Shown: piece by piece, positions 1 through 64,000 of the stretch
How the letters are laid out: every line of letters begins with the position of its first letter
How positions within the stretch are numbered: position 1 is the first letter of the stretch
Origin: an uncultured Bacilli bacterium
GTDB lineage: Bacteria; Bacillota_I; Bacilli_A; RF39; UBA660
Length of the DNA stretch: 64,000 nt
Direction of reading: 5' to 3'
NCBI GenBank assembly: GCA_934167875.1
Contig: CAKPMC010000001.1
Coordinates: 13,634-77,633 of the forward strand
Translations under genes and position numbers: made by a program
The notes under the pieces: model-generated
Database searches by the model: none
What the model was told of the DNA's origin: nothing
The model's input: the letters and a program-made list of their open reading frames with translations, nothing else

Positions 1-72
1 AGATCCTGTATCTTTTTCATCTCTTGCATACTTTTTAATTAAAGCTTGCTTTGTTTCTTTAGTTAAAGCCAT
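1..72 (-). CDS. rpsO: 30S ribosomal protein S15, N-terminal 24 codons only (gene runs off the window start)
   Basis: Minus-strand translation from the ATG at 70-72 gives MALTKETKQALIKKYARDEKDTGS, the conserved S15 N-terminus. A strong RBS AAGGAGG lies 6 nt upstream. Confidence 0.7.
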   Translation of the reverse strand, partial: MALTKETKQALIKKYARDEKDTGS

Positions 73-154
73 TTCAATTCCTCCTTATATATTATTAGCC
101 TTTACCAAGTACAAGGTCGGAGTTTTCTCCATGTCCTAGAAAAGGTACAGGTAT

Positions 155-183
155 AATATACTAAATATTTACTTAAAAATCAA
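155..183 (-). promoter_or_regulatory. Putative sigma-A promoter for rpsO (TTGATT-17-TATATT)
   Basis: On the minus strand, TTGATT (178-183), a 17-nt spacer and TATATT (155-160) lie about 85 nt upstream of the rpsO start. Confidence 0.35.
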
Positions 184-643
184 GTGTTTTATTATTAAAT
201 TCAACTATACTTTCATTTTAAAATAAAACCCGAATTATTTTTGAAGGAGGTTTACATATGTGATTTTATAAATTTACATAGAAAAAGTTCAAGTAAATCA
301 TCTATAATTAAGTTAACACCAAAACTATAGAAAGAAGTGATTTCCTTGAACAATATTTATTCTAATATTTTAAAAAATAAAAAAATAAACATTTATCTCT
401 AAAAAAGTATCAAAAAATTGAATCTGAATATAATCATTATATGTCATCTAGAGTTAAAGACATAGAAATAACTGAATTTAAAAAGAAATTAGCTAAGATG
501 ATTGGTACTACTACATCTAACATTTATGAAATTATTAAAAAAGTTAAAAAAGAAACAAATTCTTAAATAATTTGCTTCTTAAAATCTAAAATAATTATAA
601 AAGTGAGGAATATTTTATTTCTAAAATATAGAAAAAGAATAAG

Positions 644-3600
644 TTATTCACTTACTCTTTCTACATCAAATTTAACATTTACGCCATTTAGATTAACTTC
701 TTCTGTATCTAATTCTTTCTTGATAATATCTAAAGCTAATGTTTCTTTTTTAATTATTTCAATATAATTAGAAATAGCGTTTTCAAAATCATTATTTTCA
801 GTATAGTAGATTTTAATTCTATCAGTAATTTCAAAATCCTTTGCCTTTCTTAAATTTTGAACTTTACTAATAAATTCACGCACAATTCCTTCATTAATTA
901 ATTCACTAGTTAAAGTAGTATTTAAAACAATAAAATGATTTCCTTCATGACTTGCGTTAAATCCTTCTTTAGAAGAAACTCTAATTTCTACCATTTCAGG
1001 AGTAACTTCTACTTCTTCATGATCAACTTCCATTTTGATAGTACCATTACTTTCTAAAGTAGTAATATCTTCTTCACTTAAAGAGACAAGTTTTTCTTGG
1101 AATTCTTTCATATGAGATCCAAACATCTTACCACAAATCTTAAAGTTAGGCTTTACTTCAAAATTCATATATAATGATAAATCTTTCGCAAAAGTAACTT
1201 TTTTTACATTTAATTCTTCTTTAATTAAATCTACTAAATCAGAAATAGTATCCTCATTTTTACCATCTAAAATAACTTCACTAATTGGTTGTCTTACTTT
1301 AATTTTAGCTTCTTCTCTAGCATTTCTACCAAGTGAGATTAAATCTCTTACTAAGTCCATTCTGCGTTCAATTTTTTCATTAATTTTAGCTTCATCACAA
1401 ACTGGATAACTAGCTAAATGAACACTTTCTTCACCAGTTAAATTAGTATAAATTTCATCAGATACAAAAGGTACAATTGGAGCAATTAATCTACAAATTC
1501 CTTCTAATACTTGATAAGTTGTCTTATAAACTGCCTTCTTACTAGTATCAAGACTACTACCCCAGAATCTTCTACGATTACGTCTAATATACCAGTTAGA
1601 TAATTCTTCATTTACAAAACTGTTTACTAATCTTACTGCTTTATTTAAATCATATTCATTCATAGCATGAGTCATATATTTTACTAATTTATTATATTTA
1701 GAAAGTAACCATTTATCAATTTCTTCTAATTCATCATATTCTACTTCAAACTCTCTAGGATCAACTTTATCTGTATTTGCATACATTTCAAAGAATGTAT
1801 AAGTATTTTTTAAGGTATTAAAGAATTTAGATTGAACTTCTTTGATACCATCTTCATCAAACTTAAGTGGTGTCCATACAGGAGATGCATATAACATATA
1901 AAATCTAGTAGCATCTGCTCCATATTTTTCTAAAATACTAAATGGTTCAACTGCATTTCCTTTAGATTTATGCATTTTTTGTCCAAATTTATCTAAAAGT
2001 AAGTCGTTTACAACAACATTTTTATAAGGACTACAACCTTTCACAAAAGTAGAAATTACTAATAAAGAATAGAACCAACCACGAGTTTGATCAATTCCTT
2101 CACTAATAAAATCAGCTGGGAACTGTTTTTCAAATAAATCTTTATTTTCAAATGGATAGTGATATTGAGCAAATGGCATAGAACCAGAATCAAACCAACA
2201 GTCCATTACTTCTTTAACACGACTCATTTCTTTTCCACAATTTGGACATTTAATATGAATATCATCAACATATGGTCTATGAAGTTCAATAGATTCATCA
2301 ATATTCTCAATTGCTTTTTCTACTAACTCTTTACGAGAACCTATCATTTCATCATGTCCACAACTACATCTCCATAATGGAATTGGAGTACCCCAATATC
2401 TATTTCTAGAAATAGCCCAATCATTCATATTTTCAAGCCAGTTACCAAAGCGTTTTTCTCCAACATATTCTGGATACCAATTAACTGTTTTATTAGCTTC
2501 TATAATCTTATCTTTAAAAGCAGTTGTTTTAATATATAAACTAGGTTTTGAATAATAAACAAGTGGTGTTTTACATCTCCAGCAATGTGGATAGTTATGT
2601 ACCATTTTTTGTTTCTTAAATAATTTATCTTCGCTTGCTAAATACTTAATAATATCAAGTTCAAGTTCGGAATCAACTACTAATCTTCCCTTCCATGGTC
2701 CATCTGTATAACAGCCATTTTCATCAACCGGATTTAACATTGGTAAATCATATTTTAATCCTACTTCATAGTCATCTTGTCCAAAAGCAGGAGCTATATG
2801 AACGATACCAGTACCATCTTCCATAGTAACATAATCGGCTACTGTTATATAAAAAGCTTTTTTATTAACAGATAAGAATGGTAAAAATTGTTCATATTCA
2901 CGATATTCTAAATCTTTTCCTAAATATTCTTCTACTACTTCAAATTCATCACCTAATACTTTATGAGCAAGTTTTTCTGCTACAATGAAGTTATGTCCTT
3001 TTGATAAACACTTAACATATTTTTCATTAGGATTTACACAAGCTGCAACATTAGAAATCAAAGTCCATGGAGTAGTTGTCCAAATTAATAAATAAGTATT
3101 ATCTTCATCTTTCATTTTAAAAGGAACTGTTACTGTATTAACACTAATTTCTTTATAACCTTGAGCAACTTCATGACTAGCAAGTCCTGTTCCACATCTA
3201 GGACAGTATGGTAAAATCTTAAGTCCATCATAGATTAATCCTTCATCAAAGAATTTCTTTAAAATCCACCACTCTGTTTCAATATAGTTATTATCATAAG
3301 TAATATATGGATTTTTTAAATCAATAAATTGACCCATTTTATTCGTAAAATCTTTAAATGATGCTTCATTTTTCCAAACAGATTCACGACATTTTTCATT
3401 AAATTCTTTAATACCATATTTCTCAATATCAGTTTTACCACTAAAACCTAATTCTTTTTCTACTTGTACTTCTACTGGAAGGCCATGAGTATCCCAACCT
3501 ACTTTACGAAGTACCTTGTATCCTTGCATCGTTTTATACTTACAAAAAGTATCTTTTAAAAGCTTAGCTAACATATGATGAATTCCTGGCATACCATTAG

Positions 3601-3739
3601 CTGTAGCAGGTCCATCATAGAAAACAAAATAATCTTTTCCCTTTTCAATAGATTTATTTAATAAGTCTTCCTCTAAAAACTTATTCATTAATTTTTCTTC
3701 TACAACACTATTTTTTTCTTTACTTAATTCTTTAAACAT
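644..3739 (-). CDS. ileS: Isoleucyl-tRNA synthetase (class I, long type, 1031 aa)
   Basis: The HIGH-region variant (PGIHHMLAKL) and the KMSKS variant (KMHKSKGN) are present, with editing and anticodon-binding domain architecture. The RBS AAGGGAAAGGGTG precedes the ATG at 3739. Confidence 0.95.
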   Translation of the reverse strand: MFKELSKEKNSVVEEKLMNKFLEEDLLNKSIEKGKDYFVFYDGPATANGMPGIHHMLAKLLKDTFCKYKTMQGYKVLRKVGWDTHGLPVEVQVEKELGFSGKTDIEKYGIKEFNEKCRESVWKNEASFKDFTNKMGQFIDLKNPYITYDNNYIETEWWILKKFFDEGLIYDGLKILPYCPRCGTGLASHEVAQGYKEISVNTVTVPFKMKDEDNTYLLIWTTTPWTLISNVAACVNPNEKYVKCLSKGHNFIVAEKLAHKVLGDEFEVVEEYLGKDLEYREYEQFLPFLSVNKKAFYITVADYVTMEDGTGIVHIAPAFGQDDYEVGLKYDLPMLNPVDENGCYTDGPWKGRLVVDSELELDIIKYLASEDKLFKKQKMVHNYPHCWRCKTPLVYYSKPSLYIKTTAFKDKIIEANKTVNWYPEYVGEKRFGNWLENMNDWAISRNRYWGTPIPLWRCSCGHDEMIGSRKELVEKAIENIDESIELHRPYVDDIHIKCPNCGKEMSRVKEVMDCWFDSGSMPFAQYHYPFENKDLFEKQFPADFISEGIDQTRGWFYSLLVISTFVKGCSPYKNVVVNDLLLDKFGQKMHKSKGNAVEPFSILEKYGADATRFYMLYASPVWTPLKFDEDGIKEVQSKFFNTLKNTYTFFEMYANTDKVDPREFEVEYDELEEIDKWLLSKYNKLVKYMTHAMNEYDLNKAVRLVNSFVNEELSNWYIRRNRRRFWGSSLDTSKKAVYKTTYQVLEGICRLIAPIVPFVSDEIYTNLTGEESVHLASYPVCDEAKINEKIERRMDLVRDLISLGRNAREEAKIKVRQPISEVILDGKNEDTISDLVDLIKEELNVKKVTFAKDLSLYMNFEVKPNFKICGKMFGSHMKEFQEKLVSLSEEDITTLESNGTIKMEVDHEEVEVTPEMVEIRVSSKEGFNASHEGNHFIVLNTTLTSELINEGIVREFISKVQNLRKAKDFEITDRIKIYYTENNDFENAISNYIEIIKKETLALDIIKKELDTEEVNLNGVNVKFDVERVSE

Positions 3740-3742
3740 AAT

Positions 3743-4345
3743 TTACACCCTTTCCCTTATTATTTTACGAATTTGTTTAACCTTAGTTTCTCCATAGATA
3801 CCAGAGTACTCTATTAACTCTTTTCTACAACGACCCTTTTTCATCAAGTGAATTTTTTCTAAGGTAAAACCAAAATGTTCTTCACGATAAATATTTATCA
3901 AACCACTAACACAATAATTATCAATAGCTATTCTTAAAGTTTCATCAAAATTGCTACTTTTAATTCCTAACCCTTTAGCAACCTCATTAGCCATAAAAGA
4001 AAAGTTTTTATCAACTGTATCATAATAACCAAGTGTAGGAATCAAAATATGACAGATACCACTAACATCAAGGTTCTCTATACCATCTAAATAAGAACTA
4101 AAATTTGTAAGAGACTCAGATTTTAAAATTCCATAATTATCTCTATGATAAATGCCATCTATTCTATCATCTTCAAAATTATATTTCTGCATTAAAATTT
4201 CTAATGACTCACAAGTTATTTCTTGATGTTCTCTCATATACTTAACAAACATAGCTTCTTTGTACTTAATAGCTTCATCACTTTTATGCTTTTTCAGGTA
4301 CTCTCTAATATCTTGTTCAGTAATTTCAAATTTTATATTTTCCAT
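3743..4345 (-). CDS. Hypothetical protein (200 aa) lying between the T-box leader and ileS
   Basis: The ORF is in the six-frame track. The true start is the internal ATG (MENIKFEIT) preceded by GGAGGG. The 29 residues ahead of it in the track ORF translate the T-box leader (LRWYR). There is a 3-nt gap to ileS. Confidence 0.6.
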   Translation of the reverse strand: MENIKFEITEQDIREYLKKHKSDEAIKYKEAMFVKYMREHQEITCESLEILMQKYNFEDDRIDGIYHRDNYGILKSESLTNFSSYLDGIENLDVSGICHILIPTLGYYDTVDKNFSFMANEVAKGLGIKSSNFDETLRIAIDNYCVSGLINIYREEHFGFTLEKIHLMKKGRCRKELIEYSGIYGETKVKQIRKIIRERV

Positions 4346-4582
4346 AAACCCTCCAATAAAAAAACGACTATTCTTCCATAAGGACGAATAATCGCGGTAC
4401 CACCTTAATTGATAATTATAAAAATTATCCACTTGAATCTGTAACGTAGATATACGGTTCTATCTTATCCATAAAACACAATCTTGAAAGTGATCTAAAT
4501 AATATTCTGTATATTCCTCTTTCACCAAATAAGGAACTCTCTAAATATTTCCTATTATTTCGTCTTTCGCACTTGTTTTAAC
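4346..4582 (-). promoter_or_regulatory. T-box riboswitch leader (tRNA-sensing antiterminator) controlling the hypothetical-gene/ileS operon
   Basis: On the minus strand there is an AGAGAG (AG-box) and GGTGAAAG, an F-box-like CCGTAT, and the conserved T-box AATTAAGGTGGTACCGCG at about 4395-4412. A terminator hairpin CGATTATTC...GAATAGTCG plus TTTTTTT follows immediately. Confidence 0.75.
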
Positions 4583-4587
4583 AACAT

Positions 4588-4620
4588 ATACTATAGCACA
4601 TTTTAATACTATGAACAAGT
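4588..4620 (-). promoter_or_regulatory. Putative sigma-A promoter for T-box leader 1 (TTGTTC-17-TATAGT)
   Basis: On the minus strand, TTGTTC (4613-4618), a 17-nt spacer and TATAGT (4590-4595) sit just upstream of the leader. Confidence 0.45.
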
Positions 4621-4633
4621 ATTTTTATACCAA

Positions 4634-5767
4634 TTATTTAACATACTTCTTTATTTTTTTATTATCATCATCAATTAAATTAAGAATTTTTAATACTTTT
4701 AACGTTTTATCTAATGCTAATCTATCATCAACATCTTTTTCTATCAATAGCTCAAAATTATCAAAAGCCTTAATAGCATCCTGTCTATTCTTTATATTAG
4801 TACTTTGCATCTTTAAATATAAATGTTTTTGAACTTCTAAAATTTCTGTTGAAAATAAATCTTTTATTAAAACTTTATCCTCTGTTTTTAATTGTCCTTT
4901 ATTTTTATATTTATAATTACCTGTTTCAATACTATCATAACGCGAATTAATTCTTTTTCCTTGACAAGAAACATAACTATTAACATTAAGATTAGTAACT
5001 ATTTTAGCTTTTTCACTTTTATTTTCTAATTGCGTAATAGTTACCTTATCACTAAAATCAGAACTAACTATATGACCACTATTATCTACAGCCTTTTTAT
5101 AATTAGGATCAAGAGTTGCATTTATAATATTTCCATAAGCTCCAAGATTATAATAGATTTTCTTATCTTTTCTAGAAAATTTATCATATAAAGTATTAAT
5201 TAGTCTTAATTTAGTTTTATCATTATGATATTTTTTCATTAACTCTTTAATATACTTTAAGCCCATAGTTCTATTATTTTTTTCATAATAAGCTAATAGA
5301 AGTATTTCTTTTCTAAATTGCGGTATATCAGCTTCTTTAATCTCATCAGCAGTAATATCGTTATAATAAACTCTTGTATATATTTTATTAACAGCTAAAT
5401 TATGTGGAAAATTATTTCTTGTTTTTCTTATTTCGATTCCTTGAAGCAATAAAGTAGCATCATACTTTATAGATTTAAAACCATTATCATATTGACTATA
5501 AGAATTACAAATAGCTATAGATTGTCTTAATTTAACTTTATCATTATTTTTCTTACCAATCTTAAGTAATATCAAAGCCTTAAAATAATCAATATTAGAT
5601 GATGATAAGGAATAGCTATTACATATTTCCAAGGCCTCATCACATTTTCCAGCGTCTAACAATTTACGAATATTTTTTAAAGTTTCATTTTCATTATTCA
5701 CAAGAATCATCTCCAATTTAATTGCTATTATAATATAAAGTAAGGTAAAAGAAAAGAATAAACACAA
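4634..5767 (-). CDS. Hypothetical protein (about 360-377 aa) downstream of divIVA
   Basis: A long ORF with no motif I recognise. The start is either the TTG at 5767 or the ATG at 5710, where the GGAG abuts the ATG with no spacer. Confidence 0.55.
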   Translation of the reverse strand: MCLFFSFTLLYIIIAIKLEMILVNNENETLKNIRKLLDAGKCDEALEICNSYSLSSSNIDYFKALILLKIGKKNNDKVKLRQSIAICNSYSQYDNGFKSIKYDATLLLQGIEIRKTRNNFPHNLAVNKIYTRVYYNDITADEIKEADIPQFRKEILLLAYYEKNNRTMGLKYIKELMKKYHNDKTKLRLINTLYDKFSRKDKKIYYNLGAYGNIINATLDPNYKKAVDNSGHIVSSDFSDKVTITQLENKSEKAKIVTNLNVNSYVSCQGKRINSRYDSIETGNYKYKNKGQLKTEDKVLIKDLFSTEILEVQKHLYLKMQSTNIKNRQDAIKAFDNFELLIEKDVDDRLALDKTLKVLKILNLIDDDNKKIKKYVK

Positions 5768-5770
5768 AAT

Positions 5771-6205
5771 TTATTCTTCAATCTCTAAAACTTCTATTTC
5801 TTCTACAACCTGTAATTGCTGTTCTACTATAGAACGCAATCTGTTCTTAAATATTCTTAAGTTACGTTCCATATTCTGATTTTTCATTTCGATCTTTTCA
5901 TTTCTAATTAAAGCATCATTAACTATTCTATTAGCATTACGATTAGCTTCATCTATAATAGCTTTAGCCTCACTTCTAGCCATTCTTCTAATATTTTCAC
6001 CAGACTCTTCAGCATTAGTTAAAGCTAAATTCAAACTTCTTTCAATATCTTGATAGTGGATAATTTGTCTTTTTAATGTAGCAATTTCATTTTGTTGGCG
6101 TTCAAGTTTATTTAATACTTTTTCAGTTTGTACGATCACATCATTTAAAAAAGCATTAACTTCTTGCTTATTATAGCCATTTAACTCCTTACTAAATTTC
6201 TTCAT
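5771..6205 (-). CDS. divIVA: Cell-division protein DivIVA
   Basis: The N-terminus FSKELNGYNKQEVNAFLNDV matches the conserved DivIVA lipid-binding N-terminal domain, followed by a coiled-coil. GAGGTGG precedes the ATG at 6205. The gene neighbours sepF and ileS, as in Bacillus. Confidence 0.85.
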   Translation of the reverse strand: MKKFSKELNGYNKQEVNAFLNDVIVQTEKVLNKLERQQNEIATLKRQIIHYQDIERSLNLALTNAEESGENIRRMARSEAKAIIDEANRNANRIVNDALIRNEKIEMKNQNMERNLRIFKNRLRSIVEQQLQVVEEIEVLEIEE

Positions 6206-6236
6206 AATCCACCTCAACTAATGAACTTCTAAAATT

Positions 6237-6665
6237 TTACCAATTAAATTCTTCTTCTTGTTTTTCTTCTTTCTTTCCTTTTACATTCTTTGATGTATCA
6301 TCAGTTATTTTTCCTTCAATATTTACATTATTAGGTGCACATAAGAAAATACCTCCACCTAATTTCTGTAAACTACCATTCATAGCATATAAACTTCCAG
6401 TCAAAAAATCAACAATCCTTTTGGCTTGATCTGGAGTAACTCTTTTCAAATTAACTACAACTGTATTTCTTTTCTTTAAATAATCAGTAATTTGAGTACT
6501 TTCTGAATATGCACGTGGTTCAAATAAAATCATTTTGTTACTACCCAAATCGTTACCTGTAGCATCCTCTTTAGATACACTATAAAATTCTTCTTCTGTT
6601 CCCTCTACTGATGGAGTAGTTTCTTCCTCTACACCAAAAAACTTTTTCATACCATCAAATGCCAT
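6237..6665 (-). CDS. sepF: Cell-division protein SepF
   Basis: The C-terminal SepF/DUF552 core is present (VVVNLKRVTPDQAKRIVDFLTGSLYAMNGSLQKLGGGIFLCAP). GGAGGAGAGGG precedes the ATGGCA start at 6665. Confidence 0.85.
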   Translation of the reverse strand: MAFDGMKKFFGVEEETTPSVEGTEEEFYSVSKEDATGNDLGSNKMILFEPRAYSESTQITDYLKKRNTVVVNLKRVTPDQAKRIVDFLTGSLYAMNGSLQKLGGGIFLCAPNNVNIEGKITDDTSKNVKGKKEEKQEEEFNW

Positions 6666-6757
6666 TGCCCTCTCCTCCATATTCTTCTAACTATAAACTA
6701 TTGTAGCACAGATATCAAAAAAATAAAATATCTTTTTTAAGAAAAGATTAAAGTACT

Positions 6758-7510
6758 TCATAGTTCAAAATATTTTTTCAAAAATATAGTCTCAGAATAA
6801 TAGTTATTTTTTAAAATGAAATAATGATAATAACCTCTTTTCATTTGTTTAACTTCAAAAATAATTTTCTTTTTTGAAAAATTATAAGTATATAAATATC
6901 GCTCCATCAAAAACTTTTCAAAGTAAAAATTAGCTTTATGTATCTCAGAATAAATCTGAAATCCAAGTAAGATTAAAATCAATAATATTAATAAATTCCA
7001 ACTAAAAAAAGCAAAATATAAAAATAATATTAAATACAAAAAGTAACTAAAATAAATAATATATCTTTGACTATAATAATAAGAAAAAATTAAAAATAAT
7101 AATAGTTGTAACAGTCTACCACCATCTAATGGAAAAATAGGAAGTAAATTAAATAAAAGTATAAAGTAATGGTACATATAAAAATAAGTTGGAACTGATA
7201 AATTAGAAATTTTAATAATATAAACAAATACAGTTTGAATAATTGGTCCCATAATTAAAACTAAAAATTCTTTAAATATTGGGATATTAACATCGTATTC
7301 TAATTTAGAACATCCACCATAAGGATATATTTCAATTCTATTTAATTTGAATTTTAGTAGAATTCCTGTTAAACTGTGTCCTAGTTCATGTACCAAAATA
7401 ATAATAGTAAAATAAAATAAATTTTTAAAATGACCTGTTAATAAGCAAATGAAAGCTACTAAATAAAATAATGGATGAAAATATAGTTTATTCCAAATAT
7501 TCTTTATAAT
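6758..7510 (-). CDS. Site-2 (M50) zinc metalloprotease, SpoIVFB-like; probable non-canonical ATT start
   Basis: The HELGH zinc motif and the LLPIFPLDGGRLL motif are present. The first transmembrane helix (LYFHPLFYLVAFICLLTGHFKNLFYFTIIIL) is encoded in frame upstream of the track ORF. That 38-codon stretch has no ATG, GTG or TTG. GGGGAG sits 7 nt upstream of an ATT at 7508-7510, straight after the in-frame stop. Confidence 0.55.
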   Translation of the reverse strand: MIKNIWNKLYFHPLFYLVAFICLLTGHFKNLFYFTIIILVHELGHSLTGILLKFKLNRIEIYPYGGCSKLEYDVNIPIFKEFLVLIMGPIIQTVFVYIIKISNLSVPTYFYMYHYFILLFNLLPIFPLDGGRLLQLLLFLIFSYYYSQRYIIYFSYFLYLILFLYFAFFSWNLLILLILILLGFQIYSEIHKANFYFEKFLMERYLYTYNFSKKKIIFEVKQMKRGYYHYFILKNNYYSETIFLKKYFEL

Positions 7511-8102
7511 CTAAAAACTCCCCTGCTTTTTGAAAATACAAATATATTTCATTACTAATAGCTTCACCAAGCAGCTTACCCTTTTCTACATAATCGTATA
7601 TTTTATAGCTACTATTTTCCACTCCTACATACCATAAATCAATTCCATTTACTTGTTGAACTATAATAGTATTTCCATAATTATCTTTATTACCACTAAA
7701 CACAATAATACCACTTTCTAGAATTGGCACTAGGTAATTATTATCAACTGTTAGCTTTACTCCTTCATTATAATCTTCTTTAGCTTTATATGTAAGTTTC
7801 TCATCAAAAACCATTGCTGTATCAGGCGTTAAATTAGGTAGTGGAAAAATAGAGCCAAAATATTTATTATACATTTTATCAATTTTAGCAAAAGAAAAAT
7901 TAGTTTGATAAACGTTTTTATTAATCCATAATTTAAAACTAGGATTAACTTTTATAATACATAAGCACACTAATAAAATAATACCAGATATCAAAAGTCT
8001 ATTCAAAGCCAAAATCGAATACTTTTTAGTTACAACACGATTATCATCATTTTTTTTATTTAAATACTTTTGAACTAATCGATATTCATCCATCACTATC
8101 AC
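7488..8102 (-). CDS. Membrane-anchored degenerate M23/LytM-like protein, SpoIVFA-like
   Basis: An N-terminal TM helix is followed by a C-terminal M23-fold signature (GIIVFSGNKDNYGNTIIVQQVNGIDLWYVGV...GKLLGEA) that lacks the zinc-binding His residues. It lies directly upstream of the M50 protease. Confidence 0.5.
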   Translation of the reverse strand: MIVMDEYRLVQKYLNKKNDDNRVVTKKYSILALNRLLISGIILLVCLCIIKVNPSFKLWINKNVYQTNFSFAKIDKMYNKYFGSIFPLPNLTPDTAMVFDEKLTYKAKEDYNEGVKLTVDNNYLVPILESGIIVFSGNKDNYGNTIIVQQVNGIDLWYVGVENSSYKIYDYVEKGKLLGEAISNEIYLYFQKAGEFLDYKEYLE

Positions 8103-8116
8103 CTAATAAATAACTA

Positions 8117-8572
8117 TTAATGCTTTTTATTTTTTATTCCTAAAAAGTAACTTAAAACCATACCATATATAATATTTACAGTTAAATTAAGTAAAATAGA
8201 AGTATAAAAAAAAGAAATAGGATAATTATAAAGAAATAGTATTATTAAATATTTTAAAAAGATAAAAGTTAGTATTCCAATTAAAAACAATAATGTTTTA
8301 TTCTTAATACTTTTACCGATATAAATTATTTCTATATATACAACAAAAAATATTAATATATATACAAAATGTATATTACTAAAAAAGAAATCATAAATAA
8401 TAGAAATATAAAAATAATATTTAGTTTTCTTATTGTTCAAATTGTAAATCAAGAAAACTATAACCGTACTAACAAATAATAATGGCAAGTATACAAATAC
8501 AGGGTTGAATAAAGGAATAAAGTATGAAAGTAAAAAATCAAAAAGAAGAGAAATAATAAATATAAATATCAT
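8117..8572 (-). CDS. mreD: Rod-shape protein MreD (polytopic membrane protein)
   Basis: A 151-aa multi-TM protein immediately downstream of mreC with a 1-nt overlap. The call rests on position and size only. Confidence 0.5.
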   Translation of the reverse strand: MIFIFIISLLFDFLLSYFIPLFNPVFVYLPLLFVSTVIVFLIYNLNNKKTKYYFYISIIYDFFFSNIHFVYILIFFVVYIEIIYIGKSIKNKTLLFLIGILTFIFLKYLIILFLYNYPISFFYTSILLNLTVNIIYGMVLSYFLGIKNKKH

Positions 8573-9324
8573 TATATACTCCTATCAACAACACTAACAT
8601 AACGTAACTTATCAAAAGATGTATCATTTTTTACTTTAATATTTTTTTCTATTCCTAAAGAATCATAACTAATATCAATTACTTTTCCAATATAGATTCC
8701 ATCTGGATATACTCCGCCTAACCCATTAGTATAAACTGAATCATTTATATTAATATCGCTATCCTTAGAAACATTAATAATATTAACTGTTTGCGAAAGA
8801 TTGTCATAACCATTTAAAATACCATGATAAACACTATTATTAGTTCTAATATCAACAGCTATTTTCATATCAGAATCATTAGAGCTTAATAATTTAACCA
8901 TACTAAAATTATTGGAAACTTTAATAATTTTTCCAATTAATCCATCATTAGCTATAACAGCCATATTAGTCTTTATGCCATCATTAAATCCCTTATTTAT
9001 TTTAATTTCTTGATACCATAAATCATTTCTTTCAATAACGTCAGCATGAATAAATTGATAATCAGTACTATCAAGTAACAGCATCTTCTTTAATTCCTTG
9101 TTTTCATCTTCTAGTTCCCTATTTATTCCAGAAACAATATTACTATAATCAACCTTAACTTTAGGTATCAAAAAATTTTCCACTTGTGATACTGTATTCT
9201 TTATAATTCTCTCAAAAAAGAAATAATTAGTTCTTTTCTTATCTAAATAAATAAATCCTAGTAAAAATATAATAATTATAACTATCAACAAATATTTTTT
9301 AGCTACTTTTTTCTTATTATACAT
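8572..9324 (-). CDS. mreC: Rod-shape protein MreC
   Basis: An N-terminal TM and coiled-coil are followed by a beta-rich domain (NDGLIGKIIKVSNNFSMVKLL...YPDGIYIGKV) typical of MreC. Confidence 0.8.
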   Translation of the reverse strand: MYNKKKVAKKYLLIVIIIIFLLGFIYLDKKRTNYFFFERIIKNTVSQVENFLIPKVKVDYSNIVSGINRELEDENKELKKMLLLDSTDYQFIHADVIERNDLWYQEIKINKGFNDGIKTNMAVIANDGLIGKIIKVSNNFSMVKLLSSNDSDMKIAVDIRTNNSVYHGILNGYDNLSQTVNIINVSKDSDININDSVYTNGLGGVYPDGIYIGKVIDISYDSLGIEKNIKVKNDTSFDKLRYVSVVDRSI

Positions 9325-9337
9325 AATTCACCTTTAG

Positions 9338-10024
9338 TTATAAATTAATAATTTTTCCATCTTCATAAAAACTATAGTAATCATTATCACCAATTATAAC
9401 ATGGTCAATAATAGGAATACCATTTACTTGTCCTAACTCAACTAAAGAATTAGTCAAACGAATATCTTCTCTACTAGGATTTACATTTCCACTAGGATGA
9501 TTATGAACACAAATAATACCTGATGCACTACATAAATAAGCATTTTTAAATACTTCTCTTGGATGTACTACACTACGATTTAAAGTCCCCATAAACAATA
9601 ATTTCCTTTCAATCAATTCTTTTCTTTGATTAACATATAAGCAATAAAAATACTCCTGTTTTTTATCATATAATTGATACTTCATATAATTATAAATACT
9701 GTTTGAAGAAGTAAGTAATAACTTATCACTAAAGTTATCATTCATATAAATTCGTTTACCAAGTTCAACAACACTAAGTAAAGTAAGAGCTTGTACTAGT
9801 CCTATTCCTTTTATCTGCTGTAACTGTTCCTTAGTTGCATCTTTTAAATTATTTATCCCATTAAAATAATTAAGAACATTATTACTAATCTCTTTTACAG
9901 ATAGTTTGCCATTACCAGTTTTTAGTATTATCGATAGTAATTCTTCATTAGATAAATTTTCTTTTCCATATTCCATTAACCTTTCTCTAGGTCTTTCTTT
10001 TAGTGGTAAATCTTTTACCTTCAT
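9338..10024 (-). CDS. radC: RadC-like JAB-domain protein (UPF0758)
   Basis: The JAB metalloprotease motif HNHPSGNVNPSREDIRLT and the helix-hairpin-helix-like N-terminal region are present. The gene sits upstream of mreC, as in the Bacillus maf-radC-mre cluster. Confidence 0.85.
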   Translation of the reverse strand: MKVKDLPLKERPRERLMEYGKENLSNEELLSIILKTGNGKLSVKEISNNVLNYFNGINNLKDATKEQLQQIKGIGLVQALTLLSVVELGKRIYMNDNFSDKLLLTSSNSIYNYMKYQLYDKKQEYFYCLYVNQRKELIERKLLFMGTLNRSVVHPREVFKNAYLCSASGIICVHNHPSGNVNPSREDIRLTNSLVELGQVNGIPIIDHVIIGDNDYYSFYEDGKIINL

Positions 10025-10065
10025 AATATCACCTAGTTATATTATTTACATAATTTATAAAATAT

Positions 10066-10518
10066 CTAAGGATTTAAAACAATTTCATCATAAGTAGCTA
10101 AAACTGTCTTTAAGACCGAATTAACTTCATCTATATTTTTACTACTTTCTAGTAAAACATCATACTGATTAAGCTGATTTATAAAATCAGTATTATTCAA
10201 ATTACTATGTTTAATATAAATATCTATTCCTTTGTCTTTATACATTTTTTTAATATTTTCAGCTATTTTTAAATTACCAGTCATTCCAATATAAGAATAG
10301 TATTTATCCCCTTCTTTTACTGTAATCTTAGTATCAATTCCATCTATCTTAGTATTACTAACATCATTATTAGTATAGGCACCACACTGTAAATAATAGA
10401 TATTATCATTTTCACTAAATACTAGTCCATTAACACCATATTGATTAAAAATAAATGAAGCACATAAATATCCAAGTAAAACTGCACATATTATAGGAAT
10501 AATTAAATTCATCTTCAT
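10066..10518 (-). CDS. Hypothetical membrane-anchored protein (150 aa)
   Basis: An ORF with an N-terminal hydrophobic segment and no recognisable motif. Confidence 0.45.
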   Translation of the reverse strand: MKMNLIIPIICAVLLGYLCASFIFNQYGVNGLVFSENDNIYYLQCGAYTNNDVSNTKIDGIDTKITVKEGDKYYSYIGMTGNLKIAENIKKMYKDKGIDIYIKHSNLNNTDFINQLNQYDVLLESSKNIDEVNSVLKTVLATYDEIVLNP

Positions 10519-10566
10519 ATCATCACCACTATTAGCATACGCTACTGGTTATAAAAAAAATGTCGA

Positions 10567-10600
10567 AAAAAAATAAGTACTTGAAATTTGTACTTATTTT
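10567..10600 (-). terminator. Putative rho-independent terminator after proS
   Basis: On the minus strand a hairpin AAATAAGTAC...GTACTTATTT is followed by TTTTTTTT. The stem is AT-rich. Confidence 0.4.
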
Positions 10601-10609
10601 TACACAATT

Positions 10610-12043
10610 TTAATATTGTTTTCCCCAATATACTAAGTGAGTAGCTTTTTCTCCACAAACTAAACATTTACCATCGTGATTATCACCATCAAATGGAATA
10701 CATCTAGAAGTAATTCCAGTCTCTTCTTTTATTTTATCTTCACATTCACGTTTTCCACACCAATAAGCCTTGATAAAGCCATTTTCTTTTTCAGCTAAAG
10801 CTTTCATTTCTTCTAGTGTTAAAACTGATTTAGTCATTTCATCTCTTCTAATTTTTGCACGAATATACATACTATTTTGAATTTCTAATAATAGTTTAAT
10901 TACCTCTTCAACTACACTATCTAATGTAACATGAACTTTTTCTAAAGTGTCACGTCTTACCAAAACACATAAATCATTTTCCAAATCTTTTGGTCCAAAT
11001 TCAATACGAACAGGTATTCCTCTCATTTCAGCTTCAGCAAATCTAAAGCCAGGAGATTTTTCACTATCATCAACTTCACAAGTAATACCAGCAAGTTTTA
11101 AGCTTTTAGCTATCTCATAACTTTTATCTAATACTTCAGTATTATTTTTACCAATTGGAATAATAGATACTTTAATAGGTGCGATATTAGGAGGAAGAAC
11201 TAATCCATGATCATCACTATGAGTCATAATCATTGCTCCAATAATACGTGTTGTCATTCCCCAAGAAGTTTGAAACATATATTTTTCAGTATTATCCTTA
11301 TCCATAAATTTCATATTAAAAGCTCTAGCAAACCCATCACCAAAATAATGACTAGTACCAGATTGTAACGCAACACCATTATACATTAAAGCTTCAATAG
11401 TATATGTAGCTTCAGCTCCGGCAAATCTTTCTTTTTCTGTTTTTTCACCCTTTATAACTGGTATAGCTAGTACTTCTTCACAAAAATCAGCATATATATT
11501 TAACATTTTTAAAGTTTCTTCTTTAGCTTCTTCACTAGTAGCATGGACAGTATGACCCTCTTGCCATAAAAATTCTCTACTTCTTAAAAAAGGACGTGTT
11601 GTTTTTTCCCAACGTACAACACTACACCATTGATTATATAGTTTAGGTAAATCACGATAACTTTTAACTATATTGGCATAATGTTCACAAAATAAAGTTT
11701 CACTAGTAGGTCTTACACAAAGTCTTTCTGGTAATTCCTCATTACCTCCTTGAGTTACCCAAGCAACTTCTGGAGCAAAACCTTCAACATGATCTTTTTC
11801 CTTTTGTAGTAAAGATTCAGGTATAAACATTGGCATATAAACATTTTGATGACCTGTTTCTTTAAATTTTTTATCAAGCTCTTTCTGAATATTTTCCCAA
11901 ATAGCAAAACCATAAGGTCTAATAATCATACAGCCTTTAACACTAGAATAGTCAATTAATTCTGCTTTTTTACATACATCAGTATACCATTTAGCAAAAT
12001 CAACATCACGGCTAGTTATTTCTTTTAATTCTTTTTGATCCAT
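10610..12043 (-). CDS. proS: Prolyl-tRNA synthetase, archaeal/eukaryotic-type class II
   Basis: About 478 aa ending in the conserved C-terminal Tyr (YWGKQY) with class II motifs. AGGAAGTGAG precedes the ATG at 12043. Confidence 0.93.
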
Positions 12044-12089
12044 TTTTCTCACTTCCTAGTAAGATTATACATTAAAAACACTTATTTTA

Positions 12090-12476
12090 TCAACAAAAAC
12101 AACTATCTTTTTTAATCATTACTTTTCTATCCGTACAATTTAAACTATCTATACCAAAATATTCTTTTAACACTAATATCATATGTTGATACTTAATAAT
12201 AGCTTCATCATACTGGCTAGAAGCAACCAAACTAGCTATTTCTGATAAAAACATCTTATAAAACTGCATCCATATATCTTTATCATGTGTTAAATCAAAA
12301 GTCTGTTTTATGTCATCAGCAATAACGCATCCTAATTCATCATCTTCTAGTAAAGCATTCTCATACTTAGGGTTACACTTAACAACACTATTTAAATCAG
12401 TTAATTCTTTTAAAACAAAACATTCCTTAGAATATCCTAATACATCACATAACACTACTATAATAATTTTATTCAT
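12090..12476 (-). CDS. Hypothetical small protein, paralog A of a tandem pair
   Basis: It shares CDVLGY..C.VL and W.QFY...KEYF motifs with the next gene. AGGAAGG precedes the ATG. Confidence 0.55.
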   Translation of the reverse strand: MNKIIIVVLCDVLGYSKECFVLKELTDLNSVVKCNPKYENALLEDDELGCVIADDIKQTFDLTHDKDIWMQFYKMFLSEIASLVASSQYDEAIIKYQHMILVLKEYFGIDSLNCTDRKVMIKKDSCFC

Positions 12477-12568
12477 ATTATACCTTCCTAACTATATAGT
12501 TTATGCAAAATAAAAGAGAAGTACCACAAATACTTCTCTTTAACTACTATTTAATAATAACAGATATT

Positions 12569-13117
12569 TTAATTTTGTTCAATAATTTTTACTCTACCAT
12601 GTCCACCATTAGTATAATCATAATTAATAACATCAGGATTATATTCATCTAAGTTAAAATATTCTTTTAGTGCTGCCACCATTTCTTTATATCTATTAAC
12701 AGCAGCATCAAATTTACCATCAGATACATAATTAGCTGTAGGTTGTAAATAAAAGTTATAGAACTGTGTCCATATTTCTCTATCGTTATTTTCTTCATAT
12801 TCCTTTTTAATAAAATAAGCAATATCAGGTCCAAGTGTATCATACTCTAATAAAAGATCACTATATTTAGAATCTTTTTGCATTACATTGTCTCTGAATG
12901 ATCTAAGAGTATCTAAAACACTACAATCATCAGCATACCCTAAAACATCACAAATAATAGTCGTTATATAACATCCACTACTAATCTCTCTAGGATTTTG
13001 ATGAGAACAACTATCACCAGGATAATAATATGTTCTATACCAACTACAATATCCTTTACTACAATCTCCTTGAAAATCAAAATATGTGCATCCACCACAT
13101 TGTGTTTCATATGCCAT
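12569..13117 (-). CDS. Hypothetical protein, paralog B, with an extra Cys-rich N-terminal extension
   Basis: The C-terminal 130 aa align with paralog A (ITTIICDVLGYADDCSVL, IWTQFY, ALKEYFNLDEYN). The N-terminal 50 aa carry 9 Cys. AAGGAGTGG precedes the ATG. Confidence 0.55.
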   Translation of the reverse strand: MAYETQCGGCTYFDFQGDCSKGYCSWYRTYYYPGDSCSHQNPREISSGCYITTIICDVLGYADDCSVLDTLRSFRDNVMQKDSKYSDLLLEYDTLGPDIAYFIKKEYEENNDREIWTQFYNFYLQPTANYVSDGKFDAAVNRYKEMVAALKEYFNLDEYNPDVINYDYTNGGHGRVKIIEQN

Positions 13118-13136
13118 TTAAACCACTCCTTTATAA

Positions 13137-13817
13137 TTAATAACTAATTTTCTGTGTTAATTGATAATCTGGAAAATATTCATTCATAATTTTACTACAA
13201 TTTTGAACATAATCAACTGACATTTTTTTCTTTTTCCAATTAACCCAACCATTATACATACCAAAAATATCATCAAGTGTATCAACATCATCTCTACTAG
13301 TAATATCATTTAATAAAAATAAACATGCTTCAGTGTTCTTTATTGGATCATTTAGTATTTCATCTTTAGTAAAACCAAGTTTAGTATTAATATAAGATAA
13401 ATTAGCTTTATTAATTTGAAATAATCCATAATCATTAGTAGCAGATATCACGCCATTAGTATTCCAAGTACCACCAGATTCTTGTTCACCAATAGTAAGC
13501 ACTATTTGATATGGTATACCATAATCATCTGACAATCTTTTTATTTCATCTTCTAATTCATTACTTAATGCCATTCCAGAATAATTATTTTCGCTAAATG
13601 TAATAGTAGAAGAATAATTATTGTTAATACAATCAGATAAATCAAAATTTAGATTAGTAAAACTATCAAAGTTAACATGTGATAATGAGAATTTAGAGGT
13701 AGCCTCACTAGCTAAACTTTCATGATTTGATGAACTAAAAATGGAAAACACAAAAGCAAAATAAAATAAATTACAGTATAATTTAGAAACAGCTTTTTTC
13801 TTCTTGTAATAATTCAT
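13137..13817 (-). CDS. Secreted lytic-transglycosylase-like (SLT-domain) protein
   Basis: An N-terminal signal peptide is followed by GEQESGG and YGLFQIN, which resemble the catalytic Glu and GLMQ motifs of SLT domains. Confidence 0.5.
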   Translation of the reverse strand: MNYYKKKKAVSKLYCNLFYFAFVFSIFSSSNHESLASEATSKFSLSHVNFDSFTNLNFDLSDCINNNYSSTITFSENNYSGMALSNELEDEIKRLSDDYGIPYQIVLTIGEQESGGTWNTNGVISATNDYGLFQINKANLSYINTKLGFTKDEILNDPIKNTEACLFLLNDITSRDDVDTLDDIFGMYNGWVNWKKKKMSVDYVQNCSKIMNEYFPDYQLTQKISY

Positions 13818-13840
13818 CTAATATCACCACCACTGTCGAC

Positions 13841-13873
13841 ATATTATACCACAAAAAGTTAAAGTTCGCAATC
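13841..13873 (-). promoter_or_regulatory. Putative sigma-A promoter with extended -10 (TTGCGA-17-TGGTATAAT) for the SLT gene cluster
   Basis: On the minus strand, TTGCGA (13866-13871), a 17-nt spacer and TGg-TATAAT (13843-13848) lie about 25 nt upstream of the ATG at 13817. Confidence 0.5.
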
Positions 13874-13914
13874 TTTTTATAAAAATCACATTTCAATATT
13901 TAATACCAATTTAT

Positions 13915-13946
13915 CAACAAAAAAGTCATAAACTTCGGTTTATGAC
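13915..13946 (-). terminator. Rho-independent terminator after the 602-aa TasA-like gene
   Basis: On the minus strand a hairpin GTCATAAAC-cgaa-GTTTATGAC is followed by TTTTTTGTTG, 6 nt after the stop. Confidence 0.65.
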
Positions 13947-13951
13947 TAAAA

Positions 13952-15760
13952 TCATTGTATTACAAATGGATCTGAACTTGATCCTGTCCCTGAAACTTTA
14001 GTATCTACTTTAATATTAACAACAGGACGAAGCAAATTAGAATAATTGGTACGATTACTATAAACAATGCCTGAATCATTAATGCGCCATTCACCTAAAT
14101 ATGTTATACCTACACCAGATGGGCTCATAGTCCAAGCAAAAGTACCGTTTTGTAAGTAATAAGAATCATTTTCTTGGTTAAAATAACCACCAGCATAGAT
14201 TAGTTCATCATATGTTATAAGTCCTATGTTAGAACTAACCAATCCTTTACCATTACCATCAGTTTCACATTTAAAGTTTGGAGTATAACTATCATATACT
14301 ATCATTTCTGCATTACCAGAAGTCCAAGAAGATGAAAACTTAGTTTTTGCTTCTTCACAATAATAATTACCAGTTGCTACATATTTTGAATAATTAGTAT
14401 TGTTTTTTATATTAGTACTATACCAATTTTCTAATTGTGTTTTAGCTTTGCTATTTGAATAATACATATATGTATAATTATCATATTTTGAATTAAATAC
14501 ATAACTAGCATTATTATTAATTCCATTTTGCATTATCATTCTTATTGTTCCATCTTCATTAATACGTACTATTCTCCATGTAAATCCAGCAAATGATACA
14601 TAATTATTTTCTACTGCTCCTCTAAAATAATAAGTAGGTTTACCAGTATTAGTATCAATTGATTTATATAATCCACTTTCATCACTAGTATTATTACTTG
14701 ATGTAGTTAATGTTGGTTCTTTAGTTATTAATGGGTTAACCTTTAGTATTTCATCTTTTAAAACAACTTTACCTTTTTCTACACTAATTTTAATTTTATA
14801 TTCATTAGTTGCTGTTTTATCTTCACTTGTTACTGTTACTTTAAAATAATTATCTCCTGGATTTAATTCAACTGTCTTTTTAGTTGATAGTCTTTTAATA
14901 TTTGATCTTGTTTCGTTATATGCTAAACTATCTATCTTCTCTACTTTAACTGTAGAATATTCATTTTCTGTTTCAATATCTATAGCTGCTTCTGTTGTTC
15001 CTTCTGGTAATGTAGCTTCATATTGATATTCTTTATCTTCTACTTTTGTAAGTTCACTATTATTTACTCTTACACTTTTTATGTTAGCATTTGCTGCTTG
15101 AACTTTATCACTTTCTGTTACTACATTAGCATTTGCATATACATTAACCGTTAAAGTAAAAGTCTTTCCATTATATGGATATGTATCATTTCCATCTTCA
15201 TCTTTTACTGGTGAAAAATCGATACCTTCATCTAACCACATTCTTAATTTAAAATTCTTTTCATATTTAGTTGTATTTGCTGGTACTTTTCCTTTATATA
15301 ATGTCTTCTCTACTATTCCTTCTGGTATAGTTGTATCAGTTTCTTTTAAATTAGAATAATTATCAAGTAATAATTCACTCTCTTCTCCATCTACTTCTGT
15401 TAAATATACTTTTACTGCTTTTTCATCTAATGTTGAATTACTACTTTTTCTTGCTGTTACTTCATATGGAATACTAGTATTACTTAATGTATCTGATGTT
15501 ATCTTAAATTCAAATACATTACCACTTCCTGTTAACAGTTTCCCTTGATCATCACTAATAGGTAAACTATCTTCTATCTTTATTCCTTTTCCTACTCCTG
15601 TTACTTCTGTATATAAGAATGTTATTGTTCCTGTTTTTATACTATTTTCTGTTGTTCCTTTTTTAGTATAACTAAAGAATGCATAACTTACTCCTATCGT
15701 TACTACTAGTAACATAACTATCGCTATTACCGATAATACCAAATTCTTTTTATTTTTCAT
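13952..15760 (-). CDS. Secreted protein with a SipW-cognate/TasA-camelysin-like N-terminal signal motif plus a large C-terminal extension (paralog 1, 602 aa)
   Basis: The N-terminus MKNKKNLVLSVIAIVMLLVVTIGVSYAFFSYTKKGTTEN resembles the TasA-family A.F.D signal-peptidase motif. The first 200 aa align with the 30904 and 27191 paralogs. AGGAGGAT precedes the ATG. Confidence 0.55.
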   Translation of the reverse strand: MKNKKNLVLSVIAIVMLLVVTIGVSYAFFSYTKKGTTENSIKTGTITFLYTEVTGVGKGIKIEDSLPISDDQGKLLTGSGNVFEFKITSDTLSNTSIPYEVTARKSSNSTLDEKAVKVYLTEVDGEESELLLDNYSNLKETDTTIPEGIVEKTLYKGKVPANTTKYEKNFKLRMWLDEGIDFSPVKDEDGNDTYPYNGKTFTLTVNVYANANVVTESDKVQAANANIKSVRVNNSELTKVEDKEYQYEATLPEGTTEAAIDIETENEYSTVKVEKIDSLAYNETRSNIKRLSTKKTVELNPGDNYFKVTVTSEDKTATNEYKIKISVEKGKVVLKDEILKVNPLITKEPTLTTSSNNTSDESGLYKSIDTNTGKPTYYFRGAVENNYVSFAGFTWRIVRINEDGTIRMIMQNGINNNASYVFNSKYDNYTYMYYSNSKAKTQLENWYSTNIKNNTNYSKYVATGNYYCEEAKTKFSSSWTSGNAEMIVYDSYTPNFKCETDGNGKGLVSSNIGLITYDELIYAGGYFNQENDSYYLQNGTFAWTMSPSGVGITYLGEWRINDSGIVYSNRTNYSNLLRPVVNIKVDTKVSGTGSSSDPFVIQ

Positions 15761-15832
15761 TATATCCTCCTACAACCCGAATATTCTATCTTATTACATT
15801 ACCAGTATATCTCATTTATTATTTATATACAA

Positions 15833-15858
15833 GAAAAAAGAACTGCAAACGCAGTCCT
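15833..15858 (-). terminator. Rho-independent terminator after htpG
   Basis: On the minus strand a hairpin GGACUGC-guuu-GCAGUUC is followed by UUUUUUCUU. Confidence 0.55.
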
Positions 15859-15865
15859 TACAAAA

Positions 15866-17749
15866 TTAATTTTTAGCTAAAACTTCACAAACTAAATTAC
15901 TTATTTCAGTTGGATTATCAATAGGCAGACCTTCTATTAATCTAGCTTGAGCATATAAAATCTTTGTATATTTTTCAAGTTCATCTTTATTATTTTTATA
16001 TAATTCATCTAACTTTTTACTGATATCATGATTTTCATTAATTTCAAGTATTGTCTTAGCCTTTACCTTTTCATCAGTTGGCATAGCATTCATAACTTTT
16101 TCCATTTCAATTGAAACATCACCTTCAGTAACCAAACAAACTGGATGATTTTTTAAACGATGAGTAAATCTTATATCACTAACATTATTATCTTTAAGTG
16201 TGTTTTTCATAACTTCAAATACATCTTTATATTCCTTATTCTTATTTTGAAGTTCTTGTTTTTCTTCATCACTATCAAGATCTACATTACTAGTAGATAC
16301 ATTAACAAATTGTTTTCCATCATAATTATTCATTACTTGCATAACGAATTCATCAACATAATCAGTTAAATATAATACTTCATATCCCTTATCTTTTAAC
16401 TGTTCTACTTGAGGTAACATATCTATCTTATCAACTGTTTCACCACAAGCATAATAAATTTTATCTTGTTTATCTTTAATACGTGAAATATATTCTTTTA
16501 AAGTAACTAATTTCTTTTCACTAGAAGAATAGAACATTAATAAATCCTGAAGTTCATCTTTCTTTATACCATAACTATTATAAATTCCGAACTTTAATTG
16601 CATACCAAATGCTTTAAAGAATTTTTCATAATTATCCCTATCTTCTTCAATCATCGTTTCTAATTCTTTTTTAATCTTCTTTTCAATATTAGAAGCAATT
16701 AGTCCTAAATTTTTATCTTGTTGAAGCATCTCACGAGAAATGTTTAAAGATAAATCACTTGTATCAACAAGGCCCTTTACAAAACTAAAATAATCTGGTA
16801 AAAGTTCCTTACATTTATCCATAATTAATACGCCATTAGCGTATAACTGTAATCCTTTTTCATATTCTTTAGTGTAAAAGTCATATGGAGCATGTGATGG
16901 AATATATAGTAAAGTTGTATAAGTACATTTACCTTCTACACTAGAATGAATTACCTTAATACTATCTTCATAATCAAAGAATTTATCATGATAGAATTGT
17001 TGATAATCTTCATTTTTAATATTTTTCTTATCTTTTTTCCAAATAGGAATCATACTGTTTAAAGTTTCTTCTTCTGTTTCTTTTTCTACTTCATTGCTAC
17101 CATCTTTTTTATGTTCATGAGTAACCAACATCGTAATAGGATAAGAAATATAATCAGAATACTTTTTAACAATCTGACGTAATTTATATTCTTCTAAGAA
17201 TTCATCATAATCACTACCATCTTTAATAGTAAGAGTAATAGTAGTACCTATATCTTCTTTATTTCCTTCTTTTATTTGATATCCATCTACACCAGTTGAT
17301 TCCCATCTATAGCTTTCTTTACTATCATACTTATGAGATTCAACAACTACATCATTAGCTACCATAAATGAAGAATAGAAACCAACACCAAATTGACCTA
17401 TTATATCAATATTCTTTTTCTTTTCCATTTCCTCTTTAAATAAGGATGAACCACTTTTAGCGATAGTACCTAAATTTTCTTCAAGTTCTTCTTTACTCAT
17501 ACCAATACCATTATCAGAAATAGTAAGTGTACGTTTATCTTTATCTACTGCTAATTTAATTTTTAAGTCATTCTTCTTAACTTTAATATCTTTATCTGTT
17601 AATGATAAATAATATAATTTATCAATCGCATCACTAGCATTTGATATAAGTTCCCTTAAAAATATTTCTTTATTTGTATAAATTGAATTAATCATTAAAT
17701 CAAGTAACTTCTTTGATTCTGCCTTAAACTGTTTTTTCAAAACAATCAT
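15866..17749 (-). CDS. htpG: Chaperone HtpG (Hsp90)
   Basis: The N-terminal ATPase motif NKEIFLRELISNASDAIDK and full Hsp90 architecture are present. The start is either the ATG at 17749 (GGAG abuts it) or the TTG 9 nt downstream. Confidence 0.93.
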   Translation of the reverse strand: MIVLKKQFKAESKKLLDLMINSIYTNKEIFLRELISNASDAIDKLYYLSLTDKDIKVKKNDLKIKLAVDKDKRTLTISDNGIGMSKEELEENLGTIAKSGSSLFKEEMEKKKNIDIIGQFGVGFYSSFMVANDVVVESHKYDSKESYRWESTGVDGYQIKEGNKEDIGTTITLTIKDGSDYDEFLEEYKLRQIVKKYSDYISYPITMLVTHEHKKDGSNEVEKETEEETLNSMIPIWKKDKKNIKNEDYQQFYHDKFFDYEDSIKVIHSSVEGKCTYTTLLYIPSHAPYDFYTKEYEKGLQLYANGVLIMDKCKELLPDYFSFVKGLVDTSDLSLNISREMLQQDKNLGLIASNIEKKIKKELETMIEEDRDNYEKFFKAFGMQLKFGIYNSYGIKKDELQDLLMFYSSSEKKLVTLKEYISRIKDKQDKIYYACGETVDKIDMLPQVEQLKDKGYEVLYLTDYVDEFVMQVMNNYDGKQFVNVSTSNVDLDSDEEKQELQNKNKEYKDVFEVMKNTLKDNNVSDIRFTHRLKNHPVCLVTEGDVSIEMEKVMNAMPTDEKVKAKTILEINENHDISKKLDELYKNNKDELEKYTKILYAQARLIEGLPIDNPTEISNLVCEVLAKN

Positions 17750-17807
17750 CTCCTAACATTTGATATCTTAACTCTTATTTTAGCAATTGTCAAGTATGAG
17801 TGCTAAA

Positions 17808-17847
17808 ATAAACAAAAAAGAAAATGTAAGTAATCTCTTACTTACAT
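17808..17847 (-). terminator. Rho-independent terminator overlapping the valS stop codon
   Basis: On the minus strand a hairpin AUGUAAGUA-agaga-UUACUUACAU is followed by UUUCUUUUUUGUUU. The stem includes the last codons of valS. Confidence 0.6.
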
Positions 17848-20379
17848 ATTATTCTTTAATAATTCTAATTTTTCCTTTTCTTCTGTTAATTTTTTTCTAT
17901 CCATTTCAACTATATTAGCTGGAGCTTTATTAACATAATTACTATTAGCAAGTAAACCTTCACGTCTAGCAATTGAAGCTTCTAATTTAGTTATTTCTTC
18001 TAATTTTTTAGATTCATCTTCTTTACTACCTTCATAGTAATAAGTAATATTAATATTTTTTGATTGATAATTACTACTTAACATATCTGTAATTTCACTA
18101 TCTATTAAATTTTCTTCTTTTATTTTAAGTTGTGAATAATAAATAGATTTAAGTAATTGATCAACTGTTACTTTTACCTTAGCATCTTTCATAATATTAT
18201 TTGATTGTTTTAAGTTACGGATAGAAACGATATCTTCTAGTACCTTATCAATTGTTTCTAATTCATTTGTATAATTATAATCTTCCGCAACAGGATACTT
18301 AGAAATCATGATTGATTTAGCTTCTTTTATTGGTAACATCTGGTAAATTTCTTCTGTTACATAAGGCATAAATGGATGAAGCATTTTAAGAATAGATGTT
18401 AATACCTTTAAAAGTACACTCTTCGTTGTATCATTCATATTAGCTTTAGAAAGTTCAATATACCAGTCACAGAAATCTTCCCAAATAAAGCTATAAAGTT
18501 CATTTCCAACATTATGATATTCATATTTTTCCATGCTTTCTCTAACACTTTTAATAATTCTATTTAGCTTTTCTAAAATCCATTTATCTGTTAATGATAA
18601 ATTTTCTAAAGTATAATTTTCTTCTTTAAAATCTTCCATATTCATTAATACATAACGAGAAGCATTCCATAATTTATTAACAAAATTCCAAGTGGATTTT
18701 ACTTTTTCTTCATCATATCTTAAATCCATACCAGGCGCACTATTTGTAGTTAAGAAAAATCTTAAGGAATCTGCTCCATATTCTTCGATAACGTCCATAG
18801 GATCAACACCATTACCAAGTGATTTTGACATCTTTCTACCAATTTTATCACGAATAAGGCCATGGATTAAACAGTCTTTAAATGGTCTAGAGTTAGTAAA
18901 ATGAAGGCCTTGGAAAGTCATACGATTTACCCAGAATGGAATAATATCATATCCTGTTACTAAACAGTTATTAGGATAGTATCTTTCAAAATCTTCTGTC
19001 TTATCTGGCCAACCCAATGTTGAGAAAGGCCATAAAGCGCTACTAAACCAAGTATCTAAAACATCACTATCTTGTACCCAACCATCTTCTTTAGGAGCTT
19101 CCATTCCTACATATACTTCATCACCTTTATACCAAGCAGGGATTCTATGACCCCACCATAATTGACGAGAAATACACCAGTCATAAGTAATTTCCATCCA
19201 GTGATTCATCGTTTTTTCATATCTTTCTGGCACAAAGTTTACTTTGGTATCTTTATTTTTTTGATTTTCTAAAACTCTATCTGCTAAAGGTCTCATCTTT
19301 ACAAACCATTGTTTAGATAAGTATGGTTCAACTACTGCATCACTTCTCTCACTATGACCAACACTATGAGTCATTGGTTCAATAGAAATTAATAAATCCT
19401 CTTTCTTTAAATCTTCTAATAATTTTTCTCTACACTCTTCTCTAGTTAAACCACAGTATTTTCCAGCATTTTCATTCATAGTAGCATCTGGATTCATGAC
19501 TACAACTCTTTCTAGGTTATGACGATTACCTACTTCAAAATCGTTAGGATCATGAGCAGGCGTGATTTTAACGACACCAGTTCCAAATTCAGGATCAGCG
19601 TGCATATCACCAATAATAGGAATTAATTTACCAACAATTGGTAAGATTACCTTTTTACCAATTAAATCTTTATACCTAGTATCATCTGGATTAACAGCAA
19701 CAGCAGTATCGCCAAATAATGTTTCAGGACGAGTTGTCGCAACATCTAGATACATACTCTTATCTTCTAAATAATATTTTAAATGATAGAAAGCTCCCTC
19801 ATCATCTTTATAAATAACCTCTTCATTAGATAAAGCTGTCATTTGAACAGGATCCCAGTTAATAATTCTTTCTCCCCTATAAATTAAACCTTGATTATAT
19901 AAATCAACAAATACTTGTCTTACTGCTTTTGATAATCCTTCATCTAAAGTAAATCTTTCTCTAGAATAATCTAGTGATAATCCTAAAGTTTTCCACTGTC
20001 TATGAATATTTTCTGCATATTCCTTTTTCCAATCCCAAGCAACTTTTAACCACTCTTCTCTATCCATTTCACGTGGTTTAATACCTTGTTCCTTTAATTT
20101 TTTATCAACTTTAGCTTGTGTTGCGATACCAGCATGATCCATTCCAGGAAGCCACAAAGCATCATATCCGTCCATTCTTTTATAACGAACCATAATATCT
20201 TGTAGTGTTGTATCCCAAGCATGACCTAAATGAAGTTTACCAGTTACATTAGGTGGTGGTATTACGACACAAAAAGGTACTTTACTTTTATCTTTTCCTG
20301 CTTCAAAGAATCCATTATCTTTCCAAAAATCATATTTATTTTCTTCTACTATCTTATGATCATATTTTTTATCTAACAT
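17842..20379 (-). CDS. valS: Valyl-tRNA synthetase
   Basis: A class I HIGH region ([12 protein letters not shown]) and KMSKS (KMSKSLGN) are present, with a C-terminal coiled-coil. AGGAGGAAG precedes the ATG. Confidence 0.95.
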
Positions 20380-20825
20380 AATCTTCCTCCTCTTTTTTTA
20401 TTATCTAATACATTTTTCTTATTCATTTCCATTATTATTTCACTAATACCATGTAATGTTTTCCAAGCAACACCATCTTCTCCTAAATAAATCATAGAAT
20501 ATCCACCAATAACTTGATATTTTGAAAATTCCATTTGATTTGCTGTTAAAAACTCTATTTGTCTATCAGTAACTAATTCTGGAATATAAAATATTAACTG
20601 TGAAACATCATCATCTGATTTTATAACTAAATGACCACTACCAGCAATCATACATGGAGCTTCATGATAATCACTTTCTCTAAAATTAAGACCTATATTA
20701 TAAGTATCAACAAATTCTTTCATCTCACCAGTATGACTAATACCTTCACCAACTTTTTTCTTAAATAATGGTTGAATTATTTGTTTTTCATCTGGAACAA
20801 TCCATAATGTACCTCTATCATTCAT
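20373..20825 (-). CDS. Hypothetical protein (150 aa) translationally coupled between the HD-domain gene and valS
   Basis: The ORF has an internal ATG (MNDRGTL) that overlaps the upstream stop as ATGAATGA, and it overlaps the valS start by 7 nt. No motif I recognise. Confidence 0.5.
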
Positions 20826-21570
20826 TTCTATTAACCCCCTTATTAATTGTATCAAAACACACTTCTCTTAACTTTTTCCATAACTTTTCACTATTAGAAT
20901 CAACATCTATTGTAGCTAAATACAAGTCAAAATTATCAGTACTAACTAATATATCTAAACTTTCATCATAATTAATATCAAAAATAAATGATAAACGAGA
21001 TATAGTTTTATCAGTATCAGTCTTAACTAAATTATTATCAACTGATTCATGTAAACTAAAACTTTTTAAAACTTCTTCAGTAACTTGACTAGCATTAAAA
21101 CTATCAGGATAATTAGTAGCCAACACTCTAAAAATATCAATTTTATCCATATCTCTAATCATCTTAGCATACATTAATTCTTCACTACTTAAACCATTTT
21201 CTATTTTTAATTTATTATGATTGATAATAGCTTTTAAAATAATAGAATCATATTTGTTATCTTTTATAAAATCTCTAATATGTCCATTATCAAAAAGATA
21301 AACACAAGATTCATTAGCATGATCAGTATTAGTAACTTTATCTGATATAATATTAAACTTTTTTATTTGTTCAAATCTACCAATATCATGTAAAAGTCCA
21401 ATAATTTTAGCTAGTTCTAAATGTTCTTTATCTAAATTCAATCTATAAGCGATCTCAGCCATTAAATCCACAACTTTATAGGTATGATAATATTTTAAAC
21501 TTATTAAATCATCCTTTAAATCATAATTACTAATATAGTTTTCAAACGCTAACTTAGCCTCTTCATACAT
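20818..21570 (-). CDS. HD-domain phosphohydrolase (250 aa), first gene of the T-box-controlled valS operon
   Basis: An HD signature (H...LLHDIGRFEQ...TDHANE...NHNK...RDMDKID) is present. The true start is the ATG (MYEEAK) whose RBS AAGGAGGAG is buried in the leader terminator stem. The upstream track residues translate the T-box (LRWYR). Confidence 0.75.
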   Translation of the reverse strand: MYEEAKLAFENYISNYDLKDDLISLKYYHTYKVVDLMAEIAYRLNLDKEHLELAKIIGLLHDIGRFEQIKKFNIISDKVTNTDHANESCVYLFDNGHIRDFIKDNKYDSIILKAIINHNKLKIENGLSSEELMYAKMIRDMDKIDIFRVLATNYPDSFNASQVTEEVLKSFSLHESVDNNLVKTDTDKTISRLSFIFDINYDESLDILVSTDNFDLYLATIDVDSNSEKLWKKLREVCFDTINKGVNRNE

Positions 21571-21795
21571 AAAAAAACTCCTCCTTACATAATAAGGACG
21601 AGCAAACCCGCGGTACCACCTTAATTCATTCAAAAAGAATACCCTCAATTACTTAAATAACGGTAAGTACCGTAACTAGTTACTAAACTCACTAATTATA
21701 CTCCATCGCTACATATTTATATTCATTTACTTATTTTCACCAATCATAAGCTCTCTACAAAAATTCTATAAATACCTCGATTTCATCGCAACAAC
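21571..21795 (-). promoter_or_regulatory. T-box riboswitch leader controlling the HD-gene/valS operon
   Basis: On the minus strand there is an AGAGAG, a GGTGAAAA, an F-box CCGTTA, the T-box AATTAAGGTGGTACCGCG, and a terminator CTCGTCCTT...AAGGAGGAG plus TTTTTTT. Confidence 0.8.
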
Positions 21796-21799
21796 TAAG

Positions 21800-21832
21800 A
21801 TAATTATATTATAATTTTATCAAAAAGTAAAT
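21800..21832 (-). promoter_or_regulatory. Putative sigma-A promoter for T-box leader 2 (TTTACT-17-TATAAT)
   Basis: On the minus strand, TTTACT (21826-21831), a 17-nt spacer and a perfect TATAAT (21803-21808). Confidence 0.45.
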
Positions 21833-21839
21833 TTATTAT

Positions 21840-22103
21840 TTATAAGTTAATTTTTTTCAAATAACTCTTGTTAATAAATAAAGCATTCTCATGCTCTGGA
21901 CTAAGTAATAGTTCATTATCTTTACCAGTTATATAATCACTAAATTTCATATAACTACCATCAGTAGTTTCTGCTATTTTCTGATCAGCCTCTTTAATTT
22001 GAGTATGTATGCATGTAATATTTTTAGTTTTCACTAATGATACACATACATATATATCACCTATATATAAATCTTTAATTACTTTTTCTTGTTTCTTTTT
22101 CAT
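21840..22103 (-). CDS. Hypothetical small protein (87 aa)
   Basis: An ORF upstream of the T-box promoter with no recognised motif. Confidence 0.45.
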   Translation of the reverse strand: MKKKQEKVIKDLYIGDIYVCVSLVKTKNITCIHTQIKEADQKIAETTDGSYMKFSDYITGKDNELLLSPEHENALFINKSYLKKINL

Positions 22104-22353
22104 ATACTACCTCATGCATTAATTATTATAGATATCGAATTAATAAATGTCAAATAAAATATAAAAACATATACTAAACTAGGTGAAGTATATGTTTAAG
22201 CAAAAAGGACATGGCTTCTTCTGTAGATGTGAATCATGTAAAATAAAAAGAAGAAGTAGTTTATGGTATATGGGATGTTTATTTGCATTATTAATTATAC
22301 TTATGTGGCAAGTTTTATTTACTATTTTCATAACCACAAGATTTAATGCTTTT

Positions 22354-23274
22354 CTAATTTTCATATTGATGTGGTGTGTCATAATTGGATTTATTCGTAT
22401 TATTTTTTAAGTAGAAAATAATTTTTTCTATATATAAAACCACATTAGTAACTTGTTTAATCTTAGAATATTCAGCTAATTCTAAATCAATTTTATCTGG
22501 TATAAGAAGAAGAGATAATAATAAATATAATTCTTCTTTTTTTAGTGGATATTTTAATTGATATATTTCTAGTAAACTATCTAAAGAAATATCTAAAAAA
22601 CTATTTCTATATAAAATTTCTAAATCATATATAGGAAGATCAATTCTTGATTTATCCCAACTAATAAAATATAGATCACTATTTTCTATTAAATGACTAC
22701 TACTTAAATTACCATGGATATAAGCGCATCTAATTCTATGCTCATTTTTAATAATAGAATACCACTTTTCTATATATTCTCTACTTTGTCTTATAGCTAA
22801 ATAAATATTAGAAATATTTCTAATTAATAAATAGTTGGCTGGCGTCATATATACTTCTAATTCTATCATATCTTGAATATCGTTATAATATTTATATATT
22901 TTATCTAGTTTATTTATAGTATTCTCATATATTTCTTTTACATAGTCATCATCCACATTTTTATAGAAAGTAGTTTTAGTATGCAAAATACTAACTAGAT
23001 ATATTAAATCTTCTAATCTTTGATCTACTGGTATATTATTATCTTCAACGTAATCTGTTAATTGAAATTTATCTAGATTACTAGAGTAAATATTAGGAAA
23101 ATTATTAAAATTACGCAACTGGAGATAATTAAAAAAATCTTGATTTTTATTTACTTCTTTTAATACATATTTTTTATTATCAGTAGTAATAATAGTTGCC
23201 ATACCCTTACGTTTTATAGATTTAGGTTTTATATTATAATAGTCAAGTATTTCTTGCCTATTCATTATTAGCAC
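22354..23274 (-). CDS. CotS/YsxE-like spore-coat protein (kinase-like fold)
   Basis: Kinase-like remnants are present (IHGNLSSSHL, then WDKSRIDLPIYDL). It lies immediately downstream of the SpoVID-like gene with a 17-nt overlap, mirroring Bacillus spoVID-ysxE. Confidence 0.5.
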   Translation of the reverse strand: MLIMNRQEILDYYNIKPKSIKRKGMATIITTDNKKYVLKEVNKNQDFFNYLQLRNFNNFPNIYSSNLDKFQLTDYVEDNNIPVDQRLEDLIYLVSILHTKTTFYKNVDDDYVKEIYENTINKLDKIYKYYNDIQDMIELEVYMTPANYLLIRNISNIYLAIRQSREYIEKWYSIIKNEHRIRCAYIHGNLSSSHLIENSDLYFISWDKSRIDLPIYDLEILYRNSFLDISLDSLLEIYQLKYPLKKEELYLLLSLLLIPDKIDLELAEYSKIKQVTNVVLYIEKIIFYLKNNTNKSNYDTPHQYEN

Positions 23275-24010
23275 ATGGAATTATTAATTTACTACCAATT
23301 TTAATATCATTTAAATCATTATAATTCTGTAATAGTTCTCGTGTTACTTTATATTTATCCATAATAAACTCTAAAGTATCATTTTCTCTAACTATATATA
23401 CATAGTAAGTAGAAAATGTTTCTTCATTAGAAGCAATTGATGAAAAAATTGAACCAACACTAGTAGGAGTAACTACTCCTGTTTCTTTCTTTGTTTCTAC
23501 TACTTTTTGAGCTGGTGTTTCATCATTAACATTTAAATCTTCTTCTATTTCTTTAGCTAATTTTGATAAAGGATTAACTTCATTATCTTTAAATTCTAAT
23601 TTTTCTTTAGTATCATCAACTTCAACAGGAACAGGAATAGCTAAATCTTCAGTATTATCTTCTAGTACCTCTCTTACCATTTGTTTTTCTTCTAAACCTT
23701 CAATATCTATTTCGACATTTATTTTTAAATCTTCTTCATTTATTATTTCAAAATAAAAGTCTCCAACAACAATTTCCATATTATCCAAATCATATTTATC
23801 ATCAATATTTATAACGAAAGGAAGCTTATAGTGAAATTCCTCTTCTATTTGACTAGCATCAGTCATTTTATAACGACCATCTACTAAAATATCGCCACTT
23901 ATCTCATTATCATCTTTTAATTTTAAATTATGTGTAACTTCAATATCAGTTACTTCCGCAATCATAGTTTTAAAAGTAATTGTTTTTGTAAAAGGTACAA
24001 CCTTCTTCAT
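23258..24010 (-). CDS. SpoVID-like spore morphogenetic protein with a C-terminal LysM domain
   Basis: The C-terminal LysM is YVYIVRENDTLEFIMDKYKVTRELLQNYNDLNDIKIGSKLIIP. There is an acidic middle region, and the N-terminal domain is loosely similar to the SpoVID N-domain. Confidence 0.55.
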   Translation of the reverse strand: MKKVVPFTKTITFKTMIAEVTDIEVTHNLKLKDDNEISGDILVDGRYKMTDASQIEEEFHYKLPFVINIDDKYDLDNMEIVVGDFYFEIINEEDLKINVEIDIEGLEEKQMVREVLEDNTEDLAIPVPVEVDDTKEKLEFKDNEVNPLSKLAKEIEEDLNVNDETPAQKVVETKKETGVVTPTSVGSIFSSIASNEETFSTYYVYIVRENDTLEFIMDKYKVTRELLQNYNDLNDIKIGSKLIIPCANNE

Positions 24011-24065
24011 AATATCCCTCTTTTCTGTTAAATCTTATGCCAAAAAAAAGAAAAAAGACTATAAT

Positions 24066-24773
24066 CTATCTTTTTTCTATATTAAATTGATATTTTTTAG
24101 TAACCTGAGTTTGAAATTGTTCCTCTATCTTTTCCAAACTAAGCATTGTATCTTTAGCCATTTTTGAATAAGTATGATATTTATTTTTAAACAATTTAGT
24201 TTGTAACAACATACTCAAAGAATAAGCATATGATAAGCAATCACCATTTTCAAAAATTTGAGGGAATTCATTAATGAGCATATTAATAGTTCCCAAACAG
24301 TAAAATGGATTATATATTGATGCATCGGTTAATTGTTGCGTCAAAATCATATCAGCATAATATTTTTCATTATAAAGAAGTTGATATATTCTTTCTAAAT
24401 CATAGCCTGGAAATTTTCTATATGGTAGTTTTCTTATTTCTGCCTGTTTATTTATCCAATTAGCTGTCAATAATAATTTTTGAGAATCTGATAAGTTTTT
24501 ATAAGTATTTATTACTTCCAACATCTCATTTAAATCAGCTATTGTATCCTTTTTATGTACTCCTTCAAATCTTTTAGTATGAACAATAGTAGCAAGTTTT
24601 TCTATTAACTTAGGACTAGTATAAAAGAAATCATCATGTTCAATAACCTGACAAATAATATCACAGTATATCTCAAAATTCTCTTCTAATTTCATACATT
24701 CAAGTAATTCATCACTAGTCATACCAACAAACTGTGCTTTAATCAACAAGTAATCTAATATTTCTTGGGTCAT
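24066..24773 (-). CDS. Hypothetical protein (about 235 aa) downstream of lon
   Basis: The ORF most likely starts at the internal ATG (MTQEIL), which overlaps the lon 3-prime end. Confidence 0.45.
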   Translation of the reverse strand: MTQEILDYLLIKAQFVGMTSDELLECMKLEENFEIYCDIICQVIEHDDFFYTSPKLIEKLATIVHTKRFEGVHKKDTIADLNEMLEVINTYKNLSDSQKLLLTANWINKQAEIRKLPYRKFPGYDLERIYQLLYNEKYYADMILTQQLTDASIYNPFYCLGTINMLINEFPQIFENGDCLSYAYSLSMLLQTKLFKNKYHTYSKMAKDTMLSLEKIEEQFQTQVTKKYQFNIEKR

Positions 24774-27090
24774 TTGTTTTTCTACCTCTCTTTTTTCTAA
24801 ATAAAACTTTATATATATCCATATAACGATCAACTAAGATAAACTTAATTTCTCTTTTTATATCAATTGGAATTTCATCTAAATCTTTCTCATTACTACT
24901 AGGAATAAAAATAGTACGAATACCATTACGATGAGCACCAATTACTTTTTCTTTTAAACCACCTATAGCTAATACTTTTCCCCTTAAAGTCATTTCACCA
25001 GTCATTGCAACATTGGTATGAATACTAGTATTAGTAAGAAGTGATATTAAAGTTGTTGTTAGTGTGACACCAGCACTAGGACCATCTTTAGGAATAGCTC
25101 CTTCTGGTACGTGTATATGAATATCTTTAGTTTCAAAAATAGAATAATCAATTCCAAACTTATCATAGTTAGCTTTTATATAATCAAGAGCTAAATTAGC
25201 TGATTCCTTCATTACATCACCTAAACTACCTGTCATAATAATATTTCCTTTACCAGGAAAATAAACTGCCTCTATTGGTAATGTATCACCACCATACGGA
25301 GTATAAGCCAAGCCATTTACTACACCTATATGTTCAATTATATCAACATCTGTCCATTGATATTTTTTCTTACCTAAATATTTTTCAATATTATAATCAG
25401 TAATATTATAATAATCTTTTCCTTCACCCAACATTTTATCTTTAACAATTTTTCTTAAAACAGTAGCTAAATTACGAGATAATTCACGAACTCCAGCTTC
25501 CTTTGTATAAGAACGAATCATAGTTAAAATAACTTCATCACTAAAAGATGCTTCCATATCAGTTAAACCATGTTCTTTTAATTCTCTAGGAATTAAATAA
25601 TTTTTAGCTATATCTAACTTTTCATATTCAGTATAAGAAGATAACTCAATAATTTCTAAACGATCTCTTAATTCAGTAGGAATTTGATCGTAATAATTAG
25701 CTGTTGTTATGAACATAACTTGACTTAAATCAAATTCTTCCTCAATGTAATGGTCAGAAAAATTCTTATTTTGTTCAGGATCTAATATTTCTAACAAGCT
25801 ACTAGCTGGATCACCCTTTATATCTTTAGTCATTTTATCAATTTCATCTATGATGAACACAGGATTAGAACTATCAGCCTTTTTCATGCCTTGAATAATA
25901 AGACCAGGAGCTGCACCAATGTATGTTCTTCTATGTCCAACAATCTCAGCTTCATCATTAATACCACCAACTGATATTTTAGTACACTTACGATTTAAGC
26001 TATCAGCAATACTTTTAGCTAGTGTTGTTTTACCTACACCAGGAGGTCCAACTAAACAAATGATTGGGCTTTTTAAATTATTAGTATTTTTCTTAACCGC
26101 TAAATATTCAACTATTCTTTGTTTTACTTGTTCAAGTCCAAAATGTGAAGAATCAAGAACTTCCTTTACCTTTTTTAAATCATTATTATCTTTAGTATAT
26201 TTATTCCAAGGTAAATCAAGTAACCAATCAATATAATTACGTATCATACCTACTTCTGGAGCATTAGGCGTCATAGCTTCATATCTATTAAGTTCTAAAT
26301 ATAAACGTTCTTTTACTTTTTTATTGCATTTTAACTTATCAATTTTATTTCTTAAATCTTGAATCTCGGTATCTTTATCATTAACATCTCCAAGTTCTTC
26401 TTTAATAACTCTAATCTTTTCTCTTAAAACATATTCTTTTTGACTTTTTTCTATCTCATAAGATAACTTATCATCAATTTTCTTTTCTAATTTAGCTATT
26501 TCTAATTCTTTATTAATATCCTGAATAATCATTTCACATCTTTTAATAGCAGAAGTTTCATTAATATATTCTCTCTTTCTTAAAAGAGAAAGTGGCATAT
26601 TAGCAACAATAAAATCAGTTAAATCAGATAAGTTATCAATTTTATTTATATCATTAATAAAATCTTCTCTAAAATCACTTGCTTCAATATAATTGTCTAT
26701 TTTTTTATAAAGAATTCTACCATAGACCTTATCATCTGAATTTATAACATCTTCTATATCATCTATTTCAGCTTCTAATACTTGATCAGATTGTTTATAA
26801 TTCAATATTTTAACTCTTTTTTCACCCATAATAACAATTTTAGTCTTACCATTAGGCATATCTAGTCTTAGTTTAATTAAACCAACTATTCCAACTTGAG
26901 GAAGATTATTAATATCAATTTTGTTATCATTCAAACCACTGTGTACAATTAAAAGACTACTACTATAATAACCCTCTGATAAAGAAAATAATCTTTTTTC
27001 TATTTCAGAGTCAAAATCAGCACGAATTTCATTAGAAGGCAAAAGAACAGTATCACTAAGTACCAATACAGGAAGAGTTAATTTAGTCAT
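24739..27090 (-). CDS. lon: ATP-dependent Lon protease (LonA)
   Basis: An N-terminal LON substrate-binding domain, AAA+ Walker A (GPPGVGKT) and the catalytic Ser motif PKDGPSAG are present. AAGGAGG precedes the ATG (MTKLTLP) at 27090. Confidence 0.93.
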   Translation of the reverse strand: MTKLTLPVLVLSDTVLLPSNEIRADFDSEIEKRLFSLSEGYYSSSLLIVHSGLNDNKIDINNLPQVGIVGLIKLRLDMPNGKTKIVIMGEKRVKILNYKQSDQVLEAEIDDIEDVINSDDKVYGRILYKKIDNYIEASDFREDFINDINKIDNLSDLTDFIVANMPLSLLRKREYINETSAIKRCEMIIQDINKELEIAKLEKKIDDKLSYEIEKSQKEYVLREKIRVIKEELGDVNDKDTEIQDLRNKIDKLKCNKKVKERLYLELNRYEAMTPNAPEVGMIRNYIDWLLDLPWNKYTKDNNDLKKVKEVLDSSHFGLEQVKQRIVEYLAVKKNTNNLKSPIICLVGPPGVGKTTLAKSIADSLNRKCTKISVGGINDEAEIVGHRRTYIGAAPGLIIQGMKKADSSNPVFIIDEIDKMTKDIKGDPASSLLEILDPEQNKNFSDHYIEEEFDLSQVMFITTANYYDQIPTELRDRLEIIELSSYTEYEKLDIAKNYLIPRELKEHGLTDMEASFSDEVILTMIRSYTKEAGVRELSRNLATVLRKIVKDKMLGEGKDYYNITDYNIEKYLGKKKYQWTDVDIIEHIGVVNGLAYTPYGGDTLPIEAVYFPGKGNIIMTGSLGDVMKESANLALDYIKANYDKFGIDYSIFETKDIHIHVPEGAIPKDGPSAGVTLTTTLISLLTNTSIHTNVAMTGEMTLRGKVLAIGGLKEKVIGAHRNGIRTIFIPSSNEKDLDEIPIDIKREIKFILVDRYMDIYKVLFRKKRGRKTNDPRNIRLLVD

Positions 27091-27190
27091 GCTGTTCGCC
27101 TCCTTAAAATTAATTTTTATTATAACATCTAACAAAAAAAAAGCAACAATTTATACAATTTTTTACATTGGATAATATTGCCACTTTAAA

Positions 27191-27757
27191 TTAAGCTTGA
27201 GAACCTTCTATTATTAACTTTCCGTAAAAATAATGATTCATAATTTCATTACCACTATTTTTATCAATCCATACTATCAAAGAAGAAGTAATAGTACCAT
27301 TAGCACTAATAGTACCACTAGATACTATATTATTATTACTAGATAATAATTGGGGTTCCGTATATGAACCATCTTCTTTTTTATAAGCAAATTTAATATA
27401 AGCAGTACTAAGTTCAGGACAATTTGTACCATCATCTAATTGACAACTACTAAGTTTATCAGTATCTGCAACTACTTTAATGGAATAATTAATATCACTA
27501 TTAGAATTATTTATCATTTTAAATTCAAATGGTTCTAAGTTAAGTCCTTCAGAATCAGATATAGGATAAGCATTATTTAAATTAAGACTATCATTATCAT
27601 TAACAATCTCAACTTTAATACCATTAATAGTAATAATATTTACTAAATCACCCTTCTTCATATATTTAAAAAAACCAAAACTATTACCTATTAAGAAAAT
27701 AATAGCTAGTCCAATCAAAATACTACATATAATCAAAATTATTTTTTTCTTATTCAT
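27191..27757 (-). CDS. Secreted protein of the TasA-like paralog family (paralog 3, about 188 aa)
   Basis: The N-terminal TM plus IGNSFGFFKY motif and the internal blocks (AYPISDSEG, FEFKMINNSNSD, YSIKVVADTD) align with the 13952 and 30904 proteins. AAGGTG precedes the ATG. Confidence 0.5.
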   Translation of the reverse strand: MNKKKIILIICSILIGLAIIFLIGNSFGFFKYMKKGDLVNIITINGIKVEIVNDNDSLNLNNAYPISDSEGLNLEPFEFKMINNSNSDINYSIKVVADTDKLSSCQLDDGTNCPELSTAYIKFAYKKEDGSYTEPQLLSSNNNIVSSGTISANGTITSSLIVWIDKNSGNEIMNHYFYGKLIIEGSQA

Positions 27758-27809
27758 AATAATCACACCTTACTATGCTCAGTATAGCATTTTTAGAAAA
27801 AAAAAGAAA

Positions 27810-29081
27810 CTATTTATTAGCTTCTTTTAATATTTCAATAACTTTTCTCATTTCAAGATCATATTTAATCATATCTTTAGAACCGATAGCTTTTAATAAA
27901 TCTTCTTCTTTCATATTATATTTACTAGCTAATTCTTTAATTTCATCTTCAACTTCTTTATCAGTTACTTCTACTTTTTCAAGTTCCATAATTTTCTCTA
28001 AAGTTAAACGATATAGTACATGTTGATATGCTTCTTTTTCCATTTGAGCATGTAATGCTTTTTCATCACTTTGAGTGAATTGAAAATACATTTCAAGACT
28101 AAGTCCTTGCATCTTTAATTGTTCTTCAAACTTATGAATCATGTGATGAACTTCATCATCTACCATTTCTTCTGGAATGTCAACTTCTACATTTTTACTA
28201 ATTTCTTCTAATAACTCGTCAACGTATTTATTTTCTGCATCAACATCTTTATTAGCTTTAATATTAGCTTTGATTTCTTCTTCTAATTTTTCTTTAGTAT
28301 CTACGCCTTCCATACCTAAATCATCAAAGAAATCTTTGTCTAATTCTCTTGTTTCTTTAACTTTAATTTCATTAACTTTTACTTTAAAAACTACTTCTTT
28401 ACCAGCTAAATCTTTAGCTCCATAGTCTTCTGGGAAAGTAACATTAATATCTTTTTCTTCTCCTGCTTTCATTCCTACTAATTGTTCTTCAAATCCAGGA
28501 ATAAATGTATGAGAACCAATTTCAAGTGAATAGTTTTCTCCTTTTCCACCATCAAATGCTACACCATCTTTAAATCCCTCAAAATCAATAATAGCTACAT
28601 CGCCATTCTCAACTTTACCTTTTTCTTTAACTACAAGTTCAGTATATTGTTCTAAAAGATGAGATAATTCATGTTCTATTTCTTCTTTAGTTACTTCTAC
28701 TTTATCTTTCTTTACTTTTAATCCTTTATATTTTTTTACATTAACTTCTGGTGCAGTAATAATAGTAAATACAAATTCTACTCCAGACTCATCAATTGAT
28801 TTAATATCAACACGAGGTTGAACAACAGGAATAACATCTTTATTTTCTTCCATTACTTTTTCATAAGCAGTACCTAATAATTTTTCTGCAGCATCAATAT
28901 ATAAAGATTCTTTTCCATATTTCTTTTCAAAAACGTTTCTAGGACATTTTCCTTTTCTAAAACCATCAACTGTAACAGTCTTAACTTTTTCTTGAAAAGC
29001 TTTATCAACAGCAGTAGTCCATTCTACACCATCAATTTTAATATTTAATTCTTTTTTATTAGTATTTTTTTCTTTTGCCAT
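27810..29081 (-). CDS. tig: Trigger factor
   Basis: A ribosome-binding N-domain, the FKBP-type PPIase domain (GFRKGKCPRNVFEKKYG...) and the C-terminal domain are present. GGAGGAAT precedes the ATG. Confidence 0.93.
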   Translation of the reverse strand: MAKEKNTNKKELNIKIDGVEWTTAVDKAFQEKVKTVTVDGFRKGKCPRNVFEKKYGKESLYIDAAEKLLGTAYEKVMEENKDVIPVVQPRVDIKSIDESGVEFVFTIITAPEVNVKKYKGLKVKKDKVEVTKEEIEHELSHLLEQYTELVVKEKGKVENGDVAIIDFEGFKDGVAFDGGKGENYSLEIGSHTFIPGFEEQLVGMKAGEEKDINVTFPEDYGAKDLAGKEVVFKVKVNEIKVKETRELDKDFFDDLGMEGVDTKEKLEEEIKANIKANKDVDAENKYVDELLEEISKNVEVDIPEEMVDDEVHHMIHKFEEQLKMQGLSLEMYFQFTQSDEKALHAQMEKEAYQHVLYRLTLEKIMELEKVEVTDKEVEDEIKELASKYNMKEEDLLKAIGSKDMIKYDLEMRKVIEILKEANK

Positions 29082-29127
29082 TATAATTCCTCCAATACGC
29101 TATTTATTATAACTTAATTTTCTAATG

Positions 29128-29158
29128 TAAACAAGAAAAAGATAGTATAAACTATCTA
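29128..29158 (-). terminator. Rho-independent terminator after greA
   Basis: On the minus strand a hairpin AGATAGT-ttat-ACTATCT is followed by TTTTTCTTGTTT. Confidence 0.55.
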
Positions 29159-29632
29159 TTTTATTTCTGTAATTTCTACTTGATAAGTTCCATTAGGACT
29201 TTCAACAGTAACTGTTTCACCAACTTTATGGTTCATCAAAGCCTTAGCTATAGGACTTTCATTAGAAATTTTACTAGCAAACGGATCAGCTTCTTGACTA
29301 CCAACAATCATATATTCATCTGATTCATCATCTTCATCTATATAGCGAATAGAAACTGTACTTCCAAGACCAACTTTATCTTTAGAAGTTTCTTCTATTA
29401 TTTCATAATTTTCTAACATTTGTTCAATTTTCTTAATACGACCTTCTAATACAGCCTGTTCATTTCTAGCAGCATCATAATCTGCATTTTCAGATAAATC
29501 TCCTAATGCACGTGCTTCTTTAATAGATTGAATATTAGCTGGTCTTTTAACATTAATTAAATCATCTAATTCTTCTTTTAATTCTTCTAATCCTTTTTGT
29601 GTTAGATAAACTGGTTTTTTACCACTCATCAT
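29156..29632 (-). CDS. greA: Transcription elongation factor GreA
   Basis: An N-terminal coiled-coil and C-terminal FKBP-like domain are present. GGAGGTGGAT precedes the ATGATG start. Confidence 0.9.
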   Translation of the reverse strand: MMSGKKPVYLTQKGLEELKEELDDLINVKRPANIQSIKEARALGDLSENADYDAARNEQAVLEGRIKKIEQMLENYEIIEETSKDKVGLGSTVSIRYIDEDDESDEYMIVGSQEADPFASKISNESPIAKALMNHKVGETVTVESPNGTYQVEITEIK

Positions 29633-29690
29633 ATCCACCTCCACTTACGAATACTTCTAAAATATTATCATAAAACTAATTAAATGTCAA

Positions 29691-30839
29691 TCATTTCGTA
29701 TTAACAGATATTTCTTTAATCTTTTTAACAAAATAATCATCAGTCATACCTGCAATATAATCAATAACCATTCTTTTACTATCAGTATTATCAATATAAC
29801 TAGCATCCATAGTATTTAAAAATATTTTATATATATCACTATCATAATTCTTATTAGTAATATCATCTAAATACTTATTAAATAAATTATTCATACCATT
29901 TCTATAAAATTCAAGTTCTTCTTTAGTATTAGCTTTACTATAAATATGTTCATAATTAAATTTCTTTAAATCAAAAATAGCTTTATAAACAGAATTACTT
30001 AACTTAATATATGGCTTATTATAACTATTTGTTACTATATCAATAATAATTGTATTAACTATTTCCTTATTAGTAGTGCCAAGTACCTCTCTAATATGAG
30101 TAGGTACATCTTCTCTAGTTAAAACGCCTAAATTAATAGCATCTTCTATATCTCTACCAATATAGCCAATAATATCACTAATACGTACTACACAACCTTC
30201 TAAAGTCATTGGTCTTATTTTTTTTAATATAACCTTGTCAGTATAACATTTCTCATACTCTTCTAAAAATTTTTCTTTAGTTTTAGGATTAGGTTCATAA
30301 ATATTAGATAACATTTCTCCATTATGACACATAATACCATCTAGTGTTTGAATAGCTAAATTACTACCAAATCCTTTTTTTTCTAAAACTAAATAATTAC
30401 GTACACTTTGAATATTATGATTAAACATAGTACCAGTTTCTCTAAGTGATATATCATTTAAAATAGCTTCCCCTGTATGACCAATAGGTGTATGACCAAT
30501 ATCATGTCCAAGCGCAATGGCTTCTATTAAATCTTCATTTAAATTTAATGCTCTACCAATTGTCCTAGCTATTTTACTAACTAACTGAACATGTACTATT
30601 CTTTTACTAATATGATCATTTTGTTTAAATGAAAATACTTGTGTCTTATCTAAATATCTAGTATATGATAAAGAATGAATAATACGATCTATATCATGAT
30701 AAAAATTTGGTCTAATATCATTATCAAAATTTTCTTCTCTGATTCTAATGGCATCACTACTTTTAGTAGCATATTCACTTAAATATTTCTCTTTATTTAA
30801 AAAATTTTCTTTTATCTGTTCTAATAATTTGCTAGTCAT
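29691..30839 (-). CDS. dGTPase-like HD-domain deoxynucleoside triphosphate triphosphohydrolase
   Basis: The HD motif (LGHDIGHTPIGHTGE) and a 380-aa Dgt-family architecture are present. Confidence 0.85.
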   Translation of the reverse strand: MTSKLLEQIKENFLNKEKYLSEYATKSSDAIRIREENFDNDIRPNFYHDIDRIIHSLSYTRYLDKTQVFSFKQNDHISKRIVHVQLVSKIARTIGRALNLNEDLIEAIALGHDIGHTPIGHTGEAILNDISLRETGTMFNHNIQSVRNYLVLEKKGFGSNLAIQTLDGIMCHNGEMLSNIYEPNPKTKEKFLEEYEKCYTDKVILKKIRPMTLEGCVVRISDIIGYIGRDIEDAINLGVLTREDVPTHIREVLGTTNKEIVNTIIIDIVTNSYNKPYIKLSNSVYKAIFDLKKFNYEHIYSKANTKEELEFYRNGMNNLFNKYLDDITNKNYDSDIYKIFLNTMDASYIDNTDSKRMVIDYIAGMTDDYFVKKIKEISVNTK

Positions 30840-30874
30840 AACATCAACTCCACACCAATATTAAAACACAATTC

Positions 30875-30905
30875 AAAAAAAAAGAATAGTCCAAACTATT
30901 CTTTT
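30875..30905 (-). terminator. Rho-independent terminator after TasA-like paralog 2
   Basis: On the minus strand a hairpin AAGAATAGT-ttgg-ACTATTCTT is followed by TTTTTTTGAA. Confidence 0.55.
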
Positions 30906-31593
30906 ATCCACCAGTTACTACTGTAGCATTAGCATAAACATTAACAGTAACTGTAAACTTTTTATTATTCATAGGGTACTCTCCACTTTCATTAGGACTA
31001 TAATCCGTATCATCAGCTATCCACATTCTTAATCTAAAATTCTTTTCATAATTAGTAGATGATGCTGGAACACTACCATTATAAATAGTTTTTTCGATAG
31101 TTCCATCCGTTACAGCTACACTTGTTTGATTAAGTTCACTAAATCTAGCTACGTTAGTATCTTTTAAAGTAAGTGGTGCTGGAGTTTCAGTATCAGTACC
31201 AACTTCAGTTAAATAAATCTTGATAGCTTCTTCTGGAACAGTTGAATCAGCTTTCTTACGAGCAGTTATTTCATATGGAAGACTAGTATTACCTGTAGTA
31301 GTAGCAAGTACTTTAAAATCAAAAACATTATTATCTCCAGTTAAAAGTTTACCGTTAGCATCAGTTGTAGGTAAAGCATCAACTATAGTAATACCATTTC
31401 CACTAGCATTCTTTTCATCATACAAGAAGGTAATTGTTCCTGTAGTAATAGTATTTTCTGTTGTACCTAATCTAGCATAAGTAAAAAATGCATAACTAAC
31501 ACCAATAGTAACAGCTACTAATAAAAAGATTGCTAATACTAACACTATTCTAGATTGTGTTCTTATTTCTTTTTTAGTATCTTTCTTATCCAT
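30904..31593 (-). CDS. Secreted protein of the TasA-like paralog family (paralog 2, 229 aa)
   Basis: TIGVSYAFFTYARLGTTENTITTGTITFLY is near-identical to the N-terminus of the 13952 protein. AAAGGAGA precedes the ATG. Confidence 0.55.
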   Translation of the reverse strand: MDKKDTKKEIRTQSRIVLVLAIFLLVAVTIGVSYAFFTYARLGTTENTITTGTITFLYDEKNASGNGITIVDALPTTDANGKLLTGDNNVFDFKVLATTTGNTSLPYEITARKKADSTVPEEAIKIYLTEVGTDTETPAPLTLKDTNVARFSELNQTSVAVTDGTIEKTIYNGSVPASSTNYEKNFRLRMWIADDTDYSPNESGEYPMNNKKFTVTVNVYANATVVTGG

Positions 31594-31639
31594 AATTTCT
31601 CCTTTCTACATAATAGTCTTCCCTATTTTTATTATTGCA

Positions 31640-31676
31640 TACAAAAAACAAACAAGTATTAATAAACTTGTTTGTT
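31640..31676 (-). terminator. Rho-independent terminator after the HTH regulator
   Basis: On the minus strand a hairpin AACAAACAAGT-ttattaat-ACTTGTTTGTT is followed by TTTTGT. Confidence 0.6.
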
Positions 31677-31682
31677 ATAAAT

Positions 31683-32306
31683 TTAATCTATATATTTTTT
31701 TATAAGCCTATTAACTGTTTCTGTATCATAAACAGTTGATTTCAAAAGAAAATTTGCATACTGTATTAAACTATCAATATCATTAGATGACAACATTAAA
31801 ACTTGTTTTTTTAAAGTTTCTAGCTTACTGATATAAACATCGTTATCAACATTAAAACTAGGAACTATATTTTTATCTACCAAAAATTTTCGATAATCAA
31901 CGCCAACATAATTACATATATATACAAAAGTATCAATAGAAATTTCTGTCCTTTTTCCATGTAAAATTCTAGATAATTGAGCTTCACTAATACCAGCAGC
32001 TATGCTAATATTTCTAGCTGTTAATAATGGATCTTTTTCTATTTCATCTTTCAAATAAGTCAAAAAATTAAATGAAGAAACAAAATCATTAGGATTAGAA
32101 AAATCTAATTTAGCAAATCCACCAAAATCATAAGGATTTAAATTTAAACAAGTCATTAATTTTAAAAAAGTTTCTTTTTTTAATGTTTTTCTTTTATCAT
32201 CTCTAATACACTTTATCTCTGTATTGGAAACACCAACCAGTTTTGCTACTTCCTGCTGAGATATTTTTAGTTCTTTTATTCTAGCATCTATTTCCTTACC
32301 ATACAT
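31683..32306 (-). CDS. Tandem double HTH (XRE-family) transcriptional regulator
   Basis: There are two helix-turn-helix segments (ISQQEVAKLVGVSNTEIKCIR and TARNISIAAGISEAQLSRILHGKR). AGAGGTGG precedes the ATG. Confidence 0.7.
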   Translation of the reverse strand: MYGKEIDARIKELKISQQEVAKLVGVSNTEIKCIRDDKRKTLKKETFLKLMTCLNLNPYDFGGFAKLDFSNPNDFVSSFNFLTYLKDEIEKDPLLTARNISIAAGISEAQLSRILHGKRTEISIDTFVYICNYVGVDYRKFLVDKNIVPSFNVDNDVYISKLETLKKQVLMLSSNDIDSLIQYANFLLKSTVYDTETVNRLIKKYID

Positions 32307-32327
32307 AAAATACCACCTCTTTTATAA

Positions 32328-33941
32328 TTACTTATTTGCCTGTTCTCTTAGTTTAATTACTTCTTTATTTTCTAAATACTCATCATATGGTAATCTTCTA
32401 TCAATTACACCAGTTGGTAAAATTTCAATTATACGATTAGCTATAGTTGAAACAAATTGATGATCATGTGATGCAAATAATAATTCTGAATCATATTTGA
32501 TTAAACCATTATTTAATGAAGTTATACTTTCAAGATCTAAATGAGCAGTTGGTTCATCTAATATTAACATATTACTAGCTTCTAACATACATTTAGATAG
32601 CATACATCTAGCTTTTTCACCACCAGATAAAACTGGTACTTTTTTAAATACATCTTCTCCTGAAAATAACATTCTACCTAAAAAACTTCTAAGTACTGTT
32701 TCATCATCTATATTATAATATTGTCCAATCCATTCCATAATATTAATATCTTTAGTAAAATAAGCAGAATTATCCTGAGGAAAATATGATTTAGTAACTG
32801 TTTTACCCCAAATAACTTCACCAGAATCAAATTTTTCTTCACCCATTAATATTTTAAAAAGCATTGTTTTAGCAAGTTCATCATTACCTACAAAAGCTAC
32901 TTTATCACCTTTTAAAATACTAAATGATACTTTATTTAAAATCTTTTTACCATCTACTGTTTTACATAAATTTTTAACAGTTAAAATTTCCTTACCACTA
33001 GCCTTTTCAGGTTTAAAATCAATATATGGATATTTTCTAGATGAAGGAACTATTTCATCAAGTTCAATCTTTTCTAACATTTTTTTACGTGAAGTAGCCT
33101 GCTTACTTTTAGAGGCATTAGCAGAGAATCTAGCAATAAAATCTTGTAGTTCTTTTATTTTCTCTTCTTTCTTTTTATTAGCTTCTTTCATTTGTTTTAA
33201 AGCAAGTTGACTAGACTCATACCAAAAATCATAATTTCCAATATAAAGCTTAATTTTATTGTAATCAATATCAGCAATATGAGTACAAACTTTATTTAAA
33301 AAATGACGATCATGACTAACTACAATTACTGTATTTGAATAGTTTATTAAAAATTCTTCTAACCAATTAATAGCATCCATATCTAAGTTGTTAGTAGGTT
33401 CATCAAGTAATAAAATATCAGGGTTTCCAAATAATGCTTGAGCAAGTAATACTTTAACTTTTAATTTAGCTGGTATTTCACTCATTAATGAATAATGAAG
33501 TAAAACATCAATTCCAAGATTAGATAATAATTCGCCAGCTTCACTTTCAGCTTCCCAACCATTAAGTTCCATGAATTCACCTTCAAGTTCAGCTAGTCTC
33601 ATACCATCTTCATCAGTAAAATCAGTATGTGAATATAATTCATTTTTTTCTCTCATTATTTCATATAGTCTAGTATTACCCATAATAACAGTATCCATAA
33701 CTGTATGATCTTCATATGCATAATGATCTTGCTTTAAAGTAGAAATTCTTTCCCCCTTAGAAATTATAATTTCACCACTAGTTGTCTCAATCTCTCCACT
33801 TAAAAGCTTAAGAAAAGTACTTTTCCCAGCTCCATTAGCTCCAATCAAACCATAACAGTTACCGGCAGTAAATTTAATATTAACATCTTCAAACAAAGTT
33901 CTTTTTCCAAAACGAAGTGTAACATTTTTAGTTTGTATCAT
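32328..33941 (-). CDS. ABC-F family ATPase with two ABC domains and no TM domain
   Basis: It has two Walker A motifs (GANGAGKST, and a second in the C-terminal half), two LSGGE signatures, and a linker between them. Confidence 0.9.
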   Translation of the reverse strand: MIQTKNVTLRFGKRTLFEDVNIKFTAGNCYGLIGANGAGKSTFLKLLSGEIETTSGEIIISKGERISTLKQDHYAYEDHTVMDTVIMGNTRLYEIMREKNELYSHTDFTDEDGMRLAELEGEFMELNGWEAESEAGELLSNLGIDVLLHYSLMSEIPAKLKVKVLLAQALFGNPDILLLDEPTNNLDMDAINWLEEFLINYSNTVIVVSHDRHFLNKVCTHIADIDYNKIKLYIGNYDFWYESSQLALKQMKEANKKKEEKIKELQDFIARFSANASKSKQATSRKKMLEKIELDEIVPSSRKYPYIDFKPEKASGKEILTVKNLCKTVDGKKILNKVSFSILKGDKVAFVGNDELAKTMLFKILMGEEKFDSGEVIWGKTVTKSYFPQDNSAYFTKDINIMEWIGQYYNIDDETVLRSFLGRMLFSGEDVFKKVPVLSGGEKARCMLSKCMLEASNMLILDEPTAHLDLESITSLNNGLIKYDSELLFASHDHQFVSTIANRIIEILPTGVIDRRLPYDEYLENKEVIKLREQANK

Positions 33942-34040
33942 AGAATCACCCTTTCAAAACTATTCATAATTTTACTATATTTTTTATATTTAAGCAAGAA
34001 AAATACTAGTTACTAGAACTAGTATAATATCCTAACTTCA

Positions 34041-34140
34041 GCTAATCTCTCCAATTCTTCAATTATTTTGATATCATTTGAGTTATTTATTATCTATCTC
34101 ATATTCTTAAAACTAGTTACTAAAAATAATGATATGATAA
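34041..34140. repeat. Roughly 100-bp degenerate duplicate of an internal segment (34376-34475) of the adjacent Rpn-like gene
   Basis: A direct repeat at about 85 percent identity (GCTAATCTCTCCAATTCTTCAATTATTTT...CATATTCTTAAAACTAGTT) is seen by eye. In the gene frame the copy runs into a stop. Confidence 0.6.
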
Positions 34141-34149
34141 CACTACTAA

Positions 34150-35013
34150 CTACTGCTTTGACAATTCATTTAGTGTATCAATGTCTAATCCAATAGCTTT
34201 TGAAATATCTTTCATTGAAACAGTTCCTAATTTTAAAAAATTTTTAGCTATTTCTATTTTTTCTTGTTTAGAGCCTTGTTCTAAACCATTTTGAAATGAT
34301 TCTACTTTAATAGAATTCTCTGTCTTTTTTCTTACTGCTTCAGCATTATAATGTAGTTTAAATTCTTCATCCATAGCTAATCTCTCCAATTCTTCAATTA
34401 TTTTAATATCTTTTGGATTATTTGTTAACTCTCTCATATTCTTAAAACTAGTTGCTAAAAATAGCGATAGGCTAACTTCTAATTCACTACTATCATAACA
34501 TACTTTTTTAAAATTAGGTAAATAAAGATGTAAACTTTCTATATCTTCTATTCTTAAATTAGTCTTAGGATCTTCAAAAATATAATTACCCATCTTTAAA
34601 TATGGTAATTCTTTATTTCTATAATTATCAAAAGATATTAGTTTTGTTTGTTTACCACTATAAACTTCTCCCGTATCATACATACTCCCTGCTTCTCTAT
34701 AAAGATACTGATGATTCTTAGACTCCAAAAAATCATAATACTTTTGATTCATCTCTATAATAATAGTATTATTTCCATCACTTAATTTTAAATCCATTCG
34801 ATAATCTTTTACTTTATTTCCTGTATTCGATTCATTATCTATTAAATAATAATTACTAATATCTAAAAAGAATGCTTCTCTAATAATATTTTCTAACCAA
34901 TTCCTAGTTTCTTTATTTTTATATAAATATTTAAACGTTGTATCAGATAATAAAGATATAAAGTTATCTTCTTCTAATTTTTCTTTATTTTTTTCTAATA
35001 ATAATTCTGTCAT
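34150..35013 (-). CDS. PD-(D/E)XK nuclease family transposase / Rpn (YhgA-like) recombination-promoting nuclease homolog
   Basis: The N-terminal block LLSDTTFKYLYKNKETRNWLENIIREAF and the C-terminal block GLEQG...IAKNFLKLG...ISKAIGL are characteristic of Transposase_31/Rpn proteins. The RBS is weak. Confidence 0.6.
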   Translation of the reverse strand: MTELLLEKNKEKLEEDNFISLLSDTTFKYLYKNKETRNWLENIIREAFFLDISNYYLIDNESNTGNKVKDYRMDLKLSDGNNTIIIEMNQKYYDFLESKNHQYLYREAGSMYDTGEVYSGKQTKLISFDNYRNKELPYLKMGNYIFEDPKTNLRIEDIESLHLYLPNFKKVCYDSSELEVSLSLFLATSFKNMRELTNNPKDIKIIEELERLAMDEEFKLHYNAEAVRKKTENSIKVESFQNGLEQGSKQEKIEIAKNFLKLGTVSMKDISKAIGLDIDTLNELSKQ

Positions 35014-35168
35014 ATTTTATTAATTTATAATCTCCTTTAATAATATTAGAAGGCGCTAGCAAACCTCCTAATTATATTATTTAAAGTTTTTCTAAAAAAA
35101 CTAAGTTTTTTTCAAAAAAAATACACAAAAGTTAATTGATCTTTTGTGTATTTATAAATACTTTAAAT

Positions 35169-36008
35169 TTATTCAGAATCTCTCCAAGACTCATAAAAAT
35201 CCTTTACCTTATTCTTACCACTAACAGCTAATTCTTTTATTAAATCCCAAGTAAAACCAAAACTACTCTTCATAGTATTAAAATCTTCCTTTGCCTGATT
35301 ACAAGTATCTTCACCAACACTATCACATAAACTAGCAGCAACTTCCAAATATAATGAAGCTAACTTACCCTTTAAATTATCATATTTAGTTTTAATTGTT
35401 TCTTTATAATCAGGAAAGTATTTTTCTATTTTAGAATCAATAGAAAAAGCTATTTTAATAATTTGTAACTTAGCACTATTACTTAATTCCTTAAATGTAT
35501 GACCTTTAATTTCTTTATCATAAAAAATAAAATCAACTATAGTAACAAAAGTATTCTTAGCTTTTTCTTTAAATGTAGCACCTTCCTGATAAGTAGAAAT
35601 ACTATTTTCTTCATTTTGAAAATAACTAATCACATCATTTTCAGTATAAACAGTAGAATTAGAAGTTGAACTATTACTTGTATTACTATTATTAGAATTA
35701 CTATTTGCATTAGGTGTGCTTGAAGGAATAGGACTTGGTGTATTTACTGGAGTATTTGTAGGAACTGAACTTGGAACTGGTGTAGGTGTAGGAATAATAT
35801 CATTTTGTTTAGTATCATCTTTACTATCATTTTCACTAGTTTTATTATCCTCTAATTGAATTTGCTTATTATCACTTTTATTTTCTAAATTATTACTATT
35901 ATTAAATATAGAATATTTACCATTTAACATAAGAGCTATAGCTACAACAAGTAAAGTAATAGCTACACTAATTAACACAACTGGAATAAACTTTTTCTTA
36001 TCTTCCAT
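35169..36008 (-). CDS. Membrane-anchored protein with a Pro/Thr/Ser-rich linker and a C-terminal globular domain
   Basis: An N-terminal TM is followed by a low-complexity PTPTPVPSSVPTNTP...NSNS linker and a 150-aa C-terminal domain. Confidence 0.45.
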   Translation of the reverse strand: MEDKKKFIPVVLISVAITLLVVAIALMLNGKYSIFNNSNNLENKSDNKQIQLEDNKTSENDSKDDTKQNDIIPTPTPVPSSVPTNTPVNTPSPIPSSTPNANSNSNNSNTSNSSTSNSTVYTENDVISYFQNEENSISTYQEGATFKEKAKNTFVTIVDFIFYDKEIKGHTFKELSNSAKLQIIKIAFSIDSKIEKYFPDYKETIKTKYDNLKGKLASLYLEVAASLCDSVGEDTCNQAKEDFNTMKSSFGFTWDLIKELAVSGKNKVKDFYESWRDSE

Positions 36009-36057
36009 ACTACCACCTCTAACAGCTACTAATTATACCACATTTTCCTTAAATTTA

Positions 36058-38679
36058 CTAGACCCCAATAATCAATCCTTTTTTTCTCAAATATAACTTT
36101 CTAATCCAATCAACAGGAATAACCGTAATAGCTAATAAAATAGTAGTTAGTAATTCCTTAAAAGTTAAACCATAAGTCCTAAATAAATTACCACCATAAT
36201 ATATAAGAATAATTTGAATAATCACAATAAAAGCAATTATTATAATAAACACTTTATTTTTAAGTAAATTAGAAAATAAATTAAGACGATGTGTCCTAGC
36301 ATTAAAACAGTTAAATATACCCATAAAAATAAATAAAGCAAAAAAAGCAGTCATTAAATAACTATATGAACTATCTATTCTATACAAACTTCTAACCCAA
36401 TCACTTTTTAAGAAAAAGATACATAATAGTGATGAATATGTACCAGTAAAAATAATTTCATCACGCATATATCTATTTAAAATATTCTCTTTTTTCTTTT
36501 TAGGAGCTTCATCCATATACTCAACCAAAGGCGGTTCATAACTAAAAGCAATTCCGGCTAATGTATCCATAATCATATTTATCCACAACATTTGAATAAC
36601 AGTAACCGGTGTTTCAACTCCTATAAATGGTCCAATAATAGATAAAGAAATAGCACACATATTTACTGTTAATTGAAAAATTATAAATTTACGAATACTT
36701 TTAAAAGTCGTTCTACCAAACAAAATAGCTTTTGATATAGATAAAAAGTTATCATCTAATATTACTATTTCACTTGCTTCTTTAGCTACTTCTGTACCAC
36801 TTCCCATAGCAAACGCAACATCAGCTTTCTTCAGCGCTGGAGCATCATTTACCCCATCACCTGTCATACCAACAACCATGCCCATTTCTTGACATATTTT
36901 AACTAATTTACTCTTATCCTGCGGCAAACTTCTAGCAACTATTCTAAGTTTAGGCAAAATCTTCTTAATTTCATCACTAGTCAACCTATTTAGTTCTGTA
37001 CTTGTTAATACTACATCACTATTATCATTAATTAAACCAACCTCTCTACCAATAGCTAAAGCAGTATCCTTATTATCACCAGTAATCATAACTGTTTGAA
37101 TACCAGCTTTTTTAACAAGTTCAATTCCCTCAATTGCTTCTTTTCTAACTTCATCCTTCATAAAAATAAAACCAATTAAAGTTAGTCTATCCATTTTATC
37201 AGAATCATAATTATCATTAAACGCAAGTAATAATACTCTAATTCCCTTTTTAGTAACCTCATTCAAATGTTTTTGAATAATATCAGGAAGAATCTTTTCT
37301 TTTTCCCCATTTTCTTTTAAATAGTTACTACATTTAGAAAGTAATACTTCAGGTGCACCCTTTATTAAATTAATCCTCTTCTTAACACCATCAGTATATT
37401 CAATCATCGTACTAGAATATTTTTCCCTACTATTAAAAGGAACTCTAGATAATACCCTTAGACTAGGAACAGGTGTCGTTATAAATTTACGCAAAGCTCT
37501 ATCAGTTATATTACCACCAATTACCTCACCATCAGACATCGTACTATCATTATTATAAGTCAACGATAATTTTAAGTATTTATATAGTTTACTATAAGGA
37601 GATACTTCCAGTTCATTATTATAAGTTTTCAAACTACCAGATAAAAAACCTACTACATCCAACTTTCCTTTAGTAAGTGTTCCTGTTTTATCAGTAAATA
37701 AAATATTTAAACTTCCTGCTGTTTCTATACCAACTAACTTTCTAGCTAAAACATTATTTTTTAACATCCTTTTCATATTAGAAGAAAGAACTAAAGTTAT
37801 CATCATAGGTAGTCCTTCCGGTACCGCAACAACGATAATCGTAACGCTTAAAGTAAGAGCATATATTAAATAATTCATAAGCAAAGGGAAATTAGTAACC
37901 GTACTAATTATTTTATTAATATCAAAGTTATTTTCAATTACTATTACTGAGAACAAATATGATATTGAAACTAAAAAGGCACCAATATATCCTATTCTAC
38001 TAATTATTTTAGCAAGTTTAGCAAGTCTTATTTTCATAGGACTATCTGGATTATCTTCCTGTATTTCTAATGCTAGTTTTCCATAAAAAGTATCATTTCC
38101 TATCTTTTCTACCCTCATATAAGCTAGTTTTGAATAAACAACTGTACCTCTATAAACTTTATTTTTATCAGTAGGAGTTCCCTCTACTTTATATTTATAA
38201 GCTTCCCTAGTTTCACCATTTAAAGCTGATTCATCAACACTAACTTCACCATCTATAATTACCCCATCTGCAGGTATTTTATCACCCGTTTCAAGTCTAA
38301 CAACATCACCTACTACTACTTCATCAATAGGTATCTCTATTAATTTTCCGCTTCTTTTAACCTTACACTTAATACGAGAAGATTCTTCCTGTAAATGTAA
38401 AAAAGCCTTTTCACTACCATATTCTGAAATAGTAGAAATAAAACTAGCTATAAAAATAGCTATCATAATACCTAGTGTTTCAAACCAATCAAAATCTTTA
38501 AATAAAAAAATAGTTTTTATCGCCAGTGCTATCAACAATATCTTAATTATAGGATCTCCCATAGTTTCTATAAACTGTCGTAAAAATGATTTTTTCTTTT
38601 TACTAGTTAATGAATTATTTCCATATTTTTTACGAGATTCTAATACTTCATCATTACTTAAACCATTTGTATTAATCAT
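36058..38679 (-). CDS. P-type cation-transporting ATPase (type II, Ca2+-ATPase-like)
   Basis: The DKTGTLT phosphorylation site, the GDGVNDAPAL hinge and about ten TM segments are present. TAGGAGGA precedes the ATG. Confidence 0.9.
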   Translation of the reverse strand: MINTNGLSNDEVLESRKKYGNNSLTSKKKKSFLRQFIETMGDPIIKILLIALAIKTIFLFKDFDWFETLGIMIAIFIASFISTISEYGSEKAFLHLQEESSRIKCKVKRSGKLIEIPIDEVVVGDVVRLETGDKIPADGVIIDGEVSVDESALNGETREAYKYKVEGTPTDKNKVYRGTVVYSKLAYMRVEKIGNDTFYGKLALEIQEDNPDSPMKIRLAKLAKIISRIGYIGAFLVSISYLFSVIVIENNFDINKIISTVTNFPLLMNYLIYALTLSVTIIVVAVPEGLPMMITLVLSSNMKRMLKNNVLARKLVGIETAGSLNILFTDKTGTLTKGKLDVVGFLSGSLKTYNNELEVSPYSKLYKYLKLSLTYNNDSTMSDGEVIGGNITDRALRKFITTPVPSLRVLSRVPFNSREKYSSTMIEYTDGVKKRINLIKGAPEVLLSKCSNYLKENGEKEKILPDIIQKHLNEVTKKGIRVLLLAFNDNYDSDKMDRLTLIGFIFMKDEVRKEAIEGIELVKKAGIQTVMITGDNKDTALAIGREVGLINDNSDVVLTSTELNRLTSDEIKKILPKLRIVARSLPQDKSKLVKICQEMGMVVGMTGDGVNDAPALKKADVAFAMGSGTEVAKEASEIVILDDNFLSISKAILFGRTTFKSIRKFIIFQLTVNMCAISLSIIGPFIGVETPVTVIQMLWINMIMDTLAGIAFSYEPPLVEYMDEAPKKKKENILNRYMRDEIIFTGTYSSLLCIFFLKSDWVRSLYRIDSSYSYLMTAFFALFIFMGIFNCFNARTHRLNLFSNLLKNKVFIIIIAFIVIIQIILIYYGGNLFRTYGLTFKELLTTILLAITVIPVDWIRKLYLRKKGLIIGV

Positions 38680-38732
38680 AACTAGTCCTCCTACTAAAAT
38701 ATATTTAGATATATTTATTTTAGAAGAAGAGT

Positions 38733-38760
38733 TTTTGTCGAAAAAAAAAGAGAATAAATT
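38733..38760 (-). terminator. Putative terminator after feoB
   Basis: On the minus strand a short hairpin GAGAA-uuua-UUCUC is followed by UUUUUUUUUCG. Confidence 0.4.
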
Positions 38761-38762
38761 CT

Positions 38763-40799
38763 CTACAAAGTAATCAATAATTTATAAACAATCGTCGTTA
38801 TTAAACACATAGTAATTCCACAAATAGTAGGTATAATCATTGCATAAATCATCCATTTAATACTATTAGTTTCTTTTTTTATAGTAAGACACGTAGTAGA
38901 ACATGGAAAATGCATTAATGAAAATAAAATGGTGTTAATAGCAGTAAGTATTGTCCAACCATTATCTATAAATAAAGTTTTAAGTTCTAATATACTATTA
39001 TAATCAGTAATAGTACCAAGTGATAAATAAGACATAATCATAATTGGAATTAGTATTTCATTAGCTGGATATGCAAGAATAAAAGCTGTTATGATAACTC
39101 CATCTAGTCCAATTAACTTTCCAAATGGATCTAAGAAATTATTAATATGCATAAGTATACTAACTCCACTAATATTAATATTAGCAAGTAACCAAATTAT
39201 AGTACCAGCTGGTATAGTAACAATTATCGCTCTACCCAAAACGTGTAAAGTTTTATCAAAAATACTTCTAACTATTACTTTTAATATTTGAGGTTTACGA
39301 TATGGAGGTAATTCTAAAGTAAATGATGAAGGCATACCCTTTAGTAATGTTTTAGATAATAGCCATGATATTAATAATGTCATTCCTACTCCAAGAAGAA
39401 TAAATAATGTAAGTATAACTACTTGGAAAAAGGACATAAATTTACCACTACCAACCATAAATATAGAAATAAGTAAAATAATAGTTGGAAATCTACCATT
39501 ACATGGCACAAAATTATTAGTTAAAATAGCTAGTAATCTTTCTCTTTTAGAATCAATTATTCTAGTTCCAGTAACTCCAACTGCATTACATCCAAAACCC
39601 ATCATCATACAAAGTGCCTGTTTTCCACACGCATTACATTTTTGAAATCCTCTATCTAAATTAAAAGCTATACGTGGTAATACTCCTAAATCTTCTAATA
39701 ATGTAAATAAAGGAAAAAATATAGCCATCGGAGGTAACATTACTGCAACTACCCAAGATAATGTTTTATAAATTCCCCCAACTAATAAATCATTAAGCCA
39801 ACTAGGTAAATGTAACCAACTATTTATACTAACAAAATAATTACTAAGACTAGAAAAAAAATCAAATAATATCTGTGACGGATAATTAGCTCCTGTTATT
39901 GTTAACCAAAAAATAAACATCAATAAAATAATCATAATAGGTATACCTGTTATTCTACTAGTTAATAATCTATCAATTCTTCTACTTCTCTTTTCATAAT
40001 CACAGTTTCCATAACTAATAACATCTTTATTAATTGCTTCTGCCTTATCCATAATTTGACTTACTATATCATCTTTTAAAAGTAAATTATCACTACCTAT
40101 AATTTTATTAATAGTATCATTTTCTTTTAATGAAAAGCCTAAATAATTATCTATTTCCTTATCTAAAAGAAAATCACCCTCTAAAAGCCTAATAGCTAAC
40201 CATCTACTAGATAAATTTTTAATATTTAAAAAAGCTAATTCTGTTTCTAATAGTTTTAACTTTTCCTCTATCTTTTTACTATAACGTACTTTAGTACCAA
40301 TATGTTTAATATTATCAAAATTATCAATAGTATCAAGAAGTTTAGTAATACCCTTCTTCTTTCTAGCTTCTGTTCCAATTACTGGTACACCTAATTTCTT
40401 TTCTAACTTTTCTAAATCAATACAAACTTTCTTTTTTCTAGCTTCATCCATCAAATTACAGCACACAATAACATTAGGGGTTATTTCAAGTATCTGTAAT
40501 ACTAAATTAAGATTTCTCTCTAAACATAAGCTATCACATACAACGATAACCATATCATAATTATCAAAACACAAAAAATTTCTTGTAACTTCTTCTTCAT
40601 CTGAATGTGAAATTAAAGAATAAGTACCTGGTAAATCGATAAGTTCATAAGTATTATCTTTATAAATAAAATTTCCCACTGCCTGACTAACTGTTTTACC
40701 AGGCCAATTACCAGTATGTTGATGCATACCAGTTAAACTATTAAAAATAGTACTCTTACCTACATTAGGATTACCTGCTAACGCAATTCTCTTTTTCAA
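38763..40799 (-). CDS. feoB: Ferrous iron transporter FeoB
   Basis: An N-terminal G-domain (GNPNVGKST) and a C-terminal polytopic membrane domain are present. GGAGGAG precedes the TTG start, which overlaps the feoA stop. Confidence 0.93.
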   Translation of the reverse strand: MKKRIALAGNPNVGKSTIFNSLTGMHQHTGNWPGKTVSQAVGNFIYKDNTYELIDLPGTYSLISHSDEEEVTRNFLCFDNYDMVIVVCDSLCLERNLNLVLQILEITPNVIVCCNLMDEARKKKVCIDLEKLEKKLGVPVIGTEARKKKGITKLLDTIDNFDNIKHIGTKVRYSKKIEEKLKLLETELAFLNIKNLSSRWLAIRLLEGDFLLDKEIDNYLGFSLKENDTINKIIGSDNLLLKDDIVSQIMDKAEAINKDVISYGNCDYEKRSRRIDRLLTSRITGIPIMIILLMFIFWLTITGANYPSQILFDFFSSLSNYFVSINSWLHLPSWLNDLLVGGIYKTLSWVVAVMLPPMAIFFPLFTLLEDLGVLPRIAFNLDRGFQKCNACGKQALCMMMGFGCNAVGVTGTRIIDSKRERLLAILTNNFVPCNGRFPTIILLISIFMVGSGKFMSFFQVVILTLFILLGVGMTLLISWLLSKTLLKGMPSSFTLELPPYRKPQILKVIVRSIFDKTLHVLGRAIIVTIPAGTIIWLLANINISGVSILMHINNFLDPFGKLIGLDGVIITAFILAYPANEILIPIMIMSYLSLGTITDYNSILELKTLFIDNGWTILTAINTILFSLMHFPCSTTCLTIKKETNSIKWMIYAMIIPTICGITMCLITTIVYKLLITL

Positions 40800-41035
40800 T
40801 TTAACTCCTCCACTATAATATTTTTGCTATCATTTTTCCTAATAGCTATTAAACTATTTCTAATTTTATAAGCTATAGGATCATTGAAAGGACTAATTAA
40901 AGTGGCAGTAACTATAGTACCTGGAATCAAACCTATATCAAGAAGTCTTCTACGTATAGAACCAACATTATCTATTTTAATTACTTTAGCACTATTTCCT
41001 ATTTTTAATTTATCTAATGAATATCGTTTTTTCAT
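40796..41035 (-). CDS. feoA: FeoA
   Basis: A 79-aa SH3-like small protein immediately upstream of feoB. AGGAAGGAT precedes the ATG. Confidence 0.85.
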   Translation of the reverse strand: MKKRYSLDKLKIGNSAKVIKIDNVGSIRRRLLDIGLIPGTIVTATLISPFNDPIAYKIRNSLIAIRKNDSKNIIVEELN

Positions 41036-41112
41036 AATATCCTTCCTAACTCTATTTTAATATATGAGTTAAGAATAGATTTGGACAAAAGAAAAAGCTT
41101 CAATATTGAAGC

Positions 41113-41785
41113 TTACTCACTTATTACCATTCCATTTTCATCGAATTTGTAGCCACCTGTAACTTGAGGTTCAGGTGTATTATTAACAGTTTCGGTTTCA
41201 TCATTAATTACAGTACCGTTTTCATCAAATTGGTATTGAGGAATATTTGTAGCTGTAGAATTTTCATCAGTACCATCGCTAATAACTACTCCATTTTCAT
41301 CGAATTTATAATTATTTGTAGTATCTTGAGCAGGTGTACTATTAATAACCTCAGTACCATCATCAATCACAGTACCATTTTTATCGAACTTGTACTGAGA
41401 AGTAGTTGAAGTTTCAGAAACATTATCAACGCCATCACTAATAACAACACCATTCTCATCAAACTTATAATTATTTGTATCTTGAGGTGTAGGATTACTA
41501 TTAACAGTTTCAGTTCCATCACTTATTACGAATCCGTTTTCATCAAATTGATACTTAGGAGTACTAGCAGAATTTTCATTAGTTTCAGTACCATCACTAA
41601 TAACTACACCATTTTCATCGAATTTAAAAATATTAGCTTTATCCTGATTTGTAGCTATTTCAGTACTATATTCATTTTTAAAAGGATTAACAGTCTCTAC
41701 AGGTTCATTACTTACCAAATTTTCTTCAAGACTAGTATTTCCATCAAAAACAACAACTCCATTTTCGTCAAATTTTAAATTTGCC
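41113..41785. repeat. Tandem coding repeats of about 80-90 bp (roughly 8-9 units) inside the 41113-42084 gene
   Basis: Repeated DNA units containing TTCATCGAATTT/TTCATCAAATTG and GTACCATC are visible in this span. The spurious plus-strand ORFs 41164-41409 and 41482-41778 arise from it. Confidence 0.7.
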
Positions 41786-42084
41786 ATAAATGCTTTTCGA
41801 TCATAATCTTTATCAGGTTCTTCTATATTTCTATTTAATGCGTTATTAAATACTTCATATTGATCGTTTTTAAAGCCAAGAAAATCAATATTTTCAATTT
41901 GAACATGATTAAAAGAAATTACCTGTGAAGGTAAAAGTAAACCTTCTGGATAAACACATCCCTTATAATCATACATAGTAACATTTCCATTATATTCAAT
42001 AGAAAAATAGCTAATAACCATTATTTTTTTATTATTGCCTTTCAAAGTACACACAGTACCTATAGGTAAATATTTATTATTCAT
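41113..42084 (-). CDS. DUF4176-like N-terminal domain protein with a C-terminal array of about nine tandem FDENG(V/T)VISDGTE repeats
   Basis: The N-terminal 90 aa (LPIGTVCTLKGNNKKIMVISY...YDYKGCVYPEGLL) resemble DUF4176 proteins found in T7SSb loci. The rest is a visible 25-30-aa repeat (YKFDENGVVISDGTE...). Confidence 0.55.
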   Translation of the reverse strand: MNNKYLPIGTVCTLKGNNKKIMVISYFSIEYNGNVTMYDYKGCVYPEGLLLPSQVISFNHVQIENIDFLGFKNDQYEVFNNALNRNIEEPDKDYDRKAFMANLKFDENGVVVFDGNTSLEENLVSNEPVETVNPFKNEYSTEIATNQDKANIFKFDENGVVISDGTETNENSASTPKYQFDENGFVISDGTETVNSNPTPQDTNNYKFDENGVVISDGVDNVSETSTTSQYKFDKNGTVIDDGTEVINSTPAQDTTNNYKFDENGVVISDGTDENSTATNIPQYQFDENGTVINDETETVNNTPEPQVTGGYKFDENGMVISE

Positions 42085-42149
42085 ATCTAACCTCTCTTTA
42101 TTCTTTTACTAAATTATACAAAAAATATTAATATTTTTCAACACATACT

Positions 42150-42458
42150 TTATATTTTACTAACCCTTTTAGTGATTTCAGTTACTGGTAACACACTAGC
42201 ATATTTTTCTAACTCATCTGATGTTTTAGTAATTATATTTATGCTATTAGTTAAATGGTCTTGTTCATCAATAAGACTATTTTTAGCATTACTTAAATCT
42301 GACTTTATTTGAAGTAATTGTGTTTTATATTTGAAATTACCTGGAATAACAGTAGAATCCATAAGATTAAGTGCTGGAGACAAACTACTAATGCTATCTT
42401 TTAGATTAGGAATGATAGTATTTTGAATCTGTTCTGGATTAAATTCTAATTTAGCCAT
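42150..42458 (-). CDS. Small helical T7SS-associated protein (102 aa)
   Basis: Its start overlaps the upstream stop as TAATG. TGAGGTGAAAG precedes the ATG. Predicted all-helical. Confidence 0.45.
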   Translation of the reverse strand: MAKLEFNPEQIQNTIIPNLKDSISSLSPALNLMDSTVIPGNFKYKTQLLQIKSDLSNAKNSLIDEQDHLTNSINIITKTSDELEKYASVLPVTEITKRVSKI

Positions 42459-42745
42459 TATTCTTTCACCTCATTGATTTTCTGTTCCATGGTATCAGCA
42501 TAATCTAATAAGAACTTGCCATAATTATAAATATTACTTTTTATATTTAAATATTGAAGTTTATCTATTTTAGCAGTCTCTGTAAATAAATTAGCACTAG
42601 CACCAACCCATTCACCAGTAGTAACATTCATATTATTTATGCGAGTAAACATTGTAGTAATAATTTCATTCATTTCTTTTGATAATTCTATTATTTCAGT
42701 ACCACATTCTCTTATTTTAGTTGTATCTATATTTATTTGAGTCAT
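42458..42745 (-). CDS. WXG100 family secreted protein (EsxA-like)
   Basis: At about 95 aa it carries the central WXG motif (TGEWVGASANLF) in a helix-turn-helix-sized protein. AAGAGGTG precedes the ATG (MTQINID). Confidence 0.65.
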   Translation of the reverse strand: MTQINIDTTKIRECGTEIIELSKEMNEIITTMFTRINNMNVTTGEWVGASANLFTETAKIDKLQYLNIKSNIYNYGKFLLDYADTMEQKINEVKE

Positions 42746-42801
42746 AAACACCTCTTATTTTAATAAAAGCTAGTAACAATATGTCCTAGCTTTTATTATC
42801 A

Positions 42802-43296
42802 TTATTTAGTTAAACTAACATTTTTCATTTTATTATTACTTGCAGGTTTGCTAGGTTTAGAAACATTAGGTTTACTAACTGAAGGTTGACTAGGTTTAGA
42901 ATTTGAACTAGGTGTAGGATTACTACTAGAAGAAGAATTTTGATTACTAGCAGCTTGCTGTGCAGCTAATCTAGCAGCTTCTTCCTGAGCCCTACGTTCA
43001 GCTTCTAAACGTTGTTCTTCCTGACTAATAGCATTACTTATATTTCTAATCTTAACTTCAATCTCAGGTAAAATCTGATTAGAAATTAAGTTGCGATCAT
43101 TAACAATAATATTTCTACTATTACTAATAACACCATTATCACCACTATTATCATCAATACTAAAGTATGATTCAATATTAGAACAAACTTCCAATGAATC
43201 TTTACTTTTATCTAAATAATTACAAACCTGTGATAATATATTTTTTAAATTAATATATTGATTTCTTTCATTTCTTAAAGCATTTAAATCTGCCAT
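42802..43296 (-). CDS. Hypothetical T7SS-locus protein with a coiled-coil and a Ser/Pro-rich tail
   Basis: The ORF has an AQEEAARLAAQQAA coiled-coil followed by a SSSSSNPTPSSNSKPSQPS low-complexity C-terminus. Confidence 0.4.
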   Translation of the reverse strand: MADLNALRNERNQYINLKNILSQVCNYLDKSKDSLEVCSNIESYFSIDDNSGDNGVISNSRNIIVNDRNLISNQILPEIEVKIRNISNAISQEEQRLEAERRAQEEAARLAAQQAASNQNSSSSSNPTPSSNSKPSQPSVSKPNVSKPSKPASNNKMKNVSLTK

Positions 43297-43313
43297 AATT
43301 TTAACCTAACAAA

Positions 43314-43763
43314 CTACTTATGTTCAGTATATTTTTCTTTTGAATCAACTGCTGATGCCATATTATCATAATTACTTGCAACACGATTAATATTAGTTTG
43401 ATATGCTTCATAAACATATTGTAACTTATCAGAAAAAGCTAATAAGCCACTAACATAAACTGACCAAGCCTTTCTTACGCCTTCAATATATTTTTTTACC
43501 GCTGCTTGTACTTCATCACTTTTAAAAGCACCATCTGCACCAGCTAATGGATCAATAGCATCAATATTAGATGTAACATTGTCAACATATTGTCTAATAG
43601 CATCCCTCATTGCAGGAATTTTATTAGCATTAATACCAACAACACTATAATCACCTTCAATATAGTTACTTTGAAGTTCATTATCCATACCTCTAGTAAC
43701 ATCAAAATTTCTATCTTTTATTTCATTTCCAGCATTAAAAGCTGCTGCTAAACCCCAAGCCAT
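43314..43763 (-). CDS. Hypothetical T7SS-locus protein (149 aa)
   Basis: The ORF has a strong RBS GAGGAGGAAA and no recognised motif. Confidence 0.45.
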   Translation of the reverse strand: MAWGLAAAFNAGNEIKDRNFDVTRGMDNELQSNYIEGDYSVVGINANKIPAMRDAIRQYVDNVTSNIDAIDPLAGADGAFKSDEVQAAVKKYIEGVRKAWSVYVSGLLAFSDKLQYVYEAYQTNINRVASNYDNMASAVDSKEKYTEHK

Positions 43764-43833
43764 ATATTATTTCCTCCTCACTATAAATCATAATACTAAT
43801 ATTTAAAACCAAAAATATTTTTATTTATAAATT

Positions 43834-44160
43834 TTAACCTTCATAATTATCATATACAATAGAATCAATATTAAAGTAATTATTCATAAGTGTTGTAAGT
43901 TCGGTTTCAAAATTTTTCTTTTGAACATCAATGTTTTTTATTATTTGATTAAGATTTTCTTTAAAATCTTTAATGAAATTATCTCTTGAAACACCTTGCC
44001 AACCATCACTTATAACAGATTCCAAATAAGAATAGCCATCAGTAAGATCACGCCCAGTCCTATTAAAAATCTGATCAGATAGATTATCAATATAACTTTG
44101 CATACCAGCTTTAGATACTCCAATACTAAGATCACCTATGCCTAAATCTTCACCATACAT
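43834..44160 (-). CDS. WXG100-like small protein
   Basis: At 108 aa it carries the central SDGWQGVSRDNF motif. TGGGAGATGA precedes the ATG. Confidence 0.55.
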   Translation of the reverse strand: MYGEDLGIGDLSIGVSKAGMQSYIDNLSDQIFNRTGRDLTDGYSYLESVISDGWQGVSRDNFIKDFKENLNQIIKNIDVQKKNFETELTTLMNNYFNIDSIVYDNYEG

Positions 44161-44488
44161 TTTTATTCATCTCCCATTCTCTACTATTTGCTAAAATATT
44201 ATCAGCAATATTTTCAGCACCAACTTTGTAAGATTGCTTTACTTTAACAAAATCACTTGCATAGCTTAAAATATTTTGATTAATAATTTGATAATATTCT
44301 GCCTGCTTTTTAAAATTACTACAAAAGATTTGATTCACTTCTGAATTAAAATAATTTTTAGAATTATCAACCAAAATTTGAAGTTGATTGAAAATATTAT
44401 TTAACTTATCAGCATATTCAATTATATCTGTAGCCATCCTATCTAAGCCAATTTCATTAACACCACTAACATTATACTGTTCATGCAT
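44150..44488 (-). CDS. Small helical T7SS-associated protein (112 aa), first gene behind the internal promoter
   Basis: The ORF follows a TTGACA-18-TAAAAT promoter, and its stop overlaps the next gene. Confidence 0.45.
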   Translation of the reverse strand: MHEQYNVSGVNEIGLDRMATDIIEYADKLNNIFNQLQILVDNSKNYFNSEVNQIFCSNFKKQAEYYQIINQNILSYASDFVKVKQSYKVGAENIADNILANSREWEMNKNVW

Positions 44489-44527
44489 TATACTATCACC
44501 ATACTATCAAACTTCTATCTTACAATT

Positions 44528-44561
44528 AAATTTTACACATTGTTAAACATAATTGTCAATA
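44528..44561 (-). promoter_or_regulatory. Sigma-A-like promoter (TTGACA-18-TAAAAT) driving the WXG100/small-protein cluster
   Basis: On the minus strand there is a perfect -35 TTGACA (44554-44559), an 18-nt spacer and TAAAAT (44530-44535). It lies between the yukD terminator and the 44488 start. Confidence 0.5.
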
Positions 44562-44565
44562 TATA

Positions 44566-44601
44566 AAAGAAAAAAATGTAAAATTTAATTTTTTTTTACA
44601 T
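44566..44601 (-). terminator. Rho-independent terminator after esaB/yukD
   Basis: On the minus strand a hairpin AUGUAAAA-10-nt loop-UUUUACAU is followed by UUUUUUCUUUU. Confidence 0.55.
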
Positions 44602-44608
44602 TTTTCAA

Positions 44609-44863
44609 CTAAAACAAAACTATTTTACTACCATTTCTAATGTTAGTATCCAAAACTGTTGCATCCATATTATAGGCATTTCCTGTACTAACATCATATA
44701 AATTGGTCTTATTACTAACAGTATAAACACCACCAGTTAGTTCACTAACTGCTTTAGAAAGCAAAATAATTACATTTCCAATCTTTCTATTAATAGGAAG
44801 AAAAACATTATAAGATTCTTCTACTTCTGGAACAATCAACTCTACTAATATTTTATTTTTCAT
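44609..44863 (-). CDS. esaB: EsaB/YukD ubiquitin-like T7SS protein
   Basis: An 84-aa beta-grasp-sized protein (KILVELIVPEVEESYNVFLPINRKIGNVIILL...GSKIVLF). AAGGAAGTGG precedes the ATG, which overlaps the essC 3-prime end by 11 nt. Confidence 0.75.
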   Translation of the reverse strand: MKNKILVELIVPEVEESYNVFLPINRKIGNVIILLSKAVSELTGGVYTVSNKTNLYDVSTGNAYNMDATVLDTNIRNGSKIVLF

Positions 44864-47800
44864 TTTGTTCCACTTCCTTTTCAACTACATGTTTAAATAC
44901 TGTATAATTACCATCATTAATAGCAAAACCCATATAAGGGAAATTTATTTTTCTATCATCCATAGTCAAATTAGGAATATTAAATGCTAACTGACTACCA
45001 ACATCCTCACCTAACCAAATACCATATAAAGAATTAATATTAGATTGATACCATACTTCCAATTGAAGATTTTTATAAGAATCATATGTATCTACTAAAA
45101 TAAAATGAATATTAGTAGCATCACCTATATTTTGAAATAAATGATTTAAAATAGCTTGACCATTCTGTGATAGATATTTTCTTAACATACCAATACCTAA
45201 GAAAACATAATAATAATCATTTCCATTATTTTTACTAGATAAAGCTTCATTATGTATTTGAATTACAGCTTGATCAAAATCTTTTTTATAACATTTAATA
45301 TCATTTTCTTTATCATATGCATTAACAAAATCGCAAATAGAAATATTAGCACCAGCTTTTTTGATTAGTTCTATTATACTAATAACAAAACTCATCCTAT
45401 CATAATTCATACTTCTAGTAACTATAGAATTATAGACAGACATAAAATTATAAGTTATAGGTTGCTTAGTAGCTACATTATATCCAATAGGTATTTTATC
45501 TAAGGTATTATTCTGCTCTAATAGATCTAAAGTAACTACTTTAGGAAGTACTGGTATCTTCCTAGCTCTAGAAGTATAAGCATTATTTAATTGTTTTGAA
45601 ACTTCTCTCATAACATTAGTCATATCTTTACGTGGAGCAAAACTAGCTGTTTGAAATTCATAAGCTGTATCATTCATAGCTATCAAACCTCTACCAAAAA
45701 TCTTAGATGGAAATAATCCTCTTGGTGCATCAACTACTGTCCTATATTCAGTCTCATTTGGTATTTGTAAACATAAACGATTAGCAAAGTTTTGTACCAT
45801 TCTACCTCTAACACCATTAGTTGAAATCGCACTAATAATAAATACTATACCGTATTTAACTCCATCTCTATATAAGTTTTGCACAGCTTCAGATAATTTA
45901 GAAAAGTTTTCCACAAAAATTTCATAACTATTAATCATAGTAACGATAAGAGGTAATTTTTTTCCACTGTTTTGTAGATATTCATTATAACTACCTGCAT
46001 AATCTTTAAATAATTCTTTTCTTCTTTCAATTTCTTCATTAATCATTTCAAAGATATCATAAACTAAATCACTGTTTTCAATAGTAGCCACTTCCCCAAC
46101 ATGAGGAATATTATAAAACATCTTCAATGTCTCACTACCACAATCAATTATATACATATTAACTTCATCTGGAGTATGTTCAGCCATCATAGAGAAAATC
46201 ATTGTAGATAATAAATTTTCTTTACCACTACCAGTCTGTCCATATATTAAAGTATTACCTTTATTAGTTAAATCAACATTTAATATTCCTTGTTCCTGAT
46301 TAGAAGGATTATCATATTCACCAATAACTGGATTTATAACATAAGGAACTGGTTTATAATTATATTTCTTTTTCAAGTTAAATAAATTAATATCACTAGG
46401 TAACGCATCAAGCCATAACTTCTTAGTAACAATATTTTCTCTAGTACTTAAATTATAAATATATTTAACTAAGTTAGTTAACTGTTCACCATAATTAGTA
46501 TCATTATTTTCTTTAACCATATCTTTAATTGTTTTAACTGGATAACCAACATCGTTAACGAAATTAATAGAATCATCTACTTTTTTAATAATTCTATCTG
46601 AAGGAACATATTTAGCCCCACTCCATCCAGATTGTCCAATATCAAAATAATCATTATAACCAACTTGTAAATAAAATCTTCCTGTTTCCTTTATACTAGC
46701 TGCTTCTGGTCTTTTTAACATTTCCATACTATCAGATCTATCTTGAACCTTCAAACAAACTTTAAATTTTGAATTACTCCAAATTTGATCATTTACTACT
46801 CCACTAGGTTTTTGGGTAGCAAGTATCAAGTGAAGTCCTAAACTACGTCCAATACGAGCTGTAGAAATTAATTGTTGCATAAACTCTGGTTGCTGACTTT
46901 TTAATTCTGCAAACTCATCACTAATAATAAATAAATGTGCCATAGGTTCACTAACTGCACCCTCACGATATAATTTTTGATACTTATAAATATCAATAGT
47001 ACCTTCACCTAATTTATCTCTAACCTCATTAAATACTCTTTGTCTTCTCTTAAGTTCTGAATCAATAGATACTAAAGTTCTATTCATTTCAGCTGTATCT
47101 AAGTTAGTAATAGTACCAATTAAATGTGGGATTTTAACTCCTGTTTCTTTATTCTCAAAAGCACCAGCTAAACCACCACCCTTATAATCTATCAAAACAA
47201 ACTGTACTTCATAAGGATGATAATTAACTGCAAGAGATAAAATATAAGTAATTATAAATTCACTTTTTCCACTACCAGTCATACCAGCAATTAAACCATG
47301 TGGACCATGAAATTTCTCATGTAAATCAAGTTTAAACTCTTCACCATTAGCATGTACTCCAACTGGAGTAGCTAAAGATACAACTGGATTATTATTTTGC
47401 CAACGAGATAAGATATTTAATTGTTCTATCTTAGATACTTTCATCATTTCTAAGAAAGCTAATGAATTAGGTAATACCGAAATACCATCTTTAGTAACTA
47501 CTGGTATATTAGCTAACTTATTACTTATTTTTCTCATATCTATATCAAGTGCATATTCATTATTAAATTTAATAATTTCTTTTTGATCTTCTTTTTCAGA
47601 TATAATAGTACCATTCTTTTCTGTTATTTCAATAAATGCATCACATTTACCAGGTAAGTTCTTAATCTTATCACCAATACATAAATAAGAAAATCCATAA
47701 TTAGTAGCTGTCTTTAATAATAAATCAATTATAATAGAATTCTTAGCTAAGTTATAATCATCATTAATAACTAAATAGTAAGGACTATTCTTTTTATAAG

Positions 47801-49484
47801 ATTCTTTTTTAGCTACTTCTTCTTCATCAGCAACAGTATTAGTAGAATCTTCTGTTGATTTACTAGAAGCTTTACGTTTTTTATATTCATCCTCTAAATA
47901 ACTAGAAATTTCACTTATTTCATTCAAATTAGTAGCAAAAAATCTTGTTTCTTTATCATCACTAAAACAGTGTGGTAAATACTTAGCATATTCCCATTTA
48001 TCTTTATTAGCATCATTAGTCATAATAACTATTTTTAGATCAATAGAACTATGTAAGCTAACTAACTGTAGTATTAAACTATTAATATATTCTTGTTCAT
48101 GACTATTATTTATAATGAGTCCTGTTACAGGATTATCTAATAATGAAACTGTAATAGGTATATTATTTAAATTCTTTGCTTGTTCACTAATATTATAAAC
48201 CTGATTAAGTAGATCATCTTCATCAAGTGTAAAATGTCTTTCAGGTGCATCAATAACTATTTTAGATAAACAAGTACCACTACCTAAACGTACTGTCAAA
48301 AAATCATAATCTGTTATTAAACGACTCCAAAACTTAATATTAGTTATTTTATTAGAAGTAGTTAACATTTGATAACATTCAATCGCACTTGGATTATTAT
48401 CTTTTAAAGTTTGTTCTTGCTTCTTTTTTATATCCATTATTTGATTTTGCTTTTCTAATATATAACTAGTATATTTAGATACTCTTAATTTTTCTCTTTT
48501 AGCAGCCTGTTTTTTCTGATACTTGGAAGCAATTCTAGGTATAATCAAACTACCAAATATCATAGTAACACACATAACTATTTGTGGAAGTGAAGACATA
48601 AGCGTTTTACTACCGGTAGAAAGTCCATAAATAACCGTATAACCTGTCATTAAAGAAGAAGCAGCCATAGTTATACTAGAACCAATTGACAAAAATAATG
48701 GCATATCTTCTTTTATTTCTGATTGTGGCACAGGTTCTATTTTTACATATTCTTCTTTTAGCTGATCATCCATTCTAAGCGTATGATAAAAATAATCATT
48801 TTCCTGATATAAGTTCAAATTATTATCAGTATCATTAGAAGTTTGGTAATTAGAATTATCGGTATCTCTTTGATATAAATTAAGTTTTTGAACAGCTACT
48901 AATTCATTAGGATTATTAACATTTAAAAAGCTACCCATCCAAATAATTTTTAAACCATTGATAAATATTATATCTCCAATATTTAAAATCTTACTTTTAA
49001 CTAAATTATTATTAACATATATCCTAGAATTATCTTGTAATGAATTTAGTTTCCAACCAGTTTCATTTTCACCAATAGCTTTTACTATTTCAGCATGATT
49101 TGGTTGAATAAAAGAATCTTTATAACAGATTTCATTATCATTACTACTACCTATTCCTATTCTAGAAAGATTATCAAATGATAAATTATAATTATTAGTA
49201 TCTTTAACAGGTAAAGTATATAAAACTATATTTTTTTCTATTCCTTCAATATTTAAAAAATAATATTGATAATCTTTTAATTCAACGCTAAAAATTTTAG
49301 TATCATTTTCAATAATACTAAAAGTATCATTACTTTTTAAAATCCATTTTCCATTCTCTGCTTCTATATTTAATTGAATTTCAAAATTATCATCAATTAC
49401 TTCATTAATAGAAACAGATTCATCTATCTTTTGAGGTAGTTTAAATACCTTTAAAGTTTCCTTACCAAGTAAATATAACTTCAT
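44853..49484 (-). CDS. essC: EssC (FtsK/SpoIIIE-family T7SSb ATPase, 1543 aa)
   Basis: N-terminal FHA-like repeats, TM segments and three P-loop ATPase domains (GMTGSGKSEF, GQTGSGKENLL) are present. TAGGAGTTGG precedes the ATG. Confidence 0.93.
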   Translation of the reverse strand: MKLYLLGKETLKVFKLPQKIDESVSINEVIDDNFEIQLNIEAENGKWILKSNDTFSIIENDTKIFSVELKDYQYYFLNIEGIEKNIVLYTLPVKDTNNYNLSFDNLSRIGIGSSNDNEICYKDSFIQPNHAEIVKAIGENETGWKLNSLQDNSRIYVNNNLVKSKILNIGDIIFINGLKIIWMGSFLNVNNPNELVAVQKLNLYQRDTDNSNYQTSNDTDNNLNLYQENDYFYHTLRMDDQLKEEYVKIEPVPQSEIKEDMPLFLSIGSSITMAASSLMTGYTVIYGLSTGSKTLMSSLPQIVMCVTMIFGSLIIPRIASKYQKKQAAKREKLRVSKYTSYILEKQNQIMDIKKKQEQTLKDNNPSAIECYQMLTTSNKITNIKFWSRLITDYDFLTVRLGSGTCLSKIVIDAPERHFTLDEDDLLNQVYNISEQAKNLNNIPITVSLLDNPVTGLIINNSHEQEYINSLILQLVSLHSSIDLKIVIMTNDANKDKWEYAKYLPHCFSDDKETRFFATNLNEISEISSYLEDEYKKRKASSKSTEDSTNTVADEEEVAKKESYKKNSPYYLVINDDYNLAKNSIIIDLLLKTATNYGFSYLCIGDKIKNLPGKCDAFIEITEKNGTIISEKEDQKEIIKFNNEYALDIDMRKISNKLANIPVVTKDGISVLPNSLAFLEMMKVSKIEQLNILSRWQNNNPVVSLATPVGVHANGEEFKLDLHEKFHGPHGLIAGMTGSGKSEFIITYILSLAVNYHPYEVQFVLIDYKGGGLAGAFENKETGVKIPHLIGTITNLDTAEMNRTLVSIDSELKRRQRVFNEVRDKLGEGTIDIYKYQKLYREGAVSEPMAHLFIISDEFAELKSQQPEFMQQLISTARIGRSLGLHLILATQKPSGVVNDQIWSNSKFKVCLKVQDRSDSMEMLKRPEAASIKETGRFYLQVGYNDYFDIGQSGWSGAKYVPSDRIIKKVDDSINFVNDVGYPVKTIKDMVKENNDTNYGEQLTNLVKYIYNLSTRENIVTKKLWLDALPSDINLFNLKKKYNYKPVPYVINPVIGEYDNPSNQEQGILNVDLTNKGNTLIYGQTGSGKENLLSTMIFSMMAEHTPDEVNMYIIDCGSETLKMFYNIPHVGEVATIENSDLVYDIFEMINEEIERRKELFKDYAGSYNEYLQNSGKKLPLIVTMINSYEIFVENFSKLSEAVQNLYRDGVKYGIVFIISAISTNGVRGRMVQNFANRLCLQIPNETEYRTVVDAPRGLFPSKIFGRGLIAMNDTAYEFQTASFAPRKDMTNVMREVSKQLNNAYTSRARKIPVLPKVVTLDLLEQNNTLDKIPIGYNVATKQPITYNFMSVYNSIVTRSMNYDRMSFVISIIELIKKAGANISICDFVNAYDKENDIKCYKKDFDQAVIQIHNEALSSKNNGNDYYYVFLGIGMLRKYLSQNGQAILNHLFQNIGDATNIHFILVDTYDSYKNLQLEVWYQSNINSLYGIWLGEDVGSQLAFNIPNLTMDDRKINFPYMGFAINDGNYTVFKHVVEKEVEQNEK

Positions 49485-49555
49485 ATTTCCAACTCCTATT
49501 ATTCTATATAAATAATACCAAAAGTTGGAAATGATTTCAATGTCTTTTCCGGATT

Positions 49556-50470
49556 TTACTTAAAAGTTTTAATAGTTTTAATCATATTATCAAAGTTATT
49601 TTTATTCTTTTTATTTTTAAAGATAAATCTAATCTTTTTTAAGTAAACTGTATTAGCTAATACTTCTATAATTGTTACTAAAATTATTAATAATAATTCT
49701 TCTTCTATCTTATTATTTAAACTAGGAATATAAATATTTCCTTCCTCTATGATATTAGCTTCGTATTTATATAAATCAAGCATTAACTTTCTATTTATTA
49801 TTTTTTCCTCTATAGGTTTAATTTTAATATTAGAGTAATATTTAGAAATATCTAAATAATTATCAGTATAATTACCATCCAAGGTAGATATACCATTTTT
49901 AATTATCTTTTGAATATTTTTAAAACTACATCCTAAGTTAGAAGTATGATAATAAATATATGCAAGTTTAATAAAGGTATAATTCATAGGTATATAATCA
50001 TTATCAAAATATAGTTTAGATTTTAAACAAAAAGGACATAAACATAAATTATTTTTATTTACGCTTTTAATCTTATCAACATAAAAAATATTTAAACAAT
50101 GATAACATATAGCTATATTATTAGTATCTAATTTTTCTCTATATGGTAAATTAGTTTTTAAATTTTTTATTTCATCTAACATTTCTATTAAAGAATAATC
50201 ACTACTAGGAAAACTATTATCAGGTATTTCTAAAAGTTTTTCTATAATAATATTTAAATGGTTATTTTTAATATTTTTAGTTGTTACTATTTTATATAAA
50301 ATAATTAATAATTCTTCTTCTAGTAAATTATTTATTTCTTTATTTTTTAATATTTGGTACTGTTTTTCATAATTTTTAGGCATGGTTATAAAATAATGAA
50401 CATCTTTGTATAAGTCATTTATCTGAATAATTTTAAAGTTTTTATATTTTTCTAACCACCAGTATTTCAT
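49556..50470 (-). CDS. Hypothetical protein (304 aa) with a Cys cluster (CYHC...CLCPFC); extremely AT-rich
   Basis: The ORF has RBS CAGAGGTAAAC. Its composition is noticeably more A/T- and Lys/Asn/Ile-rich than its neighbours. Confidence 0.45.
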   Translation of the reverse strand: MKYWWLEKYKNFKIIQINDLYKDVHYFITMPKNYEKQYQILKNKEINNLLEEELLIILYKIVTTKNIKNNHLNIIIEKLLEIPDNSFPSSDYSLIEMLDEIKNLKTNLPYREKLDTNNIAICYHCLNIFYVDKIKSVNKNNLCLCPFCLKSKLYFDNDYIPMNYTFIKLAYIYYHTSNLGCSFKNIQKIIKNGISTLDGNYTDNYLDISKYYSNIKIKPIEEKIINRKLMLDLYKYEANIIEEGNIYIPSLNNKIEEELLLIILVTIIEVLANTVYLKKIRFIFKNKKNKNNFDNMIKTIKTFK

Positions 50471-50485
50471 GTTTACCTCTGTTTA

Positions 50486-51340
50486 TTAATTTTTTGTAAA
50501 TTCTAATTCTCTATTATTTGTATTCCAAACTAAAATTAATTTGTTTTTACTGTTTTTATCTAATTTAAAAGTAAAACCATTTTTTATTAAATCAATTGTG
50601 TCATCATAGTTTGTTCCATCTTCTTTATATTTATTTTTATAAGTAATTACTTTATAGTAATAGTAATCATCATCACCATATAATGTTTCATCTTCGCCTA
50701 AATCAATGCCTTCATCTACACTATATTTACCATAGTAATAATTATCTATTAAAGTATCACTATTAGCATATAAATAGTAATTACCTTCATTATCTAAATA
50801 AAGTAAATGATCATATTCATCTAACCAATAGCCATGGAGTTTATTTTCATAATATATAGATTCAAAAACACTAAATAAATCATCTTTAAGAGTTGTTTCA
50901 TAACCATTAGAGTATACCATTTTAATATTTCCAACAAATATAAAAATAGAAATCATTAAAGATAATATAAAAGTAATAATAGTAGTAATAAGTGAAAAAA
51001 CGCCAAAATTATGGGAAGTATATTTTAGTCCTACAATAACTAAAATAAGTGAAACAATACTAAAACCTATTCCTATCCAACAGTTCCATATACCAACAGG
51101 TATAGCTAATATTCCTAGTATTAATCCAATTAAACTATTATTATTTCTAGGTGTAGAATTAAGTTCATCTATATTACTTTTAGTATTATTACTATAATTT
51201 TGTTGATAATAATATTGATCCTGATGAGTATCTATTCTAATACTTTTAAATGGATCATCATAAGTATTAATACTATTTCCACAATAAGGGCAAAAATTAG
51301 AATTATCATCTATTATACTATTACATTTTAAACATCTCAT
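50486..51340 (-). CDS. Zinc-ribbon membrane protein (N-terminal double CxxC, two TM helices, C-terminal Tyr/Asp-rich domain)
   Basis: MRCLKCNSIIDDNSNFCPYCG is followed by two hydrophobic helices. AGGAAGTG precedes the ATG at 51340. Confidence 0.5.
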   Translation of the reverse strand: MRCLKCNSIIDDNSNFCPYCGNSINTYDDPFKSIRIDTHQDQYYYQQNYSNNTKSNIDELNSTPRNNNSLIGLILGILAIPVGIWNCWIGIGFSIVSLILVIVGLKYTSHNFGVFSLITTIITFILSLMISIFIFVGNIKMVYSNGYETTLKDDLFSVFESIYYENKLHGYWLDEYDHLLYLDNEGNYYLYANSDTLIDNYYYGKYSVDEGIDLGEDETLYGDDDYYYYKVITYKNKYKEDGTNYDDTIDLIKNGFTFKLDKNSKNKLILVWNTNNRELEFTKN

Positions 51341-51462
51341 ATTATCACTTCCTAATAACATTATAACAAACAAATCATAATTTTTAACAAAATTTAAAGA
51401 TAGTTAACTTGTTTAAAAATAAATATTAAGATATAATTGATTTATTAAAATTGGAGGCAACA

Positions 51463-52425
51463 ATGAAAGTATGTATATTAGGAGCAGGAAGTTATGGTTT
51501 AGCACTAGCTCTAGCTTTTTATAAAAATAATAATGATGTAACAGTTTGGACTAAAGTAGAAAGTGAAAAAGAAGAAATAATTAATTATCGTGAAAATAGA
51601 AAAGCTCTACCTGGTGTTTCTATACCAGAAGAGATAAAAATAACTACTAATTTAAATGATAATTATAAATTAATAGTTATAGCTATACCAATTAACTATT
51701 TTAGAAGTGTATGTGAAGAAATTAAAAATAATATTAATAGTGATACTATCTTATGTATCGCATCTAAGGGTATAGAAAAAGATACTAATTTATTCCCACA
51801 CGAAGTTTTAAATTCAATTATCGAAACTAATAATATAGCTATTTTATCAGGACCAACTTTCGCTATTGATTTAGCTAAAAATAGTCCTAGTGGTCTAGTA
51901 TGTGCTAGTACTTCAATTAATATTTATAAAAGTATTAAAAATTGTTTAGAAAGTAACACTTTAAAAATAACTTATACTAATGACTTAATAGGAACTGAAA
52001 TTTGTGGTTCCATAAAAAATGTAATGGCTATCTTATCAGGATTATTAGAAGGAATAAAGATAACTGAGACAACTAAAGCCCTATTTCTAACAGAAGCACT
52101 TAATGAAACTAGTAATTTTATCGAAACCATGAATGGAAATAAAGAAACTAGCTATACACTAGCTGGACTTGGAGATTTAATATTAACATGTACTAGTAAA
52201 AAAAGTAGAAACTATACACTAGGAACACTAATAGCTACTGAAAATAAAAGTAATATTGATAACTATATACTAAATAATACTGTTGAAGGATATTATACTT
52301 TAATAGCTATTAATCAAATAATTAAAAAGAAAGAAATATCAGTACCTTTAGTTGAATTATTATATAAAATTTTATTTGAGGGACTAGATAAAAAAGAAAT
52401 CTTTAACTTATTAATTAAAAATTAA
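51463..52425 (+). CDS. gpsA: NAD(P)H-dependent glycerol-3-phosphate dehydrogenase
   Basis: A Rossmann GxGxxG motif (ILGAGSYGLALALA) and the GpsA C-terminal domain are present. GGAGG precedes the ATG at 51463. It is the only plus-strand gene in the window. Confidence 0.9.
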   Translation: MKVCILGAGSYGLALALAFYKNNNDVTVWTKVESEKEEIINYRENRKALPGVSIPEEIKITTNLNDNYKLIVIAIPINYFRSVCEEIKNNINSDTILCIASKGIEKDTNLFPHEVLNSIIETNNIAILSGPTFAIDLAKNSPSGLVCASTSINIYKSIKNCLESNTLKITYTNDLIGTEICGSIKNVMAILSGLLEGIKITETTKALFLTEALNETSNFIETMNGNKETSYTLAGLGDLILTCTSKKSRNYTLGTLIATENKSNIDNYILNNTVEGYYTLIAINQIIKKKEISVPLVELLYKILFEGLDKKEIFNLLIKN

Positions 52426-52429
52426 AAGA

Positions 52430-52459
52430 CAATGTATAAATAATTACATTGCCTTTTTT
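52430..52459. terminator. Bidirectional rho-independent terminator between convergent gpsA and the 52444 gene
   Basis: On the plus strand CAATGTA-taaataat-TACATTG is followed by CCTTTTTTG. On the minus strand the same hairpin is followed by a U-rich tract. Confidence 0.6.
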
Positions 52460-52683
52460 GTATATTCTTTATTAGTTTCTTCTTTTTTATCTCTTGGTAA
52501 TGGAAAATAAGAACGTTTAACGCAAGAAAAGTCACGTAATTCTTCTTCATCTTCATTATCTTTAGCTTCAATTATAAATAATTCAGTTGTTTTTCTCTTT
52601 CTAGATAAATGATATAAAGCATAGCCACTACCAACTAAAGCAGAAACACCTAAAGCTATATTAAAAATATTCTTTTTCTTCAT
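52444..52683 (-). CDS. Small membrane-anchored protein (79 aa)
   Basis: One hydrophobic helix and an acidic stretch. GAAAGGATAT precedes the ATG. Confidence 0.45.
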   Translation of the reverse strand: MKKKNIFNIALGVSALVGSGYALYHLSRKRKTTELFIIEAKDNEDEEELRDFSCVKRSYFPLPRDKKEETNKEYTKKAM

Positions 52684-52780
52684 AATATATCCTTTCTATA
52701 CATGCATTAAATATAATATTTCATTTATGCTAATATGTCAAGAAATGCTATATCAAAGTCATAAAAAGTAATATATTATC

Positions 52781-53065
52781 TTATTTATTTGTATTTTGGT
52801 AGTAATTAGTTTCTGCTAATGAAATTGAAAGTTTTTCTAAATCGTCTAGTTCCATATCATAATTTTCATCTAAATATTCTTGGATATCAAAAATCAAACT
52901 ATTTAAATTAGAATAATTACTTACATTAAAATTATATTTATTTAATACCTCAATATCATTATCTGACAAGTAAATATTACCATTATAATGTTTTCTTAAT
53001 GAAGCATAAGGTTTTAAATCAGCAACTAAATCTTCTATACTAACATCAGTATCATTAATTTTCAT
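52781..53065 (-). CDS. Hypothetical acidic protein (94 aa)
   Basis: AAGGAGT precedes the ATG, and the ORF overlaps the upstream stop by 11 nt. Confidence 0.4.
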   Translation of the reverse strand: MKINDTDVSIEDLVADLKPYASLRKHYNGNIYLSDNDIEVLNKYNFNVSNYSNLNSLIFDIQEYLDENYDMELDDLEKLSISLAETNYYQNTNK

Positions 53066-54317
53066 TTTTACTCCTTAATAATTCTGTAACTGCCTTCATA
53101 ACACCAAATTTACCATAAGAATAAGTAAGTCCTCCTTGTTGATAAGCTATATAAGGTTCTCTTAAAGGTCCATCACATGAAAGTTCAATTGAAGATCCTT
53201 GAGTAAAACAACCTGCAGCCATTATTACTTGATCAGTATAACCTGGCATATCCCAAGGATAAGGAATAGCATTTGAATCTATTGGCGAAGCCATTTGAAT
53301 ACCTTGACAATATTTAATTAGTCCTTCTCTATTATGAAAAATGATATTTTGAACAATATCAGCTCTCTTATCACAGTATCTTGGTTCTACTTCATATCCT
53401 AAATCTTCTAAAACTTTACTAGTTAAAACAGCTGTTTTTAAACTAGCTGCTACTACACTAGGAGCAAAAAATAATCCTTGAAGTATTTGCTTATTAATAC
53501 CCAAAGTAGGTCCAACTTCTCTACCTTCTCCAGGACATGTAAGTCGTTCTCCAGCTAATTCAATCAAATCATGTCTACCAGCTATATAAGCACCATTTGG
53601 ACTAATTCCACCACCTAAGTTCTTAATAAGTGATCCAACCATAACATCACAACCAACAATTATTGGTGTTTCTTCGGTAACAAATTCACAATAACAGTTA
53701 TCTACCATAATAATAATATCTTTATCAATACTTTTAATTAACTCTACTACTTTCTTAATTTTATTAATAGTAATACTTTTTCTAGTAGAGTAACCTTTAG
53801 ATCTTTGAATCTCTATTAATTTTACTTTATTAGTACTTATAAAATTCTTTATTTTTTCATAATCAAAATCATCATCTATTAAATCAATTTGTTCATACTT
53901 AACACCAAAAGATTTTAAACTACTATTATTATTAACAATTCCAATAACTTCATGTAAGGTATCATAAGGAACACCACTTATACTAAGCATAATATCACCA
54001 GGTCTCAAATAAGCAAATAAAGCTACTGTCAAGGCATGAGTACCTGATATAAATTGACTACGTACAAGTGCATCTTCGCTACCTAAAACAGAAGCAAAAA
54101 CTTTTTCAATAGTATCTCTTCCTATATCATTATATCCATACCCTGTAGTACTACTAAAATGAACTTCACTTATCTGATATTTATGAAAAGCACTAAGTAC
54201 TCTTAAAGTATTTTTCTCTTCTAATTTATTTATTTCATTGAAAATATTACTTAAACTAGCTTCAGTATCTTCAAACATTTTTAAAACATTACTATCAATA
54301 TCTAATTCTTGTAGCAT
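53055..54317 (-). CDS. YnbB-family PLP-dependent enzyme (aluminium-resistance / methionine gamma-lyase-like)
   Basis: At 420 aa it has the PLP-Lys region (QRSKGYSTRKS) and the GSLIKNLGGGISPNGAYIAG block typical of this family. Confidence 0.6.
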   Translation of the reverse strand: MLQELDIDSNVLKMFEDTEASLSNIFNEINKLEEKNTLRVLSAFHKYQISEVHFSSTTGYGYNDIGRDTIEKVFASVLGSEDALVRSQFISGTHALTVALFAYLRPGDIMLSISGVPYDTLHEVIGIVNNNSSLKSFGVKYEQIDLIDDDFDYEKIKNFISTNKVKLIEIQRSKGYSTRKSITINKIKKVVELIKSIDKDIIIMVDNCYCEFVTEETPIIVGCDVMVGSLIKNLGGGISPNGAYIAGRHDLIELAGERLTCPGEGREVGPTLGINKQILQGLFFAPSVVAASLKTAVLTSKVLEDLGYEVEPRYCDKRADIVQNIIFHNREGLIKYCQGIQMASPIDSNAIPYPWDMPGYTDQVIMAAGCFTQGSSIELSCDGPLREPYIAYQQGGLTYSYGKFGVMKAVTELLRSKNEN

Positions 54318-54775
54318 TTCTTATTACCTCCATTTTGTTTTTGTCTTTTTAATTTTATTTCTTTAAATATTTCACTTAAAGGATTTGAATATTCACAATC
54401 TATATCTTTTTCTATAAGAATTGGAAAACTAGTATTCTTATAAACAAATCCATGAATAGAAAATTTTCTTAATGTATTATACCTAGTTTTAATCCAATTA
54501 TATTGATTATCACTAATATAATTAGGTATAAACATTATAGCTATATTGCCTTCTATATTTATTACCATATTACCAAAATCTACTAATTGAAACGATAAAA
54601 CCTGACTAGGTATACCATCTTCCTTTGAAATACTATAATTATATTTATCAGCAAATTCTCTTAATTTTTGTCCATGATCAATTGAATCTAAAAAACTCTC
54701 TTCATATATACCATCTGGAATAACTAAATCATTTTCATTTGGTATAATTATTATCTGTTTTAAATAACGTTCCAT
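54302..54775 (-). CDS. Unknown-domain protein (one copy of a roughly 150-aa repeat domain)
   Basis: It shares IIPNEN...G.Y.E...HG...F...Y...FLPN..SDNQ..W with both halves of the upstream gene. AGGAGAAG precedes the ATG at 54775, and it overlaps the upstream gene by 41 nt. Confidence 0.5.
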   Translation of the reverse strand: MERYLKQIIIIPNENDLVIPDGIYEESFLDSIDHGQKLREFADKYNYSISKEDGIPSQVLSFQLVDFGNMVINIEGNIAIMFIPNYISDNQYNWIKTRYNTLRKFSIHGFVYKNTSFPILIEKDIDCEYSNPLSEIFKEIKLKRQKQNGGNKKCYKN

Positions 54776-55673
54776 CAACTTCTCCTGCCTTCATTAAAAT
54801 AATATCATATAAGTCTTTTATTAATTTTTCTTTAGAACTGTTATCTTCTAAATAAATGAGTTGGTTTTTATTACCATTAATAATATCAGCTTCTATCATC
54901 GAAAAATTCTTCAAATAATCTTTCTTATCAAATAGCCATCTAAACTGATTATCAGATAGTTTATTAGGTAAAAATAAATATATCTCATCATCTTCTTTAA
55001 TAATAGACATCATTCCCATATTACTAAGACTTTGCCCCCAAAAATAACCACTAACTGTAGTAAGTGATACATTTATATGGTATAACTCACAAAACTCTTT
55101 ATATATTTTACCATGACCTTCTAATATATTACTATCAAATTCTTTTAAATATAAACCATTTTCTATCTTTAAACTATTTTCATTAGGAATAATTAAAGCA
55201 TAAGAATTATTACTAGGAATGTACTTTTCCTTTATTTTTTCATATAAAAGATCAAATGGTGTGTTCTCATATTCATCAACTATTTCTCCTATACTATCCT
55301 GATAAAAAGTACCATCTTCATAAATCAATGATAAAACATGAATTCTTCTATTATAATTTTGGAAACCAGATCTATTTTCTAATAAATATCTATATTGATT
55401 TCTAGTAATTGTTGGTGGAAGATAAATAATTATATCTTCATCTTTTTGTATTACTAAGTGTCCTATCTTAGCAAGTTCAATAAACCAATGAATATCATGA
55501 AAATCACCATCAGTTAAACCTAAGGACTTACAACTTAATCCTAAATTATATTTATTAGAAAATTCATATACTCCTAAGCCATGGGCTTCACTATTAGTAA
55601 GCTCGCGTCGATAAATTCCACTATTTATTTTATTTTCATCAGGAACAATAACAGTTTGTCTTATATTATCCAT
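54735..55673 (-). CDS. Unknown-domain protein (two tandem copies of the same 150-aa domain)
   Basis: There is an internal duplication (VIVPDENKINSGIYRRE... and LIIPNENSLKIENGLYLKE...), each copy ending in a (T/S)xNQ(Y/F)(R/N)(Y/W)L block. Confidence 0.5.
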   Translation of the reverse strand: MDNIRQTVIVPDENKINSGIYRRELTNSEAHGLGVYEFSNKYNLGLSCKSLGLTDGDFHDIHWFIELAKIGHLVIQKDEDIIIYLPPTITRNQYRYLLENRSGFQNYNRRIHVLSLIYEDGTFYQDSIGEIVDEYENTPFDLLYEKIKEKYIPSNNSYALIIPNENSLKIENGLYLKEFDSNILEGHGKIYKEFCELYHINVSLTTVSGYFWGQSLSNMGMMSIIKEDDEIYLFLPNKLSDNQFRWLFDKKDYLKNFSMIEADIINGNKNQLIYLEDNSSKEKLIKDLYDIILMKAGEVDGTLFKTDNNYTK

Positions 55674-55690
55674 ATAAAAACCTCCTTTTA

Positions 55691-56434
55691 TTATTTACAA
55701 CCACCATCAACACGAATAATACTACCATTTATATAACTAGCATCACTACTAGCTAAAAATACTATTACTTTAGCTATCTCACTTGGATCAGCAAAACGAT
55801 TCAATATTATTTTTTCTTCTTCTTTTTTTATAAAATTGTAATCAAGTTCTTTATTCATATCAGTTGTAACCCAACCAGGAGCAACAGTATTTACTCTAAT
55901 ATTAGGTGCATACTGTAAAGCAAGATTTTTAGTAAGTGAAATAACTCCAGCCTTTGATGCATCATAATCTAAACTTTCAGGATAAACAGTATCAATACCA
56001 TTAGTAGAAGAAACATTAATAATATTACCTTCCCCATTAGCAAGCATATACTTTCCAACATATTTACTAACTATAAAAGTACCAATCAAGTTAACCTTCA
56101 AAATTTCCATAAAATTATCATAAGTCTTATCATCAAAAGTAGTATCAATAGCTATACCTGCATTATTAACAAGAACATCAATATGTCCAAATACTTCAAT
56201 AACTTGTTCAACCATAGCCTCTACTTCACTTTCATTTGAAACAGAAGCCTTAATTACCAAAGCACTAACATTATACTCTTTTTCTACAAATTCTTTTAAT
56301 TCATTACTATCAGCTTCACTATGACAGTAATTAATAACCACATCATAATTTCTTTTAGCAAACTCTATAATGGTACTTCTACCTATTCCTCTAGCTCCAC
56401 CTGTAACTAGTACTACTTTTCTCTTAGAATCCAT
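55691..56434 (-). CDS. Short-chain dehydrogenase/reductase (FabG-like 3-oxoacyl-ACP reductase)
   Basis: TGGARGIGRS for cofactor binding, NNAG, and the catalytic YDASK are present. AAAGGAGAAA precedes the ATG. Confidence 0.85.
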   Translation of the reverse strand: MDSKRKVVLVTGGARGIGRSTIIEFAKRNYDVVINYCHSEADSNELKEFVEKEYNVSALVIKASVSNESEVEAMVEQVIEVFGHIDVLVNNAGIAIDTTFDDKTYDNFMEILKVNLIGTFIVSKYVGKYMLANGEGNIINVSSTNGIDTVYPESLDYDASKAGVISLTKNLALQYAPNIRVNTVAPGWVTTDMNKELDYNFIKKEEEKIILNRFADPSEIAKVIVFLASSDASYINGSIIRVDGGCK

Positions 56435-56957
56435 ATAAATTTCTCCTTTTTAATGCACCTTTTAATAAAACTTCTTTAGTAGTAAAAAAAGTTGAAGATA
56501 AATAAACTTTTTGTCTAAAGTTTAAAGTATATTTAGATAAATAAATTTTATTTAAAGAAAATTTAACTTTTCTCGTCTTTTTTATATAACCACAAATAAA
56601 CAATTTACATGCAACATTTCTAACACTACATCCTTTATCAGTTAAATATTTACAGTTTTCATGTCTTGTTGTACTGTAACAGCATCCATTTGGATATATA
56701 GGAACATCTTTCTTACACACACATCTTCTTTTTTCACATATACCGTTTTTAAACTTACACAAATTATATTCCTGACATTTATTATCTAGATAATCACATA
56801 GTTCATCATAAAGTCTAGAATACTTTTCATTACGATCTGTTATTTCTAATATCTCTGTTATTTTTTTTATTCTTAATTCTTTTTCTTTTTTAGTTATAGG
56901 TTCATCTTCTATAAATTTTATCGTCTTTCTCAATATTCTTTTATCTCTTCTTTTCAT
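56424..56957 (-). CDS. Cys-rich protein (12 Cys; possibly a YkgJ-type zinc/iron-chelating domain)
   Basis: Paired cysteines (CVCKKD, GCCYS, CKLFICGY) are present. AGAGGTAA precedes the ATG. Confidence 0.45.
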   Translation of the reverse strand: MKRRDKRILRKTIKFIEDEPITKKEKELRIKKITEILEITDRNEKYSRLYDELCDYLDNKCQEYNLCKFKNGICEKRRCVCKKDVPIYPNGCCYSTTRHENCKYLTDKGCSVRNVACKLFICGYIKKTRKVKFSLNKIYLSKYTLNFRQKVYLSSTFFTTKEVLLKGALKRRNLYGF

Positions 56958-57042
56958 AAAAATTACCTCTACTTATTTAACTTATTATATCACATATAGC
57001 TATTTAAAAAAAGAAAAGTGTTTCTATAAAGAAACACTCTAA

Positions 57043-57876
57043 TTAATGGTTTTCTAGATAATTAGCCATATTTTTAGCCCAAAGTGGATAATAAAATCCC
57101 TTAGGGTGAACACCATCTGTAGAAAATGGATTTGCATTATATTCTAGATAAACACTGTTTTCTAAAAAAGGAATACCTTCACTATCAGCAAGTTCTTTAA
57201 GTCTTGTATTAAATAATTGTTGATATGAAAAAGCATTATTACGTTTAATTGCATCTTCACTAACCGGAAGTATTGAATTAATAATTATTTGTGTATTAGG
57301 TAAAACACTTTTTATATAACTGAGTGTATTTTTAAAATGATTAATAAATGGATCAACTCTACCAACCCAAAGTTCTAAATCATTAGAACCATATGTTAAA
57401 AATAAATAATTAGGTTGTAGTGCTATTATTTTAGGCATATCAGTTTTCATATTATCAATTCGCCTACCCCTATACCAAACAACATTGCTATCTGGTAATA
57501 CCCCATAAGCAACTAATCCCTCTGCCATAGAATCTCCTGCTACTACCGCTTTCTTTTCTTCAAAAATTCGAGTTATTTCTGTTTTTGATACTGATGGTAC
57601 TGGTTTAGGCGAAGAAGTTGGTTTAGGTTTAGATGATGGACTAGGACTTGGTGATGGAGTAACACTTGGTGTTGGACTTGGAGTTGTTGTAGGTATTGGA
57701 GTTGGAGTAACACTAGGTATTGGTGTTTGACTAGGAACAGGTGTAGTATCATTAGATTTATTGCTATGAGAATTTAAAGGTAATATTAACAGTACCATAA
57801 TTATAATTAAAATTAGACAAACAGCTGAAATTCCTACTATTAAATACAAGTTTTTTTTATTAGATAAATTTTTCAT
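57043..57876 (-). CDS. Membrane-anchored SGNH/GDSL-family hydrolase (esterase/acyltransferase-like)
   Basis: An N-terminal TM is followed by a Pro/Thr/Ser-rich linker and the GDSMAEG block I motif. GGAGATGGTGAGA precedes the ATG (MKNLSNKK) at 57876. Confidence 0.7.
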   Translation of the reverse strand: MKNLSNKKNLYLIVGISAVCLILIIIMVLLILPLNSHSNKSNDTTPVPSQTPIPSVTPTPIPTTTPSPTPSVTPSPSPSPSSKPKPTSSPKPVPSVSKTEITRIFEEKKAVVAGDSMAEGLVAYGVLPDSNVVWYRGRRIDNMKTDMPKIIALQPNYLFLTYGSNDLELWVGRVDPFINHFKNTLSYIKSVLPNTQIIINSILPVSEDAIKRNNAFSYQQLFNTRLKELADSEGIPFLENSVYLEYNANPFSTDGVHPKGFYYPLWAKNMANYLENH

Positions 57877-57964
57877 GTATCTCACCATCTCCAGTATATT
57901 CCATTTTAATAGAAAAATAGAAGAATATTTATTAAACATTCTCCTATTTGACATCAATTTACTA

Positions 57965-58429
57965 TTATTTTAAGTTTAAGAAATTATCACGAATAGTTGA
58001 AGCATATTCATTATCCATTATTAAGATAACTAAATCCCCTTTGCTTTCAACAAAAACATTTTTCTCATCTACACCAACACATATCCATTTTCTAGGATCA
58101 ATTTTCTCTTTTATTTCTTTCTTAATGTTATCAACATCTTTAATACTATTAGCTCTAACTAATACAACTGAGTGAGCAACAGAAGACATAAGTGGCTCAG
58201 ATGCTAAAGCTTCTTTATAAGTAATATCACCACTTCCTAAATAATACTCTTGATTATCTTTATTTACTTTTTCATTTATTAACTCTGGTAATTCATCTTC
58301 AGGAATATTTTTATAAACTTCTTTCATAATATCACTTAGTGAGCCAGAAATATTCTCATTCTGTTTTTGACATCCTGCAAAACATAAAACTAAACTTAAT
58401 ACTAATAATCCATAACCTATTTTTTTCAT
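57965..58429 (-). CDS. Lipoprotein (signal peptide with lipobox LCFAGC)
   Basis: MKKIGYGLLVLSLVLCFAGCQ is present. AAAGGAGAAA precedes the ATG. Confidence 0.6.
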   Translation of the reverse strand: MKKIGYGLLVLSLVLCFAGCQKQNENISGSLSDIMKEVYKNIPEDELPELINEKVNKDNQEYYLGSGDITYKEALASEPLMSSVAHSVVLVRANSIKDVDNIKKEIKEKIDPRKWICVGVDEKNVFVESKGDLVILIMDNEYASTIRDNFLNLK

Positions 58430-58455
58430 CTAAATTTCTCCTTTTATTTTATTAT

Positions 58456-59550
58456 TTATTTTAAAGTAAAACTGTTATTAATAATTGGTACACTATATAA
58501 AAATAGAATATCATCTGCTGTATCAAATGAAACTTCATCAATATTACCAAGTAATTTACTATTAATATAACGTAAATCAATAAGTGTTATCTTACTATAA
58601 TTATCAATTAATAATGGTGAAATACTACTTCCAAAAGAATCTCTAAATATAATTAATTCTCTATCATTACTACAATTATCATTATTAATAACTAATAACG
58701 GTGTAGCACCAGATAAATAAACATCATAACTATCTACATTCTTTAAATATTCTTCTGTATACACTTTTTGAGTTATCTTTTTCTCATAATTATAAACTGT
58801 AGCTTTATTGATATTATCACTAGTTAAATAAACTAACGTGTCAGCTGGTACTGCTGATGAAATTCTTCCATATAAAGCTCCATAAAATGAATTATATTCA
58901 TGTCTACTACTAGGAAATATAGTATTACCTAAATTCATTTCATTTTGTAGTTTTCTTACTACCGGTTCTAATTTATCCTGTTTCCAGTGAATATCAGTAC
59001 GATAATATGAATCTAAACTTAAAGTATCTTTTAAATCAATAAATTTAATATTATTAGATAAATTTTCTTTTAATAAATTTTCTAACTTGTCATAATCAAT
59101 TTTTGGTACTGAACTATCATCCAAATAATAATTTTTATCTGGTATCATTCCAAAATAAATATTCTGGTTAGTCAAATATTCATTATTAATGTAATTAACT
59201 CTATCTGTTAAATGATTAACTGATTTTGTATTTAGAACAGTATCTAATTGAAATAAGTAATTATTTTGAACAAACACCTGATGCTCTATTTTTTTATTAA
59301 ATAGTTTAACTGACGCAATTCCTTTTACCTTCCTAAACCAGTCTCTAAATGGAAACTGATCTAAGAAATAATCATCTAAATCATCAAAGAAAGTACTATC
59401 TTCATCAAGTACTGTGTTCCAATCAGTTGGTAATTTAGCTAGTTTTCTTCTTTCTTGATAAGATATATCTTTATCTTTAATAAATATTCCAAGTATCATA
59501 AATAGTATTAAACAAATTATAAATGAAAATGTAATTATTTTATCTTTCAT
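58456..59550 (-). CDS. DltD/AlgJ/DHHW-like membrane-anchored protein partnered with the MBOAT
   Basis: An N-terminal TM plus RTDIHW and IFRDSFGSS blocks are reminiscent of DltD/AlgJ-type SGNH-like acyl-transfer partners. AGGGGGG precedes the ATG. Confidence 0.55.
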   Translation of the reverse strand: MKDKIITFSFIICLILFMILGIFIKDKDISYQERRKLAKLPTDWNTVLDEDSTFFDDLDDYFLDQFPFRDWFRKVKGIASVKLFNKKIEHQVFVQNNYLFQLDTVLNTKSVNHLTDRVNYINNEYLTNQNIYFGMIPDKNYYLDDSSVPKIDYDKLENLLKENLSNNIKFIDLKDTLSLDSYYRTDIHWKQDKLEPVVRKLQNEMNLGNTIFPSSRHEYNSFYGALYGRISSAVPADTLVYLTSDNINKATVYNYEKKITQKVYTEEYLKNVDSYDVYLSGATPLLVINNDNCSNDRELIIFRDSFGSSISPLLIDNYSKITLIDLRYINSKLLGNIDEVSFDTADDILFLYSVPIINNSFTLK

Positions 59551-59559
59551 ATTACCCCC

Positions 59560-60960
59560 CTAAAAGCGAAAATATAAGAATGGATTAAAAGATTCATCAA
59601 CAATAAATGCTGTACATAATAGTAATAATCCAATATAAATAACTGGTTCAATTACTGATATTATAGTATTACCAATCTTATATTTTTTTATTCTTAACAC
59701 CAAGTATTTACATAAAGGAGTTGAAAACAAAATACTAATTATTAATATAACGATATAATTTTTTAAATAATACATTGTTTCAATATTAGTAAATTTTAAA
59801 TTATTAAATCCAAACATTGAACTTATAAAGGTTCCTATTCCTGATAAAGTAGTCTGATTAAAAATAACGAAACTAATAACAGCTAATAAATCAGTCCAAA
59901 TAATACCTAATACTTTATGTTTATTAAAAAACTTATATAAAAACATCTTTTCTAGTATTAGAAAAACAGCGAAATAAACACCCCATAATACAAAATTCCA
60001 ACTAGCTCCATGCCAAAGTCCTGTTACCATCCAAACTATAAATATATTTAAGTATCTTCTAAAAGTTCCTACTCTGCTTCCCCCAAGTGGAATATAAATA
60101 TAATCTTTAAACCAACTTGATAAAGATATATGCCAACGATGCCAAAACTCTGTAACACTACTAGCTATAAAAGGATAGTTAAAGTTTTCCAAGAAATGAA
60201 AACCAAACATAAGTCCTAAACCAATAGCCATATCACTATATCCTGAAAAATCTAAATATATCTGTAAAGTATCAGCTATTGCTTTTAACCAATAAGCTAA
60301 AATACTTTTAGTTTGCATTGAAAATAATATACTTGAAAATTCACCTAATACATTAGCAAGTAATACTTTTTTAGAAAGTCCAAAGATAAATCTTCTAACT
60401 CCATTACTAAAATTAGCATAACTAGTCTTACGATTTTCCATCTCTTCTGCTACTGTTTCATAACGAACTATTGGTCCCGCAATTAATTGTGGAAAAAGTG
60501 ATAAGTAAGTAGCAAAATCTAAAACACTTTTGGCACTTGTTACCTTACCTCTATATATATCGATAACATAACTGCTAGCCTGAAAAGTAAAGAAACTAAT
60601 ACCAATTGGCATAACTATACTAAGAGGATTAATATTAGTTGCAAAAATATTATTGATATTATCTATAAAGAAATTAAAGTATTTAAAATAAAATAATAAT
60701 CCAAAATTAATAACTATACTACTTATAAAAACCGTTTTCTTAATATTTTTATTAGTTAACTTTTCTATTAACCTTCCACTATAATAGTTAAAAATAATAG
60801 AAAATATTAATACTAAAATATATCTAGGTTCTCCATAAAAATAGAAAAACAAACTACCAATTAATAAAACCAAATTTCTAAGTTTTTGTGGGGCTAAAAA
60901 ATAGAAAATTAATATAATTGGTAAAAAATAATATAAAAATGAAACACTAGAAAAAACCAT
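59560..60960 (-). CDS. MBOAT family membrane O-acyltransferase (DltB/AlgI/PatA-like)
   Basis: At 466 aa it is polytopic, with the conserved His region (WHRWHISLSSWFKDYIYIPLGG) and WHGASWNF. AAGGAGA precedes the ATG. Confidence 0.85.
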   Translation of the reverse strand: MVFSSVSFLYYFLPIILIFYFLAPQKLRNLVLLIGSLFFYFYGEPRYILVLIFSIIFNYYSGRLIEKLTNKNIKKTVFISSIVINFGLLFYFKYFNFFIDNINNIFATNINPLSIVMPIGISFFTFQASSYVIDIYRGKVTSAKSVLDFATYLSLFPQLIAGPIVRYETVAEEMENRKTSYANFSNGVRRFIFGLSKKVLLANVLGEFSSILFSMQTKSILAYWLKAIADTLQIYLDFSGYSDMAIGLGLMFGFHFLENFNYPFIASSVTEFWHRWHISLSSWFKDYIYIPLGGSRVGTFRRYLNIFIVWMVTGLWHGASWNFVLWGVYFAVFLILEKMFLYKFFNKHKVLGIIWTDLLAVISFVIFNQTTLSGIGTFISSMFGFNNLKFTNIETMYYLKNYIVILIISILFSTPLCKYLVLRIKKYKIGNTIISVIEPVIYIGLLLLCTAFIVDESFNPFLYFRF

Positions 60961-61015
60961 ATATATCTCCTTATTATATCTATTTCTTAATTAGTATATC
61001 ATATTTTATAAATAA

Positions 61016-61050
61016 AGGTAAGACTACTTACTAGCCTTACCAATATAAAT
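61016..61050 (-). terminator. Putative terminator after phosphoketolase
   Basis: On the minus strand a hairpin GGUAAG...CUUACC is followed by UUUAUUUAU. The inner stem is imperfect. Confidence 0.35.
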
Positions 61051-63443
61051 TATATTAAATTATTTGTGTTAGTTGCCTTTTCCCAAGTCCAATTTTTGAC
61101 ATCAGGCATATCATCACCATATTCATCAATATATTCTTTATGTTCAATTAATTTATCCTTACACCATTGGTTAAGAATAGCGCTTCTATTACCAAGTTGA
61201 GGTAAATATTTTAAAGCATCCATTACTAAATGATAACGATCAAGTTCGTTTTGAACACGCATATCAAATGGTGTCGTAATAGTTCCTTCTTCTTTATAAC
61301 CATGAACATGTAATTCTTTGTTAGTACGTTTATATGTAAGTTGATGTATTAATGAAGCATAACCATGGAAAGCAAATATAATAGGTTTATCTTTAGTAAA
61401 TAGTAAATCATAATCTTCATCTTTTAAACCATGTGGATGTTCCAAATTAGATTGTAGTCTCATTAAGTCAACTACATTAACTACTCTAATTTTTAACTCT
61501 GGAAAACTATTACGAAGTATTGATACTGCTGCTAGTGTTTCAAGAGTTGGAGTATCACCACAACATGCCATTACGATATCTGTTTCACTATTTTGATCAT
61601 TACTTGCCCAGTCCCAAATACCAATTCCTTGTGTACAATGTTTAACTGCTTGTTCCATTGTTAACCACTGAGGTCTAGGATGTTTGCTAGCTACTATTAC
61701 GTTTATATAATTTTTAGTTTTAATACAGTGATCAAAGCATGATAATAAACAGTTTGCATCTGGCGGTAAGTACATTCTAACTATATCAGCTTTTTTTGTT
61801 ACTAAATGTGATAAAAAACCTGGATCTTGGTGTGTATAACCATTATGGTCTTGCTGCCAAATATGACTAGATAAAATATAATTAAGTGAAGCTATTGGTC
61901 TACGCCAAGGAAGTTCACTAGTAACTTTTAACCATTTTGCATGTTGACTAGCCATTGAATCAATTATTCTAGCAAATGCTTCATAAGTATGGAAAAAACC
62001 ATGTCTACCTGTTAACAAATATCCTTCTAACCATCCTTCACAAGCATGCTCTGATAAATAAGAATCAAGTACTCTTCCTTCATTAGCTAAAAATTCATCA
62101 CTATTATAAGTGGTAGCGTTAAATTGACGATTAGTTTTCTCAAAAATATAATTAAGACGATTAGATAAAGCTTCATCAGGTCCAAATATTCTAAAGTTCT
62201 TCTTATCTTCATTAAGTGCTACTACATCACGAATATATCTTCCTAGTTCTTTCATATCTTGTGCCATTACTTCACCTGGCATTGTAACATCAACACCATA
62301 TTCTCTAAAATCAGGTGTACGTAATTCTTCAAGCAACATTCCACCATTAGCATGAGGATTAGAACCCATTCTTCTATTTCCAGTTGGAGTTAGTGCTTTT
62401 AGCTCAGGTAGTAAAGTACCATTTTCATCAAATAATTCTTCTGGATGATAACTTCTTAACCAATTTTCTAATAATACTACATTTTCAGGAGAATTTTCAG
62501 AAATAACGATAGGAACTTGATGTGACCTAAAAGAATTTTCTACTGGTTTACCATCTACCTCTTTAGGTCCTGTCCAACCTTTTGGTGTTTTTAAAATAAT
62601 CATAGGCCAAATAGGTCTAGTAGTAATACCATTAGTTCTAGCATCAGTTTGTATCTTTTTAATTCTCTCAACAACTCTATCTAAAGTATAAGCCATTTTT
62701 TGATGCATAATTTTTGGATCATTTCCACTAACTATGATAGGATCATATCCACATCCCTTAAAGAAATCTATTAATTCTTCCTCACTAATTCTCGCAAAAA
62801 TAGTAGGATTAGCTATTTTATAACCATTTAAATGTAAAATAGGAATTATAGCTCCATCTGTTTTTGGATTTAAAAATTTATTATAATGCCAACTAGTAGC
62901 AAGTGGTCCAGTTTCAGCTTCGCCATCACCTACTACACAAGTAGCTATTAAATTAGGATTATCTAAAACAGCCCCAAAAGCATGTGCTAAACTATATCCT
63001 AATTCTCCACCCTCATGAATAGAACCAGGTGTTTCAGGTGCCACATGGCTAGATACCCCTCCTGGAAAAGAAAACTGTTTAAATAGTTTTTGCATTCCCT
63101 CAATATCTTCAGTAATATTAGGATAAACTTCACTATAACTACCTTCCAAATAAGTATTAGCTATCATAAAGTTACCACCATGTCCTGGTCCTGATAAATA
63201 AATCATATCTAAATCATACTTTTTAATAATACGATTCAAATGTGTATAAATAAAATTTTGTCCTGGCACAGTTCCCCAATGACCAACAATATTCTTTTTA
63301 ATATCACTAAACTTTAGTGGTTCTCTTAAAAGCGGATTACTTCTTAAATATAATTGTCCAACTGATAAATAATTAGCTGCTCTAAAATACCTATCAATAT
63401 TTTTTAATTCTATATCAGATAATACATTTTGATATTCTTCCAT
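61050..63443 (-). CDS. xfp: Xylulose-5-phosphate/fructose-6-phosphate phosphoketolase
   Basis: At 797 aa it has the thiamine-diphosphate-binding region ([11 protein letters not shown]...GPGHGG) and the typical Xfp length. AAAGGAGAA precedes the ATG. Confidence 0.93.
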
Positions 63444-63540
63444 TTCTATTCTCCTTTACTATAAACATTATATAATAAATATTATAAAAGCTCAATTATA
63501 AGCACATAAGTTTACAGAACAAAAAAATAAAAATTAAAAT

Positions 63541-63640
63541 TTTTATTCGTCTTGGTAGTTGCCTTCCAAGCTTCCTACTTCATAGATAGAGTACCCTCTA
63601 TTCTCCATAGGCTTAAATTCCGATAGTCGCTACCGTACTC
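63541..63640 (-). other. GC-enriched structured segment in the phosphoketolase 5-prime leader (candidate cis-regulatory RNA or riboswitch)
   Basis: The minus-strand RNA GAGUACGGUAGCGACUAUCGGAAUUUAAGCCUAUGGAGAAUAGAGGGUACUC is closed by a 6-bp helix. It is followed by the CUUGG...CCAAG hairpin and an A/U hairpin plus U-run. GC content is far above the flanking intergenic DNA. Confidence 0.3.
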
Positions 63641-63737
63641 ATATTTTTATTTATTTGTATTTTAGTTTCTTAATTTTGATGATGTAATCTTGATTCTATT
63701 TAGACTTTTTTAAAAATAATTCAAACGCACTTTCCTT

Positions 63738-63770
63738 ATATATAAAAAGAAGTTCAATAAAGAACTTCTT
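63738..63770 (-). terminator. Rho-independent terminator after the window-edge Asn-rich ORF
   Basis: On the minus strand a hairpin AAGAAGUUC-uuuauu-GAACUUCUU is followed by UUUAUAUAU. Confidence 0.55.
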
Positions 63771-63775
63771 AATAA

Positions 63776-63973
63776 TTAAAATTTATTACTTGGATTATAA
63801 CTACCATCATAATTTGAAATATTTTGATTATTTGTTTCTTGATTATTATAGTAATCAGTAGTTAAATTACCTGATAATCTGTTTATAGAAAAATCTAAAT
63901 AATAATTTGTAGGATCGTTTGCATCAATAATTAAATCAATCATTCTATTATTATTAGCTTCCTCAGCATACAT
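63776..63973 (-). CDS. Asn/Tyr-rich low-complexity ORF, probably the 3-prime part of a longer gene that continues past the window end
   Basis: The reading frame stays open upstream of the listed ATG to the window edge, and the RBS is weak. Confidence 0.3.
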   Translation of the reverse strand: MYAEEANNNRMIDLIIDANDPTNYYLDFSINRLSGNLTTDYYNNQETNNQNISNYDGSYNPSNKF

Positions 63974-64000
63974 ATTATTACCACGTAAAACAACAGTATT

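Follow-up and report, generated by a model that had tools for sequence, protein, structure and literature searches.

An apparently new protein family at a variable junction between an isoleucine T-box leader and ileS in uncultured gut Bacilli

The window analyzed here, a 64,000-nt stretch of DNA from an uncultured Bacilli bacterium, carries a gene for a 200-aa protein, termed X, between a T-box leader and ileS. We read X and ileS as a two-gene operon under the control of an Ile T-box, in which X would be a lineage-specific passenger that borrows expression dependent on tRNA-Ile charging, and not an obligatory cofactor of IleRS. We assign this reading a probability of about 0.6. X looks like a passenger because of the diverse genes found at the same position in related loci, the loci in which this slot is empty, the branches of the X clade in which X would have been lost or replaced, and the distant relatives of X that are located between mutS and nusB. 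The adjacency of X and ileS is strict across a clade in which the X sequences have diverged to ~31-40% identity; the same pattern would also result from a functional link between the two proteins.

T-box leaders are usually seen as fixed partners of the downstream gene, whereas the Ile leader described here drives ileS either alone or together with any one of at least seven unrelated genes ahead of it. If this is true, new genes would preferentially settle at riboswitch-proximal positions in these genomes, which bears on operon evolution, and the function of a downstream gene could be deduced less reliably from T-box specificity alone than often assumed. It would also add a new protein family that contains a recombining winged-helix cassette and is predicted to be expressed according to the charging of tRNA-Ile.

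An Ile-specific T-box leader precedes X and ileS

The initial annotation had described a promoter (TTGTTC-17-TATAGT), a T-box leader with a conserved core, a terminator followed by U7, and a 3-nt gap between the 200-aa ORF and ileS. All of these elements were found where it had placed them, on the minus strand (Table 1). The -10 hexamer TATAGT of the putative promoter occupies positions 4595-4590 with a TG ahead of it at 4598-4597, as read from the sequence, and both TTG and TGnTATAnT are kept in register across 11 orthologous leaders. A simple promoter consensus scan did not call this promoter, because its -35 element fits the consensus at only three of six positions, and in comparison with shuffled sequences this AT-rich stretch is not enriched in promoter-like matches. 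The backing for the promoter therefore comes from its conservation in the 11 orthologous leaders. Operator-like palindromes were also looked for near the promoter, but only weak AT-rich matches were obtained.

Table 1. Positions of the features discussed in the text (window coordinates)
Feature	Position	Strand	Basis or remark
ileS, type-2 (MupA/MupB-like) IleRS, 1031 aa	644..3739	-	TIGR00392
X, 200-aa protein	3743..4345	-	ATG 4345, stop TAA 3745-3743
Hypervariable, putatively recombining cassette, X codons ~109-176 (helix-turn-helix and wing of module 2)	3818..4021	-	identity drop versus relatives
Ribosome-binding site GGAGG, 4 nt 5' of the X ATG	4350..4354	-	read from sequence
Intrinsic terminator, hairpin 4395-4364 and U7 4364-4358	4358..4395	-	folding versus shuffles
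T-box leader RNA, transcription-attenuation type, Ile-specific	4377..4581	-	full-length match to RF00230
Conserved T-box sequence AATTAAGGTGGTACCGCG	4393..4410	-	5' half of antiterminator
Specifier codon AUC (Ile), then conserved purine A4491	4492..4494	-	position in Rfam alignment
Putative σA-type promoter, -35 TTGTTC 4618-4613, 17-nt spacer, extended -10 TGcTATAGT 4598-4590	4590..4618	-	read from sequence
valS	20379-17842	-	overlaps the preceding 150-aa ORF
150-aa ORF, no family	about 20825-20373	-	
HD-domain protein, ~250 aa	about 21570-20818	-	PF01966
Val T-box	21795-21591	-	RF00230, 108.2 bits; specifier GUA-G by eye

By its sequence, the ileS leader is an Ile-specific T-box, with Stem I motifs, a specifier codon followed by a purine, and an antiterminator with a UGGN bulge that is opposed by a terminator and U-run. 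RF00230 matches positions 4581-4377 (205 nt) over model positions 1-219 with 87.3 bits (E 1.2e-19), the curated gathering score of 93 being slightly higher. Orthologous leaders reach 72-102 bits, and those of loci L005 (101.6) and L015 (98.2) exceed 93 (L-numbers denote related loci and P-numbers X homologues). The Stem I motifs are AGAGA at 4542-4538 and the distal-loop sequence GGTGAAA at 4526-4520. The specifier with its purine, AUC-A, is kept in 10 of 11 related leaders of one set and in all 19 of another. The T-box core at 4410-4393 reads AAUUAAGGUGGUACCGCG and supplies the 5' half of the antiterminator; the antiterminator fold (-5.7 kcal/mol) shows the canonical 7-nt bulge, in which UGGU is complementary to the tRNA 3' end ACCA. 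The terminator hairpin has a ΔG of -16.1 kcal/mol (z -4.93), and none of 200 shuffled sequences was as stable. It shares bases with the 3' half of the antiterminator, so that the two folds are mutually exclusive.

Transcription would start at the extended -10 promoter and give rise to the leader. If this leader works as T-boxes are established to do, its AUC specifier would pair with uncharged tRNA-Ile(GAU). The free 3' end of the tRNA would pair with the UGGU bulge and stabilize the antiterminator, and RNA polymerase would then pass the terminator at 4395-4358 and produce a single mRNA for X and ileS.

X and ileS are separated by 3 nt (TAA ATT ATG, with the ileS ATG at 3739), and the Shine-Dalgarno sequence of ileS (GAAAGGGTG) sits within the last codons of X. 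From this spacing alone, we infer that the two genes are co-transcribed and probably translationally coupled. They share the reading frame in the window, L007, and L009. A fusion of X and IleRS by stop-codon read-through is unlikely, since this frame relation is not kept in L002 and L017. The ileS product scores 944.9 bits against TIGR00392 (cut-off 621) and aligns full-length to the MupA and MupB models (MupA: positions 20-1008 of 1024, 943 bits). Both scores remain under the 'exception' cut-offs of these models (1900 bits for MupA), and the product is therefore not MupA itself. The IleRS orthologues bear PF19302 (DUF5915).

Comparison with known T-box systems

In nearly all Firmicutes, ileS is controlled by a T-box, normally with no gene between it and the leader (PMC2494555; 10.1101/2022.02.09.479832). 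The ileS leaders of Bacillus subtilis, Staphylococcus aureus, and Priestia megaterium (ileS1 and ileS2) are likewise T-boxes of the attenuation type with an Ile specifier and a competing terminator and antiterminator. But while those leaders abut ileS, a 603-nt gene lies in between in the window, and its relatives have other genes there. A 2008 catalogue places ~8% of T-boxes in front of genes whose function is unknown or unrelated; T-boxes with a first gene other than a synthetase include those of the 'Val/Ala/Gly/Thr-tRNA ligase related hypotheticals' of streptococci and of the rtpA (anti-TRAP) operon of B. subtilis (PMC2494555). A leader combined with an extra gene is therefore an architecture of an already known kind. 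The cysE-cysS operon of B. subtilis is another T-box operon with a non-synthetase as its first gene. In operons of this kind the leader likewise controls an additional gene, with or without a synthetase gene, but X is in none of the families listed for them, and in the relatives of the window one orthologous junction has at least seven unrelated occupants.

X is a genuine and fast-evolving gene

X is a genuine gene and evolves fast. Its homologues form 89 clusters in a k-mer-seeded search, with 36-97% identity and almost all with a length of 184-220 aa; every cluster is derived from metagenomes or MAGs, and none carries a functional name. Taken over all homologues, the identity ranges from 31 to 97%. 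When 1.84 billion representative proteins were searched exhaustively with a profile, only 71 clusters were obtained, and a second search with distant X members added gave no further relatives and no annotation. By this comparison, X is confined to a limited set of AT-rich, uncultured Bacilli of the gut, and the family itself appears to be new. Within the near family, G96, C98, P103, Y108, Y144, and Y180 are invariant, and dN/dS is 0.51 relative to the orthologue of L011 (85% identical). A GGAGG or AGGAGG sequence precedes X across the orthologues.

The initial annotation had reserved the reading that the ORF is no gene but simply a long leader for the case that it is neither conserved nor shows any coding signal. 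AT-rich DNA does yield chance ORFs, a general point and the only one found in favor of this reading. However, X has full-length homologues down to 31% identity that keep the invariant residues, and the base composition of its codon positions, rich in G at the first and in T at the third, is that of ileS and valS, and also like that of htpG, but unlike that of the leader. Moreover, GGAGG is correctly spaced before the X ATG, AlphaFold2 models of two divergent X members reach pLDDT values of 90-92, and the terminator is located 5' of the ORF rather than 3'. The long-leader reading is thus practically out of the question.

Predicted fold of X

The initial annotation had called X a protein of unknown family, and indeed no family match was obtained in Pfam, NCBIfam, PHROG, PADLOC, and PDB sequences; a PHROG and PADLOC search with X and two other cassette types (see below) likewise gave zero matches. 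The AlphaFold2 model (pLDDT 89.8, pTM 0.87) consists of two winged-helix-like modules of the order helix-helix-helix-β-hairpin, covering residues ~1-80 and ~90-168, and a C-terminal helical hairpin (residues 170-199). The modules are acidic, with net charges of -5 and -6, which is atypical for DNA binders, while the C-terminal hairpin is basic (+7). The closest structural neighbors are the DNA-binding winged-helix proteins PadR, B. subtilis RTP, ArsR, and the C-terminal winged helix of Cdc6/Orc1, all of them with weak similarity. The sole profile signal is a sub-threshold match to HTH_10 (18.4 bits versus 23.1) at residues 105-141, found in six of 42 X members, and according to the Pfam and NCBIfam profiles X does not fall into the PadR, MarR, or ArsR winged-helix transcription factor families. 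It also differs from ScpB, a kite protein with tandem winged helices (TM 0.21-0.24, probability ≤0.25), and does not match PF04079. Proteins of the YbaK/ProX, AlaX, or Trbp111/Arc1p type were not among the Pfam, NCBIfam, PDB sequence, or top fold matches of X. With low confidence, the model suggests that X may be a non-enzymatic binding protein, a role read from a predicted fold with weak similarity to solved structures. Cys98 and His99 were considered as a catalytic or metal site but rejected, since neither distant members nor the L015 paralogue keep the pair.

A hypervariable cassette within X

Comparison of the window with L009 revealed a sharp drop in conservation within X. Over codons ~108-180 (4022-3800) the nucleotide identity is only 37-48%, while the flanks of the cassette, that is the rest of X, the T-box, and ileS, are 83-98% identical (X codons 1-105, 83-95%; T-box leader and ileS, 92-98%). 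The same pattern is found in the family as a whole: on average, two members share 64% identity over the N region and 66% over the C region, but 31% over the middle, and 13 pairs combine an N identity of at least 85% with a middle identity of at most 30%. N and middle types are incongruent, with four distinct middle types occurring on one N-type cluster. Nevertheless, the predicted order of secondary structures is the same in P0042, which has a different middle type (pLDDT 91.8). This mosaic of identity, together with the same predicted fold in P0042, identifies module 2 as a putative recombining, isostructural cassette. With low confidence, the conserved N-module and the basic C-terminal helices may form a constant scaffold, whereas the swappable winged-helix cassette may recognize a strain-variable ligand, which would be either a nucleic acid or a protein.

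In one homologue, P0059 (ENA contig of 1795 nt), X residues 1-115 are joined to a Sua5/YrdC-like C-terminus (PF01300), and the join coincides exactly with the beginning of the hypervariable stretch. We do not regard it as a true X-Sua5 fusion, but as a probable assembly chimera.

Genomic context of X homologues

Distant family members aside, X is located directly 5' of type-2 ileS in every X locus for which downstream DNA is available, even at X identities down to 31% (L001-L004, L006, L007, L009, L012, L014, L015, L017, L018, and L023). The usual synteny is SepF-DivIVA-...-ileS, and in most of these loci the Ile T-box lies immediately 5' of X. In L011, L017, and L015, a gene for an Na_Ca_ex membrane protein lies between the T-box and X; L015 additionally contains a truncated X paralogue (hhalign 99.2%). 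L004 was considered as a locus without T-box but rejected, since an Na_Ca_ex gene precedes X and the contig ends inside that gene.

Distant members of the X family (E 1e-9 to 1e-17) are found between mutS and nusB instead of at ileS, in many cases as tandem arrays of two or three paralogues; only 55 nt follow mutS, which leaves no room for a T-box. One to three such tandem paralogues are present in L019-L022, which belong to another AT-rich lineage.

The stretch between divIVA (5771-6217) and the ileS promoter is variable as well. In the window, it holds a 377-aa ORF (4634-5767, minus strand) that had no match in Pfam and PHROG and is missing in L009. L007 has an ABC transporter and a 397-aa ORF there, and L002 has ORFs of 216 and 453 aa.

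Occupants of the leader-ileS slot in related loci

The slot between leader and ileS was surveyed in a metagenome scan seeded by the IleRS N-terminus alone and hence independent of X, which gave 80 loci with 73-100% identity. Leaders were located with an nhmmer leader profile, and the intervening ORFs were classified. A leader was present in 74 of the 80 loci. In 39 of these the slot is empty, the leader abutting ileS with a gap of at most 80 nt. Of the remaining loci, 12 have an Na_Ca_ex gene and nine a gene for a CYTH-domain protein (in one case with a gene for a 597-aa GNAT protein ahead of it), while X occupies the slot in two loci, both of the window's own species. A 260-aa Zn-ribbon/PASTA protein and an unclassified 214-aa ORF occur once each, and a gap of 200-370 nt with or without small ORFs was found in the last ten. 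These domain assignments were confirmed with Pfam. After dereplication at 97% IleRS identity, 53 lineages remain, 23 of which have a leader abutting ileS. The claim of the initial annotation that the ileS operon acquired a leader-proximal gene is supported by relatives in which the leader either abuts ileS or is followed by unrelated genes.

AUC-A is kept in leaders of every architecture, which are therefore orthologous Ile leaders. All passengers end a few nucleotides from ileS, with a Shine-Dalgarno sequence just ahead of ileS. L035, with the PASTA gene in the slot, and L038, with a direct leader-ileS junction, have IleRS N-termini that are at least 97% identical and thus represent one polymorphic lineage, which argues for recent turnover. 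In a neighbor-joining tree of IleRS, the X loci form one clade that also includes L033, L040, and L042, which are devoid of X, and the CYTH-bearing loci L028-L031. X would provisionally have been lost at ileS in the L033/L040/L042 branch and would have CYTH in its place in L028-L031; these loss and replacement events and their number are provisional because the tree is based on 300 residues and carries no support values. It appears to be new that, among close relatives, at least seven unrelated occupants are found at a single orthologous junction of leader and synthetase gene, with rapid turnover.

The CYTH proteins (PF01928, 181-192 aa) in the position of X are encoded in L028-L031, L054-L057, and L093; their genes end 2 nt before ileS or overlap with it, and the GNAT-containing protein mentioned above precedes the one in L093. 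No paper that mentions T-box and CYTH together was found in the literature searched, the coverage of which is incomplete. The Na_Ca_ex genes (PF01699, ~316 aa) under the control of the Ile T-box either are the sole gene before ileS or precede X (L041, L070, L071, L073, L075-L077, L080-L083, and L089, and also L011, L015, L017, and L004); in L017, another copy is located immediately 5' of the leader. That a transporter of the CaCA type should be regulated by Ile is unexpected. The gaps of 200-370 nt belong to one clade (L039, L043-L045, L048-L050, L053, and L059). Several of them hold small ORFs of 71-121 aa (two of ~120 aa) with a common basic C-terminal tail, ...GNNNNxKCLKKVKRTFNK, which may represent another small passenger family.

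Possible roles of X

The invariant adjacency of X and ileS, with a spacing of 3-40 nt in more than 20 loci and X identities down to 31%, their common control by the Ile T-box, and the persistence of this adjacency when Na_Ca_ex is inserted ahead of X would also fit a dedicated accessory of IleRS or tRNA-Ile that acts in assembly, tRNA handling, or quality control and is kept adjacent for a fixed proportion. However, sub-lineages with an IleRS that is 82-90% identical lack X or have CYTH instead, the slot is empty in about half of the related ileS loci, and distant X relatives reside at mutS-nusB. A hypervariable cassette is also ill-suited to bind the near-invariant IleRS or tRNA, and X resembles none of the known trans-editing or tRNA-binding families. 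Such a role is therefore distinctly unlikely, and we favor X as a passenger.

Two further readings compete with that of a passenger. Following the logic of anti-TRAP, which is under T-box control in B. subtilis, X could be a winged-helix regulator whose level reports tRNA-Ile charging and which relays Ile starvation to other genes by binding DNA or another regulator, with the cassette setting its targets. The tandem winged-helix modules of the predicted fold, the DNA-binding proteins among its best structural neighbors, and the sub-threshold HTH_10 signal agree with this idea, as does the documented case of a T-box-controlled regulator gene, anti-TRAP (PMC2494555). We consider a regulator a tentative suggestion that is rather unlikely to be right. 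Alternatively, X might be an immunity or sensor protein in a conflict, induced when tRNA-Ile charging collapses because a phage or toxin acts against IleRS or tRNA-Ile, and the cassette might reflect an arms race. The cassette is indeed sharply bounded, being ~40% identical between strains with flanks of 92-98% identity, and the incongruent module types suggest recombination or diversifying selection. But no PADLOC or PHROG match was obtained, the neighboring genes include none that is effector-like, X is chromosomal and placed in the core division-cluster context, and relaxed constraint plus recombination explains the variability equally well (dN/dS ~0.5). Hence, a conflict-related function has very little likelihood.

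The valS operon and other features of the window

The initial annotation had drawn a parallel to the valS operon. Passenger genes indeed follow the valS leader as well, but there are two of them, coding for the HD-domain protein and the 150-aa ORF, and not one. Its suggestion of a remote homology between X and the valS-operon genes did not stand: kinship of X to the HD protein (BLASTP E 0.18) or to the 150-aa protein (hhalign probability 0.9%) was rejected on these values. Several occupants, CYTH at ileS in the relatives and the HD protein at valS, are of the nucleotide-phosphohydrolase type. In a speculative and quite improbable extension, the leader-synthetase junction in this group of Bacilli would be a general plug-in site that wires accessory genes to tRNA charging, T-boxes would couple starvation to nucleotide-signal metabolism, and X would be a starvation-induced factor of variable specificity.

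No tRNA genes were found within the 64,000-nt window. Its GC content is 26%, and all but one of the 52 ORFs that reach 120 aa or more are located on the minus strand.

Follow-up and report, generated by a model that had tools for sequence, protein, structure and literature searches.

A SpoIVFB-like protease gene that probably starts at an AUU codon within the 3' end of its SpoIVFA-like neighbour

Our analysis of a 64,000-nucleotide stretch of DNA (hereafter, the window) suggests that its M50 protease gene is probably translated from a Shine-Dalgarno (SD)-directed AUU codon at 7510-7508 on the minus strand, that dual coding with the gene upstream cost it its canonical start, and that the product is a full-length, six-transmembrane (TM) SpoIVFB-type intramembrane metalloprotease, these three points being judged jointly. 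In its proposed full form, the gene occupies 6758..7510 (minus strand) and has 250 codons, from ATT to a TAA stop. The proposed initiation codon (ATT, 7508..7510) is the first codon past an in-frame TAG (7511..7513), which closes the M50 frame upstream and consists of positions 2-3 of an M23 Leu codon (TTA) and the G of an Asp codon (GAT). Judged by exclusion and comparison, AUU is probably the codon in use.

The M50 frame reads ...CAG GGG AGT TTT TAG, and then ATT ATA AAG AAT ATT TGG AAT AAA CTA TAT TTT CAT CCA... Downstream of the stop lie 38 codons (7397..7510; translation IIKNIWNKLYFHPLFYLVAFICLLTGHFKNLFYFTIII) that encode the N-terminus and, by alignment with SpoIVFB, TM1. Codons 1-38 (7510-7397) hold zero ATG, GTG, or TTG, in agreement with the first-pass annotation, and the stretch ends in ATT ATT ATT, followed by TTG GTA CAT GAA CTA GGA CAC. 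This TTG (Leu39, codon 39; 7394..7396) is the start taken by ORF finders and gene callers, which we propose to be an artefact; a 98%-identical public protein (P0001) is likewise called from the TTG at 7396. The zinc-binding and catalytic motif HELGH spans codons 41-45 (7376..7390), that is, from residue 41 of the extended protein, and NLLPIFPLDG is found at residue 121. The Pfam Peptidase_M50 model (PF02163) matched the protein at 1.1e-15, above the cut-off, and no NCBIfam model matched it at E <= 0.01.

A run of 38 codons with no ATG, GTG, or TTG is unremarkable by chance (in-frame frequency 0.035 per codon, P ~0.26), and the absence of start codons was dropped as a statistical argument. What matters is the stop directly before a conserved N-terminus, on which the weight rests, and not the missing start codons. 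When the extended M50 protein was compared by phmmer with the solved B. subtilis SpoIVFB (8vjl_A), the match covered residues 9-237 (E 2.5e-27) and included TM1. SpoIVFB residue 9 pairs with residue 7 of the extended protein, so that homologues do not start at the HELGH helix; the earlier proposal that the first TM helix is encoded upstream of the called ORF is thus borne out by the alignment with SpoIVFB TM1. Since the TAG stands directly before codon 1 and the alignment runs from residue 7, the start must fall within six codons. The extension is conserved as protein across lineages of 30-66% identity, and among 40 homologues H12, P13, F15, Y16, F28, F34, and I38 are near-invariant. SpoIVFB has a six-TM architecture, and its active-site entrance is built by TM1 together with TM6 (PMC11486902); TM1 is therefore unlikely to be dispensable. 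On this comparative evidence, the 38 upstream codons are real coding sequence.

The ATT is preceded by an SD-like GGGGAG (7518..7523, minus strand), which coincides with M23 Gly-Glu codons and lies 7 nt (TTTTTAG) before it. The first-pass annotation had placed the ATT straight after an in-frame stop and 7 nt past a GGGGAG in the tail of the M23-like gene, and the positions agree. The duplex of GGGGAG with the 16S 3' end is predicted at -8.4 kcal/mol, inside the range of 36 ATG-start window genes (-9.5 +/- 2.75). Random positions give -2.4, and the value ranks in their top 2.4%; in relatives with ATT the values run from -5.3 to -10.0 kcal/mol. The SD-ATT spacing is 7-9 nt, with 5-10 nt for other window genes. 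The SD at the ATT is adequate. It consists of a 4-nt core plus G-U pairs, unlike the "extended" SD of S. aureus non-canonical starts. Its bases belong to conserved Gly-Glu/Lys codons of the M23 gene.

We propose that the canonical start was lost because the two genes share bases. The last 23 nt of the upstream M23-like gene (7488..7510, minus strand) are dual coding, reading DYKEYLE* in the M23 frame and IIKNIWNK in the M50 frame, which is +1 to the former; the M23 stop is the TAA at 7490-7488. The M50 codon before ATT is formed by bases 2-3 of an M23 Leu/Ile/Val codon and base 1 of the next Asp/Asn codon. As a consequence, TTA, CTA, or GTA followed by GAT or AAT yields TAG or TAA, and CTT or ATT followed by GAT yields TTG, a rule that holds in every aligned locus. 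An M23 codon change that is silent in M23 alters the shared bases; such a synonymous change, favoured by AT pressure, would therefore have turned a TTG start into a stop. Initiation would then have passed to the adjoining ATT under the same SD, with the GGGGAG, which belongs to Gly-Glu codons shortly before the SpoIVFA-like gene ends, directing the start at AUU. In E. coli reporters, AUG and GUG are 6-8 times stronger than either UUG or AUU (PMC3592434), and a shift from TTG to ATT may thus cost little.

Under this mechanism, initiation would probably be weak, with low-level, IF3-sensitive synthesis of the M50 protein. It may be coupled to M23 translation, probably with some help from ribosomes translating or terminating the M23 gene, whose stop lies 17-20 nt downstream, and the protease would be expected to be less abundant than its inhibitor-like partner. 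That the AUU start is a selected control device, as opposed to a tolerated accident, we consider rather doubtful. If it were so, protease synthesis would be tied strictly to the state of IF3 and to ribosomes reaching the end of the inhibitor-like M23 gene, a low protease-to-partner ratio would be enforced, TTG would have been swapped repeatedly for stop-plus-AUU in the M23 tail, and non-canonical initiation would have evolved convergently in an intramembrane protease operon. The conservation of the ATT was dropped as a sign of selection on the start and is no independent evidence, since, in an AT-rich genome, the Asp/Asn (GAT/AAT) and Tyr (TAT) codons of M23 dictate its bases.

The same arrangement recurs outside the window. 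A search of a genome collection with the single M50 protein returned one locus and a metagenome search mostly distant relatives; the closer relatives are contigs retrieved individually for homologous proteins. A contig from another sample (L102) is 99.4% identical (6 mismatches in 1005 nt) with an identical junction. A stop followed by ATT is found in about 12 other lineages (31-66% identity), and there are second-codon variants, one with ATC (L017, AAT-ATC at codons 1-2) and two with a canonical ATG at codon 2 (L022, L025). ATT follows the stop in L001, L002-7, L008-11, L092, L096-101, L013, L016, L019, and L021; in all of these (31-62% identity) except L092, which conserves the ATT but has TTG at codon 6, at least 16 codons lack a canonical start. 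The first canonical codon falls inside HExxH in L002-7 and after it in L008-11, and the motif is kept in both. All stop-then-ATT ORFs complete on their contig are intact (247-256 codons), and HExxH and NxxPxxPxDG are retained in all of them, including L019, which is cut by the contig end. The codon before ATT is TAG or TAA by lineage, and the M23-like ORFs of relatives also end in TAA or TAG; on these grounds an alternative genetic code was set aside. In every lineage the M50 frame is +1 to the M23 frame, with a conserved overlap of 17-23 nt. In a rough neighbour-joining tree, stop-ATT lineages are interleaved with TTG-ATT lineages. Together with L102 and the SpoIVFB alignment, these lineages support the earlier suggestion that AUU-initiated translation is plausible.

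A sequencing or assembly error, or a pseudogene, could be invoked here, as the source is of metagenome type and AT-rich and a run of five T adjoins the stop. We regard this as next to impossible: an independent sample carries exactly this junction, the layout is the same in many assemblies and lineages, some of which have no homopolymer (L001, GAATTCCTAGATT), and the ORFs are intact with conserved catalytic motifs. The sequencing frameshift offered as an alternative in the first-pass annotation is rejected on the same grounds (L102 and the layout shared by about 12 lineages). Transcriptional slippage on the T5 run was likewise rejected, L001 having no homopolymer there. A start at the internal TTG (7396) or later, which would leave a protease without TM1 and make the 38 codons a decaying relic, has in its favour that gene callers choose it and that TTG is a legal start codon. 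It is nevertheless very unlikely, given that this TTG has no SD upstream (duplex +3.4 kcal/mol), that the 38 codons are conserved at 30-66% identity with H12/P13/F15/Y16 near-invariant, that HExxH is preserved even where the first canonical codon lies inside (L002-7) or past it (L008-11), and that TM1 lines the SpoIVFB substrate entrance (PMC11486902).

Other readings keep the extension and differ in how it is decoded. It is quite unlikely that codon 2, which is AUA (7507-7505) in the window and ATC in most relatives, replaces or supplements AUU as the start. Both ATA and ATC are near-cognate codons, in L017 an AAT at codon 1 precedes an ATC, and the ATG at codon 2 in L022 and L025 suggests that codon 2 may be ancestral in some branches; against this, codon 2 of L001 is ACA, leaving ATT alone, and the SD spacing of 10-12 nt is less favourable than 7-9 nt. 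With one residue of difference only, this would in any case be a variant of the same mechanism. In most lineages codon 2 (ATA/ATC) could serve as another near-cognate start, and the exact start codon may vary, as L017 indicates. The +1 relationship of the frames in every lineage and the conserved 17-23 nt overlap would also fit a +1 shift of M23-translating ribosomes, producing an M23-M50 fusion protein. This is highly improbable: the M23 genes end in GAA TAA, CTC TAA, GGA TAA, or ATT TAG, with no conserved slippery or stop-adjacent site, no stimulatory RNA structure was found (z = -0.40), and in relatives of the same layout that have TTG or ATG, the M50 gene clearly has a start of its own. 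Such a fusion would, moreover, be at odds with the topology, joining the extracytoplasmic SpoIVFA domain (PMC6242693) to an N-terminus that is presumably cytoplasmic, since SpoIVFB has six TMs and a cytoplasmic C-terminal CBS domain (PMC11486902). To much the same degree, we discount initiation at an upstream in-frame ATG followed by readthrough of the TAG/TAA, or by termination and restart on the next codon. An ATG does lie four codons before the stop in L013, L016, L017, L019, L022, and L025, and the window has one 12 codons before the TAG. However, the proximal ATG is missing in the window, L001, L002, L008, and L092, and where it occurs it is explained by M23 coding (Lys-Asp/Asn-Gly or Asn-Asn-Asp codons) and is not preceded by an SD; no readthrough signal was identified. 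In addition, the short upstream segment of the frame has no ATG, GTG, or TTG in L100/101, L021, and L030, so that readthrough is impossible in L100, L021, and L030.

The AUU start thus remains the preferred reading, and the gene upstream of it is consistent with a SpoIVFA-like partner. This gene (7488..8093, minus strand; 201 aa) likely starts at the ATG at 8093, the ORF listing giving GTG at 8102. Pfam Peptidase_M23 matched residues 112-184 of the 204-aa ORF translation (1.2e-08), and no NCBIfam match (E <= 0.01) and no PDB sequence match were found. The protein has a single hydrophobic/TM segment at about residues 24-57 and 0 His in its whole length; its relatives have 198-204 aa and the N-terminus MEEYKSVQKYL. 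Because no histidine is present, the partner is, as far as its sequence tells, a dead LytM domain, SpoIVFA-like by architecture and position only. With one TM and a His-free LytM domain in the partner and the M50 protein aligned to solved SpoIVFB, the pair fits its earlier description as SpoIVFA/SpoIVFB-like M23-M50.

In B. subtilis, SpoIVFB (S2P/M50) cleaves pro-sigma-K, and SpoIVFA serves as inhibitor and anchor. The window pair resembles spoIVFA-spoIVFB in several respects: the best solved-structure match of its M50 protein, which carries HExxH and NxxPxDG, is SpoIVFB (8vjl), the gene next to it upstream encodes a protein with one TM and a His-free M23/LytM domain, radC-mreC-mreD precede the two genes, and the second gene begins within the final bases of the first. 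In a Bacillus-like metagenome relative (L028), a TTG overlaps the M23 stop. Unlike in B. subtilis, the start codon of the window gene would be ATT, and mreD and the pair are not separated by mreB or minCD. The window protein also differs from SpoIVFB in having a shorter C-terminal region with no Pfam-detected CBS domain (no match at E <= 0.01); the SpoIVFB alignment ends at residue 237, with ~20 window residues beyond. We take B. subtilis SpoIVFB to be 288 aa long (UniProt), versus 250 aa for the window protein; the deposited 8vjl chain has 314 residues.

Non-canonical starts of this kind are known elsewhere. AUU is used by infC and pcnB in E. coli and AUA by infC in S. aureus, cvfC1 (AUU) and ccpN (AUA) are S. 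aureus/B. subtilis examples, and in Bacillota conserved AUU/AUA starts come with strong SDs (infC, cvfC1, ccpN) (PMC13009471). In S. aureus reporters, such starts gave ~10% of the AUG output when the medium was poor and, with ccpN, up to 30% when it was rich (PMC13009471). The window gene would join infC, pcnB, cvfC1, and ccpN: it has a near-cognate AUU at the correct SD distance in a conserved arrangement, and lowered, IF3-sensitive initiation would be expected (PMC13009471, PMC3592434). What sets it apart from those genes is that its start falls within the 3'-terminal bases of an upstream gene that overlaps it, that the origin of its ATT is explained by a synonymous change making TTG a stop, and that the ATT state is scattered among lineages and not family-wide; unlike for infC, no autoregulatory logic is evident. 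The layout also recalls coupled cistrons. Coupling and reinitiation at overlapping cistrons are described by the scanning model of Adhin and van Duin (cited in PMC3592434), and translation there draws both on ribosomes that reinitiate and on ribosomes that load de novo (PMC3592434). As in these systems, the window start lies within ~20 nt of the upstream stop, with its SD embedded in the upstream coding sequence; unlike them, the start is non-canonical and 17-20 nt upstream of the M23 stop.

The choice of start affects how such proteins appear in public protein catalogues, where 63 of the 118 closest homologue clusters carry N-truncated calls, 19 of these 63 with no HExxH. An automated survey would score the SpoIVFB-like protease of this lineage as TM1-less or catalytically inactive; a normal 250-aa enzyme is recovered once ATT after the stop is accepted as a start. 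With this locus, the very few conserved AUU-initiated genes of Bacillota would come to include a membrane protease. The locus illustrates the interplay of overlapping reading frames and AT mutation pressure, in which one gene loses its start codon to a silent Leu-codon change in its neighbour and an adjacent near-cognate codon takes over, and it offers a simple, reporter-testable case for weak-start and coupled translation.

The host is an uncultured AT-rich gut bacterium whose sporulation capacity is unproven; in the NCBI taxonomy, the synonym genus (Ca. Alloscybalousia) is listed under Bacilli incertae sedis. Of the spoVID-ysxE-like genes named in the first-pass annotation, the ysxE-like ORF matched TIGR02904 over its full length (1.4e-29), yet far under the curated cut-off, and the spoVID-like ORF matched through its LysM end only, plus a sub-threshold SPOCS match. 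The order radC-mreC-mreD-spoIVFA-spoIVFB holds with one reservation. Upstream of the pair lie radC (9338..10024; Pfam RadC, 2e-43), mreC (8572..9324; Pfam MreC, 7.1e-36), and a polytopic 151-aa ORF (8117..8572) assigned to mreD by position only, with zero Pfam or NCBIfam matches; the slot is occupied by an ORF of 151-161 aa in all relatives. Downstream, the M50 gene is followed by sepF (6237..6680; Pfam SepF, 2.6e-26), and all genes of the locus are on the minus strand.

On the minus strand, which carries all genes of this part of the window, the M50 protease gene is called mechanically from a TTG at 7396 (-), two codons before HELGH. As the first-pass annotation had noted, its frame stays open for 38 further codons upstream (7510 to 7397) without an ATG, GTG or TTG, and an ATT lies directly after an in-frame stop, 7 nt from a GGGGAG in the tail of the M23-like gene. 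The 5' part reads CAG GGG AGT TTT TAG / ATT ATA AAG AAT ATT TGG AAT AAA CTA TAT TTT CAT CCA, with the SD-like GGGGAG at 7523-7518 (-), the TAG at 7513-7511 (-) and the ATT, our proposed start, at 7510-7508 (-); the 3' part reads ATT ATT ATT / TTG GTA CAT GAA CTA GGA CAC. The M23-like ORF ends at a TAA read at 7490-7488 (-), and the two genes share 23 nt, with the M50 frame at +1 relative to the M23 frame. Pfam matches comprise Peptidase_M50 (1.1e-15), Peptidase_M23 (1.2e-08), MreC and RadC. A run of 38 codons without these start codons is not unusual alone in 26%-GC sequence (P ~0.26); the telling point is the stop codon immediately 5' of a conserved N-terminus, not the scarcity of start codons.

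The extended protein (250 aa) aligns to the solved B. subtilis SpoIVFB structures 8vjl/8vjm (E 2.5e-27) from window residue 7, paired with SpoIVFB residue 9, to window residue 229, paired with residue 237; NKLYFHPLFYLVAFICLLTGHFKNLFYFTIIILVHELGH of the window is matched with LKIHVHPFLWIIAALGLLTGHMKALLCLLLIVLIHELGH of SpoIVFB. Homologues that begin at the HELGH helix, which the first-pass annotation had considered, are therefore not what we found. The aligned N-terminal segment is TM1, which with TM6 flanks the active-site entrance in the SpoIVFB cryo-EM structure (PMC11486902). Among 40 aligned full-length homologues, conservation is 90% or higher at H12, P13, F15, Y16, F28, F34 and I38. This comparative evidence argues that the 38 codons are translated and, since the extension is both conserved and aligned to SpoIVFB, that the M50 start lies within the six codons ATT ATA AAG AAT ATT TGG.

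A sequencing frameshift, offered earlier as the alternative, did not hold up. The homologous locus L102, which comes from a separate sequencing run, differs from the window at six positions over its 1005-nt contig and has an identical junction, and stop-then-ATT occurs in many lineages; this junction, the recurring layout and the intact ORFs of relatives rule out a sequencing error or pseudogene. The sole relative from the genome-collection scan (L001, 62% identical) belongs to a MAG labelled Candidatus Scybalousia sp., a Bacillota genus name since replaced by Ca. Alloscybalousia (Bacilli incertae sedis); its junction is GAAGGAGAATTCC TAG ATT ACA AAG, with 19 codons lacking a canonical start. 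DNA was retrieved for seven public protein clusters with N-truncated gene calls, and all seven show a stop followed by ATT: P0052 (L002-7; TAA ATT ATC, first canonical codon within HExxH), P0065 (L008-11; no canonical codon ahead of HExxH), P0047 (L096/97), P0070 (L098/99), P0087 (L100/101), P0001 (L102) and a P0011-like cluster (L001). The arrangement extends to the distant metagenome relatives L013, L016, L019 and L021 (31-39% identity), while L017 has TAA AAT ATC, and L022 and L025 have TAA ATT ATG. Stop-then-ATT ORFs not cut by a contig end span 247-256 codons each (L019 runs past its contig end), and all, L019 included, keep HExxH and NxxPxxPxDG.

The SD duplex 5' of the window ATT is -8.4 kcal/mol, compared with -9.5 +/- 2.75 for 36 ATG-start window genes and a mean of -2.4 for random positions, 2.4% of which are as strong; at the called TTG it is +3.4 kcal/mol. 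The ATT relatives range from -5.3 to -10.0 kcal/mol, and the SD-to-ATT spacing of 7-9 nt fits the 5-10 nt of other window genes. No significant local RNA structure was found (z = -0.40). In L022 (2483-2490) and L025 (634-641), where codon 2 is a canonical ATG, the M23 Gly is gone and an SD is lacking (duplex about -2 kcal/mol). From these sequences, start-codon strength appears to trade off against SD strength across lineages. The AUU initiation that the first-pass annotation considered plausible gains support from the adequate SD, the conserved extension and the recurrence in relatives, and SD-directed AUU initiation is the simplest reading of M50 translation. Ribo-Ret mapping in S. aureus found that infC, cvfC1 and ccpN begin at conserved AUU/AUA codons, all preceded by a strong SD; relative to AUG, their output was ~10% in poor medium and, for ccpN, as much as 30% when the medium was rich (PMC13009471). 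AUU and UUG were both 6-8 times below AUG and GUG when assayed with an E. coli reporter (PMC3592434); given this equal weakness, a TTG to ATT swap may be nearly neutral. Because ribosomes at closely spaced cistrons start both by reinitiation and de novo (PMC3592434), M50 initiation could plausibly be coupled to M23 translation.

Aligning the junctions of relatives exposed a dual-coded M23/M50 segment. The M23 frame terminates in K-(D/A/E/S)-G-(E/K)-(F/Y)-(L/I/V)-(D/N)-Y-(K/Q)-(E/D)-Y-(L/I)-x-stop, the usual C-terminal end of the M23 domain, and the M50 frame over these bases reads (stop or TTG)-I-I-K-N-I-W. The M50 codon 5' of ATT takes its first two bases from positions 2-3 of the M23 Leu/Ile/Val codon and its third from position 1 of the Asp/Asn codon: TTA, CTA or GTA before GAT or AAT gives TAG or TAA (14 lineages), and CTT or ATT before GAT gives TTG (L023, L024, L026, L094, L095). 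Owing to these shared bases, an M23-synonymous change turns the M50 TTG start into a stop, and the canonical M50 start would have been lost through such a silent change. Stop and TTG states are interleaved on a rough NJ tree, suggesting that the switch was repeated or reverted. The SD, too, is formed by M23 Gly-Glu/Lys codons; since both are M23-coded, conservation of the ATT and SD does not count as separate support for selection on initiation. Starts at AUU are already known from other genes, and the M50 locus adds to a known kind; what appears to be new is the gene family with such a start, how widely the pattern extends within a clade of uncultured gut Bacilli, and its explanation by synonymous codon switching in the overlapping M23 frame. 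Among the SpoIVFB papers listed on start codons or on overlap with spoIVFA, no title or abstract addressed this.

A start at codon 2 (ATA/ATC) would be a minor variant of initiation at ATT: L017 offers only ATC, but L001 carries ACA there. A shortened protein from the TTG at 7396 is contradicted by the missing SD ahead of it, by the conserved extension and by L002-11, in which canonical codons first appear inside or past HExxH. A +1 frameshift producing an M23-M50 fusion would be topologically awkward, since the SpoIVFA ectodomain is extracytoplasmic (PMC6242693) whereas a six-TM protein whose CBS end is cytoplasmic, as in SpoIVFB (PMC11486902), should have its N-terminus in the cytoplasm; in addition, no shift site is conserved among relatives and RNA structure is absent. 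Translation that begins at an ATG further 5' in the M50 frame, with readthrough or restart at the stop, would fit several distant lineages that have an ATG four codons ahead of the stop, yet L100, L021 and L030 lack any start in this stretch, and the proximal ATG is missing from the window's clade.

Such an ATG lies ~15 nt 5' of the ATT position in L013, L016, L017, L019, L022 and L025, and is built from M23 Lys-Asp/Asn-Gly (or Asn-Asn-Asp) codons. The resulting 4-codon mini-ORF (MGLF, MGSI, MESF, MINI or MIII, then a stop) ends exactly at the M50 ATT, and may be an M23-coding by-product or a stop-restart device.

The practical outcome is widespread mis-annotation of the M50 protease as truncated. 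N-truncated calls make up 63 of the 118 best homologue clusters beginning with M; 44 are called from inside TM1 and 19 from after HExxH (P0052, P0054-56, P0059, P0062-65, P0067, P0070-72, P0076, P0080, P0090, P0100, P0106, P0109). These 19, one of which holds 171 member sequences and NCBI MAG entries, appear in public catalogues as proteases without a zinc motif.

By sequence, the M50 protein is classed as SpoIVFB-type: SpoIVFB is its best-matching relative of solved structure, and the two catalytic motifs are present. It has no Pfam match to a CBS domain, and neither it nor the M23-like protein matches an NCBIfam model. The partner has one TM segment, a Pfam M23 domain and zero histidines, and a protein without histidine cannot be a zinc M23 peptidase. 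Its architecture and position make it SpoIVFA-like, with no match to curated models (NCBIfam) or PDB sequences. Its ORF is listed from a GTG at 8102; from an ATG at 8093 (-), the protein would begin MDEYRLVQKYL and be 201 aa long, in line with relatives (MEEYKSVQKYL, 198-204 aa).

In transcription order, from high to low coordinates, the genes are tig, lon, spoVID-like, ysxE-like, T-box, HD-domain ORF, valS, htpG, proS, radC, mreC, mreD-like, M23, M50, sepF, divIVA and ileS, in agreement with the radC-mreC-mreD-spoIVFA-spoIVFB order read earlier. This resembles what we take to be the B. subtilis arrangement, tig...spoVID-ysxE-valS...radC-mreBCD-minCD-spoIVFAB, valS/lon synteny included. The spoVID-like ORF (LysM domain; sub-threshold SPOCS match, E 0.004) and the ysxE-like ORF (TIGR02904, 1.4e-29; the match spans the whole profile but scores 103 bits, below the cut-off of 264) lie at 22354-24010 (-) and overlap by 17 nt. 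As spoIVFA, spoVID and ysxE are described as sporulation genes essentially restricted to Bacilli (bioRxiv 10.1101/2022.02.25.481979), a sporulation heritage of the lineage is plausible.

A T-box leader (RF00230, 108 bits, E 6e-23; 21591-21795, -) precedes the HD-domain ORF, a 160-aa ORF and valS. Listed from a TTG at 21648, the HD-domain ORF would overlap the T-box; its true start is probably an ATG 26 codons in, with an AGGAGG SD 9 nt upstream. Between divIVA and ileS, the ORFs at 4634-5767 (-; 377 aa) and 3743-4432 (-; 229 aa) have no significant Pfam/NCBIfam match, and relatives fill this slot with other genes, e.g., YlmH-like, cdaA and mutY. Upstream of radC, the 150-aa ORF at 10066-10518 (-) has no Pfam match and a weak NCBIfam match to the C-terminal region of the FtsN model (E 3e-4); in relatives, this slot holds an ORF of 147-175 aa.

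What the first reader, a model, noticed from the sequence alone, without database searches (positions are those of the whole stretch)
13952..15760. Three dispersed paralogs of a secreted protein family with a SipW/TasA-like signal motif
Proteins at 13952-15760, 27191-27757 and 30904-31593 share an N-terminal TM plus G(V/N)S(Y/F)(A/G)FF(S/T/K)Y motif. They also share conserved internal blocks: (S/A)LPxSDxxGKL, FEFK/FDFK and Y(E/S)(V/I)(T/K)A(R/V)K. Each sits alone on the minus strand between housekeeping operons, with its own terminator. The N-terminus resembles the SipW-cognate signal of the TasA/camelysin biofilm-fibre proteins. No sipW-type signal peptidase is in the window. The 602-aa member carries an additional large Tyr/Asn/Gly-rich C-terminal domain.
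Basis: partly seen in the sequence, partly recalled or inferred. Interest (0 to 1): 0.6.

Follow-up and report, generated by a model that had tools for sequence, protein, structure and literature searches.

The report
Unannotated TasA-like exported surface-protein family
Three scattered genes in an uncultured gut bacterium encode exported proteins that share an N-terminal module distantly related to the TasA biofilm-fibre protein; the longest one adds sugar-binding-like domains, and the family is large and has no database annotation.

Summary
Three minus-strand ORFs (602, 229 and 191/188 aa) share an N-terminal signal or membrane helix, a conserved G-x-[ST]-[YF]-[AG]|F-F-x-Y motif and a ~190-aa beta-sandwich module. 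The 602- and 229-aa proteins are 53% identical (E 1e-62). The 191-aa protein is a distant member (profile E 8e-11).

The family is large: 3,226 clusters at 50% identity. It has no Pfam or NCBIfam annotation. Single uncultured low-GC gut Bacilli ("Tenericutes") MAGs carry 5-13 or more dispersed copies.

No sipW gene lies in the window or in ~1 Mb of related loci. Its presence elsewhere in the genome could not be tested.

The 602-aa protein's "Tyr/Asn/Gly-rich" tail is a cadherin-like Ig domain plus a divergent DUF6273 (C-type-lectin-like) domain.

Most likely these are Sec-exported proteins with a TasA-type module that carries binding domains. Fibre formation is inferred, not shown.

The parts
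13952..15760 (-). Gene for the 602-aa family member: signal peptide, TasA-like N-module, cadherin-like Ig domain, DUF6273-like domain
   Evidence: ORF. Family profile E 2e-99. AF2 model pLDDT 72.6.
15680..15760 (-). 602-aa protein, residues 1-27: Lys-rich n-region, ~18-residue hydrophobic helix and the G-V-S-Y-A motif. Predicted cleavage is A27|F28.
   Evidence: Sequence. Position-by-position register with the verified TasA cleavage site A27|A28. The cleavage itself is inferred.
15116..15679 (-). 602-aa protein, residues 28-215: shared beta-sandwich N-module, including the putative N-terminal donor-strand region FFSYTKKGTTEN
14783..15037 (-). 602-aa protein, residues 242-326: cadherin-like beta-sandwich domain
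   Evidence: Pfam PF12733, E 1.1e-9, 39 bits vs cutoff 24.2.
13955..14728 (-). 602-aa protein, residues 345-602: C-terminal domain, a divergent DUF6273 / C-type-lectin-like domain (core residues 401-589 = 13994-14560) with conserved C468 and C498
13924..13947 (-). Intrinsic terminator hairpin after the 602-aa gene, followed by a T-run
   Evidence: dG -10.6 kcal/mol, z -5.4.
15838..15859 (-). Terminator of the upstream htpG gene, which isolates the 602-aa gene as its own transcription unit
30904..31593 (-). Gene for the 229-aa core-only family member: signal residues 1-35 (31489-31593), module residues 36-229 (30907-31488). Predicted cleavage is A35|F36.
30880..30905 (-). AT-rich terminator hairpin overlapping the stop codon of the 229-aa gene, followed by U9
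   Evidence: dG -9.4 kcal/mol, z -2.7. The consensus scan missed it because the stem has fewer than 3 G-C pairs.
27191..27766 (-). Gene for the 191-aa divergent family member (188 aa from the ATG at 27757): signal residues 1-31 (27674-27766) with motif G-N-S-F-G|F-F-K-Y. The module is shorter and less similar.
   Evidence: ORF. Family profile E 8e-11 over profile positions 5-109. Gene callers use the 188-aa form. Syntenic between tig and lon in related contigs.
27140..27187 (-). Imperfect hairpin plus U9 after the 191-aa gene (probable terminator)
   Evidence: dG -12.0 kcal/mol, z -2.2.

Best explanation
The three genes encode paralogs of a large, unannotated family of Sec-exported surface or extracellular proteins from uncultured, low-GC, spore-forming gut Bacilli (binned as Tenericutes/Mycoplasmatota).

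Every member begins with the same unit:
- a Lys-rich n-region;
- an ~18-residue hydrophobic helix;
- a near-invariant T-x-G-V-[ST]-Y-A|F-F-x-Y motif;
- a ~190-residue jelly-roll/beta-sandwich domain.

This unit is a very divergent branch of the TasA/BsaA/camelysin (Peptidase_M73) superfamily. Its signal peptide is of the TasA (SipW-cognate) type.

Proposed mechanism:
1. Export through Sec.
2. Cleavage by a type I signal peptidase (SipW-like or generic) after the small -3/-1 residues [ST]-[YF]-A.
3. The new N-terminus (FFxYxKxGTTEN...) acts as a donor strand that inserts into the beta-sandwich of another subunit, as in TasA, BsaA and AbpA.
4. The core-only 229-aa protein would build or nucleate a fibre or sheet. 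Longer paralogs would then be displayed on that scaffold. The 602-aa protein, with its cadherin-like and DUF6273 lectin-like domains, is one such paralog.

Status of the steps:
- Shown: paralogy, family size and expansion, strictly N-terminal position of the module, motif register with TasA, transitive profile link to PF12389, domain content.
- Inferred: cleavage, donor-strand exchange, fibre formation, binding function.

My sub-confidences are: exported surface/extracellular family ~0.9; genuine remote TasA-superfamily relationship ~0.65; donor-strand polymerisation ~0.35.
For: Paralogy.

Family size and architecture:
- 3,226 clusters at 50% identity. In all but one (an N-terminally truncated entry, P0175) of the 150 best the module starts within the first ~35 residues, never internally; total lengths reach 1,264 aa.
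- 85 members in 79 loci all start at the N-terminus.
- 5-13 or more dispersed copies per MAG.
- C-terminal partners are binding modules: LRR_5, Laminin_G_3, F5_F8_type_C, cadherin-like, DUF6273, ALK_LTK_GRD.

Motif:
- G31 96%, A35 92%, F37 96%, Y39 99%, G43 98%, N47 98%, F56 99%, Y58 99%, E60 98%.
- It aligns in register with TasA G24-T-W-A27|A-F-N-D..N37..G42-T-L.
- The mature TasA start at A28 was verified against 8aur_A.

Profile links:
- Window family vs sister group: 100% probability, E 5e-42; 99.9% without signal peptides.
- Sister group vs TasA family: 76%, E 2.2e-5, over 99 columns.
- Sister-group members pass the PF12389 threshold and nearly reach the TIGR04088 cutoff.
- A TasA-only 28-column motif HMM puts 37 family members in its top 70 of 1,469 ORFs (hypergeometric 8e-31; paralogs are not independent).

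Fold:
- AF2 pLDDT 80. The region just after the predicted cleavage site is low-confidence in both models (residues 39-52 of the 229-aa model, 21-38 of the 602-aa model), as expected for a free donor strand.

Precedents:
- TasA donor strand residues 28-38 (PMC9674648).
- BsaA donor strand 28-38 and a broad BsaA/TasA family extending beyond IPR022121 (PMC11580942).
- AbpA has no linked SipW, and AbpB's distal domains are proposed adhesins (PMC9245690).
Against: - The window proteins and 30 close relatives do not hit PF12389; TIGR04088 is touched by only 3 of the 30, at E~6.
- Direct hhalign to the TasA family is weak: 13%, falling to 0.2% (E 0.34) when signal peptides are removed. The sister group to TasA link also falls to 16% (E 0.0016). 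Most of the sequence signal therefore lies in the signal and cleavage region.
- A profile search of PDB sequences finds nothing.
- Foldseek gives only TM 0.2-0.3 and ranks CBM, lectin and MAM jelly-rolls level with TasA.
- Individually the window proteins score ~0 bits on the TasA motif HMM.
- No sipW, tapA, sortase or other recurrent partner gene lies near any of 79 loci.
- No multimer model or experiment supports strand exchange.
Confidence: 0.5

Rival explanations
1. The proteins are membrane-anchored monomeric adhesins. The N-terminal hydrophobic helix is an uncleaved signal-anchor. The conserved motif is a membrane-interface or stalk-packing element. The beta-sandwich is simply a stalk that holds binding domains away from the membrane. 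On this view there is no fibre assembly, and any similarity to TasA is ancient or incidental.
For: - The hydrophobic segment is ~18-20 residues, long enough to span a membrane.
- AF2 continues the helix through the motif (helix 3-41 in the 229-aa model).
- No signal peptidase was found in the window or in ~1 Mb of related loci.
- The variable C-terminal binding domains fit surface display.
- Foldseek sees only a generic jelly-roll.
Against: - Positions -3 and -1 are small residues ([ST] 97%, A 92%), as at cleaved sites. They align exactly with the experimentally defined TasA cleavage site.
- TasA's own h-region is equally long.
- Core-only members such as the 229-aa protein have no cargo to display, yet they are the most conserved and syntenic.
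- The region just after the motif is near-invariant (Y39, G43, N47) but low-confidence in the monomer model. That suggests an intermolecular or processing role.
Confidence: 0.27
2. The proteins are ordinary secreted carbohydrate-binding or cell-surface proteins whose N-module is an unrelated jelly-roll of CBM or lectin type. The TasA-like motif is then convergence on a good signal-peptidase site followed by a first beta-strand.
For: - Foldseek top hits are CBM3, CBM28, PA14, MAM and lectin jelly-rolls, with E and TM values equal to or better than TasA.
- Mature-domain hhalign to TasA is not significant.
- The partner domains are lectin-like.
Against: - The module is never internal or repeated, unlike CBMs.
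- Sister-group members pass PF12389 with matches that extend into the mature domain (profile positions 12-91). The sister-group alignment with TasA covers 99 columns, including the P-x-D...F-x-F block.
- Motif correspondence spans about 9 positions over 25 residues.
- Family-level enrichment on a TasA-only motif HMM.
Confidence: 0.15
3. The proteins are spore-surface or coat-associated components. TasA was first described as spore-coat-associated protein CotN. On this view the family decorates endospores of this lineage rather than vegetative cells or a biofilm matrix. This is compatible with either assembly mode above.
For: - The lineage carries sporulation genes: CotE in a related MAG, CotJB and a Mn-catalase/CotJC-type gene beside the window, and SpoIVFB-like M50 and LysM proteins in the window.
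- TasA's spore association is stated in PMC9674648.
Against: - A Sec signal peptide on every member points to export from the cell that makes it.
- No sporulation promoter or regulon evidence was obtained.
- The genes sit among vegetative housekeeping genes.
Confidence: 0.08

Closest known systems
TasA / CalY (camelysin) family, Pfam PF12389 Peptidase_M73, with the TIGR04088 SipW-cognate signal
   Same: - N-terminal signal ending in G-x-[ST]-aromatic-A, followed by x-F-polar.
- Conserved N-x-hydrophobic and G-T-[LI] a fixed distance downstream.
- P-x-D...F-x-F block.
- ~190-residue jelly-roll/beta-sandwich.
- Homologous sister-group members pass the PF12389 threshold.
   Different: - The window proteins fail both curated models.
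- The residue at +4 is an invariant Tyr rather than Asp.
- There is a 2-residue insertion before the conserved Asn.
- There is no tapA-sipW operon.
- There are many dispersed paralogs per genome.
- The module is fused to long, variable C-terminal binding domains.
- There is no His at all in the 602- and 229-aa proteins, so no metalloprotease activity is possible.
Clostridium perfringens BsaA (TasA-like matrix protein with donor-strand exchange plus an intermolecular isopeptide lock; PMC11580942)
   Same: - Remote TasA relatives outside IPR022121.
- An N-terminal ~11-residue disordered donor strand with an Asn in an N-x-hydrophobic context.
- The window family has N47 (98%), E60 (98%) and K125 (91%), which could form an N-E-K triad.
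   Different: - BsaA sits in a sipW-bsaA-bsaB-bsaC operon and needs type IV pilus proteins for secretion.
- No such genes accompany this family.
- The geometry of the triad could not be checked, and its spacing differs (N to E is 13 residues here vs 21 in BsaA).
Archaeal bundling pilus AbpA/AbpB (Pyrobaculum; PMC9245690)
   Same: - A very divergent TasA homolog detectable only by profile or structure methods.
- No dedicated SipW nearby, so a generic signal peptidase is presumed.
- The accessory subunit has distal beta domains proposed to act as adhesins.
   Different: - It is an archaeal system in a conserved eight-gene operon.
- Here the genes are dispersed singletons, and the adhesin-type domains are fused directly to the TasA-like module.
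DUF6273 (PF19789), as in the N-terminal domain of the Thomasclavelia ramosa IgA peptidase (an enlarged C-type-lectin-like domain)
   Same: [quoted passage not shown]
   Different: - There is no direct Pfam hit.
- There is no attached M64 peptidase.
- The ligand is unknown.
- The zinc ligands of the IgAse domain were not checked.

Membership tests
TasA/camelysin (Pfam PF12389 Peptidase_M73) | Match to the curated HMM above the gathering score (22.5 bits) | tested here: not met
   No hit for the three window proteins at E<=1. 0 of 30 close relatives hit at E<=10. Met only by sister-group proteins L071:2673-4427 (25.7 bits) and L071:4921-5334 (23.5 bits), and by precomputed hits on 11 of the 120 listed sister-group proteins.
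TasA/camelysin (Pfam PF12389 Peptidase_M73) | Profile-profile homology to the TasA family | tested here: inconclusive
   Window family vs TasA family: 13% probability, E 0.0022; 0.2% without signal peptides. Sister group vs TasA: 76%, E 2.2e-5; 16% without signal peptides. Window family vs sister group: 100% and 99.9%. The link is transitive and weighted toward the N-terminal 100 residues.
TasA/camelysin (Pfam PF12389 Peptidase_M73) | TasA-like jelly-roll fold | tested here: inconclusive
SipW-cognate signal peptide (NCBIfam TIGR04088) | Match to the 34-position model above the cutoff (19 bits) | tested here: not met
   No hit for the window proteins. 3 of 30 relatives hit at E~6. Sister-group members score 15.9 and 15.7 bits, E 0.011-0.012. 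The motif register with TasA is nevertheless conserved.
tapA-sipW-tasA-type system | Linked dedicated signal peptidase (SipW, S26B) and accessory TapA-like gene | tested here: not met
No recurrent neighbour exists.
tapA-sipW-tasA-type system | A SipW-type peptidase somewhere in the genome | not testable with these tools
   Only 64 kb plus 20 kb of this genome could be read. Failure to find S26 in ~1 Mb sampled from ~15 related MAGs is uninformative, since about one hit would be expected at best.
Donor-strand-exchange fibres (TasA, BsaA, AbpA) | The N-terminal strand of one subunit completes the beta-sandwich of the next | not testable with these tools
   No multimer prediction was available. 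Indirect support only: the post-cleavage region is low-confidence in the monomer models (residues 39-52 of the 229-aa model, 21-38 of the 602-aa model) and contains near-invariant residues (Y39, G43, N47).
BsaA-type exchange-and-lock | [quoted passage not shown] | tested here: inconclusive
   N47 98%, E60 98% and K125 91% are conserved in the window family. In the sister group the figures are N 73%, E/D 78% and K 56%. Spatial proximity could not be examined.
DUF6273 (PF19789) / C-type-lectin-like | HMM match, or homology to a bona fide member | tested here: met
Cadherin-like beta-sandwich (PF12733) | HMM match above the gathering score | tested here: met
   Residues 242-326 of the 602-aa protein, 39 bits vs 24.2, E 1.1e-9.
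Type IV pilin / pseudopilin | Class III signal: a short leader, then G|F-x-x-x-E before the hydrophobic helix | tested here: not met
   The conserved motif follows the hydrophobic helix rather than preceding it, and there is no Glu at +5 (sequences).
Sortase-anchored surface proteins or pilins | C-terminal LPXTG-type sorting signal; a sortase nearby | tested here: not met
   No LPxT[GAS] or TLxTC motif in any window ORF of 80 aa or more.
Zinc metalloprotease (the 'camelysin' activity) | HExxH or other metal-binding His residues | tested here: not met
   The 602- and 229-aa proteins contain no His at all.

The most novel reading that the evidence does not exclude
The family may constitute a modular fibre-adhesin system that needs no sortase, no chaperone and no dedicated operon. 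In this reading, a conserved core-only subunit (the 229-aa protein) polymerises by TasA-type donor-strand exchange. The polymer may be locked by an N47-K125 isopeptide bond catalysed by E60, as in BsaA. Because every paralog carries the same donor strand and acceptor module, any of the 5-13 or more paralogs per genome could be spliced into the same fibre. Their C-terminal domains include lectin-like (DUF6273), cadherin-like, LRR, discoidin and laminin-G types. The result would be a combinatorial, heteropolymeric adhesive surface coat in abundant but uncultured gut Bacilli.
Probability: 0.18. Interest if true: 0.75.

Novelty: new variant of a known kind. Interest (0 to 1): 0.45.

Why it matters
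TasA-type fibres are known mainly from Bacillus biofilms, one Clostridium system and a few archaea. There they are small single-domain subunits encoded next to their peptidase.

This family would extend the superfamily in three ways:
- to thousands of unannotated proteins in uncultured, small-genome gut Bacilli;
- to a fused architecture, in which a TasA-like N-module carries lectin, LRR or cadherin cargo;
- to a dispersed multi-paralog genomic organisation.

If the module does polymerise, it would be a simple way for these commensals to build adhesive, host- or glycan-binding surface structures. It would also give a handle (a profile HMM) for annotating a large block of "hypothetical proteins" in gut metagenomes. 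If it does not polymerise, the finding is still a useful domain definition, but an ordinary one.

Tried and rejected
1. Direct Pfam and NCBIfam scans of the three proteins and of 30 relatives found no TasA, M73 or TIGR04088 hit.
2. A profile search of PDB sequences with the family alignment found nothing at E<=10. The single sister-group protein also found nothing relevant.
3. The afdb50 Foldseek library was unavailable.
It covered the window, 79 genome loci and 5 Pfam-annotated contig neighbourhoods, and found nothing. This shows no linkage, not absence from the genome.
5. Unbiased neighbour clustering to find a dedicated partner gene recovered only syntenic housekeeping genes.
6. The type IV pilin, sortase-substrate, lipoprotein and metalloprotease readings were rejected on motif grounds (and inspection).
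7. A sequence search of the C-terminal domain against the PDB returned only noise.
8. Cluster-member look-up to get organism names returned almost no names beyond "Tenericutes/Mycoplasmatota bacterium".
9. NCBI taxonomy for "Candidatus Scybalousia" is ambiguous between a Bacteroidales genus and the Bacilli genus Alloscybalousia, so I did not rely on it.
Full report
**1. Checking the observation**

The window has 26% G+C and almost all genes are on the minus strand.
- 13952-15760: 602 aa
- 30904-31593: 229 aa

BLASTP gives 53% identity over ~220 residues between the 602- and 229-aa proteins (E 1e-62 to 2e-72). It gives 31% over 117 residues between the 191- and 602-aa proteins (E 6e-9). tblastn finds no fourth copy in the window.

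The N-terminal motifs read VTIGVSYAFFSY, VTIGVSYAFFTY and FLIGNSFGFFKY.

Each gene is followed directly by a hairpin plus U-run: dG -10.6, -9.4 and -12.0 kcal/mol, with z -5.4, -2.7 and -2.2. The 602-aa gene is also insulated upstream by the htpG terminator.

**2. What the family is**

The 229-aa protein is 100% identical to a hypothetical protein from a "Tenericutes/Mycoplasmatota bacterium" MAG. Its 287 word-index homologs carry no name and essentially no Pfam domain.

An exhaustive profile search found 3,226 clusters at 50% identity with E<=1e-3, of which 421 have E<=1e-30. In all but one (an N-terminally truncated entry, P0175) of the 150 best the module begins within the first ~35 residues. 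Total lengths range from ~200 to 1,264 aa.

In GTDB species representatives, all 112 confirmed hits but the five-locus, probably mislabelled Muribaculaceae MAG lie in uncultured gut "Bacilli", "Tenericutes" or Ca. Scybalousia MAGs. Single MAGs carry 5-13 or more copies on different contigs. This count is a lower bound because the DNA patterns were narrow.

The lineage has MreC, SLT, M23 and M50 peptidases, CotE, CotJB and a CotJC-type gene. It is therefore a walled spore-former, not a true mollicute.

Among 85 members in the fetched loci, the module always starts at the N-terminus. Only 8 adjacent pairs occur. Unbiased neighbour clustering finds only syntenic housekeeping genes. The 229-aa and 191-aa genes are syntenic single-copy orthologs in related genomes.

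Long members append classic binding modules: BspA-type LRR, Laminin_G_3, F5/8-type C, cadherin-like, DUF6273 and the ALK/LTK Gly-rich domain.

**3. Testing the TasA/SipW interpretation**

- None of the three proteins hits PF12389 or TIGR04088.
- Of 30 close relatives, 0 hit PF12389 and 3 touch TIGR04088 at a meaningless E~6.
- A profile search of PDB sequences finds nothing.

There is, however, a transitive link. The family profile also recovers divergent proteins such as L071:2673-4427 and L071:4921-5334, whose motif reads GSSYAIFSD...N.VT.GTLQL. These pass the PF12389 gathering score (25.7 and 23.5 bits vs 22.5). They reach 15.9 and 15.7 bits on TIGR04088, whose cutoff is 19.

That sister group is very large: more than 7,900 database hits, with PF12389 precomputed on 11 of the 120 listed hits.

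Local hhalign results:

| Comparison | With signal peptides | Signal peptides removed |
|---|---|---|
| Window family vs sister group | 100%, E 5e-42, 176 columns | 99.9%, E 1e-33 |
| Sister group vs TasA family (120 sequences seeded with verified TasA) | 76%, E 2.2e-5, 99 columns (TasA 11-113) | 16%, E 0.0016 |
| Window family vs TasA family | 13%, E 0.0022 | 0.2%, E 0.34 |

The sequence evidence is therefore real at family level, but it is concentrated in the signal, cleavage and first-strand region.

Column statistics show the register:
- Window family: T29-x-G31-V-[TS]-Y-A35 | F36-F37-x-Y39 ... G43 ... N47-x-I ... G52-T-I-x-F56-x-Y58-x-E60
- TasA family: G22-G-G-T-W-A27 | A28-F29-N-D ... 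N37-x-F39 ... G42-T-L-D-L

The two differ by a 2-residue indel. My remembered TasA sequence was verified: residues 28-261 are identical to chain 8aur_A, which fixes the natural cleavage site at A27|A28.

I also built a 28-column HMM from TasA-family sequences only. It places 37 family members among its top 70 hits of 1,469 ORFs, where family members make up 85 of the 1,469 (hypergeometric 8e-31; paralogs are not independent). The three window proteins individually score about 0 bits, at ranks 80, 103 and 195.

**4. Structure**

The AF2 model of the 229-aa protein has pLDDT 80.4. It shows a helix at residues 3-41, a low-confidence stretch at 39-52 and a beta-sandwich at 57-221.
- Foldseek returns only weak jelly-roll matches with TM 0.2-0.3. 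TasA chains have among the highest TM scores (0.28-0.30) but rank 18 and 25.

**5. The 602-aa protein**

The AF2 model has pLDDT 72.6. After the shared module the protein contains:
- a cadherin-like domain at residues 242-326 (PF12733, 39 bits);
- a ~260-residue C-terminal domain that recurs in 27 locus ORFs, 24 of them with the N-module.

The C-terminal domain has no direct Pfam hit. It does align at 99.9% probability (E 6e-37, 40% identity) with a region of P0125 that passes the DUF6273 threshold.

The 602- and 229-aa proteins contain no histidine, which excludes a metalloprotease.

**6. Signal peptidase**

No S26 catalytic-box motif and no phmmer hit (best E 0.056) occurs in any of the following:
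- the window;
- 79 loci totalling ~1 Mb;
- 20 kb beyond the window edges;
- Pfam-annotated neighbourhoods of sister-group genes.

This rules out a tapA-sipW-tasA-like operon. It says nothing about the rest of the genome, which I could not read.

**7. Mechanism**

Shown:
- The family carries a signal-type N-terminus.
- The motif is strictly N-terminal and highly conserved, with small residues at -3 and -1 in register with the TasA cleavage site.
- A beta-sandwich module follows.
- The C-terminal binding domains are variable.

Inferred:
- Sec export and cleavage at A|F.
- Use of the new N-terminus as a donor strand. It contains near-invariant residues (Y39, G43, N47) and lies in a region that is low-confidence in both monomer models.
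- Assembly in the manner of TasA (donor strand 28-38; PMC9674648), BsaA (PMC11580942) or AbpA.

The core-only 229-aa protein is the natural candidate for a shaft or nucleator subunit. The 602-aa protein would be an adhesive subunit.

One speculative extension is a BsaA-like isopeptide lock using N47, E60 and K125, which are conserved at 98%, 98% and 91%. I could not test its geometry.

**8. Rivals**

- The N-terminus is an uncleaved signal-anchor and the proteins are monomeric adhesins (0.27).
- The module is an unrelated CBM-like jelly-roll, and the cleavage-site motif arose by convergence (0.15).
- The proteins are located on the spore surface (0.08, not exclusive of the others).

Type IV pilin, sortase-substrate and protease readings are excluded by motif checks.

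**9. Novelty and verdict**

The family has no Pfam or NCBIfam model, and I found no description of it in the papers searched. It is best seen as a new, highly divergent and architecturally distinct variant of the TasA/BsaA superfamily. It is not a new kind of system.

Curated-model membership is not met, and the SipW dependence remains untested.

Noticed in passing
window 41113-51373 (minus strand): Apparent type VIIb secretion cluster. It includes an EssC-like 1,543-aa ATPase (FHA plus FtsK/SpoIIIE domains) at 44853-49484, and small helical ORFs without Pfam hits at 42802-44488 that are possible WXG100/LXG-type substrates. A DUF4176/DUF6980 protein lies at 41113-42084 and a zinc-ribbon membrane protein at 50486-51373.
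   Followed up: partly
window 13137-13817 (minus strand): A secreted SLT-domain lytic transglycosylase (226 aa, PF01464) lies immediately downstream of the 602-aa gene, after its terminator. Next come a Cys-rich 182-aa ORF (12569-13117) and a 128-aa ORF with no family hits. I could not tell whether the SLT enzyme helps large surface proteins cross the wall.
   Followed up: no
window 4634-10024; L083, L087: The organism is labelled Tenericutes/Mycoplasmatota but has cell-wall and sporulation genes: MreC, an MreD-like protein, SepF, DivIVA, M23 and SpoIVFB-like M50 peptidases, and LysM. CotJB and a CotJC-type gene flank the window, and CotE occurs in a related MAG. It is a walled, spore-forming Bacilli lineage, not a mollicute.
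   Followed up: partly
L071:4921-5334 and the downstream ORF (L083 12255-14729): A 135-137-aa TasA-like ORF stops just before a 685-aa ORF. This looks like a family gene split by a frameshift or stop, i.e. a pseudogene or an assembly error, sitting next to an intact 584-aa paralog.
   Followed up: no
L023, L042, L043, L047, L053 (assembly CAYRDW): One MAG with five family copies is labelled 'uncultured Muribaculaceae bacterium'. Every other host is a Bacilli or Tenericutes MAG, so this is probably a mislabelled or contaminated bin. NCBI also uses 'Candidatus Scybalousia' both for a Bacteroidales genus and as a synonym of the Bacilli genus Alloscybalousia.
   Followed up: partly
P0125 (791 aa), P0243 (1,002 aa), P0263 (1,264 aa): Some family members stack several cargo domains after the N-module. 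P0125 has two DUF6273-type domains, P0243 has six cadherin-like repeats, and P0263 has seven BspA-type LRR stretches. This suggests rapid domain shuffling behind a fixed N-terminal unit.
   Followed up: partly
cluster of P0020: Many gene calls for the 79%-identical ortholog are only 102-147 aa instead of 234 aa. One of them lies on a 1.44-Mb single contig, which is a near-complete genome of a sister species. That contig would be the ideal target for a whole-genome SipW search, and it may reveal alternative starts or truncations of this gene.
   Followed up: no

Follow-up and report, generated by a model that had tools for sequence, protein, structure and literature searches.

A valine T-box leader lies ahead of a predicted HD-domain hydrolase gene and valS across a clade of uncultured gut Bacilli

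Introduction

What is a gene for an HD-domain protein doing between a valine T-box leader and valS? To our knowledge, T-box regulons consist almost entirely of aminoacyl-tRNA synthetase (aaRS) genes, amino-acid biosynthesis genes and transporters. Literature searches for a T-box combined with an HD protein or phosphohydrolase and valS gave nothing relevant. The locus lies on the minus strand of a 64-kb stretch of DNA from an uncultured Bacilli bacterium, the whole of which is called the window here. An earlier note on the window had recognised the conserved T-box sequence on this strand, named an Rfam scan for RF00230 and assignment of the specifier codon as checks, and named a separate promoter and terminator between the HD gene and valS as evidence against the proposed unit.

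Results

The window was scanned with cmscan (Rfam 15), and its sole Rfam match was a T-box leader (RF00230) at 21591..21795 of the minus strand. The match spans the full-length model (1-219) with an E-value of 5.8e-23 and a score of 108.2 bits, only 15 bits over the gathering score of 93. Stem I with its specifier loop, AG bay, distal loop, Stem III, F-box, T-box sequence and antiterminator are all covered; the AG bay (GUAGAGAG) and F-box (CCGUUA) that the note had reported are both visible in the Rfam alignment. The conserved T-box sequence AAUUAAGGUGGUACCGCG (AATTAAGGTGGTACCGCG in DNA) was located from the sequence and the alignment at 21609..21626 of the minus strand. Within it, a UGGU bulge (21618..21615) is predicted to pair with the tRNA 3' ACCA; such a bulge fits a tRNA with discriminator A.

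The specifier was assigned from the Rfam alignment, in which UGUAG is aligned with five unpaired model positions ahead of the lower Stem I helix. The codon is GUA (Val), with the conserved purine G directly after it, at 21711..21713 of the minus strand (read by eye, +/-1 nt). GUAG is invariant in 44 of 44 homologous leaders, with the preceding base varying between U, G and A, and the codon matches the downstream aaRS gene, valS. A canonical GAA S-turn, present in many relatives, is not clear in the specifier loop of the window.

Folding gave an intrinsic terminator at 21571..21603 of the minus strand (centroid -13.9 kcal/mol), made up of a hairpin (21603..21577) and a U7 tract (21577..21571) that directly abuts the HD start codon, ATG 21570. 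The 3' arm, AAGGAGGAGU, holds the Shine-Dalgarno sequence (SD) of the HD gene, GGAGG (21584..21580), in agreement with the note's claim that the terminator sequesters the downstream ribosome-binding site. The 5' arm (21603..21592) overlaps the 3' strand of the antiterminator, making the two folds mutually exclusive. Directly upstream of the leader, a promoter-like TTTACT-17-TATAAT (21803..21831, minus strand, 10/12 matches) probably serves as its promoter, and a TATAAT box occupies the equivalent relative position in most homologous leaders.

Three genes whose neighbours overlap follow on the minus strand, each with its own SD. They are HD (20818..21570, 250 aa), a predicted metal-dependent HD-domain phosphohydrolase of an uncharacterised family; SM (20373..20825, 150 aa), a small alpha/beta orphan protein; and valS (17842..20379, 845 aa), a bacterial-type valine--tRNA ligase. 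The HD stop and SM start share 8 nt, reading ATGAATGA, and the SM stop and valS start share 7 nt, reading ATGTTAG. The overlaps and separate SDs argue for one shared message, from which all three products would rise when tRNA-Val charging drops. The start of HD was set at ATG 21570 by alignment, as homologues begin MYEEAKL. The 276-aa six-frame ORF beginning 'MRVFFLNELRWYRGF...' is read-through of leader sequence, as the note had explained its odd N-terminal extension. SM was likewise assigned to ATG 20825 by homologue alignment, rather than to the start of a 160-aa TTG ORF. Each of the note's statements on the sequence itself was upheld, among them that the first regulated gene encodes a 250-aa HD-domain protein and is not valS, and that a 150-aa gene overlaps it.

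A sequence scan from the leader to the end of valS found no terminator-like site, and the overlapping genes leave no space between them. Promoter-like matches occurred at chance level in this sequence of 26% G+C (52 observed, 60 +/- 8 expected), which carries no weight for or against an internal promoter; one may lie within HD or SM in DNA of this composition.

The note had presented the layout as peculiar to one genome, but it is a clade-wide operon architecture, with strong conservation within a single group of uncultured gut Bacilli. The comparison set comprised 48 species-level genome loci of related uncultured Bacilli. Of 46 informative genomes, 44 have a T-box 50-80 nt ahead of HD (43 by motif and L048 by Rfam), and GGTGGTACCGCG is exact in 43/48 loci. 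RF00230 matched 11 of 11 tested HD-valS loci with 105-149 bits. At 45 of the 48 loci, valS comes next after HD or after the HD-SM pair, and in 31 of these the HD stop and valS start either overlap or are at most 27 nt apart.

The synthetase gene itself was classified with NCBIfam models. valS of the window scored 1114.6 bits against NF004349 (cut-off 704) and 1060.6 bits against TIGR00422. At 9 of the 45 HD-valS loci, the downstream gene encodes a different, non-orthologous archaeal-type ValRS (NF009687, ~1000 bits); L025 carries both types. An IleRS identity, considered for the ~28%-identity aaRS downstream of HD at the nine loci, was rejected on the NCBIfam assignment to archaeal-type ValRS.

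Profile matches of the HD protein were limited to the generic Pfam HD model (PF01966, 37.5 bits, cut-off 22) and the NCBIfam HDIG model (TIGR00277, 27.8 bits, cut-off 27.6). Its family is large and uncharacterised (665 clusters at E<=1e-30). Among 25 diverse members, H29, H61, D62, D140 and H84 are invariant and H118 is found in >=90%, forming the extended H..HD..H..H..D motif that a review describes as diagnostic of a dinuclear site (PMC8177086). The motif predicts a two-metal site, and the predicted activity is that of an HD/HDIG phosphohydrolase or phosphodiesterase. A confident structure model was obtained, with HD-fold structural neighbours. The nearest structures were 2pq7, YpgQ (B. subtilis, PDB 5dqv), YedJ (E. 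coli, 3gw7) and HDOD, uncharacterised HD hydrolases among them; no Foldseek match to the PDB was better than E 0.06. The family profile gave no match among PDB sequences, and identity to YpgQ, YedJ and 2pq7 was 11-22%. The family is probably a distant relation of the YpgQ/YedJ-type nucleotide pyrophosphohydrolases. YpgQ is mononuclear with an H..HD..D motif (PMC8177086), whereas in the HD family two further His complete the dinuclear motif and an additional C-terminal region is conserved. Looking up the clusters of distant HD relatives yielded no names. PADLOC had no match for SM and, for HD, only a weak and generic similarity to Cas3-HD; a defence-system reading was dropped on that ground.

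SM belongs to a tiny orphan family of 35 clusters, and no fold match was found. It is almost always encoded directly after HD, even at 28% identity in L130, and the pair is intact in L049 without valS. As a partner of HD, SM is restricted to the clade. A reading of HD as a toxin and SM as its immunity protein was dropped, because most genomes have HD and lack SM.

Discussion

The leader is very probably a canonical class-I (transcription-attenuating) T-box that is specific for tRNA-Val and gates one HD-SM-valS message. It has in common with other RF00230 T-boxes (Bacillus subtilis tyrS, glyQS, valS) the full-length model match, the Stem I specifier and purine, the AG bay, distal loop, F-box and 14-nt T-box sequence with its UGGN bulge, the exclusivity of antiterminator and terminator, and control of an aaRS gene. 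Unlike them, its first cistron encodes an HD hydrolase and not a synthetase, its specifier loop has no clear GAA S-turn, and its terminator 3' arm is itself the SD, the U tract serving as the spacer from SD to AUG so that the distance from terminator to start is zero.

Transcription would start at ~21796, from the TTTACT/TATAAT promoter, and Stem I would display the GUA specifier to the tRNA-Val anticodon. When tRNA-Val is uncharged, its free 3' ACCA would pair with the UGGU bulge and stabilise the antiterminator, which would sequester the terminator 5' arm; RNA polymerase would read through, and the 3' arm, with the SD of HD, would stay single-stranded. With charged tRNA-Val the terminator would fold and the transcript stop in the U7 tract, one base ahead of the HD start codon, while in any refolded full-length RNA the same hairpin may also mask the HD ribosome-binding site. 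HD, SM and valS would be made from one message, and all would increase as charging falls. In actinobacterial ileS T-boxes the corresponding hairpin acts as an SD sequestrator. Chiefly translational control of this kind, with the hairpin not a transcription terminator, would suit the GGAGG in its 3' arm, a design kept in ~41 of 44 homologous leaders. We consider it unlikely here, as a perfect U7-U8 tract, the signature of an intrinsic terminator, follows the hairpin in nearly all of these leaders, and L037 and L038 keep a normal terminator with a separate SD downstream of it, which marks termination as the conserved element.

HD and SM may be passengers, with an ancestral valS leader behind which HD and later SM were inserted in the ancestor of the clade, and with gene-order inertia keeping them in place in genomes that are small and compact, the products being unrelated to tRNA-Val or valine; we judge the chances of this to be evenly balanced. 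T-box control of valS is common in Firmicutes. Among distant HD family members (33-64% identity) only ~12 of 80 adjoin valS or a T-box, HD-SM follows glmM without a T-box in L049, HD adjoins fmt in L042, again without a T-box, and in relatives the same operon slot has accepted an Asp/Glu racemase, a GNAT, a BspA-type LRR protein and extra copies of SM, unrelated insertions which indicate that the site tolerates passengers. Against this, the arrangement is retained over a range of HD identity from 96% to 36% and survives replacement of ValRS by a different type, HD is the first gene behind the leader in all but L064, and HD family members beside leuS (L073, L084) and fmt (L042) hint at a tRNA or aminoacylation theme. 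The mostly different surroundings of distant HD relatives, and HD-SM after glmM, leave a functional tie of HD and SM to valine charging plausible and unproven; we lean somewhat against it.

The note had suggested asking whether HD is a small alarmone hydrolase, YqeK-like or of a 5'-nucleotidase family. With such an enzyme, tRNA-Val charging would be tied to the turnover of (p)ppGpp, Ap4A or nucleotides, and aaRSs do make Ap4A. YqeK (a diiron Ap4A hydrolase, PDB 2o08 / 8wmy) has an HDIG-type domain and the extended dinuclear-type motif also seen in HD, but the similarity is weak, the TIGR00488 score of 17.5 bits (E 0.003) falling far under the cut-off of 70.15. Neither a RelA/SpoT-type (HD_4) nor a YfbR-type Pfam match was obtained, only the generic HD model; the profile found no PDB sequence, and 2pq7, YpgQ, YedJ and HDOD are structurally closer. 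We regard these assignments as very improbable, and a link through HD between nucleotide or alarmone turnover and aminoacylation status as speculation. A broader reading, in which HD with accessory SM founds an aminoacylation-linked family of two-metal phosphodiesterases or pyrophosphohydrolases, induced by uncharged tRNA-Val and acting on a ValRS- or tRNA-related substrate, also seems rather unlikely. If true, it would account for the retention of HD with two unrelated ValRS types and for its relatives by leuS and fmt. Substrates envisaged for such an enzyme are dinucleoside polyphosphates, other adenylate side-products and damaged tRNA 3' ends.

The surroundings resemble the B. subtilis region spoVID-ysxE-valS-folC. 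Ahead of the valS leader the window has, in the B. subtilis order, lon, a spoVID-like gene (a LysM match and a weak SPOCS_spoVID-N match below the cut-off) and a counterpart of ysxE that is assigned from its position alone and gives no family match. What differs from B. subtilis is the HD gene, accompanied by SM or not, between leader and valS, and the gene after valS, which in the window is htpG and not folC.

The T-box mechanism itself is already known; what is new is that this layout is clade-wide and not a one-off, and that its cargo is unusual, an uncharacterised and probably two-metal HD hydrolase being first behind a valine T-box in the whole clade. The zero-spacer design in which a terminator arm is the SD makes a tidy natural expression platform, one with the potential to control transcription as well as translation. 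Should HD prove a passenger, the locus would still be a plain example of an operon growing by accretion behind a riboswitch, together with an in-place swap of ValRS type. For a large HD family without a characterised member, the layout offers a physiological handle, namely predicted induction at low tRNA-Val charging and co-production with ValRS, and it offers a handle on the accompanying tiny orphan family SM as well.

T-box leader and specifier

Rfam covariance models were run over the 64 kb and gave a single match, an RF00230 T-box at 21795..21591 (-), which covered the full-length model and scored 108.2 bits (E 5.8e-23; gathering score 93). An earlier note on this DNA had read a T-box leader here, driving an HD-domain hydrolase gene and a small gene ahead of valS, and every detail of that observation was borne out. 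A promoter-like TTTACT-17-TATAAT was located at 21831..21803. Ahead of the lower helix of Stem I, five positions are unpaired in the Rfam alignment, and they read U-GUA-G. The specifier is GUA (Val) with a conserved purine, rather than NGU, since GUAG was invariant in the equivalent leaders of 43 related genomes while the preceding base was U, G or A. The T-box bulge is UGGU, which fits a discriminator A.

The terminator (GCUC-G-UCCUUAU / UAU / GUAAGGA-G-GAGU, 21603..21577; centroid -13.9 kcal/mol) is followed directly by U7 and at once by the AUG. Its 5' arm doubles as the antiterminator 3' strand, and its 3' arm contains GGAGG (21584..21580), 9 nt from the start codon. This ACUCGUCCUU...AAGGAGGAGU-U7-AUG design was present in about 41 of 44 leaders. 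Among the homologous loci, numbered L001 onward from genome and metagenome scans with the HD family, L037 and L038 carry a normal terminator and then a separate Shine-Dalgarno (SD) sequence, and the SD of L043 is weaker. Conservation of the U tract is an argument for transcription termination as the primary mode; should full-length RNA refold, SD sequestration would be a secondary gain. The RNA element and mechanism are textbook, whereas the cargo and the compact platform differ. The literature searched did not describe any valS T-box operon that includes an HD gene.

Gene starts and gene order

The start of the HD-domain protein (HD; 250 aa, 20818..21570 (-)) was placed at ATG 21570 (MYEEAKL...), because 23 aligned homologues all start there. 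The 276-aa ORF beginning '...LRWYRGF' is a read-through of the T-box leader, which explains the N-terminal extension as the earlier note had proposed. The small protein between HD and valS (SM; 150 aa, 20373..20825 (-)) starts at ATG 20825 (MNDRG...), sharing the overlap ATGAATGA with the HD stop; its own stop shares ATGTTAG with the start of valS (20379..17842 (-); NF004349, 1114.6 bits). Downstream of valS is htpG (17749..15866 (-)).

Upstream, all on the minus strand, are lon (27135..24739), an unassigned gene and a spoVID-like gene (24010..23258; LysM and a weak SPOCS_spoVID-N match under cut-off). A gene that matched no family follows (23274..22354), labelled ysxE-position for its location alone. 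Then come an 87-aa ORF (22103..21840), whose promoter at 22153..22125 is a perfect TTGACA-17-TATAAT, and 270 nt of non-coding DNA before HD. The order lon, spoVID-like gene, ysxE-position gene, valS resembles the B. subtilis region, which hints at left-over sporulation genes in a reduced Bacilli genome. No terminator separates the 87-aa ORF from the T-box promoter immediately downstream; the ORF is kept in L001 (75%) and L009 (38%), and in L022, L035, L044 and L097 its slot is taken by a second, paralogous HD gene.

G+C of the window is 22-29% with a strong constant GC skew of about -0.3, and of the 48 ORFs that reach 150 aa, 47 are on the minus strand. A type-2 IleRS (1031 aa, with DUF5915; 644..3739 (-)) and an archaeal/eukaryote-type ProRS (ProRS-C_1; 10610..12052 (-)) are also encoded, both without a T-box; the sole T-box in the 64 kb belongs to valS. 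An unrelated 382-aa HD protein (HD and HD_assoc, dGTPase-like; 29691..30839 (-)) lies 8 kb upstream and gave no match to the HD family profile built here.

Conservation of the layout

A scan with the HD family alignment, using one genome per species (GTDB), yielded 48 loci, all from uncultured gut Bacilli (MAG labels 'Tenericutes', 'Bacillales', 'Clostridium sp.', Erysipelotrichaceae, Ca. Scybalousia). In 43 of 48, the exact T-box core GGTGGTACCGCG precedes the HD start by 50-80 nt. Rfam confirmed the T-box in all 11 HD-valS loci tested (105-149 bits), L048 among them although its HD identity is only 36%. After exclusion of L002 and L029, both ending at a contig edge, 44 of 46 informative loci had a T-box ahead of HD; none was found at L042 or L046. 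valS was downstream in 45/48, with the HD stop and valS start overlapping or at most 27 nt apart in 31 of these 45, often 1 nt.

At nine of the 48 loci the gene behind HD or HD-SM was ~28% identical to the valyl-tRNA synthetase (ValRS) of the window and belonged to the other, archaeal/actinobacterial ValRS type (NF009687, about 1000 bits, NCBIfam). This type stands in place of the bacterial one at L016, L022, L024, L025, L029, L034, L037, L038, L045, L064 and L093. L025 carries both types in tandem, and its close relative L044 the bacterial type only, an apparent in-place displacement of which L025 is a snapshot. Given this switch and the conservation over 48 loci, the T-box-HD-valS unit has outlived deep divergence and even synthetase replacement.

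HD and SM families

Only generic models matched HD (Pfam HD, 3.2e-9; NCBIfam HDIG, 27.8 bits vs cut-off 27.6). The suggested assignments as an alarmone hydrolase, YqeK-like protein or nucleotidase found no support: the YqeK model scored 17.5, under its cut-off of 70.15, and Pfam and NCBIfam profiles gave no RelA/SpoT-type or YfbR-type match. The AlphaFold model was confident (pLDDT 95.5); Foldseek against the PDB gave no match under E 0.06, and the family profile none against PDB sequences. In an exhaustive HMM search 3387 clusters (50% identity) reached E<=1e-3 and 665 reached E<=1e-30; they were mostly full-length, near 250 aa, and no name was attached to the ones looked up. In 25 diverse members K26, H29, H61, D62, G64, R65, F66, H84, N119, R139, D140, D142, K143 and D198 were invariant and H118 was present in at least 90%, giving an extended H..HD..H..H..D motif; an extra C-terminal region is also conserved. 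This motif is diagnostic of a dinuclear site in the HD superfamily, whose multinuclear enzymes tend toward bulkier or multiply hydrolysable substrates (PMC8177086). Our reading of HD is a predicted two-metal phosphohydrolase or phosphodiesterase.

SM was present in about a quarter of genome loci, every copy directly 3' of HD, even at 28% identity to the SM of the window (L130). At L049, HD (58%) and SM (50%; hhalign probability 100%) lie downstream of glmM with both T-box and valS absent; SM therefore goes with HD rather than with valS. Divergence is fastest in SM, slower in HD and slowest in ValRS; at L002, for instance, identity to the window's proteins is 28%, 64% and 97%, respectively. Two further SM family genes, of 158 aa (single-domain; 54302..54778 (-), E 4e-13) and 312 aa (two tandem SM domains; 54735..55673 (-), E 1.6e-28), are flanked by an SDR gene and a Met-gamma-lyase-family gene. 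The family is expanded in this genome, yet it hardly occurs in public data (35 clusters).

Possible relation to valine charging

The main rival to a functional link is that HD and SM are conserved passengers unconnected with aminoacylation. The clade-wide layout and the retention of HD across the change of ValRS type speak against it, as do family members adjoining leuS (L073, L084) and fmt (L042). However, when metagenomes were scanned with the emphasis on distant members (33-64% identity), valS or a T-box was the neighbour of only about 12 of 80, the remainder lying in heterogeneous settings, and the pair is viable elsewhere, at L049. The operon in relatives has also gained a racemase, a GNAT protein, an SM copy and an LRR protein, and so evidently tolerates passengers. 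Weighing both sides, we consider control of the HD-SM-valS unit by a Val T-box highly probable, and a true functional link of HD/SM with aminoacylation a tentative proposal, somewhat less probable than its absence.

Of the gained genes, an Asp/Glu racemase gene separates HD from valS at L008 (1847..2548), and a GNAT acetyltransferase gene separates the leader from HD at L064 (1297..1845); the gain at L031 (7158..9821) and L050 (5170..7343) is a second, divergent SM copy together with a 97-aa ORF and a BspA-type LRR protein. L031 also carries a duplicated 41-codon valS 5' fragment (7600..7722) that looks like an insertion scar. leuS is divergent from the HD family member at L073 (1426..3834), L075, L082, L083 and L089; at L084 (744..4630) leuS-HD-HD share one strand, and at L042 (6001..7752) the neighbour is fmt. 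The leuS-adjacent cases are probably one lineage, and a tRNA or aminoacylation theme wider than valS is possible. The finding serves mainly as a clue to what two protein families do: the large uncharacterised HD family and the tiny orphan SM family.
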